This document shows positions 1-32,000 of a stretch of DNA of 32,000 bases, piece by piece. Below the pieces are notes generated by a model. The model saw only the letters and a program-made list of their open reading frames with translations, was not told the DNA's origin and did not search any database. The first letter of the stretch is position 1, and every line of letters starts with the position of its first letter. A program made the position numbers and the translations under genes. Source of the stretch: Raphidiopsis brookii D9 (GTDB lineage: Bacteria > Cyanobacteriota > Cyanobacteriia > Cyanobacteriales > Nostocaceae); contig ACYB01000035.1 in NCBI GenBank assembly GCA_000175855.1, forward strand, positions 120,001-152,000, written 5' to 3'.

Positions 1-14
1 GAAATGTCGGCGTT

Positions 15-914
15 ATGGCAAGTAGTAGGAAATTGCCATTTAGGAAAGTCAAAGTGGAATTTAATCAACAACTTTTAAAACATTACTGGAAACGTCACTT
101 AGAATCAGAACACCAACAGCCACATTTATTCAGTTCTGTGCACGTTTTTGACAGTTTGCCGTCAACAAATCAAATGGCGTGGCAATTATTGAGTCAAGGG
201 GAAAAACAGGGATGTGTAGTGATTGCCCAACAGCAAACTGGGGGAAAGGGACAGTGGGGAAGACAATGGCTATCTCCCCAGGGCGGATTATATATTTCCC
301 TGGGCATACCTTTACAACTGGAAGTTGCCAATGGGTATCAACTAACTTTGGCCAGTGCTTGGGGAATTGCATCCCAGTTAGAAAATTGTGGCGTGGAAGC
401 AAGAATAAAGTGGCCAAATGATTTAGTATTAAATCGTCGTAAACTGGGAGGGATTTTAACAGAAACTAAAGTTCAACAAGGACAAATTACCCAGGTGGTC
501 ATTGGCGTAGGTGTCAACTGGAAAAATCCCGTGCCAGAAACCGGTATTAACCTACATTCTTGGCAAAACGAGAATTTATCGCCAATTTCTGGACTAGAAA
601 TGCTTGCTGCTCAGGTTTTGCTGGGAATAGGGTTCGGTCTCGATTGTTGGCAAAAGGAAGGAATAAGCATTCTTTTGTCCCGTTATCTGGATTTACTTAT
701 CAATTTGGGTGATCAAGTATATGTCAATATCCCATTTTCAAAGGGAAATGAGGATCATTGGCTTGGAACTAGTGTTTTGGCTACCGTGGTTGGGGTTACA
801 CCCCAAGGTCATTTGCGCCTACAAACATCCGGAAATAGAGAGGAACTCACACAACGAGAAATTTCCCTCGAACCAGGTACAATCAGTTTGGGTTACACTC
901 AATTCTCTGTTTAG
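15..914 (+). CDS. birA: biotin--[acetyl-CoA-carboxylase] ligase (BirA family)
   Basis: 299-aa ORF. GGKGQWGRQW corresponds to the GRGRxGRxW biotin-binding loop. The block IKWPNDLVLNRRKLGGILTE is typical of biotin protein ligases. Internal ORFs 130..417(-) and 179..421(+) are overlapping noise. Confidence 0.85.
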   Translation: MASSRKLPFRKVKVEFNQQLLKHYWKRHLESEHQQPHLFSSVHVFDSLPSTNQMAWQLLSQGEKQGCVVIAQQQTGGKGQWGRQWLSPQGGLYISLGIPLQLEVANGYQLTLASAWGIASQLENCGVEARIKWPNDLVLNRRKLGGILTETKVQQGQITQVVIGVGVNWKNPVPETGINLHSWQNENLSPISGLEMLAAQVLLGIGFGLDCWQKEGISILLSRYLDLLINLGDQVYVNIPFSKGNEDHWLGTSVLATVVGVTPQGHLRLQTSGNREELTQREISLEPGTISLGYTQFSV

Positions 915-953
915 TCATACCATTCTTAAACTTACCCACAAATTAAGGAAAAA

Positions 954-2435
954 ATGTCCCATTCCCATAGATCTACTAAAAAGCAAAGACGGTATAATCG
1001 AAATTTAACAGGCAGACGTTTTGCTTGTACAGTACCTCTATCATGGTTGAGCAGTATTAGTTTAATAAGTGGTGGTTTTGTATTTGCCCAAACTGAATCA
1101 CCACTAAATAATATTGTCTCTACTGTGGAAGTTTCTCAACCAACTACGTTGGGAGATAAAGGGCAAAATGGTAATAAATCCGTACCAGTGGAATCAGAGT
1201 CAGAAAGTTCTCCAACTTCAGTAATCCTGAAGGTTCCCGTACCTCCTGTACAAAACTCACTACCTGAAGCATTATCAAATAGTACGCGATCGCTTGAGAA
1301 AACATCTACACCAGTCATTCCAGCAACTGGTGAAATTGGTAATAGCAACAGCCAGATTACAGGTAAGGATTATAATGGTAGCCAAATTGATCCCACCGAA
1401 TATAACGGAAATAGGAGTGATGAATATGATGCACCTAGCTCCGTGGAAGTTACGGTAAGAGATCAAGGTTGTAAAGTGGTTACCTCCCAGGTTAAAAAAT
1501 CTCCTGGTACTTGTACTCAAAAAAATCCCTCTAAACCATCAGTGGTAAATTCTACTCCAAAATCACCACCTACTTGGTTGACAAAAAGTTCACCTGCAAG
1601 TGTAAGCACAAGCCCGATTAAAACAATCCCCAATCACAACACAGGGGAAACTGTCATTTCCCAAAATCAGAATAGTCTAAAAGCCAATTCCCGTAATAGA
1701 AGCGCTGAAAGACAGGTTTATATGGAGATGAGTTTAAAAAAAGTTAGCTACAATCAACCTCGGATCCCTGACCCCAGGGAATTTTCTTCTAGCAAAATGG
1801 TCACCCCAAGCACTTCTGGTTTTGGCACCCTACCACCACCAATGATAGAAGGAAAGGTGCCACCCCGTCCCAGTAAGGTTTCCTATGATTTTGATCTGGC
1901 ATCGGTTTTACCAGAAGGCCCTTATATAGTTTCCTTTGCTGATAATAGCACTATTTCCAGTAGTATTTCGGGTTTTACATTTCCTTTATCTTTTGCAGCG
2001 CCTATTACCTCCGTATTTGGTTGGAGAACACATCCTATCACAGGCCATCGCCGTTTCCATACTGGGATGGATATTGCCGCACCCACAGGAACACCAATTT
2101 TGGCAGCAGAGAATGGACAAGTGGAAATGGCTGATTGGATGGGTGGTTATGGTTTAGCAGTAACTATTAATCATAGCCAGGGACAACAAACTCTTTACGG
2201 TCACATGTCGGAAATTTCAGTGCGTCCTGGACAATGGGTAGAGTCAGGAATGATCATCGGTCGTGTGGGTAGCACGGGTAACTCCACAGGTCCTCACCTT
2301 CATTTTGAGGTTCGTCACCTGAGTGCCAATGGCTGGGTTGCTGTGGATCCTAGCATGCAGTTACAGGACGGAATCAATAGTCTTTATAGTAGAGTTGCCT
2401 ACAACTACAACCCCCAAAGCAAACAACTACGATAA
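954..2435 (+). CDS. M23 family (LytM-type) metallopeptidase with a long low-complexity N-terminal region
   Basis: 493-aa ORF. The C-terminal part has M23 zinc-site motifs: HTGMDIAAPTGTPILAAENGQV and GSTGNSTGPHLHFEV. There is an N-terminal hydrophobic segment (LSWLSSISLISGGFVFA) followed by about 280 aa rich in S/P/T/N. Confidence 0.85.
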   Translation: MSHSHRSTKKQRRYNRNLTGRRFACTVPLSWLSSISLISGGFVFAQTESPLNNIVSTVEVSQPTTLGDKGQNGNKSVPVESESESSPTSVILKVPVPPVQNSLPEALSNSTRSLEKTSTPVIPATGEIGNSNSQITGKDYNGSQIDPTEYNGNRSDEYDAPSSVEVTVRDQGCKVVTSQVKKSPGTCTQKNPSKPSVVNSTPKSPPTWLTKSSPASVSTSPIKTIPNHNTGETVISQNQNSLKANSRNRSAERQVYMEMSLKKVSYNQPRIPDPREFSSSKMVTPSTSGFGTLPPPMIEGKVPPRPSKVSYDFDLASVLPEGPYIVSFADNSTISSSISGFTFPLSFAAPITSVFGWRTHPITGHRRFHTGMDIAAPTGTPILAAENGQVEMADWMGGYGLAVTINHSQGQQTLYGHMSEISVRPGQWVESGMIIGRVGSTGNSTGPHLHFEVRHLSANGWVAVDPSMQLQDGINSLYSRVAYNYNPQSKQLR

Positions 2436-2459
2436 AGCTGTTTCCAAAATGGTACAAGC

Positions 2460-3134
2460 CTAGACATAACCATGTTCCATTAAAAACCCTAGTGTGATTT
2501 CCTCTGGAGCTTGATGTTCTTGGTGTGACATGGAAAGGAACTTTTCTACATATTTACCGAGGATATCAGCTTCCAGATTCACCCAACTACTGTGGACTAA
2601 ACAGTTCAGATTAGTTTCTGAGTATGTGACTGGAATTACAGCTACAGTGAACTGGTAGTGTTCAGGCTGATATCTGGCCACCGTGAGACTAATGCCATTA
2701 ATAGCGATGCTACCTTTGGGAACAATATAGCGAGCTATGTCAGGTGGTGCAATAAAAGTCATTTCCCAAGAGCTGGCTGTTTGTGTTGAGGAAACTAACT
2801 CACCAATTCCATCCACATGACCCATAACAAAGTGACCCCCTACCTTACCCCCCACGCGTAGGGAAGTTTCCAAATTCACATATCTACTCTGAACCTCCTT
2901 TGTGCCTAAAGTTGTTCGCTGTAGGGTTTCCGGTGAAGCAGTGGCGATAAAGCCCTCCTGGAGAAGTTCTTCTACTGTTAGACATACACCATCTACGGAT
3001 ACACTATCACCATAATTTAAATCTTTGATAATTGAACTTATAGGACTTGTTAACGAATTAATAAGTGTAATCTGCCATAAATCCCCTGACAAAGGTTTAA
3101 TCTTACCTAGTCCTTGAATCAAGCCTGTAAACAT
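2460..3134 (-). CDS. ribE: riboflavin synthase alpha chain
   Basis: 224-aa ORF starting MFTGLIQGLGKI. It has the duplicated lumazine-binding half-domains (GDSVSVDGVCLTV and GSIAINGISLTV) characteristic of riboflavin synthase. Confidence 0.9.
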   Translation of the reverse strand: MFTGLIQGLGKIKPLSGDLWQITLINSLTSPISSIIKDLNYGDSVSVDGVCLTVEELLQEGFIATASPETLQRTTLGTKEVQSRYVNLETSLRVGGKVGGHFVMGHVDGIGELVSSTQTASSWEMTFIAPPDIARYIVPKGSIAINGISLTVARYQPEHYQFTVAVIPVTYSETNLNCLVHSSWVNLEADILGKYVEKFLSMSHQEHQAPEEITLGFLMEHGYV

Positions 3135-3534
3135 AATTAACCTGCCAAATTAACTCTAATTGTGTCACAATCTGCCGTTTTGAGGAAAAAAAAGCAGTAA
3201 TTGCGCATAAAAATCTTCAAAACTTCTCCAATCTTACAGACACTTCCAAACAATTGGTCAAATTTTCCCAACTGATTAAAATTCACACATTCACATCAAT
3301 CTCAAGGCATACTTGATTAAGATGATAATTGTGGAGGAGGATAATTTGGCCTAGGTCATTAGCAATAATAAAGTCTAGATAAAGTCCAGATGGTCTGGGT
3401 TTTATTCAGCAGTCTAATACAAGTCATTCTAGAGAAGAAAAACCTTATGTTTGCTTCTGTTTCACCCAACTGGCTCAAAGGTAATTTCTACCACATAGCA
3501 CTCACGCTAAACAAGGATTTGAGAGGGTTAGCCA

Positions 3535-4032
3535 ATGATTGAAATGAGAGTCGCTGGTATAGCATTAGATGCCATAACCCGCACCCCGATCGTACTCCTG
3601 AAAGATAGTTCAGACCGTCGAGCTTTACCAATCTACATTGGTCAAGAGCAAGCTAGAGCTATCATGGGTGCTATGGAGCATCAAAAACCACCCAGACCTC
3701 TAACTCATGACCTCATGGTCAATATTTTGGAAGTATGGGATATGACCCTAGAAAAGGTCATTATTCATTCTTTACAAAAGGATACTTTCTATGCAGCTTT
3801 AATTGTTCAGCAAGGTGATGTGAAAAAGGAGATTGATTCTCGTCCCAGTGATGCGATCGCCATTGCTTTACGTACAAATTCGCCTATTTGGGTGATGGAA
3901 GAAGTGGTGGCGGATGCTTCTATTCCTGTAAACCGTGATGCTGATGAAGCTGAACAGGAAGCGTTTCGGGAATTTGTTTCCAATCTTCGTCCAGAGGATT
4001 TAATTAAACGATTTGGCAATAGTGATGGTTAA
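3535..4032 (+). CDS. bifunctional nuclease family protein (DUF151/BFN domain)
   Basis: 165-aa ORF. MRVAGIALDAITRTPIVLLKD...LPIYIGQEQARAI...RPLTHDL...RPSDAIAIALR matches the DUF151 pattern conserved in cyanobacteria. Confidence 0.75.
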   Translation: MIEMRVAGIALDAITRTPIVLLKDSSDRRALPIYIGQEQARAIMGAMEHQKPPRPLTHDLMVNILEVWDMTLEKVIIHSLQKDTFYAALIVQQGDVKKEIDSRPSDAIAIALRTNSPIWVMEEVVADASIPVNRDADEAEQEAFREFVSNLRPEDLIKRFGNSDG

Positions 4033-4108
4033 GGTGTTCACTGACCATTTTTGACCATGCTTCTTCTACAGCCATTTCTATAGTGGAACTACTCTCTAAA
4101 TTTGGGTC

Positions 4109-5239
4109 ATGAAATACCGTCGTTTTGGTAAAACTAATTTAGAATTATCCGTGTTTTCTCTGGGGACAATGCGGTGTATAACTGATGTGGAAATTTTCCA
4201 TCACACTATAGAAAAGGCTTTAGAATGGGGAATTAATCATTTGGAGACTGCTAGGGGTTACGGTAAAAGTGAGGAGTATTTAGGTACAGCTATTAAAACA
4301 GGTTTATCAGTACCCCGAAGTCGATTTCATATTACAACTAAAATTCCTCCTTGTGCAGATAATAGCACTATGGAGCGACATATTAATGAGTCTTTAGAGA
4401 AACTAAATGTTGATTATTTAGATGCTTTGGGTATTCATGGCTTGAATACAGAGCAGCATTGGCAATGGGTAAAGTCTAATAACGGCTGTATGAAAGCTAT
4501 ACAGAAAGCAATAGAAGATGGTAGAATTAAACATGTTGGTTTTTCTACCCATGGTAGTTTAAAGATTATTTTGGATGCCATTAATACAGATTATTTTGAG
4601 TTTGTGAATTTGCATTATTATTATTTTTTCCAGCGCAATAATTTAGCGGTTACAGCAGCAATAGAAAAAGATATGGGTGTATTTATTATTTCTCCTGCAG
4701 ATAAGGGTGGGAGACTGTATACACCATCGGATAAATTAAAGGAACTGTGTCAACCGTTCACTCCTCTGGAATTGAATTATCGGTTTTTGTTGAGTGATTC
4801 GCGAATTACTACCCTAAGTGTAGGTGCTGCAAATCCAGAGGAATTAAGCTTACCCTTGGCAGTTTGTGATAATATTAGTAATTTAACACCAGCAGAAGTC
4901 AAAGTTTTTAAAAACTTAGAAAATTACCAAACCCAAATTTTGGGAACTGATAAATGTAGTCAGTGTTATGATTGTTTACCCTGTCCAGAAAATATCAACA
5001 TCCCTGAGATATTAAGGTTACGAAATTTAACAGTTGCCTACAATATGATTGATTATGGCAAATATCGTTATGGAATGTTGGAAAATGCTGGTCATTGGTT
5101 TCTTGGTATGAGGGGAAACCGATGCACAGAGTGTGGTGATTGCTTACCCAAATGTCCTGAGAATTTGGATATTCCTCATTTGTTGCAAAATGCCCATGAA
5201 ACATTAAATGGCAAAACCAGCAGAAGATTATGGGATTAA
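4109..5239 (+). CDS. aldo/keto reductase with C-terminal 4Fe-4S-binding region
   Basis: 376-aa ORF. The N-terminal AKR fold has GINHLETARGYGKSEEYLG. The C-terminus carries two Cys clusters, CSQCYDCLPCP and CTECGDCLPKCP (CxxCxxCxxxCP type). Confidence 0.8.
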   Translation: MKYRRFGKTNLELSVFSLGTMRCITDVEIFHHTIEKALEWGINHLETARGYGKSEEYLGTAIKTGLSVPRSRFHITTKIPPCADNSTMERHINESLEKLNVDYLDALGIHGLNTEQHWQWVKSNNGCMKAIQKAIEDGRIKHVGFSTHGSLKIILDAINTDYFEFVNLHYYYFFQRNNLAVTAAIEKDMGVFIISPADKGGRLYTPSDKLKELCQPFTPLELNYRFLLSDSRITTLSVGAANPEELSLPLAVCDNISNLTPAEVKVFKNLENYQTQILGTDKCSQCYDCLPCPENINIPEILRLRNLTVAYNMIDYGKYRYGMLENAGHWFLGMRGNRCTECGDCLPKCPENLDIPHLLQNAHETLNGKTSRRLWD

Positions 5240-5370
5240 ATCATCCCTATAACCTTGGCGATCGCATTTATTGGATTAAGCTGTCATGCAGCTAGATTAT
5301 ATAATAGAAAATTAAGTAATCAAGCGATCGCCCCGTAAATTATGCCAGCAAAAAACCATTTATCCAAAGA

Positions 5371-5394
5371 GAGGTTAAAGAAAAGTTTTAACCT
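5371..5394. terminator. possible bidirectional hairpin between the convergent AKR and pdxH genes
   Basis: Perfect 9-bp stem, gaggttaaa (5371-5379) and tttaacctc (5386-5394), with a 6-nt loop. There is no clean U-tract directly after it on either strand, so the terminator call is weak. Confidence 0.25.
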
Positions 5395-5566
5395 CCCAAT
5401 ATCATTTCATTGCTCCTGATTTTTTATTTGGTTGACACCCAATTGAGACAGAATAATTGCCAAGCGCTCTAGTGTCTCCGGTGAAAGTCCTTCTAAGAAG
5501 TCTGGAGGAGAATATTGCTTTATTATTTCTTCAGTCGGTGTAATAAGTAATATATTAATAACATAT

Positions 5567-6211
5567 TTAAGGGGACAATCGCTCTATCTTCCAATCATGA
5601 TTATGCAACCGGGTATACAGTAATCTATCGTGTAAACGACTAGAGCGCCCCTGCCAAAATTCAATTTGCTGAGGAATCACTCGAAACCCTCCCCAGTGAG
5701 GAGGTCGGGGTATTAATTGATTTTCATATTGCTGCTCAAGTTCTGCCAATTTTGATTGCAAAAACTCCCGATGGGGAATGACTTCACTTTGATTAGAAGC
5801 CCAAGCACCCAAGCGACTGCCATGGGGACGCACTTCAAAATACCCATCAGACTCTTGGGGGGAAATTCTTTCCACCCCACCAACGATTCTTACCTGACGC
5901 TCCAATTGTGCCCACCAAAAGACTAATGATGCATGGGGATTTATCGCTAACTCTTGTCCTTTATGACTATTATAGTTAGTAAACAACACAAAACCTCTCT
6001 CGTCAAAGTCTTTTAATAAGACCATTCTGGCTGAAGGTTTGCCGTCAGAGCTGCAAGTTGCCAGGGTCATGGCATTAGGTTCGGGTAATTCCGCTGCTAT
6101 AGCTTGATCAAACCACATTCTAAATTGTACAAGGGGATTTACATTAATACTTTTCTCGTCTAGTTCTTGTAAAGAGTAGTCCTGTCTAAGATCCGCTATA
6201 GTTCTATCCAT
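5567..6211 (-). CDS. pdxH: pyridoxamine 5'-phosphate oxidase
   Basis: 214-aa ORF. It has the hallmark C-terminal [25 protein letters not shown] and the [18 protein letters not shown] block. Confidence 0.9.
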
Positions 6212-6234
6212 TTTTGTGTTCCTGATTACTAAAC

Positions 6235-7282
6235 ATGCGACTTTCAGCTTCCTTGCAAACTATATTAACATACGGACTGGCTTGCCCACTTATCGCTGTG
6301 AATGTTTGGTTACTCTCTTTGTTGTTCCACTACTTCCAGCATCCAATTACTATTCTCAGCATCGCAGCTATTTTAGCTTTTCTGCTTAACTACCCTGTCC
6401 AGTTACTGGAAAAGGCCAGGATTACTAGAACTTACTCAGTAATCATAGTTTTAGTCATCACTTTAACCCTATTGGTGATTCTAGGTTTTACCCTAGTCCC
6501 CATGTTAGTGGAACAAACAACCCAGCTGCTCAGGAATATCCCTGATTGGGTGACTTCCAGTCAAGAAAATCTAAGTAAGTTACAGGTTTTAGCTCGTCAG
6601 AAGCGCTTACATATTGATTTTAGTGTGGTTAGCAGTCAAATCAATGCCAGTGTGCAAAACATTCTACAACAAATTGCCTCCGGTGCAGTGGGTTTTGCTG
6701 GAACTTTATTGTCCGCACTGTTAAATATAGTTCTAGTCGTCGTATTGGCATTCTATATGCTAATATATGGCGATCGCTTGTGGTCTGGGTTAATTAATCA
6801 ACTACCATCCTATATTGGATTACCCCTGAGCAAATCCTTACAATTGAATTTTCATAACTTTTTTTTTGAGTCAACTGTTGTTAGCATTATTCATGGTAAT
6901 TGCTTTAACACCAATTTTTTTATTTTTAAGAGTTCCCTTTGCTCTATTATTTGCGATTATTATAGGAATCTCCGAACTAGTTCCTGTGATTGGTGCTACT
7001 TTGGGTATAGGGTTAGTGACCTTACTAGTATCCTTACAGACTTGGTGGTTAGCATTTCCAGTAGCAATGGTGGCAATTATCATACAACAGATCAGAGATA
7101 ATATCCTAGCACCCAAATTACTTGGTAATTTTACCGGACTCAATCCCCTATGGATTTTCATTGCCATTTTGATGGGATTTGAAATTGGGGGTTTGCTGGG
7201 GACTTTAGTCGCAGTACCGATTGCGGGTACTATCAAGAGTACAATTGATGCTATTAAAAACAACAAATCTGGAATAACTTAG
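6235..7282 (+). pseudogene. AI-2E family transporter (PerM/YhhT-like), split by a 1-nt frameshift in a T9 run
   Basis: ORF 6235..7101 (frame 1) loses membrane-protein character after ...LQLNFHNFFF. ORF 6866..7282 (frame 2) carries the typical AI-2E C-terminus (ISELVPVIGATLG...AVPIAGTIK). The frames join at the T9 run 6859-6867. Removing one T gives HNFFLSQLLLALF and a 348-aa protein. Confidence 0.8.
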
Positions 7283-7311
7283 AATAAACTGGTTTTTAAT
7301 TATACATTTCC

Positions 7312-8118
7312 ATGGATGCCAAAGATCTGTTAGCAACAATTAACAACCTGATTGAACAGGCCAAAAGGGGAGAGATAGATCCCTGGGATGTGGAGGTAGT
7401 GAAGGTAATTGACCGGTATTTAGAATTCATGTCACCCCAAACTATCACTCAAGGTTATGAATCAGATTTGCACCAGTCCGGTCAGGCTTTTCTATCCGCA
7501 TCTATGCTTGTTCTTTTTAAAGCAAATACTTTAATGGAATTGTCAAGAATAGATAGTGAAATAGATAATAGTTCTGAAGATGTAGTTACAGATGATAACA
7601 ATACAGAGTCACATAGTATGAGGTTGCAATTAGAGAGGCAATTGAGAAGGCGCACTGCTGCCATGCCACCACCTAAGCGTCGCGTTACTCTGGTAGAATT
7701 AATCGAGCAGTTACAGATTATGGCCAGTCAGCTAAAGGAAGTGGAGAAGCCAAACAAGTGTGAGCGACTCAGGCGTCAGCCAAGTATGAAAACCATGAAA
7801 GCGGCCCTAGAATTAGCTCACCAAGAAAATCTTACCCAGGTTGCTGTGGAAGTGGAACAGGTGTTGGTTCTAGCAGCAAAAGAAGAAAATTCATCAGAAT
7901 CATCCTGGGGGTTAGAAGAACTGGTACAGTTGTGGAGTGGTACAAAACAAACAAATCAGGTGGATAGAAAATCTAGCAGTGAGCACGATTCTGAACATGG
8001 TAACCTAGTCAGCGTCTTTTGGGCACTATTACTCCTTTGTGCCCAGTCTAAAGTAGAGCTATTCCAGGAAGAATTTTATCAAGAAGTCAAAGTGCGGTTA
8101 TTGGTGAGCCAGCTATAA
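7312..8118 (+). CDS. scpA: segregation and condensation protein A (ScpA-like kleisin)
   Basis: 268-aa ORF. The N-terminal LIEQAKRGEIDPWDVEVVKVIDRYL and the C-terminal winged-helix-like region (VSVFWALLLLCAQSKVELFQEEFY) resemble the cyanobacterial ScpA pattern. The acidic middle part is variable. Confidence 0.7.
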   Translation: MDAKDLLATINNLIEQAKRGEIDPWDVEVVKVIDRYLEFMSPQTITQGYESDLHQSGQAFLSASMLVLFKANTLMELSRIDSEIDNSSEDVVTDDNNTESHSMRLQLERQLRRRTAAMPPPKRRVTLVELIEQLQIMASQLKEVEKPNKCERLRRQPSMKTMKAALELAHQENLTQVAVEVEQVLVLAAKEENSSESSWGLEELVQLWSGTKQTNQVDRKSSSEHDSEHGNLVSVFWALLLLCAQSKVELFQEEFYQEVKVRLLVSQL

Positions 8119-8221
8119 CTAAAAATCCGTCGTTGCCAAAAAGTATTGGATAATCAAACTATAATTGGGTATTTTGATGATAACAAACTGGCTTGTGGTT
8201 GAGGAACAGGAGTAACATTTT

Positions 8222-9390
8222 ATGAAGGCAATGATTCTAGCAGCGGGTAAAGGCACTCGTGTACGCCCCATTACATATACCATTCCTAAACCAATGATTC
8301 CCATTCTACAAAAGCCAGTAATGGAGTTTTTGCTAGAGTTGTTACGTAAACATGGGTTTGACCAGATTATGGTTAATGTGAGCCATTTAGCTGAGGAGAT
8401 AGAAAATTATTTCCGTGATGGTCAAAGGTTCGGAGTGCAGATTGGTTATTCTTTTGAGGGTAAAATAGACGATCAAGGGAAATTAGTGGGGAAGTTATTG
8501 GTTCAGCTGGGGGAATGCGACGTATCCAGGATTTCTCACCTTTTTTTGATGACACATTTGTGGTTTTGTGTGGTGATGCTTTAATTGATTTAGACCTAAC
8601 TGCAGCAGTAAAATGGCATAGGTCTAGGGGTGCAATGGCTACTATTATTACTAAGTCTGTTCCCCAAGAGGAAGTTTCTAGTTATGGCGTGGTGGTCACA
8701 GATAACGAAAACCGAGTGCGAGCTTTTCAGGAAAAACCATCCGTTGAAGAAGCTCTCAGCACCAATATTAACACGGGTATTTATATCTTTGAGCCAGAAG
8801 TATTTAAGTATATCCCATCGGGGGTTCAATATGACATTGGTAGTCAGTTGTTCCCCCACCTGGTAGAAATTAATGCTCCCTTTTATGCTATCCCCATGGA
8901 TTTTGAATGGGTAGATATTGGCAAAGTACCTGACTATTGGCGCGCAATTCGCGGTGTTTTGCTGGGAGAAATTAAAAATGTGCAAATCCCCGGTTATCAA
9001 GTGGCTCCCAGTATTTATACTGGTTTAAATGTAGCTGTAAATTGGGATCGGGTGGATATTACTGGACCTGTTTATATTGGTGCTATGACTCGAATTGAAG
9101 ATGGGGCCAAAATTGTCGGACCATCCATGATTGGACCAAATTGCTGGATTTGTGGTGGTGTGACTGTGGATAATAGCGTAATTTTTGAATGGTCTCGCTT
9201 AGGTCCGGGAGTTCGCTTGATCGATAAGTTGGTATTTGGACGCTATTGTGTAGATAAGATGGGCACCGCAATTGATGTGCAAGCAGCAGCTTTAGACTGG
9301 CTAATTACTGATGCACGTCAAACCCCACCCGCTGAAATTCCTCCAGAACACCAAGCGATCGCCGAGTTCTTGGGAGGAATTACAGTTTAG
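8222..9390 (+). pseudogene. sugar-phosphate nucleotidyltransferase (mannose-1-phosphate guanylyltransferase-like, with C-terminal left-handed beta-helix), split by a 1-nt frameshift
   Basis: ORF 8222..8584 starts MKAMILAAGKGTRVRPITYTIPKPM (the NTP-transferase G-loop). ORF 8515..9390 continues the fold (FVVLCGDALIDLDL...YGVVV...). The second frame is already open from 8464 and reads GEVIGSAGGMRRIQ. The junction is at the G4 run 8488-8491. Adding one G gives a 389-aa protein. Confidence 0.8.
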
Positions 9391-9421
9391 GAAATGGTAG
9401 GGGAATGGGGAATAACCTTGA

Positions 9422-11436
9422 TTAACTGTTATTTAGATAAGTATATCTTCTCAGACTTTGTTCGTAGGTTTGCAGCAACCTTTGGGATTCGGACAGGGTG
9501 ATACGGTCTTCTAATAGAGCTTGTTCACAACGCTGGCGAATATTTTCTACCATGTCTTCCGAATCATACTGCACATAACTGACTACTTCGCTCATAGTAT
9601 CCCCTTTGACAACGTGTTCAATTTGATAACCTTTTGGTGTAAGTTGAATGTGAACAGCATTGGTATCACCAAACAGGTTATGTAGGTTACCCATAATTTC
9701 CTGGTAAGCACCGTTGAGGAACATCCCCAAATAATAGGGTTGATCGGGTTTGAATTTATGCAACTCTAAAACTGACTTGACATCTCTTAGATCGATAAAT
9801 CGGTCTATTTTGCCATCGCTATCACAAGTTAGATCTGCTAAAATACCCCTTTGAGTCGGTTCTTCATCTAAACGGTGAATTGGCATGATGGGAAATAATT
9901 GGTCTATGGCCCAACAGTCTGGTGCTGATTGAAATACGGAAAGATTAATGTAGTATATAGAAGCCATAATTTTCTCCAGATCTTCCAATTCATCCGGTAC
10001 GTATTCTTGTTGCCTAGTAATTTCTAGGATTTTTTGACAACAAGCCCAGTATAAACGCTCAGCCTTAGCTCGCTCCTGTAAACGTAATATCCCTAAATTG
10101 AACCGACTAATCGCTTCCTCTTTAAACTGAGCAGCGTCGTGATAGAACTCCTGATAGTTCTCTTTGTTGATGGACTGGTAAGTCTCCCACAAATATTTAA
10201 TAATTGGCGATTCTCCTTCCTGGAGCTCCTCCGGTGGATTCAGGGGAACATCACTGGTACTTAAAACATCAAAGATCAGCACGGACTGGTGTGATGCGAT
10301 CGCTCTTCCACTTTCACTAATTAGGGTAGGTACGGGAATTTTACTTTCTGAGCATGTATCTTTCAACTCCGCTACAATATCATTGGCATAGTTTTGCATA
10401 TTGTAGTTTTTAGAGGCATAGAAGTTGGTTTGAGAACCATCATAATCTACTCCTAAACCACCACCCACATCCAAGAACTTCATGTCAGCACCTAACATTG
10501 CCAGTTCCACATAGATACGACTGGCTTCTTGAATGGCATCTTTAATCACATTAATCGCAGAAATTTGTGAGCCAATATGAAAGTGAAGTAGTTGTAAACA
10601 ATCCAGTAAATTGGCAGATCTTAACCTATCCACAGCTTCCATGATTTCTGGGATAGTCAAGCCAAATTTAGCACGGTCTCCCGTAGAAGTTCCCCATCTA
10701 CCCATACCTTGAGTGCTTAATTTTGCCCGTACTCCCAAAATGGGCTTAATCCCTAACTGATCACTAGCTGCGATCGCTAAATCGACCTCTTCAATTTGTT
10801 CCAGGACAATAATTGGAGTTTGTCCTAGTTTTTGAGCTAACATTGCCGTTTCGATATATTCCCGGTCTTTATAGCCATTACAAACTAATAAAGCTCCTGG
10901 TGTGTCTAATAAAGCCAGAGCAATCATTAATTCTGGCTTAGAACCTGCTTCCAGTCCAAACTGATGAGGCGTGCCAAAACGCACCAAGTCTTCAATTAAG
11001 TGCCGTTCTTGGTTGCATTTAACCGGAAAAACTCCCCTATACACTCCAGAATAATTATAGCGAGCGATCGCCTTGGCAAAGCAAGAGTTTAAGCGCTCTA
11101 TACGATCCTCTAGAATATCAGAGAAACGAATTAACAGAGGTAGTCCCAGATTTCGTTGTTTTAGAGCATTGACCAACTCAAACAAGTCCAGAGATCCCCC
11201 CCGATCTCCCTTGGGAGAGACTGTGACATGCCCTGCTGCATTAATGGAAAAATAAGGTTTACCCCAACCTTCAATGCGATATAGATCTTCACTATCCTCT
11301 ATTTTCCAGCTGCGGGGTAAATCACCCGATTTAGTGCTGGGGGTACTAGTTTTTTATGTTTTTGGTTTTTCAATTCTGATTTATGTCCATTAATATGAAC
11401 TTTGACGATTTCATTGGTAATTGACTCGACACCCAT
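9422..11436 (-). pseudogene. speA: biosynthetic arginine decarboxylase, N-terminal about 85 codons displaced by a 1-nt frameshift
   Basis: The 587-aa ORF 9422..11185 is clearly SpeA (PLP site FPVKCNQ, DVGGGLGVDYDG). The same frame stays open upstream to 11353 and encodes SWKIEDSEDLYRIEGWGKPYFSINAAGHVTVSPKGDRGGSLDL, but it has no start codon there. An ATG with an SD-like sequence at 11436 (MGVESITNEIVKVHINGHKSELKNQKHKK) is in another frame. The frames meet at the A6 run (T6 on the plus strand, 11350-11355). Adding one A gives 671 aa. Confidence 0.85.
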
Positions 11437-11696
11437 TTCTTCCTCACCTTATGTTGTGTTTACCCACAGAGTAATAATTTAACAAATTAAATCCTCAGCT
11501 GTAATTAATCCACATTCCTAGGATTTTCAATTTTTGTTTGATATTAGTATGAGAAATATGTTAAATTTGATTAAGATTACGGGAAAACATCCCAGATCTA
11601 GCTTAGGCAAACCGTGTTGCCATGTCAAATTACAAAATGGATTTATAAGCATCCGTTACAAAATTAGTCATATTAGTACTAGAGGCGAATTAACAG

Positions 11697-13583
11697 ATGA
11701 AATTTTCCTGGAGAGTTGTAGCACTTTGGTCAGTCTTGGCCCTAGTAATAGGCTTTTTTCTCTGGCAAGGTACTTTTGCTGGATCCCCAGGGGATCAAAG
11801 CAAAAACGCTGCGAATACCAGAATGACCTACGGACGATTTTTAGAATACCTGGATGCGGATCGTGTAACCAGTGTAGACCTATACGAAGGGGGTAGAACA
11901 GCCATTATTGAAGCCCTGGATCAAGATATTGAGAACCATGTTCAACGTTGGCGTGTAGATCTGCCCTTAAATGCACCCGAATTAGTGAACAAACTAAAAG
12001 AACACCAAGTCAGTTTTGATGCTCACCCAGTTCGTAATGACGGTGCCATCTGGGGTCTATTAGGCAATTTAGTCTTCCCCGTGTTACTGATTGGTGGTTT
12101 ATTCTTGTTGTTTCGTCGTTCTAACAACCTTCCCGGGGGACCTGGTCAAGCCATGAGCTTTGGTAAATCTCGTGCTCGGTTCCAAATGGAGGCCAAAACC
12201 GGAGTAAAATTTGATGACGTAGCTGGTATTGAAGAAGCTAAAGAGGAATTACAAGAAGTTGTTACCTTCTTAAAGCAACCAGAGAAATTTACTGCAGTAG
12301 GGGCGAAAATTCCCAAAGGTGTGTTGTTAGTAGGACCACCAGGAACAGGTAAAACCCTATTAGCAAAAGCAATTGCTGGTGAAGCAGGCGTACCATTCTT
12401 TTCTATTTCCGGTTCGGAATTTGTAGAAATGTTTGTGGGTGTGGGAGCTTCTAGAGTTCGTGACTTGTTTAAAAAAGCCAAAGATAACGCCCCTTGTATT
12501 ATCTTTATAGATGAAATTGATGCTGTAGGTCGTCAACGGGGTGCGGGTATAGGTGGGGGAAATGATGAGCGGGAGCAGACCCTGAACCAACTGTTAACGG
12601 AAATGGATGGTTTTGAGGGTAACACTGGCATCATTATTATTGCTGCTACCAACCGTCCTGATGTCCTTGACTCAGCTCTTTTACGTCCTGGACGTTTTGA
12701 CAGACAGGTGACCGTAGATGCACCTGATATTAAAGGGCGGTTAGAAATCTTAGAGGTTCATGCGCGCAACAAGAAATTAGATCAAGGCGTGTCCTTAGAG
12801 GCAATTGCCCGTCGAACTCCTGGATTTAGCGGTGCTGACCTAGCCAACTTATTGAATGAAGCGGCTATTTTGACCGCCAGAAGACGCAAAGAAGCAATTA
12901 CCCTATTAGAAATTGATGATGCGGTTGACAGAGTAGTAGCGGGGATGGAAGGTACTCCTCTAGTAGACAGCAAGAGTAAGCGATTAATTGCCTACCATGA
13001 AATAGGACATGCCTTAATAGGTACTTTATTAAAAGATCATGATCCAGTCCAAAAAGTCACCCTAATTCCCAGAGGACAAGCACAGGGTTTAACCTGGTTT
13101 ATGCCTAATGAAGAACAAGGACTAATTACCCGTTCCCAACTCAAGGCCAGGATTACAGGTGCTTTAGGAGGGCGTGCAGCTGAGGATGTAATTTTTGGTG
13201 CAGCAGAAGTTACTACCGGTGCGGGAAATGATTTACAACAGGTAACTGGTATGGCGCGCCAAATGGTAACACGTTTTGGTATGTCCGAACTTGGTCCCCT
13301 ATCCCTAGAAAGTCAACAAGGGGAAGTCTTTTTAGGACGTGATTGGACGACTAGATCTGAGTATTCTGAATCTATTGCCGCTCGTATTGACGCACAAGTG
13401 AGAACAATTGTAGAAGAGTGTTATGATCTGGCAAAAGCTATCATGAAGCAAAATCGTACTCTTACTGATCGTCTAGTAGATCTTTTGATTGAAAAAGAGA
13501 CCATAGACGGTAATGAATTCCGACAAATCGTAGCTGAATATACTGTTGTTCCCGATAAAACCCAGTTTGTTCCGCAGCTATAA
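11697..13583 (+). CDS. ftsH: ATP-dependent zinc metalloprotease FtsH
   Basis: 628-aa ORF with Walker A GPPGTGKT, Walker [10 protein letters not shown], the SRH region and the zinc motif HEIGHAL, plus two N-terminal TM segments. Confidence 0.95.
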
Positions 13584-13588
13584 AACTG

Positions 13589-13614
13589 ATGGGGATGTTC
13601 TGTCCCCATTTATT
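13589..13614 (+). terminator. putative rho-independent terminator of ftsH
   Basis: 7-bp stem atgggga (13589-13595) and tccccat (13603-13609) with a 7-nt loop, followed by ttatt. It starts 6 nt after the ftsH stop. Confidence 0.4.
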
Positions 13615-13915
13615 ACCTAACGGAAAAAGCCTCATTGAACCTTCTGGTAATAGGACTAATTTGTAAAACCTCAGCATCCACCAAACCGAATTCTTGAAAA
13701 GGGAAAGTTGCCAACTTCACCTTTGCTGACATACCTTGACGAATAAAACCAATATCACGATTGAGAACTTTTACTTCTAACAGCTCTGATAATATCCGTA
13801 TTTGCCCTATTTACCCTCACCAGTTGCAGTTGCGACTTCATCGCTAATACAAGTAATGATAAAATGGTGTAGTCTTAACAACAACTTGCCCTAGGTTAAT
13901 CGTTAAAATTCATGG
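13614..13915 (-). pseudogene. degraded relic of a HlyD-family (membrane-fusion/periplasmic adaptor) gene
   Basis: The minus-strand frame 13614..13810 reads IGQIRILSELLEVKVLNRDIGFIRQGMSAKVKLATFPFQEFGLVDAEVLQISP..., which matches the C-terminal beta-barrel region of HlyD-type adaptors. It has no start codon and is bounded by stops. More upstream pieces in other frames (ILTINLGQVVVKTTPF) suggest further frameshifts. The rest of the gene is absent. Confidence 0.45.
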
Positions 13916-13974
13916 CTGGGTGGTTGACTTCTTGATCATGGTATTATCTAGCTGGGAAAATGAGGAAATAAACC

Positions 13975-16085
13975 GTGTTAAAATTCTTTGCAGACAGAGG
14001 TGGAACATTTACAGACATTGTAGCTTTAACCGATAATCAGGACATAATCAATAGATTATTAAACTACCCCCAGAGATTTTTAATTGTTCCCTTACCCAAT
14101 CAACAATGGGTAATAGTTTATAAATTATTGTCAGAGAATCCCGATCAGTATACAGATGCGGTAATTCAAGGAATTCGTCATATTATGGGAGTTCCCCCCA
14201 ACAGAGTATTCCTGGTCAAACCATAGAAGTGATTAAAATGGGAACAACAGTAGCAACAAATGCACTACTAGAAAGACATGGAGACCGGGTTGTTTTAGTC
14301 ATTAATAAAGGCTTTAAAGATGCTTTAAGAATTGGTTATCAAAACCGTCCTAACATTTTCGCCCGACAGATAATTTTACCCACCATGCTGTATGAAGCAG
14401 TAATTGAAGTAGATGCTAGATATGATGCTCAAGGTAAGGAGTTATTTCCCGTAAATTATCAGAAAATTAAATATGACCTACAAACAATTCATCAAACAGG
14501 AATTGACAGTTGCGCCATCGTTCTTATGCATGGCGATCGCTATCCCAAACATGAACAAGAAATAGGAAAAATTGCCGAAGAAATTGGATTTACCCAAATT
14601 TCCATTTCCCATGAAGTTAGTCCCCTAATGAAACTTGTGAGTCGGGGAGACACAACAGTTGTGGATGCTTATTTAACACCCATATTACGTCGTTATGTCA
14701 ATCAGGTTTCCAGTCAAGTTCCCGAGGTCAAATTAATGTTTATGAAATCTGATGGTGGGTTAACTGATGCAGAGAAATTTCAAGGTAAAGATAGCATTTT
14801 AAGTGGGCCTGCTGGTGGTATTGTTGGTGCAGTACAAACTAGTAAAAGAGCAGGATTTAATTTAATCATCACCTTTGATATGGGAGGAACAAGTACAGAT
14901 GTGGCCCATTTTAAAGGGGAGTATGAAAGACAATTAGATTCGGAAATAGCAGGTGCGCGGATGCGAGTTCCCGTCCTAGCGATTAATACCATTGCTGCAG
15001 GTGGAGGTTCGATTTTATCCTTTGATGGATCCACCTATCGTGTAGGTCCGGAATCTGCGGGTTCAAATCCCGGACCTGCATCCTACAGACGGGGGGGACC
15101 ATTAACAGTTACAGATGCTAATATTATGCTGGGCAAGATTCAACCCCAATACTTTCCAGCAGTTTTTGGAAATGATGGTCAATTACCTTTAGATAGGGAA
15201 CTAGTTTTGCAGAAGTTTACAGACTTGACCCAGAATATGACCTTAACTACAGGAAAATCCTTTTCTCCTCCACAGGTAGCATCAGGATTTATTGCTATTG
15301 CTGTGGAAAATATGGCTAATGCCATTAAAAAAATTAGTCTACAACGGGGTTATGATATTAGCGAATATGTATTATGTTGTTTTGGAGGTGCGGGTGGACA
15401 GGTAGCTTGTTTAATTGCGGATACATTAGGCATGAAAAAGATATTTTTGCATCCCTTTGCTGGTGTACTGTCAGCTTATGGCATGGGTTTAGCTGATGTG
15501 AGAGCTACCAGAGTCACCGGAGTAGAAAAACCCTTGAGTCAGTCCTTAATTCCCGAATTACAGAAATTAGTTACCCGTTTAGAAATTTCCGCTCATCAAG
15601 AATTAAACCCAGCAGAAAATCAGGTAAATCAGTTGTCAGTCAGGGTGATTAAAAACCTTAACCTCAAGTATGAGGGAACTAATTCTACCTTATCCATCGA
15701 TTTTAGAAACGATATAGAATTAATACAGCAGCAATTTGCTAGGGAACACAAATCAAGATATGGGTTCATTCAGCCAGAAAAAACCTTAATTGTGGAATCT
15801 ATTTTTGTCGAGGTGATTCAACAGATGGAGACACCAGAAGAACCAATCATTTTCCGTCAACTTCCCCAGGGGCAAATTCCCCAACCTTTAGAAGTAGTTG
15901 AGGTATTTACTGCCAATAGGTGGTGCCATACTCCAGTTTATAAAAGAGAAGATTTACAACCGGGAGATATTATCCCAGGTACTGCTATTATTGTGGAGAA
16001 AATTAGCACTATTGTCGTTGAAACCAATTGGCAAGTAAAATTAACTGAACGTAATCATTTAATTTTGGAAAAAGTAGAAAGATGA
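13975..16085 (+). pseudogene. hydantoinase/oxoprolinase A-type subunit (HyuA family), split by a 1-nt frameshift
   Basis: ORF 13975..14226 starts (GTG)LKFFADRGGTFTDIVA, the hydantoinase A N-terminal motif. ORF 14229..16085 continues with KMGTTVATNALLER, FDMGGTSTDV and so on. The second frame read upstream gives QSIPGQTIEVIKMGTT. The junction is at the C6 run 14194-14199. Adding one C gives 703 aa. Confidence 0.8.
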
Positions 16086-17665
16086 AAAAACTATATGATC
16101 ATATTCAGCCAGATCCAGTTCGCTTAGAAATTTTTAAAAATCTCTATCAATTTATTGCCGAACAAATGGGAATAGTCCTGCAAAACACAGCCCTATCAGT
16201 TAATATTAAGGAACGTCTGGATTTTTCCTGCGCTATTTTTGACAGTTCTGGTTTATTGGTTGCTAACGCTCCTCATATTCCCGTTCATTTAGGTTCTATG
16301 AGTGAAAGCGTACGCTGTTTAATTAATGATTTGGGAGCCACAATTAAACCAGGTAATGTTTATCTATCCAATAATCCCTACAATGGGGGAACCCATTTAC
16401 CTGATGTTACTGCTATCACTCCTATATTTTTGCCTCCATTTCTTAATATGTTTTTAAAAACTGGGCAGGAACTTCCCCTATTTTTCGTTGCATCCCGAGG
16501 ACACCAAGCAGATATAGGTGGTATTACTCCCGGATCCATGCCTCCCCATAGTACGGATATTACACAAGAAGGGATTATTTTTGATAATTTTCTCCTGGTT
16601 CGGGAAGGAGAGCTACAAGAAACCTCCGTGAGAAATTATCTGTTAAATCATCCCTATCCCAGTCGCAATCCTGACCAAAATATAGCAGATTTTAAAGCTC
16701 AAATTGCCGCCAACGCCAGGGGAAGCCAAGAATTAATAAAAATGGTTGAGCACTATGGGCTAGAAACTGTAAAAGTTTATATGCAGTTTGTGCAAGATAA
16801 TGCGGAAGAATCGGTAAGAAGAACCATCAATGTTTTAAAAAATGGATCCTTTACATATCCAATGGACAGTGGAGCAAAAATTCAGGTTCAAGTCACCATT
16901 GATAGGGAAAATCGCACAGCTAAAATTGATTTTACGGGCACATCACCACAATTAAAGAGCAATTTTAATGCACCTAAAGCTGTAACTCAAGCAGCAGTAT
17001 TATACGTCTTTAGAACTCTGGTAGATGACAATATTCCTCTTAATGCTGGCTGTCTCAAACCTTTAGAAATTATTATTCCTCAAGGTTCTATGCTAAATCC
17101 TACCTATCCAGCAGCAGTAGTAGCAGGAAATGTGGAAACATCACAAACTATTGTTGATGCTTTATATGGTGCCCTAGGTGTAATGGCTGCTTCCCAAGGA
17201 ACGATGAATAATTTCACTTTTGGCAATGAAAAATATCAATATTATGAAACTATTTGTGGCGGTTCCGGAGCAGGTATGGACTTTCATGGCACAGATGCAG
17301 TTCACACTCACATGACCAATTCCCGACTTACCGATCCAGAAGTGTTAGAAACCCGTTATCCAGTAATAGTGGAAAGTTTTAGCATCCGTGAGAATAGTGG
17401 GGGTAAAGGGAAATATTCCGGGGGTAATGGGGTGGTCAGAAAAATCAAATTTCTCGAATCCATGACGGCAAATATTCTTTCTGGTCATCGTTTAGTCCCC
17501 CCCTTTGGATTACATGGTGGAGCACCAGGAAAGGTGGGAAACAACTGGATACAACGCGAAAATAGCATCCCAGAGGTTTTAGATAGCACTGCTACTGTAG
17601 AAATGCAACCAGGAGATATTTTTGTCATAGAAACTCCTGGTGGTGGTGGATTTCAGGAGCAATAA
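16082..17665 (+). CDS. hydantoinase B/oxoprolinase family protein (HyuB type)
   Basis: 527-aa ORF with [31 protein letters not shown] and GGTHLPDVT motifs typical of hydantoinase B. Its ATG overlaps the upstream gene's TGA (ATGA at 16082-16085), which implies an operon with the A subunit. Confidence 0.85.
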
Positions 17666-17670
17666 ACCTA

Positions 17671-18467
17671 CTAAACTTCCACTACTACGGGTGCATGATC
17701 ACTAGGCTGTTCTAGCTTTCTAGGACTAATATCAATTAAGCAACTCTTAGCCTGTTTATAAAGTACATCTGTTAAGTAGTGATGGTCTATTCTCCATCCC
17801 GAATTTCTTTTAAAAGCTCCCGTACGATAGTCCCACCAACTATAATTACCCCCTGGGAATTAAACTTGCGAAACCCATCCCCAAAACCCAGGTTCAAAAT
17901 CTCTCTTAAAGCTTCTCTCTCTGGTAAGGATGCCATAATCTGATTTTTTGTATCCACTTGTTTATAAATGTCTATATCTTCCAGTGCAATGTTAAAATCA
18001 CCACACATAATAATGTGAGAATTAGATTTCAGCAAAACCTCTAGGTATGTTTTTAATACTGCTAACCACTGCAATTTATATTGATATTTCTCACTTCCTA
18101 CTGCTGAACCATTGGGAACATACAGATTAATAATTCTCACTTCATCTACAATACCCGTGATCACTCTTTTCTGGTCATCCCATTCAGGTTCCAGATTTTC
18201 CAGCACCTGACAAAACCCTGTACTTACACTTTTCATTGGCTGGCGACTAATTAATGCTACACCATTGTAAGCCTTTTGTCCATAAATATAAGTGTGATAG
18301 CCTACGTCATGAAATACAGTTAGGGGAAAATCCCTATCTATGACCTTGGTTTCCTGTAGACACAGAACATCAACATTATTTTCCCCTAACCAGCTAATAA
18401 CCTGTTCTAGACGAGTACGAATTGAATTGACATTCCAAGTGGCAATTTTCATGAGCGGATTGAGCAA
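17671..18467 (-). pseudogene. xth: exodeoxyribonuclease III, C-terminal catalytic region displaced by a 1-nt frameshift
   Basis: ORF 17787..18467 starts MKIATWNVNSIRTRL...LCLQETK (ExoIII/AP endonuclease). It ends in nonsense after ...FRKFNSQG. The adjacent frame encodes NYSWWDYRTGAFKRNSGWRIDHHYLT...PSDHAPVVVEV, which includes the catalytic His, up to the stop at 17671-17673. The junction is at the G5 run (C5 on the plus strand, 17849-17853). Adding one G gives 265 aa. Confidence 0.85.
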
Positions 18468-18871
18468 TGGTTATGCAAACAGAGAATTTAACAATACTGA
18501 ATATTAATTTAATTATTATAGTATGGGGGGTTACAAAATTTGAAAATTCTCAATTGCGAGAACTATGGTCTTATTATGATCCCCAAGACAGATGAAACGA
18601 CCACATACTAGTCTATAATAACAGTGGTTATATTTATTGTCTATAGACTGTTATTTGAACCCAACTCGTTTGTGGAAATTAGAAAAGTTAATTTAAATTG
18701 AAAAAAACTCGGTAGAAATTTCTTTCCTCTTAAAATTCCTCTAGGTGAGGTTGGGACTGCTAACAGGATATGCCAAATCAAATTACCACTATATACAAAA
18801 GCAGTTGTGACTAACCATTTAACTTGACTAAGTTTTTCTCTAAGCATAAAAATTTTTAGGAGGATATTGAC

Positions 18872-19066
18872 ATGAGTAATAGAGCCAATACATGTCCCTG
18901 CTGTGGTGGGTTCGTTTTGCGACATATTCGTCACAGAGAACTGTACTGGTTTTGCCCATCTTGTCGTCAAGAAGTACCACTATTAACCATAAGTCGCATA
19001 TCAGTCCAATTGGAAAATGCCCACACCGCGTCTATCAAATCCTCCACGGTTACATCCTTGGAGTAG
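18872..19066 (+). CDS. small zinc-ribbon-like hypothetical protein
   Basis: 64-aa ORF with two Cys pairs (CPCC ... CPSC) about 20 residues apart. A strong SD, AGGAGG, lies at 18858-18863, 8 nt upstream of the ATG. No family was recognised by eye. Confidence 0.45.
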   Translation: MSNRANTCPCCGGFVLRHIRHRELYWFCPSCRQEVPLLTISRISVQLENAHTASIKSSTVTSLE

Positions 19067-19166
19067 GATATTATTTTGTTGCCAAAAAGCCGATCAGGAG
19101 ACAGTACATATCATATAATGGGGAAATGGATCTAAATTCTTACAAAACTTAACACTACCTGATCAC

Positions 19167-20525
19167 ATGCTGATTAACTCTTCTGGCTTTTCCAAGCTTA
19201 AAGAATCAATTAATAATTCAATCACCGAGAAGATTTTTTTAGGGCATAAACCCGGTCCAGAACTAATTGCCATTTTAGCAGTCTATCTTGTCCAGGGCGC
19301 CTTGGGATTGTCTCGTCTTTCGGTGAGTTTTTTCCTCAAGGATGAATTACAACTAAGTCCAGTAGAAGTCTCAGCTATCTTAGGTATAGTTACCCTACCT
19401 TGGATGATCAAACCATTATTTGGCTTTGTTTCCGATACTTTTCCTATATTTGGCTACCGTCGTCGTCCCTATCTAGTTCTATCTGGGATTCTAGGTGCTG
19501 CTAGTTGGATGGCCTTAGCAACATTAGTAGATAACAGTTGGAAAGCAACAATAATAGTCACCTTATCTTCTTTAGCTATTGCTGTCAGCGATGTGATAGT
19601 TGATTCCTTGGTTGTTGAACGTGCCAGGTTAGAATCTCAGGCCAAGGCTGGTTCTCTACAATCCCTGTGTTGGGGAGCCACCGCTTTGGGAACTTTCTTA
19701 ACAGCTTATTTCAGCGGACTAGTCTTAGAGTATTTTACTACAAAGACAGTATTTTTAATTACTGCTTTATTTCCCCTCCTTATCTCCGTGGTTGCCTGGT
19801 TCATTGCTGAAACATCAGTTGACCAACAAGATTCACAGCAAGATAGGAATAAATCAGTGAGTATTAGAAATCAGACTAATCAACTTCTACAAGCTTTTCG
19901 CACTAGAGCAGTTTTACTACCAACCCTATTTATTTTTATCTGGCAATGTACTCCCAGTGGAGAATCAGCTTATTTCTACTTCTTTACCAACGAGCTGCAT
20001 TTCCAACCCGAGTTTTTAGGTAGAATACATCTGTTCACTAGTTTAGCTTCTTTAGTTGGTATTTGGATTTTCCAACGATTTCTTAAAAACGTTCCATTTC
20101 AAAGTATTTTTACCTGGGGCATTCTTGTATCTGTATTATTAAGAATGACTATGTTAATTTTAATTACACATACTAATAGAGCTTTAGGGATAAATGATAG
20201 ATGGTTTAGTTTGGGAGACAGCTTAATTATTGCAGCTATGGGGCAAATTGCATTTATGCCTACCATGATATTAGCAGCTAGAATTTGTCCCATGGGAATA
20301 GAAGCAACACTATTTGCAGTATTGATGTCAGTATTTAACCTAGGTGGATTGGTTTCTAGAGAGTCCGGAGCTTTAATTATGTACTGGTTAGGAATAACAG
20401 AGAGCAATTTTGACAGTTTGTGGTTGCTACTAGTAATAACTAACTTGATTGCCTTATTACCAATGTTATTTGTCAAACTTTTGCCTAGTAAGGAAGAAAT
20501 GGAATATGGAGTGGTGGTCAAATAG
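19167..20525 (+). CDS. folate/biopterin transporter (BT1) family MFS protein
   Basis: 452-aa polytopic membrane ORF. The block LPWMIKPLFGFVSDTFPIFGYRRRPYLVLSG is the signature loop of BT1 family transporters. Confidence 0.8.
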   Translation: MLINSSGFSKLKESINNSITEKIFLGHKPGPELIAILAVYLVQGALGLSRLSVSFFLKDELQLSPVEVSAILGIVTLPWMIKPLFGFVSDTFPIFGYRRRPYLVLSGILGAASWMALATLVDNSWKATIIVTLSSLAIAVSDVIVDSLVVERARLESQAKAGSLQSLCWGATALGTFLTAYFSGLVLEYFTTKTVFLITALFPLLISVVAWFIAETSVDQQDSQQDRNKSVSIRNQTNQLLQAFRTRAVLLPTLFIFIWQCTPSGESAYFYFFTNELHFQPEFLGRIHLFTSLASLVGIWIFQRFLKNVPFQSIFTWGILVSVLLRMTMLILITHTNRALGINDRWFSLGDSLIIAAMGQIAFMPTMILAARICPMGIEATLFAVLMSVFNLGGLVSRESGALIMYWLGITESNFDSLWLLLVITNLIALLPMLFVKLLPSKEEMEYGVVVK

Positions 20526-20587
20526 GTTTCCATTAGTCCTACTAGTGTTACAATCGTAGATGAAACTTAATATCAATTAATAAAAAT

Positions 20588-22084
20588 ATGCAATCCATAG
20601 ATCTACGTACTCAGCAAAATTTAGAAAAATCCTATACTCGTGAAGATTGGCAACAGGGATATGAGTCCCTGAAAGAAGAGTATGACTATTGGATTGACGA
20701 GGTAGAAGGTGAAATACCCAAAGAGCTGGAAGGGACAGTTTTTAGAAATGGTCCTGGGTTATTAGATATCAACGGACAAAGAATACATCATCCCTTTGAT
20801 GGTGATGGGATGATTAGTCAAATTGTATTTAGTCAAGGTCGAGCCCACTTCCGGAATCGATTTGTACAGACTGAGGGTTATTTGGCGGAAAAGAAAGCGG
20901 GTAGAATTCTTTATCGCGGAGTGTTTGGAACCCAAAAACCTGGTGGTTGGTTAGCTAATATACTGGACTTTAAGACCAAGAATATTGCCAATACAAATGT
21001 TATTTACTGGGGTAAAAAACTACTGGCATTGTGGGAAGCAGCGGAACCTTATTCATTAAATCCTTATACCTTAGAAACCTTGGGCAAAGAATATTTTAAT
21101 CATGGTTTATCATCAGGAGAAGCTTTCAGTGCCCATCCCCGCGTAGATCCCCAGGGCAAACTGGTTAACTTTGCCATTGAACCAGGAATAAAAACAAAGA
21201 TTACAATTTTTGAACTCAACCAAGATGCTGAAGTGGTAAGTAAGCAGAATCATAAAATTGATGGTTTTTGCTTCATTCATGATTTTGTTATTACGGAAAA
21301 TTATTGTATATTCTTCCAAAACCCCCTCAGTTTTAACCCCATTCCTTTTGCCTTGGGACAAGTTGGTGCAGCACAATGTATTAAACCGGAAAAAAATCTC
21401 CCTACGAAAATTATTCTCATTCCCCGTCAGCACAGTCCCATGGTCTCTTCGGGAGTAAAAGTTTTAGAAACCACAGCAGGGTTTATTTTTCACCATGCTA
21501 ATGGTTTTGAAATAGACCATAAAATTATTGTTGATTCTATCTGCTATGACTCCCTATCCTTAACAGACATTGAAAGCAATCAAGATTACCGACAAACAAA
21601 CTTTGATGCGATCGCCCCTGGAAAGTTATGGAGATTTGAGCTAGATTTATTGCAGAAAAAAGTGACAGCCAAATTAATAAATGATCGGGCCTGTGAATTT
21701 CCTGCTATTCATCCGGATCACGTAAGCAGACCTTACCGTTATTTATACATGAGTGCTGCTCATAATCCCCGGGGAAATGCTCCTTTACAAGCCATTTTAA
21801 AAATTGATTTAGAATCGGGGAAACAACAGATTTGGAGTGCAGCACCGAGGGGTTTCATGGGTGAGCCCATCTTTATTCCCCATCCTCATGGTCAAGAAGA
21901 AGATGCAGGATGGATTGTGGGCTTGGTTTATAATGCAGAACATCACCGTTCATATATAGTAATTTTAGATGCTAATGACCTAGAAAAGGGAACAATAGCT
22001 AAATTACATTTAAAGCATCATATTCCCCATGCACTACATGGTAGTTTTACAAGGGATGTGTTATTAAATAACATAGACCCGTAG
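20588..22084 (+). CDS. carotenoid cleavage oxygenase (RPE65/CCD family, apocarotenoid oxygenase-like)
   Basis: 498-aa ORF with FRNGPGLLDINGQRIHHPFDGDGMI. The four iron-ligand His contexts are present: FSAHPRVDP, FIHDFVITENY, FHHANGFE and HIPHALHGSF. Confidence 0.9.
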   Translation: MQSIDLRTQQNLEKSYTREDWQQGYESLKEEYDYWIDEVEGEIPKELEGTVFRNGPGLLDINGQRIHHPFDGDGMISQIVFSQGRAHFRNRFVQTEGYLAEKKAGRILYRGVFGTQKPGGWLANILDFKTKNIANTNVIYWGKKLLALWEAAEPYSLNPYTLETLGKEYFNHGLSSGEAFSAHPRVDPQGKLVNFAIEPGIKTKITIFELNQDAEVVSKQNHKIDGFCFIHDFVITENYCIFFQNPLSFNPIPFALGQVGAAQCIKPEKNLPTKIILIPRQHSPMVSSGVKVLETTAGFIFHHANGFEIDHKIIVDSICYDSLSLTDIESNQDYRQTNFDAIAPGKLWRFELDLLQKKVTAKLINDRACEFPAIHPDHVSRPYRYLYMSAAHNPRGNAPLQAILKIDLESGKQQIWSAAPRGFMGEPIFIPHPHGQEEDAGWIVGLVYNAEHHRSYIVILDANDLEKGTIAKLHLKHHIPHALHGSFTRDVLLNNIDP

Positions 22085-22222
22085 TACTAATACTAAATCA
22101 TACTAAATCAAATGGTCGCGGTAGGACAAATAGGATGGCTACAATCTCACCGGACAAACCAAAAACTTATCCTCAGCTATTGTACAATACAAGAAAATAT
22201 TTAAATTATCAAAACTGATCCA

Positions 22223-22597
22223 ATGACCAAGCTTAACTCAGAACTTAACACAAAATCCAGTGATAAAAGCTTAGAAGCAATGCATCACTTTTCAGAACAG
22301 TACGCCAAAAGGACTGGAACATATTTTTGTTCAGACCCATCCGTGACAGCAGTGGTCATTGAAGGTTTAGCAAAGCACAAAGATGATTTAGGTGCACCAT
22401 TGTGTCCTTGTCGTCATTATGAAGACAAAGAAGCGGAAGTTAGCGCTGCCTATTGGAATTGTCCTTGTGTACCAATGCGGGAGCGCAAAGAATGCCACTG
22501 TATGCTTTTCTTGACTCCTGACAACGAATTTGCCGGGAAAAACTTACAAGAAATTCCCGTGGAAACCATTAAAGAAGTACGAGACAGTATGGGATAA
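22223..22597 (+). CDS. ftrC: ferredoxin-thioredoxin reductase catalytic (beta) subunit
   Basis: 124-aa ORF with the diagnostic Cys pattern CPCRHY...WNCPCVPMRERKECHCMLF. Confidence 0.9.
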   Translation: MTKLNSELNTKSSDKSLEAMHHFSEQYAKRTGTYFCSDPSVTAVVIEGLAKHKDDLGAPLCPCRHYEDKEAEVSAAYWNCPCVPMRERKECHCMLFLTPDNEFAGKNLQEIPVETIKEVRDSMG

Positions 22598-22603
22598 TTT
22601 CCG

Positions 22604-23008
22604 ATGAATGGAAATCAACCAGAGGAATTTTGGCTAGGTGTAGAACAGTTCAATGCTGGACAGTTCTACGCCTGTCATGATATCCTGGAAGCACTGTGGA
22701 TAGAAGCAACAGGACCAGAAAAAACCCTGTATCAGGGAATTTTACAAATTGCTGTGGCCTTATATCATCTGGAAAATAGCAACTTGCGAGGAGCAATGAT
22801 CCTGTTGGGTGAGGGTACGAATCGTTTACGTCGTCTCGCTGATGATAACAATTATGGGATTAATTTGGGCCAACTTTTAATTGATAGTGTGAACTTTTTA
22901 AGAGTCATTCAGCAGGGAAAACCAGAAGTAGTTTCAACAATGACTTTGCCTAAGATTGTCAGGTCAAATCCCCCAGATACTAATTCCAAAGTTAGCAAAA
23001 CTCCATAG
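22604..23008 (+). CDS. DUF309 domain-containing protein
   Basis: 134-aa ORF. FNAGQFYACHDILEALW...LYQGILQIAVALYHLENSNLRGA is the DUF309 pattern. It lies 6 nt downstream of ftrC. Confidence 0.7.
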   Translation: MNGNQPEEFWLGVEQFNAGQFYACHDILEALWIEATGPEKTLYQGILQIAVALYHLENSNLRGAMILLGEGTNRLRRLADDNNYGINLGQLLIDSVNFLRVIQQGKPEVVSTMTLPKIVRSNPPDTNSKVSKTP

Positions 23009-23099
23009 TCGAGAAACTTTAATCAGCGGAAAACGTCGAATGTTTCATTGACAAGATCTAGACTGAAAGACCTACAATCAACTTTTATAATGTCCACCT

Positions 23100-23585
23100 A
23101 TGCTCAAGTCACAAATGCATCGTCTGGGATTGGCCATCATGCTCCCTGTAACTATCATTACGGTTACCCTAACAGGTAAGCTATCCACGGCCCAATCTTC
23201 TGGGGGAAATCGCCCATTGACCATCCGTGCTGACATTCAAGAATATGATGCCAAAACTCAAGTGATTACTGCTCGTGGTAATGTGCAGATGCTCTATCCT
23301 GCTCGTCAAATTCAAGCAACTGCTGCACAAGCCCAATATTTTAGCAAAGAACGTCGGATAGACTTTAGTGGTAATGTATATATTTTGCAACAAGGTAATA
23401 ATAGTATCAGAGCTGAAAAGGTCACCTATCTCATTGATGAGGGACGATTTATCGCCCTACCCCAATCTAACCGTCAAGTCGAATCAATTTATATGATAGG
23501 GGATGATGATTCGATTCAACCAACCAGCAGACCAACAACCAAACCAACTCCTAAGCGAGGTTCTAAAACTCGGTCTCCCCTCTGA
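23100..23585 (+). CDS. LptA/OstA-like periplasmic LPS-transport protein
   Basis: 161-aa ORF with a signal-like N-terminus and OstA_N-like beta-jellyroll repeats (LTIRADIQEYDAKTQVITARGNVQMLY ... IRAEKVTYLIDEGRF). It sits directly upstream of lptB. Confidence 0.6.
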   Translation: MLKSQMHRLGLAIMLPVTIITVTLTGKLSTAQSSGGNRPLTIRADIQEYDAKTQVITARGNVQMLYPARQIQATAAQAQYFSKERRIDFSGNVYILQQGNNSIRAEKVTYLIDEGRFIALPQSNRQVESIYMIGDDDSIQPTSRPTTKPTPKRGSKTRSPL

Positions 23586-23651
23586 TTACTGAACCAAGAA
23601 TCCCCGTAGGTACGGGGAGTGTCAATATTAATCATTGCAAGAGCAGCAATA

Positions 23652-24380
23652 GTGAAAATCTTTCTGGAAAATATTCACAAGTCCTACGGTAAAAGAGTAA
23701 TTGTCAATCGTGTTAGTCTTTCTGTATCTCAAGGTGAAATAGTTGGTTTGTTAGGGCCCAATGGTGCTGGTAAGACCACAACATTTTACATTGCTACAGG
23801 TTTAGAAAAACCAGATCAAGGTAAGGTATGGTTAGATGAACTAGATGTTACTTCCATGGCCATGCACAAGAGGGCTAGATTGGGTCTTGGCTATCTTGCA
23901 CAGGAAGCGAGTATTTTTCGTCAACTATCTGTAAAAGAAAATATACTTTTAGTACTGGAGCAAACCAATGTGCCAAGGCGAGAATGGTCTAGTAGATTAG
24001 GAGAACTATTAACAGAATTTCGCCTGCAAAAAGTTGTTAATAGTAAGGGTATTCAACTTTCTGGAGGTGAACGACGACGTACAGAGTTAGCTAGAGCGTT
24101 AGCAGCAGGTAGGGAGGGCCCGAAATTTCTGTTTTTGGATGAACCCTTTGCTGGGGTTGACCCCATCGCAGTGGCAGAAATTCAGCAAATTGTTGCCCGA
24201 TTGAGAGAGCGTGGTATGGGTATTTTAATCACTGACCACAATGTTAGAGAAACCCTGGCCATTACTGACAGAGCCTATATCATGCGGGAAGGACAAATCT
24301 TAGCCTTTGGCATTGCTGATGAGCTTTACAACAATCCTCTTGTGCGTCAATACTACCTAGGCAACCACTTTCTTGTTTAA
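23652..24380 (+). CDS. lptB: LPS export ABC transporter ATP-binding protein LptB
   Basis: Walker [10 protein letters not shown], signature LSGGERRR, Walker B FLFLDEP and H-loop TDHN. The ORF track starts at GTG 23619. The in-frame GTG at 23652 ([15 protein letters not shown]) gives the usual 242-aa LptB length, so I prefer it. Confidence 0.85.
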
Positions 24381-24498
24381 AAGTAATTAAACTGATTATA
24401 TTAATAGTATAAAATTTACACTCCTTTTTAATATAGGCAAAACTAATTGAGAATAAATTAAAAACGGATTAAAAGTAAACTAAAAACAAAGTAATTTT

Positions 24499-25674
24499 AT
24501 GGATTATCATCAGACCAAACCATTTTATACGATTAACTCCCTGATGCCATTTTCTATTATGGATCGCTACTTGGCGATGCAGTTATTACCCATCTTTCTA
24601 TTTGGTGTTGGTGCTTTTACTTCCGTAGTCTTAGCCATTGACAGTTTATTTGAGTTGTTGCGCAAAGTAGTAGAATCCGGACTACCAATTAACATTGCAT
24701 TAAAAGTGTTTGTGCTGAAATTGCCCTATGTCATGGTTTATTCCTTTCCCATGTCTACTTTACTAGCAACTTTAATGACTTATAGCAAGTTATCCAGTGA
24801 CAGTGAACTGATAGCTTTAAGAGGATGTGGTGTGAGTGTTTATCGAATGGTACTAACAGCAGTTTTGCTAAGTGGTTTAGTTACTGGAATGACCTATGTA
24901 TTTAATGAATATATTTCCCCCGCAGCCAATTATGAAGCCAGTATTACTCTAGAACAGGCATTAAAATCAGATCAACCATCATTTAAACAAGAGAATATTT
25001 ATTATCCAGAATATCGAGAAGAAAAAACAAAAGATGGGGGTACTAGTAGACTATTAGCTCGCTTATTTTATGCTGATGAATTTGACGGCAAAAAAATGAA
25101 AGGACTAACAATTATTGATCGTTCTAAAGCGGGAGTAAATCAAATTGTTGTATCTGAATCTGCCCAATGGAATGCATATAAACAAGTTTGGGACTTTTAT
25201 AATGGTACTATTTATTTAGTCGCTCCTGATCGTTCCTATCGAAATATTTTGCGTTTTGAACATCAGCAATTAAAATTACCCAGCACACCTTTAATTGTGG
25301 CTAAAAATAGTCGAGACTATGAAGAAATGAATATTGCCCAATCATTACAACAACTAGAAATTGAAAAGTTAGCAGGTAATCCCCAAAGAATTAAAAAACT
25401 GGAGGTCAGAATTCAACAAAAAATAGCCTTTCCCTTTATTTGTATAATTTTTGGTTTAGTTGGGTCAGCTATGGGAACTATCCCCCAACGCACTGGTAGG
25501 GGAAGGAGTTTTGGTGTCAGCATTATAGTCATTTTTATTTATTATTTATTACTATCCGTTTGTGGAGCTTTAGCACAAGCAGAAATTTTATCTCCCTTTG
25601 TAGGTGCATGGTTACCCAATCTGTGTGGGTTAGGGATGGGAATTGTAATTCTTATGCAATTTTCCCAAAAGTAG
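24499..25674 (+). CDS. LptF/LptG (YjgP/YjgQ) family LPS export permease
   Basis: 391-aa ORF. It has three N-terminal TM helices, a large periplasmic beta-jellyroll insert and three C-terminal TM helices. MDRYLAMQLLPIFLFGVGAFTSV is typical of the family. Confidence 0.8.
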   Translation: MDYHQTKPFYTINSLMPFSIMDRYLAMQLLPIFLFGVGAFTSVVLAIDSLFELLRKVVESGLPINIALKVFVLKLPYVMVYSFPMSTLLATLMTYSKLSSDSELIALRGCGVSVYRMVLTAVLLSGLVTGMTYVFNEYISPAANYEASITLEQALKSDQPSFKQENIYYPEYREEKTKDGGTSRLLARLFYADEFDGKKMKGLTIIDRSKAGVNQIVVSESAQWNAYKQVWDFYNGTIYLVAPDRSYRNILRFEHQQLKLPSTPLIVAKNSRDYEEMNIAQSLQQLEIEKLAGNPQRIKKLEVRIQQKIAFPFICIIFGLVGSAMGTIPQRTGRGRSFGVSIIVIFIYYLLLSVCGALAQAEILSPFVGAWLPNLCGLGMGIVILMQFSQK

Positions 25675-25693
25675 ATAAAGTAGATGGGAATGT

Positions 25694-26395
25694 TTAACGA
25701 TTGTGGTTTGAGCACACAACCCGAAAACCTAAGTTGTTCTTGTCAGAGAGGTGACGATTACGGGAACCACAACCACAGTGTTGAGCAGAATCACACCAAG
25801 AACCACCACGTAACACATGGCCGCGAAAAACACCAAAAATTCCCTTCTCAACCCATGGACTACTATCCTTTGGTATATCTTGGTAGTGATCATGCCAATG
25901 ATCTAAACACCATTCCCAAACGTTCCCGTGCATATCGTATAATCCAAATGGATTGGGAGGGAAACTTCCCACCTCCGTAGTTTGTTTGCGATATTGTCCT
26001 TGAGGTGCTAAACTTTGTTTATGGTCTCCATGATAGTTGACCAAATCTGTTGTAATATTGTCACCAAAATGAAATTCTGTGCTGGTTCCCCCCCTGCAAG
26101 CATATTCCCACTGTGCTTCACTGGGTAAGGTGTATATCCTTCCAGTAATCTGACTGAGTTTCTCGCAGAAATCAACTGCTTGATTCCACTTTACCCTTTC
26201 TACTGGACGTTTGTCACCCTTGAAATAAGAAGGGTTATCTCCAGTAACAGCTTGATATTGTTCTTGTGTTATCTCGTATTTTCCCATGAAAAAACTGGGC
26301 ACTGTGACTAAATGTTCAGCACTCTCCTCCGGGTTTCCCCGATTTTCAGCTGAGTTGATGGTAAATGTCCCTCCTGGAATTTCTACCATTTCTAG
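25694..26395 (-). other. FGE-sulfatase (formylglycine-generating enzyme/SUMF1-like) domain (aa ~1047-1279)
   Basis: LEMVEIPGGTFTINS...FFMGKYEITQEQYQAV...NPSYFKG...PVERVKWNQAVDFCEKLS...YTLPSEAQWEYACRGGT...NPFGLYDMHGNVWEWCLD...VLRGGSWCDSAQHCGCGSRNRH...NLGFRVV matches the family motifs. Confidence 0.85.
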
Positions 26396-29300
26396 GGTGA
26401 TATCATCACCTAAATCCTCCACAAAGTATATGACACTAGCATCAGTTTTGATTATCTCTCCGAAATTTTTCTTACTAACTACTTCAAAGCTCAGGATTTT
26501 TAAGTTAAGGTAATTACGAAGTTTAATGGTCAGTGTTAATCCTCCCCTCTCCCAAAACTTGAGGTTTTCCCCTAGGTCTAAACTACCAAGATTTAAAGCT
26601 CGGTTAAAATCCTCTATTGCTCCCTGTCTATCTCCCAATTCGTAGCGAATGTTCCCTCTCTTGTTATACGCTTCAACATAATTTGAGTTAATGTTTAAAG
26701 CCTGATTGAAATCCTCTATTGCTCCCTGGTGATCTCCCAGCTCATAGCAAACAATTGCTCGATTGTTGTATGCTTCTGCATAATAAGGATTGATTTGGAT
26801 AGCTTGACTAAAATCATCTTTAGCCCATTCCCTATCTCCTAAATCTGTGTATGCAACCCCCCGATTGTTGTATGCTTGAGCGTAATTGGGGTTAATGTTT
26901 AAAGCCTGATTAAAATCTTCTATGGCTTTTTGCCTATTCCCCAATTCATAGCGTGCGTATCCCCTGTTAATATATGATTCCGTATAATTATAGGCAATTA
27001 TAATAGCTTGACTAAAATCTTCTATAGCCAATTGCCTCTCGCCCAAACAAATACGCACAATTCCCCTATTATTATAGGCTTGAGCATAGTTAGAGTTAAT
27101 ATTAACAGCGTGATTGAAATCCTCCATTGCTCCCTGATTATCCCTCAACTCATAGCGAACAATTCCCCTATTGTTATAAGCTTGAGCATAGTTGGGATTA
27201 ATATTAAGAGCATGATTGAAATCGTTAATTGCTCCCTGGTAATCTCCCAGCTCATAGCGAACAATTCCCCTATTGTTGTAAGCATCAGCATAACTAGCGT
27301 CAATATCCAGAGCATGATGGAAATCATTTATCGCTCCTTGACTATCTCCTAACTTATAAAGGGCAGTTCCTCTGCCAACATAGGTATCAGCACAATTAGG
27401 CTTAATTTCTATAGATCGGGTGTAATCATCTATTGCGCTCTGGTAGTTTCCTAAATCATAGTAAGCAATTCCCCGATTATAGTAGGCATCAGCATAATCA
27501 GGACTAATATTCAGGGCTTGAGTATAATCATCTATTGCCCTCTGATAATCTGCTATATCACTGCGAACAACTCCTCGATTGTTGTATATGTAAGCATAAT
27601 CAGGATTAAGATTCAGGGCCTGGGTATAATCATCTATTGCTCCCTGGTTGTCTCCCAACTCACTGCGGGTCAGTCCCCGTGCAATGTAGGTTTCAGGATC
27701 ATCAGGGTTAATATTGAGTGCTTGAGTGTAATTATTTACGGCTCCTGGCTTATCTCCCAGTTCACTACAAACCATTCCCCAAGCGTAGTAGGCTTGATCA
27801 TAATTAGGATTAATATTGAGTGCTTGAGTATAATCATCTACCGCCCCTTGTTTATCTCCTAAGCTAGTGCGAGCAATTCCTCGGTTGTAGTAGGCTTGAG
27901 CATAGTTAGGATTAATATTGAGTGCTTGAGTATAATCATCTATTGCTCCTTGTTTATCTCCTAGGTTAAAACGAGCAATTCCCCGACCGTAGTAGGCCTG
28001 GGCATAGTTAGGATTAATATTGAGTGCTTGAGTATAATCATCTATTGCTCCCTGGTTGTCTTCCAAGTTAATACGGGTAGTTCCCCAGTTGTGATAAACT
28101 TCCGCATAGTTGGAATCAACTCTTAAAGCTTGAATGTAATCATCTATTGCTCCTTGATAATTTCCCAAGTAAGTACGAATAGCTCCCCGATTATTATATG
28201 CTTGGGCATAATTGGGATCAATTTTGATAGCTTGGGTGTAATCATCCATGGCCGCCTTTTGAGAACCCAGGTCACTACGAATTATGCCCCGGTTATAATA
28301 GGCACTAGCAAATTTAGGATTAAGATTCAAGCTGTGGGTATAGTCGTCTATTGCTCCCTGCTTATCTCCTAATTGACTGCGAGCAACACCTCGATTGTGG
28401 TATGCTTGGGCATAATTAGGATTAATTCTAATTGTCTGGTTAAAATCATTGATAGCTTCTTGATAGTTTCTTAGGTCACAGTAAACAAGTCCTCTAGCAG
28501 CATAACCATCAGCAAAGTGGGGATTTATCGTGATAACCTGATTAAAATCATCTATTGCTCCCTGCTTATCCCCTAAATCATATCGAGCAAGTCCCCGTTT
28601 AGTATAAGCATCAAAAAAAGCAGAATTAAGGTGAAGGGTTTGGTTAAAATCCTCTATTGCTTTTTGAAGATACCCCATGTCCCTATGGGCGACTCCGCGA
28701 CTATAAGCAGCTAAAGCAAGATTAGGATTAATATCAAGAGCTTGGTTAAAATCATCTATTGCTCCTTGCCCATCTCCCAAATTGGTCCGGGCAATTCCCC
28801 GTTCCATATATGGCTGAGGCAGGTTAGAATTAATACTTATGGACTGGGTAAAATCATTTATTGCCCCCCGATTATCTCCTAAGTCGCTGCGGGCAATTCC
28901 TCGGCAAAGGTAGGTATGGGCATTCTCTTCCAGATCAATTTCTAAAACTGCCTGATTGCCTAGGGAAATAATAGTGTCAGTCTGTCTTGGTGATAGGGTG
29001 CTAGAGATAACCTGTAGTTGTGCCAAATGAAGTGAAAATGTGGCTAATGCCTGTTCAAATTCAGTTTCTACATGTTGCAATGTTTCCAATTCTGTCCTAT
29101 AATCAACTGGATCGGGAGGAGATATAAAAGGATTGGGGGTAAAAGTGGTGTTTCCACCAAATGTGCGATGAAACCAGATAGCTAACTCCCTAGCTATCTT
29201 TAATATGGTCAAAGCCTGACTAGGATCACTAGTATGCTCATAGGTAGCTCTATCACTAACAACCCTGACTTGATGGAATAGGAGGGCTACCTTTTGTGGT

Positions 29301-29533
29301 AGGATTCCTTTTAGCTCTAATTGGCGCAATAGATCTGTTTGGTTTTCAACAGTGGAATGGAAGTTTCCCGTTCTAGCAGCAATTAATTGAGTTAAGAGTT
29401 GGCCAAAGTAGCACAATTTAACTAAACAAGTTTTGGGTTGATTCCACACATAGCCCTCAGCTAAAACACTAAGACGTAATAACTGTAAATCATGGGATTG
29501 CAAAAATTGGAAATTAACAGATGCTGTTATCAT
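25694..29533 (-). CDS. 1279-aa multidomain protein: DUF4145-like N-terminal domain, coiled linker, 23 TPR repeats and a C-terminal FGE-sulfatase (SUMF1-like) domain
   Basis: Intact ORF. Its ATG overlaps the upstream helicase stop (ATGA). See the domain sub-features below. Confidence 0.85.
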   Translation of the reverse strand: MITASVNFQFLQSHDLQLLRLSVLAEGYVWNQPKTCLVKLCYFGQLLTQLIAARTGNFHSTVENQTDLLRQLELKGILPQKVALLFHQVRVVSDRATYEHTSDPSQALTILKIARELAIWFHRTFGGNTTFTPNPFISPPDPVDYRTELETLQHVETEFEQALATFSLHLAQLQVISSTLSPRQTDTIISLGNQAVLEIDLEENAHTYLCRGIARSDLGDNRGAINDFTQSISINSNLPQPYMERGIARTNLGDGQGAIDDFNQALDINPNLALAAYSRGVAHRDMGYLQKAIEDFNQTLHLNSAFFDAYTKRGLARYDLGDKQGAIDDFNQVITINPHFADGYAARGLVYCDLRNYQEAINDFNQTIRINPNYAQAYHNRGVARSQLGDKQGAIDDYTHSLNLNPKFASAYYNRGIIRSDLGSQKAAMDDYTQAIKIDPNYAQAYNNRGAIRTYLGNYQGAIDDYIQALRVDSNYAEVYHNWGTTRINLEDNQGAIDDYTQALNINPNYAQAYYGRGIARFNLGDKQGAIDDYTQALNINPNYAQAYYNRGIARTSLGDKQGAVDDYTQALNINPNYDQAYYAWGMVCSELGDKPGAVNNYTQALNINPDDPETYIARGLTRSELGDNQGAIDDYTQALNLNPDYAYIYNNRGVVRSDIADYQRAIDDYTQALNISPDYADAYYNRGIAYYDLGNYQSAIDDYTRSIEIKPNCADTYVGRGTALYKLGDSQGAINDFHHALDIDASYADAYNNRGIVRYELGDYQGAINDFNHALNINPNYAQAYNNRGIVRYELRDNQGAMEDFNHAVNINSNYAQAYNNRGIVRICLGERQLAIEDFSQAIIIAYNYTESYINRGYARYELGNRQKAIEDFNQALNINPNYAQAYNNRGVAYTDLGDREWAKDDFSQAIQINPYYAEAYNNRAIVCYELGDHQGAIEDFNQALNINSNYVEAYNKRGNIRYELGDRQGAIEDFNRALNLGSLDLGENLKFWERGGLTLTIKLRNYLNLKILSFEVVSKKNFGEIIKTDASVIYFVEDLGDDITLEMVEIPGGTFTINSAENRGNPEESAEHLVTVPSFFMGKYEITQEQYQAVTGDNPSYFKGDKRPVERVKWNQAVDFCEKLSQITGRIYTLPSEAQWEYACRGGTSTEFHFGDNITTDLVNYHGDHKQSLAPQGQYRKQTTEVGSFPPNPFGLYDMHGNVWEWCLDHWHDHYQDIPKDSSPWVEKGIFGVFRGHVLRGGSWCDSAQHCGCGSRNRHLSDKNNLGFRVVCSNHNR
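26576..28921 (-). repeat. array of 23 contiguous, in-phase 34-codon (102-bp) TPR units
   Basis: Every unit fits A.AY.NRG..R..LGD.QGAI.D(F/Y).QAL.INPNY with no spacer residues (aa 205-986). A 37-bp identical core, ttaggattaatattgagtgcttgagtataatcatcta, recurs at 27804, 27906 and 28008, exactly 102 bp apart. Confidence 0.9.
29159..29533 (-). other. DUF4145-like domain (aa 1-125 of the 1279-aa protein)
   Basis: The pattern FQFL..HDLQLLRLSVLAEGYVWNQPKTCLVKLCYFGQLLTQLIAARTG...NQTDLLRQLELKGILPQKVALLFHQVRVVSDRATYEH...ALTILKIARELAIWFHRTF follows the helical DUF4145 layout known from N-termini of type I restriction HsdR subunits. This is recognition by eye; no HMM was run. Confidence 0.55.
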
Positions 29534-32000
29534 ACCTCAATAATCTGGTATATTTTTAGGATAAATAAATATAAGTTTACCGGAGCTTGTTTAATTTTTT
29601 GTATTAACAAATCCACTTGTTGTCCCTTATTGCGGAACCATTCTGTTGACCAAATTCGATGAATAGTCCAACCCAGTCCTTCGAGAACTTTTTGTCTAAT
29701 ACGATCCCTATCTCGTGCTGTATGGGAACTGTGATAGGATGCACCATCGCACTCAATTCCCAATAGGAATTCTCCTGGAGAATCTTTGTGCGCAATAGCC
29801 AAATCAATTCGATAACCTGAACATCCGACTTGGGTACGGATTATATATTCCTGCAATGAGGAATGTCGGCTTATTGTTTCATATACATCTTCCTCAAATG
29901 GCGAATCAAATTTAAGTGTGTTGGTATAAGAATCACCCTGTAAACGCTCACCGCCAGTAGCAACATATTGTAAATAATCGCGCAGCATTCTGATACCTTC
30001 ACTTTCGGTACCAGCTAGGTCAATGTCACCTGCACCTATAGAAGATATTAAAACAATTTTGACTTTAGCCCGTGTAATAGCGACATTCAGCCTCCTTTCT
30101 CCACCTTTTTTGTTAAGCGGTCCAAAATTCAAAGTTAGTTTACCTTCACGATCGCGCCCATATCCAACACTAAGCAGAATTAGATCCCGCTCATCACCTT
30201 GTACATTTTCTAAAGCTTTGAGAAAAAACCGATCAGAGTCATCCCGACAAAAAGCTTCCAACTCGGGATTCTTTCTTACTAATATATCTATCTGTTCCTG
30301 AATGGCATTCTGTTGAGCTTGACTAAATGCGATAATCCCAAGGGACTGGTGAGAATTTTGTTCAAGATTTTTTCTAACATGTGCCAAGGTCAAATCAGCA
30401 ACAGTTTTTGCCTCAATTTGGTTATCTCTACGCCCACCGCGATCATAAATACCATCGGAGACGTACTCAAACCATACCCCCAACTCCTGATTTTGAATGG
30501 GGTTTGGAAATGTAACCAATTTTGAGTCATAAAAATGACGATTTGAAAAAGCAATTAATCTTTCATCTCGACTACGATAGTGCCACTTAAGTGTATATCC
30601 AAACATAAAGTTTGAACATTCATCTAAGACACTTTCATAATTTGCATCATCTTCATCATCTATATCTTCCTCATTCTCAACTCTGGAGAAAAAAGATGTT
30701 GGTGGAAGTTGCTTTCTATCGCCAATAACAATTACTTGATCGCAACGGATGATTGAAGAAACAACATCTTCAGTTCGCAGTTGTGAAGCTTCATCAAAAA
30801 TGAGAACGTCAAAGTGAATTGCACTAGGGTCAATGTACTTACTCACTGACAAAGGACTCATCATCCAGCAAGGCTTGAGGGTTGAAACCAGTTGTTTGAT
30901 ACCCTTTTCTTTGTCATTAAGAAGTTTACGAATCGGTAAGTGTTTCCGCTTTTTGGTTTCTTCTTTTCTCAATGTTCTCAACTCGGAACTACCATCTGTA
31001 GTTTCTTGAAACCTTTGCCACCTTTGTGCATGAATTTGTTTTAATCGTCGTTTAGCAATATCTAACTGACTATAGTCAAGTTCAGCAAAGTCTTTAATTT
31101 GCCGTTCATGCACATCAATTTTAAAGTTCTTCAACTCAGGTTTTTGAGCAAGAATGGAGTCAAGACAAGTTTGATAAATCAGTTTTTCCAGAGCTGTAAA
31201 CCAATAATTAGAATCGATCTTATTCCTACGCAAAGCATCCAAAAATTTCCTACATCCTAAATCTTCCAACTTTTGACAAGTTTCCTTGTAGGTCAGCCAC
31301 CCTTGCAGATCAGATAAACCAGAATGGGCAATATCCAAAAATTCTTTCAGTTTAGTAAGGGGGATTTTGTCGAAAGATAATCCGTCATCAGTGATATCAT
31401 TTTCCTGAAAATGCGACGATAAGAAATGAATTCCTTTCTCAATTTCCACAAAGTTTGATTCAAGCTTTTTAAGCAACTCCTGAACTTTACGTTTTCCTGA
31501 TGGAGAAACTAAAATGTTTTGGATATTTTCAACACAATCATCTAAAAAAGAATATTGCCGTAAATCAATTAACCAGCTTAAAGCCTCCTCAATAGTCCGT
31601 ACATCTGATTGTCTGGCAATTTCCGGATCGAACAGAGAACCAAAAGCTACACGAGCAGGGTAGTCACTTTGACTTAGCTTTATTCGAATATTTCTAACTT
31701 GCACTGCATGTGATAAATCTCGTTGTAATTCTAGATGAGAAACTGGGTGTTTTATAATTAATTTTTGTAAGTGCTGGCGATCTCTCCAATAGTTACGATT
31801 AAAAATACGAATCAGCCAGAAGCGGCTATAATTCTGATATCTTTGAGATAACTGAGGCAAATCTAGATCTGGAGAAAATAAGTCGGGAGAATATCTTTGT
31901 TTCAAGTGAGATTCAAAACTCTCAAGTACTTGAACATCATCTTTCAATTTTTTAATGGCATCTTCGGCATGGGAAATATTTATTTTAGACCAATTTTCTG
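29530..32000 (-). CDS. SF1 (Upf1/DNA2-like, AAA_11/AAA_12) helicase with C-terminal DUF559/Vsr-like endonuclease domain; 5' end outside the window
   Basis: The frame is open to the window edge (the codons upstream of the track's TTG at 31947 read ...KIGLKINISHAEDAIKKL). Helicase motifs: II FDEASQ (30784-30795 region), III VIVIGDRKQLPPT, WHYRSRDERLIAFSN, V GDERDLILLSVGYGRD, VI LNVAITRAKVKIVLISS. Walker A must lie beyond 32000. A long coiled insertion precedes motif II, as in DUF4011-type helicases. Confidence 0.85.
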   Translation of the reverse strand, partial: ENWSKINISHAEDAIKKLKDDVQVLESFESHLKQRYSPDLFSPDLDLPQLSQRYQNYSRFWLIRIFNRNYWRDRQHLQKLIIKHPVSHLELQRDLSHAVQVRNIRIKLSQSDYPARVAFGSLFDPEIARQSDVRTIEEALSWLIDLRQYSFLDDCVENIQNILVSPSGKRKVQELLKKLESNFVEIEKGIHFLSSHFQENDITDDGLSFDKIPLTKLKEFLDIAHSGLSDLQGWLTYKETCQKLEDLGCRKFLDALRRNKIDSNYWFTALEKLIYQTCLDSILAQKPELKNFKIDVHERQIKDFAELDYSQLDIAKRRLKQIHAQRWQRFQETTDGSSELRTLRKEETKKRKHLPIRKLLNDKEKGIKQLVSTLKPCWMMSPLSVSKYIDPSAIHFDVLIFDEASQLRTEDVVSSIIRCDQVIVIGDRKQLPPTSFFSRVENEEDIDDEDDANYESVLDECSNFMFGYTLKWHYRSRDERLIAFSNRHFYDSKLVTFPNPIQNQELGVWFEYVSDGIYDRGGRRDNQIEAKTVADLTLAHVRKNLEQNSHQSLGIIAFSQAQQNAIQEQIDILVRKNPELEAFCRDDSDRFFLKALENVQGDERDLILLSVGYGRDREGKLTLNFGPLNKKGGERRLNVAITRAKVKIVLISSIGAGDIDLAGTESEGIRMLRDYLQYVATGGERLQGDSYTNTLKFDSPFEEDVYETISRHSSLQEYIIRTQVGCSGYRIDLAIAHKDSPGEFLLGIECDGASYHSSHTARDRDRIRQKVLEGLGWTIHRIWSTEWFRNKGQQVDLLIQKIKQAPVNLYLFILKIYQIIEV
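29623..29901 (-). other. DUF559/Vsr-like (restriction-endonuclease fold) domain at the helicase C-terminus
   Basis: FEEDVYETI...GYRIDLAIAHKDSPGEFLLGIECDGASYHSSHTARDRDRIRQKVLEGLGWTIHRIWSTEW is the typical layout of the endonuclease module appended to DUF4011/Hhe-type helicases. Confidence 0.7.

Follow-up and report, generated by a model that had tools for sequence, protein, structure and literature searches.

The DNA analysed here, a window of 32,000 nucleotides that matched Raphidiopsis brookii D9, contains two adjoining open reading frames on its minus strand, one encoding a helicase-nuclease (gene 1) and the other a large repeat protein (gene 2). A preliminary description of this locus had proposed that the two genes form an undescribed two-gene conflict or defence module. 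The question raised by the locus is whether the genes do represent one system, or are two neighbours that function singly. Both open reading frames and their domains are real, and their features are collected in Table 1.

Table 1. Features of the helicase/gene 2 locus, in positions of the 32,000-nucleotide window.
Feature	Position	Strand	Remarks
lptF/G-family permease gene	24499..25674	+	Convergent with gene 2; fixed right-hand boundary of the locus
Gene 2, 1279 aa, ATG start: DUF4145/HEPN-like head, TPR array, FGE-sulfatase tail	25694..29533	-	
FGE-sulfatase (C-type-lectin-fold) domain	25715..26392	-	Pfam, residues 1048-1273, E=6.9e-49
TPR array, about 23 units of 34 aa, 102-nt DNA period	26565..28902	-	
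All-helical N-terminal DUF4145 (HEPN superfamily) domain, HsdR N-terminus type	29054..29533	-	
Degenerate family signature R-V-V-S-D-R-A-T-Y	29240..29266	-	Family: R-x-x-G-N-x-A-x-H
Helicase gene, 3' part, 822 codons	29530..32000	-	Start codon and Walker A beyond window end
Read-through tail of helicase ORF, KQAPVNLYLFILKIYQIIEV*	29530..29592	-	One extra A at 29590
GAGG Shine-Dalgarno-like motif	29535..29538	-	1 nt upstream of gene 2 ATG
MTES_1575 / DUF559 Vsr-like PD-(D/E)xK endonuclease domain	29593..29898	-	Pfam, E=1.5e-34
AAA_12 (RecA-like domain 2A)	30043..30597	-	Pfam, fragment residues 468-652, E=3.5e-15
AAA_11, C-terminal part including motif II (FDEASQ)	30694..31122	-	Pfam, fragment residues 293-435

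Genomic setting and composition

The locus is surrounded by core genes (ndhCKJ, a PLP-enzyme gene, the lpt cluster and ftsH), and the pair adjoins an lptA-like gene, lptB and lptF/G, in agreement with the lpt cluster mentioned in the preliminary description. No defence island was seen in the flanks, and exact-sequence look-ups with gene 2 and with LptF/G returned no match. The impression that the pair is AT-rich was not borne out, as the GC content of gene 2 (40.5%) was slightly above the window mean (39.7%) and that of the helicase (37.2%) lay within the range of core genes such as lptF/G (35.6%) and ftsH (44.1%). The reported absence of HIP1 sites was correct (0 observed versus 2.7 expected), but it is weak evidence (Poisson P ~0.07). 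The argument for an accessory-island origin, as had been suggested from GC content and HIP1, was rejected; the dS of both genes equals that of the flanking genes. The only repeats of at least 40 nt in the window were those of the TPR array and, elsewhere, an inverted repeat that is weak and 40 nt long (21027-21066 / 24895-24934).

Both genes are under purifying selection, with dN/dS values for the pair of 0.18 and 0.30, the latter being that of gene 2 against strain F218. These findings bear on a reading in which neither gene serves in defence, the helicase then being a lineage-retained enzyme of DNA repair or of RNA/DNA-hybrid processing, and gene 2 a TPR scaffold with housekeeping duties. 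A locus among core genes, held at a fixed site, inherited vertically in the genus and with dS equal to its flanks would suit such a reading; however, the dN/dS values of the two genes are 2-10 times above those of the flanking housekeeping genes.

The helicase-nuclease and its family

When completed past position 32000, the helicase proved to be a protein of 1389 aa (R. brookii D9 CRD_02051, here P0406), to which the fragment visible in the window was identical at 822/822 residues. The completed sequence added a DUF4011 domain and the Walker A region, giving the layout DUF4011 / SF1 core (AAA_11/AAA_12) / Vsr-like MTES_1575 nuclease. The Pfam matches confirmed the SF1 helicase motifs and the C-terminal DUF559/Vsr-type endonuclease domain that had been described for gene 1. 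In alignment A1, the Walker A GPPGTGKS region (G334-Q342), motif II (DEAS, D976/E977/A978/S979) and nuclease residues D1306, D1325 and G1326 were invariant, the last three being present in the window sequence, and the nuclease domain retained the conserved RIDL...IECDG residues. The helicase consequently has both of the marks of its class, the SF1 motifs (Walker A, DEAS) and an intact Vsr-like nuclease core. A promoter-like site was observed at 29840-29869.

Profile searches placed the helicase closest to the PADLOC family PDC-S37 (PDLC05009), which P0406 matched over its full length as one protein with 1384.7 bits (residues 13-1373, profile positions 6-1342 of 1550); P0001, which is 94% identical over the full length, scored 1385.3 bits. 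P0001 also matched ProA (NCBIfam NF058533) at E=0, with 1158.2 bits and coverage of profile positions 354-1706 of 1903; the equivalog cut-off is 1500 bits, and membership was therefore rejected. Likewise, Hhe membership was rejected, as the score of P0001 against NCBIfam NF042953 was 778.3 bits (best stretch, profile positions 1049-1684 of 1797) and the equivalog cut-off is 2000 bits, although the PADLOC Hhe model matched the helicase at E=2e-153. The preliminary description had equated the layout with that of Hhe, and the helicase/Vsr arrangement is indeed shared, but PDC-S37 and ProA are both closer. Judged by these profiles, the helicase is of an already catalogued type (PDC-S37) and not undescribed. 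That the best family matches are all anti-phage models or candidates (PDC-S37, ProA and Hhe) argues against a non-defence role.

The head, TPR array and FGE domain of gene 2

The N-terminal 160 residues of gene 2 matched the N-terminus of type I HsdR (NCBIfam PRK11448, 2e-33) as well as the PADLOC models REase_I and PDC-M16A. The assignment of this head as DUF4145-like held, with a qualification: the Pfam DUF4145 model gave only E=0.16, but an HMM of the family built on 150 representatives gave an E-value of about 1e-54, and homologues of the head that are ~50% identical are annotated PF13643. An AF2 model of the head (7-sequence alignment) had a pLDDT of 79.9, and its top Foldseek matches in the PDB were all HEPN proteins (2hsb, 2q00 and HEPN toxins), with TM scores of 0.72-0.75 and rmsd values of 2.5-2.7 A, at E-values of 0.2-0.5. 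DUF4145 has been placed in the HEPN superfamily (Anantharaman et al. 2013, PMC3710099).

The G, N and H of the family signature are conserved in 97%, 97% and 99% of the 150 representatives, respectively. Gene 2 retains R90 and A96 and has S93, D94 and Y98 in place of the G, N and H, substitutions common to all gene 2 orthologues, and thereby lacks the catalytic-type signature R..GN.A.H, the DUF4145 version of Rx4-6H. Based on the loss of this near-invariant signature, the head of gene 2 is probably not an RNase.

The unusually long TPR scaffold reported for gene 2 was substantiated by 21 stretches assigned to TPR_1 and by a strict periodicity of 102 nt in the DNA, and the C-terminal FGE-sulfatase domain by a strong Pfam match (Table 1). 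The closest solved relatives of the FGE domain were PvdO and Treponema TvpA (PDB 5hha, 2e-31, and 2y3c, 9e-31), neither of which is known to be a formylglycine-generating enzyme. In GGSWCDSAQHCGCG, a segment of the domain, cysteines lie close to the FGE positions with a spacing of Cx5C; the spacing of the catalytic FGE cysteines is Cx4C. Between strains whose DNA differs by 5%, the domain was almost invariant. This near-invariance and the lack of a template repeat in the window led us to reject gene 2 as a target of a diversity-generating retroelement (DGR); no RT gene was seen in the locus.

A search for homologues of the whole gene 2 protein was dominated by TPR proteins and recovered no orthologue, but it displayed the variety of heads that precede homologous TPR arrays. 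These heads were of the protease, kinase, TIR, CHAT and caspase types, and one kinase+TPR+FGE protein was among the homologues. Elsewhere, the DUF4145 head is fused to HsdR, ResIII and AAA_30 domains, UvrD domains (including GajB-like UvrD helicases), kinases (including PD-T4-6-like kinases), LRR proteins and a dynamin-like GTPase, and it occurs on FGE proteins; P0362 is a DUF4145+FGE fusion without TPRs and P0279 a TPR+DUF4145 protein. From this variety of carriers, the sequences suggest that the DUF4145 head may be a general defence-associated adaptor or effector. That the head travels with defence enzymes (PMC3710099) is a further point against a housekeeping role for gene 2.

The composition of gene 2 also brings into consideration a genus-specific two-component system, essentially the model of the preliminary description narrowed to one genus, in which the effector-less HEPN*-TPR-FGE protein has come to serve the PDC-S37-type helicase-nuclease as its sensor or regulator. 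The TPR/FGE part of gene 2 would bind an invader or self ligand, and the degenerate HEPN head would gate or recruit the helicase-nuclease. Since gene 2 has no active effector signature and its neighbour encodes a helicase and a nuclease, such a division of labour is attractive, and DUF4145 heads that are fused to helicase-nuclease proteins (HsdR, UvrD-type) in other systems point weakly, in the manner of a "Rosetta stone", in the same direction. A helicase family that is catalogued as single-gene (PDC-S37, Hhe) speaks against it.

The stop/start overlap

In the window, the stop codon of the helicase (TGA, 29530-29532) overlaps the start codon of gene 2 (ATG, 29531-29533). The ATGA overlap pointed out in the preliminary description is thus present in this sequence, but it was found in this assembly only, and arises because of a single extra A at 29590 (T on the plus strand), which lies within a short stretch of As. 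The helicase ends in KINKLR* in ten related loci, where an untranslated spacer of 41-54 nt separates it from gene 2; the GAGG motif is kept in all related loci. In comparison with a 99.67%-identical strain, 4/4 indels were 1-nt homopolymer differences, and two of these truncate housekeeping genes in the window. The extra A is probably a homopolymer sequencing error.

Given the origin of the overlap and the spacer in the ten related loci, the two genes are, as far as can be read from sequence, not translationally coupled, contrary to what had been proposed. They are probably co-transcribed, as they share a strand, are separated by only the 41-54 nt spacer and have no terminator-like site that we could find between them. 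This arrangement is a point for a genus-specific system; that the coupling signal is an assembly-specific indel is a point against it.

Conservation of the neighbourhood

The helicase/gene 2 pair was found only in Raphidiopsis/Cylindrospermopsis, always between the PLP-enzyme gene and lptF/G, and orthologues of gene 2 (1279-1291 aa) occurred only in loci of this group. An adjacency that is invariant at one site in all intact loci of the genus, together with the purifying selection on both genes, is in keeping with a genus-specific system; however, shared descent alone gives adjacency among strains that are 95-99.7% identical.

Outside the genus, three cyanobacterial orthologues of the helicase (60-71% identity), whose contexts were gathered singly from three contigs, stood alone in three different housekeeping contexts, a finding that a non-defence role would accommodate. 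Among the matches listed, 80 distant helicase loci from bacteria and archaea, mostly of ~30% identity and not cyanobacterial, had no neighbour family in more than three loci. Searches with phmmer and the family HMM identified a DUF4145, gene-2 linker or gene-2-type neighbour in 0/83 of these loci outside the genus (80 of them among the matches listed). In these loci the helicase accordingly has no conserved partner, as in the single-gene PDC-S37 / Hhe / ProA class. Conservation of the two families as neighbours elsewhere was the measure that the preliminary description had set for its own proposal, and the count of 0/83 outside Raphidiopsis/Cylindrospermopsis goes against that proposal; it also speaks against a genus-specific system.

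One strain provided a natural separation of the two genes. In L086 (99.7% identical), which was retrieved via a small FTR-beta protein (ferredoxin-thioredoxin reductase beta chain), an IS605-type TnpB element replaces helicase codons 1-1169, or 85% of the helicase, and gene 2 is intact (1279 aa, 99.2% identity). The helicase is dispensable, because it has been deleted in this strain, and its position differs in every other genus examined; both observations stand against the reading in which neither gene serves in defence, which we consider very unlikely. The persistence of gene 2 without the helicase likewise speaks against a genus-specific system, although the deletion may be recent, in which case an intact gene 2 there is no proof of independence. 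In L096 the helicase also looked fragmented, but so were housekeeping genes (lptF/G and a DNA methylase), which points to an error-prone assembly, and this case was set aside. Gene 2 was split in L089, a metagenome-assembled genome (MAG), and this was treated with the same caution. Taking the evidence on both sides, we regard the genus-specific system as a tentative and rather unlikely explanation.

Interpretation of the locus

We favour, as the probable reading, a locus made up of a stand-alone defence-type helicase-nuclease beside an independent head-TPR-FGE protein, and not a two-gene system. The helicase and gene 2 would have become neighbours in the Raphidiopsis/Cylindrospermopsis lineage and then have been inherited vertically. 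Gene 1 would be a solitary SF1 helicase of the Upf1/DNA2-like kind, joined to a Vsr-like MTES_1575 endonuclease and of the PDC-S37 type. By analogy with its relatives, it may act alone as an ATP-driven translocase that carries its nuclease to nucleic acid that is foreign or aberrant. Gene 2 would be a self-contained "head - TPR - FGE" protein of a kind common in filamentous cyanobacteria; it shows no obvious catalytic effector and presumably serves in binding, as a scaffold or as a decoy. Taken singly, each gene could plausibly be conflict-related, and it is from their families and domains that we infer an anti-phage function and its mechanism. The undescribed two-gene module is not upheld by these data: its neighbourhood is not conserved outside the genus, the overlap is assembly-specific, L086 keeps gene 2 and the helicase is PDC-S37-type.

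It is doubtful, in our opinion, that a solitary PDC-S37/ProA-type helicase-nuclease gained in gene 2 a dedicated non-catalytic partner that senses an invader, or acts as a decoy, and licenses the nuclease. In that event, the pair would represent a two-component form newly evolved from a single-gene defence system.

If our reading of two independent genes is right, the locus is a reason for caution, as a stop/start overlap in a single assembly, joined to an appealing sensor-effector account, is insufficient to establish a new defence system. Here, the case was dissolved by ten related loci and 83 outgroup loci (80 of them among the matches listed).

Comparison with known systems

No literature text on PDC-S37 and no demonstration of its anti-phage activity were found, nor was any experimental characterisation of the PDC-S37 / ProA-like class in cyanobacteria found in the literature; a 2026 domain-centric discovery paper made no mention of the domains found in the helicase and gene 2.

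Conflict systems of multicellular bacteria that carry FGS domains have been described (Kaur et al. 2020, PMC7159879; Doré et al. 2024, PMC10907252). Like gene 2, they have the FGE/FGS domain C-terminal to all other domains, and combine superstructure-forming repeats with a possibly inactive enzymatic head, but the locus is without the vWA-MoxR, STAND NTPase and effector-associated domain (EAD) of these systems. Unlike DGR-diversified FGS/CLec sensors, gene 2 has no hypervariable VR and the window no TR.

DUF4145 family proteins resemble gene 2 in the sequence of the domain and in its N-terminal position before a large body, and the model of the gene 2 head suggests a helical HEPN-like fold. 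They differ in that the RxxGNxAxH of the family is RxxSDxAxY in gene 2, and in that the head is joined to a nuclease-helicase in HsdR and to TPR and FGE domains in gene 2. The HEPN(degenerate)-TPR-FGE arrangement would be an added combination in the repertoire of DUF4145-headed proteins.

Hhe was reportedly described by Gao et al. in 2020 as a single-gene defence system. It shares with the helicase a DUF4011-containing SF1 helicase and a Vsr/DUF559-type nuclease in one protein, but the alignment is confined to the C-terminal half (profile ~1050-1780) and the helicase is ~500 residues shorter. ProA is the strongest named relative, with DUF4011, helicase core and Vsr-like nuclease all covered, although the helicase lacks ~350 positions at the N-terminal end of the profile and ~200 at its C-terminal end. 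Judging by the names, the NCBIfam "anti-phage protein ProA" would be a component of the DefenseFinder system "Prometheus", whose primary description is said to be that of van den Berg and colleagues (2024, Cell Host Microbe). An R-loop-related mechanism has been attributed to Prometheus in a paper that cites this description.

The last ~200 profile positions of PDC-S37, itself a phage-defence candidate only, are not covered by the helicase. Yet PDC-S37 has the same layout of DUF4011, SF1 helicase and MTES_1575 nuclease in one protein, and the R. brookii helicase would give the PDC-S37 / ProA-like class of helicase-nucleases a clear-cut representative from cyanobacteria.

Organization of the Locus

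The helicase gene extended past the end of the window, and its complete form was found as hypothetical protein CRD_02051 of R. brookii D9 (P0406, 1389 aa), which was identical to the visible fragment at 822 of 822 residues and had the same unusual C-terminal tail as the window helicase. In the window, the TGA of the helicase ORF (29530–29532) overlapped the ATG of the downstream gene 2 (29531–29533), and a GAGG was located 1 nt upstream of this ATG. The remainder of the window was housekeeping in nature, with genes for lipoate ligase, M23 peptidase, riboflavin synthase, ScpA, arginine decarboxylase, FtsH, hydantoinase A/B, an RPE65-family protein and the ferredoxin-thioredoxin reductase beta chain (FTR-beta), together with an lptA-like gene, lptB and lptF/G.

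In the preliminary description the pair had looked more AT-rich than core genes, which would fit an accessory origin. Its composition did not bear this out, as gene 2 had a GC content of 40.5% versus 39.7% for the window, and that of the helicase (37.2%) was inside the core-gene range. The pair did lack HIP1 sites, as had been noted, but this absence was not significant (0 observed versus 2.7 expected).

Features of the helicase–gene 2 locus (nucleotide positions in the window; residues as indicated)
Feature	Position	Strand	Details
Gene 2	25694–29533	-	1279 aa
Helicase ORF, upstream of gene 2	29530 to past window end	-	822 codons visible
DUF4011	residues 24–186 of complete helicase		Pfam
AAA_11, split	best stretch residues 305–444 of complete helicase (Walker A region); second stretch near motif II		Pfam
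AAA_12	residues 1035–1219 of complete helicase		Pfam
MTES_1575/DUF559, Vsr-like nuclease	residues 1268–1369 of complete helicase		Pfam
TPR array	26565–28902	-	strict 102-nt DNA repeat, ~23 units, 60–73% mutual identity
FGE-sulfatase	gene 2 residues 1048–1273	-	Pfam, 6.9e-49
Sigma-70-like site, helicase 3' end	29840–29869	-	CCGACA, 18 nt, TATAAT; 10/12 matches

The Stop/Start Overlap and Transcription of the Pair

Comparison with related loci indicated that the overlap, previously read as translational coupling of the two genes, was confined to the window. In ten related loci the helicase ended in "...LLIQKINKLR*", and an AT-rich spacer of 41–54 nt separated it from the gene 2 GAGG and ATG. The window alone had ATTAAACAAG, versus ATTAACAAG in the other loci, and the frameshift caused by the extra A, at 29590, carries the helicase ORF across the spacer to the TGA overlapping the ATG. 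The spacer (29534–29580 in the window; 14144–14197 in L001, the locus of Raphidiopsis sp. BLCC-F218) varied by strain, being 41, 44 or 54 nt, and the 54-nt form, seen in the F218 and C. raciborskii loci, had a 10-nt direct duplication (ACTCCGGTAA beside AGCTCCGGTAAACTTA).

The nearest strain, represented by locus L086 (GCA_002114155.1), was 99.67% identical to the window over 18 kb. All four indels between the two were single-base differences in homopolymer length (at 14193, 17848, 29552 and 29590). Two of them, at 14193 and 17848 (C6 vs C7 and C5 vs C6, window relative to L086), coincided with shortened housekeeping genes of the window, those for hydantoinase A (618 vs 703 aa) and an Exo_endo_phos protein (226 vs 260 aa), and are probably sequencing errors in the D9 assembly. 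This pattern is a hallmark of homopolymer errors in sequencing. The D9 genome was reportedly determined by pyrosequencing. Based on the restriction of the overlap to the window and the signature of homopolymer error, translational coupling is not a conserved feature of the pair and may be absent altogether.

Two more genes of the window looked to be split by frameshifts, at 6235–7282 and 8222–9390. The AI-2E transporter ORF covered only positions 4–206 of its 327-position profile and was followed by an overlapping ORF (6866–7282), and the NTP_transferase ORF began at profile position 95 and was preceded by an overlapping 120-aa ORF (8222–8584). Both are possibly assembly errors of the same kind.

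Co-transcription of the helicase and gene 2, as originally proposed, is plausible because no terminator-like site was found between them. In addition, a sigma-70-like site was present ~300 nt upstream of gene 2, although such sites occurred at chance rate in the region. As this site was retained in L086 despite the loss of the remaining helicase, it is a candidate independent promoter that could drive gene 2 alone.

In L086, a gene for an IS605-family OrfB/TnpB protein (365 aa) stood in the position of helicase codons 1–1169 (region 17356–19129). Only the last 204 codons of the helicase aligned, and a 184-aa ORF with the MTES_1575 domain was left. Gene 2 was intact in this locus (1279 aa, 10 substitutions). 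L086 thus represents a naturally occurring knock-out of the helicase in an almost identical strain. From it the helicase can be seen to be dispensable, with gene 2 persisting in its absence, at least in the short term.

Domain Composition of Gene 2

The domain calls of the preliminary description proved essentially correct. The head of gene 2, its N-terminal 160 residues, matched type I HsdR at the N-terminus (PRK11448, 2e-33) and two PADLOC profiles, REase_I and PDC-M16A, over their first ~200 positions. The Pfam DUF4145 model by itself gave only E=0.16 on gene 2; PF13643 was annotated on homologues that were ~50% identical. DUF4145 has been assigned to the HEPN superfamily, and is fused to REase/SF2-helicase and UvrD proteins (Anantharaman et al. 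2013, PMC3710099). The AlphaFold model of the head was all-helical (pLDDT 80), and its best PDB matches were all HEPN proteins (2hsb and 2q00, TM 0.72–0.75), with Foldseek E-values of only 0.2–0.5. The DUF4145-family signature R-x-x-G-N-x-A-x-H was 95–99% conserved in 150 family representatives, and at this site gene 2 and all its orthologues had R-V-V-S-D-R-A-T-Y. Judging by these residues, the gene 2 head is probably inactive, if the head acts as an RNase in other proteins.

An exhaustive HMMER search identified 1368 representative clusters with the head domain. The bodies behind it in other proteins included HsdR, ResIII and AAA_30 domains, a GajB-like UvrD helicase, PD-T4-6-like kinases (one with a PADLOC match of 4e-104), an LRR array and a dynamin-like GTPase (weak LeoBC match). 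One 511-aa protein (P0362) had the head and an FGE domain without TPRs, and in another (P0279) the order was reversed, with a TPR array preceding the head. The HMMER matches P0362, P0279, P0270, P0282, P0277 and P0254 show the head as a promiscuous N-terminal module. PDC-M16A matched these proteins over its first ~200 positions only, and the R..GN.A.H signature, changed in gene 2, was intact in them.

Pfam detected both the TPR array and the C-terminal FGE-sulfatase domain of gene 2. The nearest arrays to its TPRs were in other cyanobacterial proteins, with trypsin-like protease, kinase, TIR, CHAT, caspase or UvrD domains, and one of these relatives was a kinase+TPR+FGE protein. The closest relatives of the FGE domain were PvdO (5hha) and TvpA (2y3c), a Treponema target of a diversity-generating retroelement (DGR). 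Diversification of the gene 2 domain by a DGR was rejected because the domain was nearly invariant between strains.

The tail of the FGE domain (window 25715–25800, gene 2 residues ~1245–1273) reads RGGSWCDSAQHCGCGSR. It has cysteines close to where true FGEs carry their catalytic Cys pair, although with Cx5C spacing; the catalytic pair is absent from the nearest solved relatives, PvdO and TvpA. The extreme C-terminus of gene 2 was frameshifted between D9 (…RVVCSNHNR*) and F218 (…RVCAQTTIVKHPHLSTFGKIA*).

The Helicase and Gene 2 as Neighbors

The helicase had a long insert between Walker A (~residue 340) and the DEAS of motif II (~residue 977). Its family was abundant (3244 database clusters at E<=1e-10), and members of about 1310–1390 aa were common in Nostocales. 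The sole close cyanobacterial match among those listed from the genome scan, in Calothrix parasitica NIES-267 (L011, 10001–14914; 64% identity), spanned 4.9 kb rather than ~4.1 kb, which suggests an insertion in the helicase gene (an intein, IS element or extra domain).

Conservation of the two genes as neighbors had been named beforehand as the decisive test of the proposed module, and in the loci compared outside the genus (Raphidiopsis/Cylindrospermopsis) they were not found together. Three cyanobacterial helicase orthologues (60–71% identity) were solitary, in three different housekeeping neighborhoods. In the 80 loci of distant helicase relatives listed, from many bacterial and archaeal phyla, no gene-2-like neighbor was identified either by phmmer with parts of gene 2 or by the DUF4145-family HMM, and an all-against-all comparison of the neighbors in these loci found no family common to more than three of them. 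Together, the solitary orthologues and the lack of recurrent neighbors indicated that the helicase family behaves as a single-gene unit, matching its cataloguing.

Within the genus, the pair was always at one site, in the order PLP enzyme, helicase, gene 2, convergent with lptF/G. A genus-specific partnership of the two proteins, which is the most interesting of the surviving readings and one we regard as unlikely, is favored only by this invariant adjacency, by the absence of an effector from gene 2 and by the habitual association of DUF4145 heads with helicase-nucleases. The synonymous divergence of both genes resembled that of the flanking genes, as is expected from vertical inheritance alone. 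Both were under purifying selection (dN/dS 0.18 and 0.30) that was weaker than on the flanking genes, most of which had values of 0.03–0.11. We favor, with some reserve, a stand-alone PDC-S37/ProA-like helicase-nuclease adjoining an independent HEPN*-TPR-FGE protein. The preliminary observation was thus confirmed in part and its interpretation supported in part: a conflict-related flavor is plausible for each gene, but a coupled, undescribed two-gene system is unsupported.

In L001, from the sister strain F218, other conflict-type genes were present <10 kb from the pair, all beyond the window (1811–2323, 3735–5054 and 23681–24143). These were a pEK499_p136 (HEPN-family) gene, a gene for a C5 DNA methyltransferase, unaccompanied by any restriction-enzyme gene called in the locus, and a SLFN_AlbA_2 + HATPase_c_4 gene. 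Core photosynthesis and lpt genes separated them from the pair.

Comparison with Known Systems

Based on the comparisons of its head, TPRs and FGE domain, gene 2 has the appearance of a self-contained protein belonging to the "head – repeats – FGE" class treated by Kaur et al. 2020 (PMC7159879). The systems in that report have NTPase and vWA components, whereas gene 2 is without both.

By far the best PADLOC match of the helicase was the single-gene candidate PDC-S37 (1385 bits, residues 13–1373 versus profile 6–1342 of 1550), and the PADLOC Hhe profile matched its C-terminal half only (2e-153). Judging by names, ProA is probably the protein of the "Prometheus" system reported by DefenseFinder. 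The source abstract for Prometheus is said to mention "R-loop-acting enzymes". An R-loop-related mechanism is ascribed to this system in one citing paper. On the NCBIfam model for anti-phage protein ProA, a full-length, 94% identical orthologue of the helicase (P0001) scored 1158 bits (profile 354–1706 of 1903), below the cut-off of 1500, and on that for Hhe it scored 778 bits, below the cut-off of 2000. Because its best PADLOC match was PDC-S37 and these scores were below the cut-offs, the helicase is, by profile comparison, of the PDC-S37 type within the Hhe/ProA class and an equivalog of neither named protein.

What the first reader, a model, noticed from the sequence alone, without database searches (positions are those of the whole stretch)
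25694..29533. Unusual domain architecture: DUF4145-like, 23 TPRs and FGE-sulfatase in one polypeptide
In the translation, an N-terminal helical domain (aa 1-125) is followed by a coiled linker, exactly 23 back-to-back 34-aa TPRs (aa 205-986), a beta-rich linker of about 60 aa (FEVVSKKNFGEIIKTDASVIYFVEDLGDDITLEMVEIPGG) and an FGE-sulfatase domain. The linker-plus-FGE cassette is a recurrent C-terminal module in cyanobacterial multidomain proteins, but I have not seen it attached to a DUF4145-like head. The head contains R-x4-H (RATYEH, within FHQVRVVSDRATYEH) where family members carry their conserved His-containing motif. Whether this is a HEPN-like RNase motif is pure speculation.
Basis: partly seen in the sequence, partly recalled or inferred. 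Interest (0 to 1): 0.7.

Follow-up and report, generated by a model that had tools for sequence, protein, structure and literature searches.

The report
Dead-RNase head on TPR–lectin-fold protein
A 1279-residue cyanobacterial protein joins a restriction-enzyme-type HEPN (DUF4145) head that has lost its catalytic residues to 23 TPR repeats and a C-terminal lectin-fold binding domain, which makes it an unusual but modular variant of a known class of cyanobacterial sensor-like proteins rather than a new RNase.

Summary
There is one 1279-aa ORF (25694-29533, minus strand) with a helical head, a helical linker, exactly 23 in-register TPRs, a beta-rich segment and an FGE-sulfatase domain. The head is homologous to the N-terminal DUF4145/HEPN module of type I HsdR enzymes (NCBIfam PRK11448, E 9e-32; 1374 relatives). 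The family motif is R90-x2-G-N-x-A-x-H98, and here it reads R-x2-S-D-x-A-x-Y. Six of 23 near-invariant columns are lost, all of them polar or glycine, while the hydrophobic core is kept. The head is therefore probably a pseudo-HEPN. The 'linker plus FGE' is a single module of the TvpA/PvdO type, a C-type-lectin fold, which is very common at the C-termini of Nostocales proteins. Its DGR-type variable stretch is unchanged or nearly so in orthologues, so it is not being actively diversified. The gene is conserved under purifying selection in Cylindrospermopsis/Raphidiopsis. It sits beside a variable defence slot that holds a PDC-S37/Hhe-like helicase-nuclease in the window and HEC-01 in another strain. 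I read it as a non-catalytic binding and scaffold protein that is possibly defence-related. It is a new variant of a known kind, of moderate interest.

The parts
25694..29533 (-). Whole gene, 1279 aa: pseudo-HEPN head, helical linker, 23 TPRs, TvpA-type FGE/C-type-lectin module
   Evidence: ORF list; Pfam; orthologues at 93% aa identity (L040) and 87% nt identity (L062); dN/dS 0.28 and 0.23
29129..29533 (-). Head, aa 1-135: DUF4145/HEPN-type helical domain of the HsdR N-terminal kind
   Evidence: NCBIfam PRK11448 N-terminus E 9e-32; 1374 relatives, best E 2e-38; AF2 pLDDT 95; best superposition is HEPN protein 2hsb, prob 0.96, TMt 0.61, but E 0.9
29234..29266 (-). Degenerate catalytic motif, aa 90-100, RVVSDRATYEH. 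The family has R-x2-G-N-x-A-x-H; here G93S, N94D and H98Y
   Evidence: Column counts over 157 relatives; identical in orthologues L040 and L062
28922..29128 (-). Proline-rich stretch (FISPPDP) and helical linker, aa 136-204, shared with HsdR relatives
   Evidence: Alignment with P0002-P0007; AF2 helices 145-177 and 182-196; cyanobacterial HsdR genes match aa 1-203 at 39-43% identity
26576..28921 (-). 23 tandem 34-aa TPRs, aa 205-986
   Evidence: Register print-out; Pfam TPR families; 102-nt DNA repeat family D1
26393..26575 (-). aa 987-1047: about 25 residues of low-confidence spacer followed by the conserved beta-hairpin N-terminal extension of the FGE module
   Evidence: AF2 strands; conserved in 113 homologues; described for TvpA-like FGS domains in PMC7159879
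25694..26392 (-). FGE-sulfatase / C-type-lectin-fold domain, aa 1048-1279, with stop codon
   Evidence: PF03781 E 7e-49; PDB sequence hits PvdO 3.8e-31 and TvpA 1.5e-30; Foldseek PvdO 1.8e-19 and TvpA 2.6e-19 at rmsd 2.3 A
25724..25798 (-). aa 1246-1270, WCDSAQHCGCGSRNRHLSDKNNLGF: equivalent of the DGR variable region of the family, here static
   Evidence: Hypervariable between paralogues; identical in L040; 4 changes in L062, dN/dS 0.19; no template repeat found in the sequence available
29530..32000 (-). Upstream neighbour: C-terminal ~820 aa of a DUF4011 SF1 helicase with an MTES_1575 nuclease (PDC-S37 / Hhe / ProA-like). It runs off the window and its stop overlaps the start of the TPR gene (ATGA)
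   Evidence: Pfam, NCBIfam and PADLOC; frame is open to base 32000; full-length orthologue P0158 is 1380 aa, PDC-S37 1385 bits

Best explanation
The gene encodes a cytoplasmic, probably non-catalytic, three-part binding and scaffold protein built by domain shuffling. (1) The C-terminus is a TvpA/PvdO-type FGE-fold (C-type-lectin) module. This is the standard C-terminal ligand-binding cassette of Nostocales multidomain proteins, and here it is a fixed, non-diversifying copy. (2) A 23-TPR solenoid provides a long protein-protein interaction surface. (3) The N-terminal head plus helical linker was taken from the DUF4145/HEPN module that normally caps type I HsdR restriction subunits. It keeps its fold but has lost the catalytic pocket (H98Y, G93S, N94D, D32Q and, in this strain, also R41C and E45Q). 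I infer that the head now serves as a dimerisation or docking domain (HEPN domains normally dimerise) and not as an RNase. I also infer that the protein binds a ligand through the lectin-fold and TPR parts and acts by sequestration or recruitment. It lies at the edge of a chromosomal slot that carries different candidate anti-phage systems in different strains, so a role in defence or its regulation is likely, but it does not depend on the helicase next to it. Shown here: the anatomy, the homologies, the loss of motif residues, purifying selection, the absence of VR hypervariation, and the variable neighbour. Inferred: loss of RNase activity, dimerisation, ligand binding, and the link to defence.
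For: Six of 23 near-invariant family columns are lost, all polar or glycine, while 17 are kept, including every hydrophobic one. The SDRATYEH motif is conserved in orthologues at 93% aa and 87% nt identity, and the L062 orthologue still has R41 and E45, which suggests stepwise decay of the pocket. Purifying selection acts on every part: dN/dS for head 0.14/0.32, TPR 0.29/0.20, FGE 0.10/0.36. The FGE module is closest to non-FGE members PvdO and TvpA by sequence and fold and is 55-60% identical to thousands of Nostocales C-terminal modules attached to kinases, HEAT repeats or nothing. The literature describes these modules as ligand-binding and always C-terminal (PMC7159879, PMC7517822, PMC10907252). 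The same head family is fused elsewhere to an HsdR core, LRR, kinases, RecJ-like, UvrD, dynamin, FGE and TPR, so it is a promiscuous N-terminal module. The upstream neighbour is PDC-S37/Hhe-like in the window, L001 and L040, but HEC-01A ATPase plus DUF4276 in C. raciborskii L062.
Confidence: 0.45

Rival explanations
1. The protein is an active HEPN RNase effector. The head cleaves RNA using R95-x4-H100 or R90 plus H100, is switched on when the lectin-fold/TPR part senses a phage, and causes abortive infection as RAZR does.
For: DUF4145 is a HEPN family, and RAZR's DUF4145 domain is a proven RNase. R90 is retained, RATYEH formally fits Rx4-6H, and the head is under purifying selection. A relative with an intact motif fused to FGE exists (P0127).
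Against: R95 and H100 lie on variable columns (31 and 21 of 157). The conserved H98, G93 and N94 (150-151 of 157) are all replaced, as are D32, R41 and E45. The RAZR catalytic pair has the R-x7-H spacing of R90/H98, not that of R95/H100. H100 is two residues along the same helix, so it points to a different face (inference from the helix 80-98/104-125 boundaries).
Confidence: 0.12
2. The protein is an accessory or sensor subunit of a two-gene system with the upstream PDC-S37/Hhe-like helicase-nuclease. It is co-translated through the ATGA overlap and directs or licenses the nuclease.
For: The genes are on the same strand with a 4-nt overlap in the window. The pair is adjacent in L001, L040 and L041. 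No promoter-like site lies between them. The head comes from a nuclease-helicase enzyme (HsdR).
Against: The overlap results from a 1-nt indel specific to this strain; L001 and L040 have a 45-54 nt gap. Four helicase homologues at 62-72% identity in other cyanobacteria have no such downstream gene. In C. raciborskii L062 the TPR-FGE gene is present without the helicase. PADLOC lists PDC-S37 under a single-gene (S) candidate code.
Confidence: 0.15
3. The protein is a remote target of a diversity-generating retroelement. The C-terminal stretch is a variable region rewritten from a template repeat elsewhere in the genome, giving a hypervariable receptor.
For: The module is of the TvpA type used by cyanobacterial DGRs. 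The stretch aligns with the family's hypervariable region. Many of its codons are NNT/NNC, as expected from AAY templates.
Against: The stretch is identical in L040 (93% aa identity overall) and in P0278. It differs at only 4 of 29 residues in L062, with dN/dS 0.19, no higher than the rest of the protein. No template repeat or reverse transcriptase is found in the 32-kb window or the 24-kb L040 locus. The family's near-invariant CRSA is changed to CGCG.
Confidence: 0.05
4. The protein is a housekeeping or signalling scaffold unrelated to defence, for example in envelope or LPS-transport biology next to lptFG. The head is merely a helical dimerisation domain and the adjacency to defence genes is coincidental.
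For: The gene is a stable neighbour of lptFG-lptB in three lineages while the other side varies. Cyanobacterial CLec-grafted proteins have been interpreted as regulatory or signalling proteins. All parts are under purifying selection.
Against: The gene is restricted to one narrow lineage, with no relative above 50% identity among 1.84 billion cluster representatives apart from fragments. It is convergent with lptFG, not co-oriented. The head's ancestry lies in restriction enzymes, and both alternative neighbours are defence candidates.
Confidence: 0.2

Closest known systems
Cyanobacterial multidomain proteins with a C-terminal CLec/FGS (FGE-sulfatase) module (Kaur et al. 2020, PMC7159879; Vallota-Eastman et al. 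2020, PMC7517822; Dore et al. 2024, PMC10907252)
   Same: The FGE-fold module is TvpA-like, has a beta N-terminal extension and is strictly C-terminal. It is grafted behind other domains, including TPRs. The protein is cytoplasmic. The module is 55-60% identical to thousands of Nostocales copies.
   Different: These papers do not mention a DUF4145 head, and HEPN appears at most once, in Kaur et al. (term searches). The protein has no NTPase, vWA, kinase or peptidase domain. Its variable region is static, and the conserved CRSA is replaced by CGCG.
N-terminal DUF4145/HEPN module of type I restriction subunit HsdR (NCBIfam PRK11448 type)
   Same: 39-43% identity over the whole 203-aa head plus linker to cyanobacterial HsdR proteins of about 1130 aa. 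The helical core, the FxPPxxP stretch and the following helical region are the same.
   Different: The HSDR_N nuclease, ResIII/helicase and EcoEI_R_C domains are absent. The catalytic-type residues conserved in HsdR heads are lost.
RAZR (PD-T7-4): zinc finger plus DUF4145 HEPN RNase (PMC13017515)
   Same: DUF4145 family. The R-x7-H spacing of the proven catalytic pair (R146/H154) equals R90/H98 of this family.
   Different: RAZR is small, active and activated by ring assembly on phage proteins. Here the His is Tyr, and the partner domains are TPR and FGE rather than a zinc finger.
TvpA (Treponema denticola variable protein, PDB 2y3c) and PvdO (5hha)
   Same: Best fold and sequence matches of the C-terminal module (E about 1e-19, rmsd 2.3-3.4 A). 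Both are FGE-fold proteins without formylglycine-generating activity (from my own knowledge of these two proteins, not tested here).
   Different: TvpA is a DGR-diversified surface lipoprotein and PvdO is a periplasmic pyoverdine-maturation protein. This one is cytoplasmic, fused and static.
P0127 (DUF4145+FGE, 511 aa) and P0040 (TPR+DUF4145, 508 aa), from metagenomes
   Same: They combine the same head family with FGE or with TPRs.
   Different: Both keep the intact R-GN-A-H motif. Neither has all three parts. P0040 has the reverse domain order.

Membership tests
DUF4145 (PF13643) / HEPN superfamily | Significant profile match to the family | tested here: inconclusive
   The direct Pfam match is 12.5 bits, E 0.15, below the 23.1-bit cut-off. 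Homology is nevertheless secure by transitivity: E 2e-38 to relatives, of which 36/38 hit PF13643 (best 1.7e-11), and NCBIfam PRK11448 N-terminus at E 9e-32.
DUF4145 (PF13643) / HEPN superfamily | Alpha-helical HEPN fold | tested here: inconclusive
DUF4145 (PF13643) / HEPN superfamily | Catalytic Arg...His motif (Rx4-6H; in this family R-x2-GN-x-A-x-H) | tested here: not met
   R90 is kept, but G93S, N94D and H98Y are changed. H is present in 150 of 157 relatives. The same holds in the orthologues.
Type I restriction enzyme HsdR | HSDR_N nuclease, SF2 helicase (ResIII/Helicase_C) and C-terminal domains | tested here: not met
   None of these Pfam families is found in the 1279-aa protein. Only the N-terminal 161 residues match PRK11448.
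TPR repeat proteins | Tandem 34-aa TPR units | tested here: met
   23 units in register; TPR_1 E 1.4e-163.
Formylglycine-generating enzyme (SUMF1/FGE) | FGE fold | tested here: met
   PF03781 E 7e-49; Foldseek to human FGE E about 1e-15-1e-16.
Formylglycine-generating enzyme (SUMF1/FGE) | Catalytic Cys pair (human C336/C341) | tested here: not met
   In the HMMER alignment to human FGE, C341 aligns with C1253, but the C336 position aligns with D1248 (C1247 is adjacent). The spacing is C-x5-C rather than C-x4-C. The C336-equivalent column is hypervariable in the cyanobacterial family.
DGR variable proteins with CLec/FGS fold (TvpA type) | TvpA-like FGE fold with beta N-terminal extension, at the C-terminus | tested here: met
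   2y3c at E 2.6e-19, rmsd 2.3 A over 293 columns; strands at aa 1012-1059; description in PMC7159879.
DGR variable proteins with CLec/FGS fold (TvpA type) | Variable region paired with a template repeat and RT, and hypervariable among close relatives | tested here: not met
   No TR or RT in the window or in L040. The VR is identical in L040 and differs at 4 of 29 residues in L062, dN/dS 0.19. The whole genome could not be searched.
STAND/NLR-like or vWA-MoxR conflict systems with FGS or TPR sensors | Central NTPase (NACHT/NB-ARC/AAA) or vWA component in the protein or operon | tested here: not met
   No such domain in the protein. The neighbours are an SF1 helicase-nuclease or HEC-01 ATPase, and neither is conserved.
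PDC-S37 / Hhe / ProA helicase-nuclease defence genes (as an accessory gene) | Conserved co-occurrence with the helicase | tested here: not met
   The helicase stands alone in 4 of 4 more distant cyanobacterial loci. The TPR-FGE gene occurs without the helicase in L062.

The most novel reading that the evidence does not exclude
The protein is an 'integrated decoy' guard. Its catalytically dead copy of the HsdR head and linker mimics the part of the type I restriction enzyme that phage anti-restriction factors attack. Capture of such a factor, or of another phage ligand by the lectin-fold domain, on the TPR scaffold would sequester it or signal to whichever defence cassette occupies the adjacent hotspot. 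This would be a bacterial analogue of plant NLR integrated decoys, built without an NTPase.
Probability: 0.08. Interest if true: 0.8.

Novelty: new variant of a known kind. Interest (0 to 1): 0.4.

Why it matters
If the reading is right, this is a clear natural example of a restriction-enzyme HEPN head being recycled as a pseudo-enzyme on a sensor-like scaffold. It adds HEPN/DUF4145 to the list of heads grafted onto the cyanobacterial TPR/CLec cassette. It also provides matched pairs for testing what the unexplored HsdR N-terminal HEPN domain does: intact heads (P0127, P0040, HsdR) against the degenerate one here. Finally, it marks the ndh/PALP-lptFG interval of the bloom-forming, toxin-producing Cylindrospermopsis/Raphidiopsis as a defence hotspot with exchangeable cargo. 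The parts are all known, the lineage is narrow and there is no functional evidence, so this is a lead and not a discovery.

Tried and rejected


Full report
OBSERVATION. The minus strand of the window carries an uninterrupted 1279-codon ORF at 25694-29533 with an ATG start. Cutting residues 205-986 into 34-residue pieces gives 23 TPRs in perfect register. Pfam reports TPR_1 at E 1.4e-163 with 22 separately scored stretches, and FGE-sulfatase (PF03781) at residues 1048-1273 with E 7e-49. The DNA shows the matching 102-nt periodicity over 26565-28902. An AlphaFold2 model of residues 1-203, built from 102 aligned sequences, has mean pLDDT 95. It is all-helical, with six helices up to residue 125, an unstructured proline-rich stretch, and then long helices at 145-177 and 182-196. 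A model of residues 987-1279 (pLDDT 81) has about 20 disordered residues followed by beta strands at residues 1012-1059 that lead into the FGE fold. One amendment is needed. The beta-rich 'linker' is conserved across 113 homologues (consensus EVVTVNxxGxIIxRxxxxARYFxEDLGNGVxLEMxxIPGG), so it is part of the C-terminal module and not a spacer.

THE HEAD. Pfam's DUF4145 model matches the head only weakly (12.5 bits, E 0.15, cut-off 23.1). Homology is nonetheless secure. NCBIfam PRK11448 (type I restriction endonuclease) positions 3-163 match residues 5-161 at E 9e-32. PADLOC REase_I and PDC-M16A match the same region. A scan of 1.84 billion cluster representatives finds 1374 relatives, 510 of them at E below 1e-10, with the best at 2e-38. 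Of 38 long relatives, 36 hit PF13643. The closest genomic relatives in cyanobacteria are ordinary HsdR genes of about 1130 aa that match residues 1-203 at 39-43% identity, so head and helical linker were inherited together. DUF4145 was assigned to the HEPN superfamily in 2013, and its fusion to restriction nuclease and helicase modules was noted then (PMC3710099). The DUF4145 domain of RAZR has since been shown to be an RNase that needs R146 and H154 (PMC13017515). By fold, the only good PDB superposition of my model is the HEPN protein AF_0298 (2hsb; probability 0.96, TM 0.61 normalised to the target, rmsd 3.7 A), but its E-value is 0.9. No solved structure is related by sequence.

THE MOTIF. 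In an alignment of 157 relatives the conserved residues are R90 (149/157), G93 (151), N94 (150), A96 (152) and H98 (150). This is an R-x7-H arrangement with the same spacing as RAZR's catalytic pair. The window protein reads R90-V-V-S93-D94-R-A96-T-Y98-E-H100. Of the 23 columns that are at least 90% conserved in the family, 17 are kept, including every hydrophobic one and R90. Six are lost, all polar or glycine: D32Q, R41C, E45Q, G93S, N94D and H98Y. Only about five of the 157 relatives lack the His, and none shows this combined loss. A fold preserved with its pocket dismantled is the usual signature of a pseudo-enzyme.

ORTHOLOGUES AND SELECTION. The lineage is Cylindrospermopsis/Raphidiopsis, judged from the names attached to the closest proteins. 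A syntenic orthologue in Raphidiopsis sp. BLCC-F218 (L040, 1291 aa) is 93% identical and has the same SDRATYEH. A C. raciborskii orthologue (L062) is collinear over 3840 nt at 87% nucleotide identity and is interrupted only by two scaffold N-runs. It also has SDRATYEH but still carries R41 and E45, which suggests that the pocket decayed in steps. dN/dS against L040 and L062 respectively is 0.14 and 0.32 for the head, 0.29 and 0.20 for the TPRs, 0.10 and 0.36 for the FGE domain, and 0.28 and 0.23 overall. The gene is therefore maintained by selection, degenerate head included. Apart from fragments of the same gene, no cluster representative exceeds 50% identity to the head, so this version is confined to a narrow lineage.

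THE C-TERMINAL MODULE. By sequence the closest solved proteins are PvdO (3.8e-31) and the Treponema DGR variable protein TvpA (1.5e-30), both ahead of true FGEs. By fold, PvdO scores 1.8e-19 and TvpA 2.6e-19, and TvpA has the lowest rmsd (2.3 A over 293 columns). More than 7000 proteins match at E below 1e-30. They are mostly Nostocales proteins that carry the module alone or behind kinase or HEAT domains, at 55-60% identity. This is the 'FGS/CLec' cassette described by Kaur et al. [quoted passage not shown]. Of the two FGE catalytic cysteines, only the C341 equivalent aligns (C1253). The C336 position is D1248, in a column that is hypervariable across the family.

DGR TEST. The stretch W1246-F1270 aligns with the family's hypervariable region, and many of its codons are NNT/NNC, so I tested whether it is a DGR variable region. 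It is identical in L040 and in P0278. It differs at 4 of 29 residues in L062, with dN/dS 0.19, no higher than elsewhere in the protein. A search for a template repeat that allowed A at every non-A position found only the stretch itself in the window and in L040, and no reverse transcriptase is present. The family's near-invariant CRSA has become CGCG. Present-day diversification is not supported. A fossil variable region remains possible.

CONTEXT. Immediately upstream on the same strand lies the C-terminal ~820 residues of a DUF4011 SF1 helicase fused to an MTES_1575 nuclease, whose frame is open to the end of the window. The full-length orthologue (P0158, 1380 aa) scores 1385 bits on PADLOC PDC-S37. 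On NCBIfam it scores 1158 bits for ProA and 778 bits for Hhe, below both curated cut-offs. The ATGA overlap with the TPR gene results from a 1-nt indel in this strain; L001 and L040 have a gap of 45-54 nt instead. Helicase homologues at 62-72% identity in four other cyanobacteria have no such downstream gene. In C. raciborskii L062 the same chromosomal slot (ndh/PALP on one side, lptFG-lptB on the other) holds the TPR-FGE gene but no helicase. Instead an HEC-01A ATPase (E 1.6e-144) and DUF4276 fragments lie on the opposite strand. The TPR-FGE gene is thus the stable resident at the edge of a slot whose cargo is exchanged between candidate defence systems, and it is not an obligate partner of the helicase.

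ARCHITECTURE IN CONTEXT. The head family is a promiscuous N-terminal module. Among long relatives it is fused to the HsdR core (HSDR_N in 15/38; ResIII in 13), LRRs, Ser/Thr kinases, a RecJ-like DHHA1/OB unit, UvrD helicase, bacterial dynamin and others. One protein combines an intact head with FGE (P0127, 511 aa). A complete 508-aa protein has TPRs followed by an intact head (P0040). A 1.6-kb metagenome contig encodes Trypsin_2, one TPR and the same beta-extension/FGE module at 95% identity (P0284). This hints that heads have been swapped on this very body, although a chimeric assembly cannot be excluded. The three-part combination with a degenerate head was found only in this lineage. NCBI names its fragments 'SUMF1/EgtB/PvdO family nonheme iron enzyme, partial', because assemblies break in the repeats.

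INTERPRETATION. I commit to a non-catalytic binding and scaffold protein (confidence 0.45). The lectin-fold module and TPR solenoid bind a ligand or partner. The HEPN-derived head and helical linker provide dimerisation or docking. Output is by sequestration or recruitment, and a role in or around defence is suggested by ancestry and location. The rivals are an active RNase effector (0.12), an accessory subunit of the helicase (0.15), a housekeeping scaffold (0.20) and an active DGR target (0.05). The most novel reading that the evidence does not exclude is an integrated decoy that mimics the HsdR head (0.08).

VERDICT. The protein is a new variant of a known kind of cyanobacterial modular protein. 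Interest is moderate (0.4).

Noticed in passing
window 29530-29620 (minus strand); L001 3200-3330; L040 14143-14198: The 3' end of the helicase gene differs by a 1-nt indel between strains that are 98% identical. The window reads ...KIKQAPVNLYLFILKIYQIIEV* and overlaps the next gene, whereas L001 reads ...KINKLR* and stops 45 nt before it. The window's 25-residue tail is probably a frameshift product.
   Followed up: partly
L062 1985-3476 versus window 29530-32000 and L040 10001-14143: The interval between ndh/PALP and the TPR-FGE/lptFG genes is a hotspot with exchangeable cargo. It holds a PDC-S37/Hhe-like helicase-nuclease in three assemblies and, in C. raciborskii GCA_022496815.1, an HEC-01A ATPase with a split (52 + 70 aa) DUF4276 gene.
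   Followed up: partly
L063 214-1518 (P0284, ENA contig of 1659 bp): A protein with Trypsin_2, a single TPR and the same beta-extension/FGE module at 95% identity to the window. This is either a head-swapped paralogue in a related strain or a chimeric low-coverage assembly (coverage 1.45).
   Followed up: partly
P0012, P0030, P0034, P0044, P0053, P0123, P0143: The HsdR-type DUF4145 head, with an intact motif, is fused to LRRs, RecJ-like DHHA1/OB, Ser/Thr kinases (one with a phosphonate-binding domain), bacterial dynamin and UvrD helicase. This range of partners goes beyond what the 2013 HEPN survey lists.
   Followed up: no
window 25724-25798 (aa 1247-1255): There is a cysteine cluster, C-x5-C-x-C (WCDSAQHCGCG), where the family has the conserved CRSA. 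It is conserved in L040 and P0278 but reads CDSAKHCRSG in L062. A possible metal or disulfide site; not examined.
   Followed up: no
window 25684-25980, 27008-27352, 27518-27862, 28130-28372 (+ strand): Long ORFs antisense to the TPR-FGE gene, rich in I/S/L/N. They are by-products of the repeat's codon composition, not genes.
   Followed up: no
L040 18051-18073; window 25674-25694: The TPR-FGE gene converges on lptF/G. The gap is 19 nt in the window, but there is a 23-nt overlap in L040, where a frameshift replaces the last residues (...RVVCSNHNR) with ...RVCAQTTIVKHPHLSTFGKIA.
   Followed up: no
L001 4282-4525: In the Logan contig the orthologous gene is called as a 319-aa ORF that ends in a frameshift within the third TPR, and the reading frame resumes downstream. 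This is probably an assembly error in the repeats.
   Followed up: no
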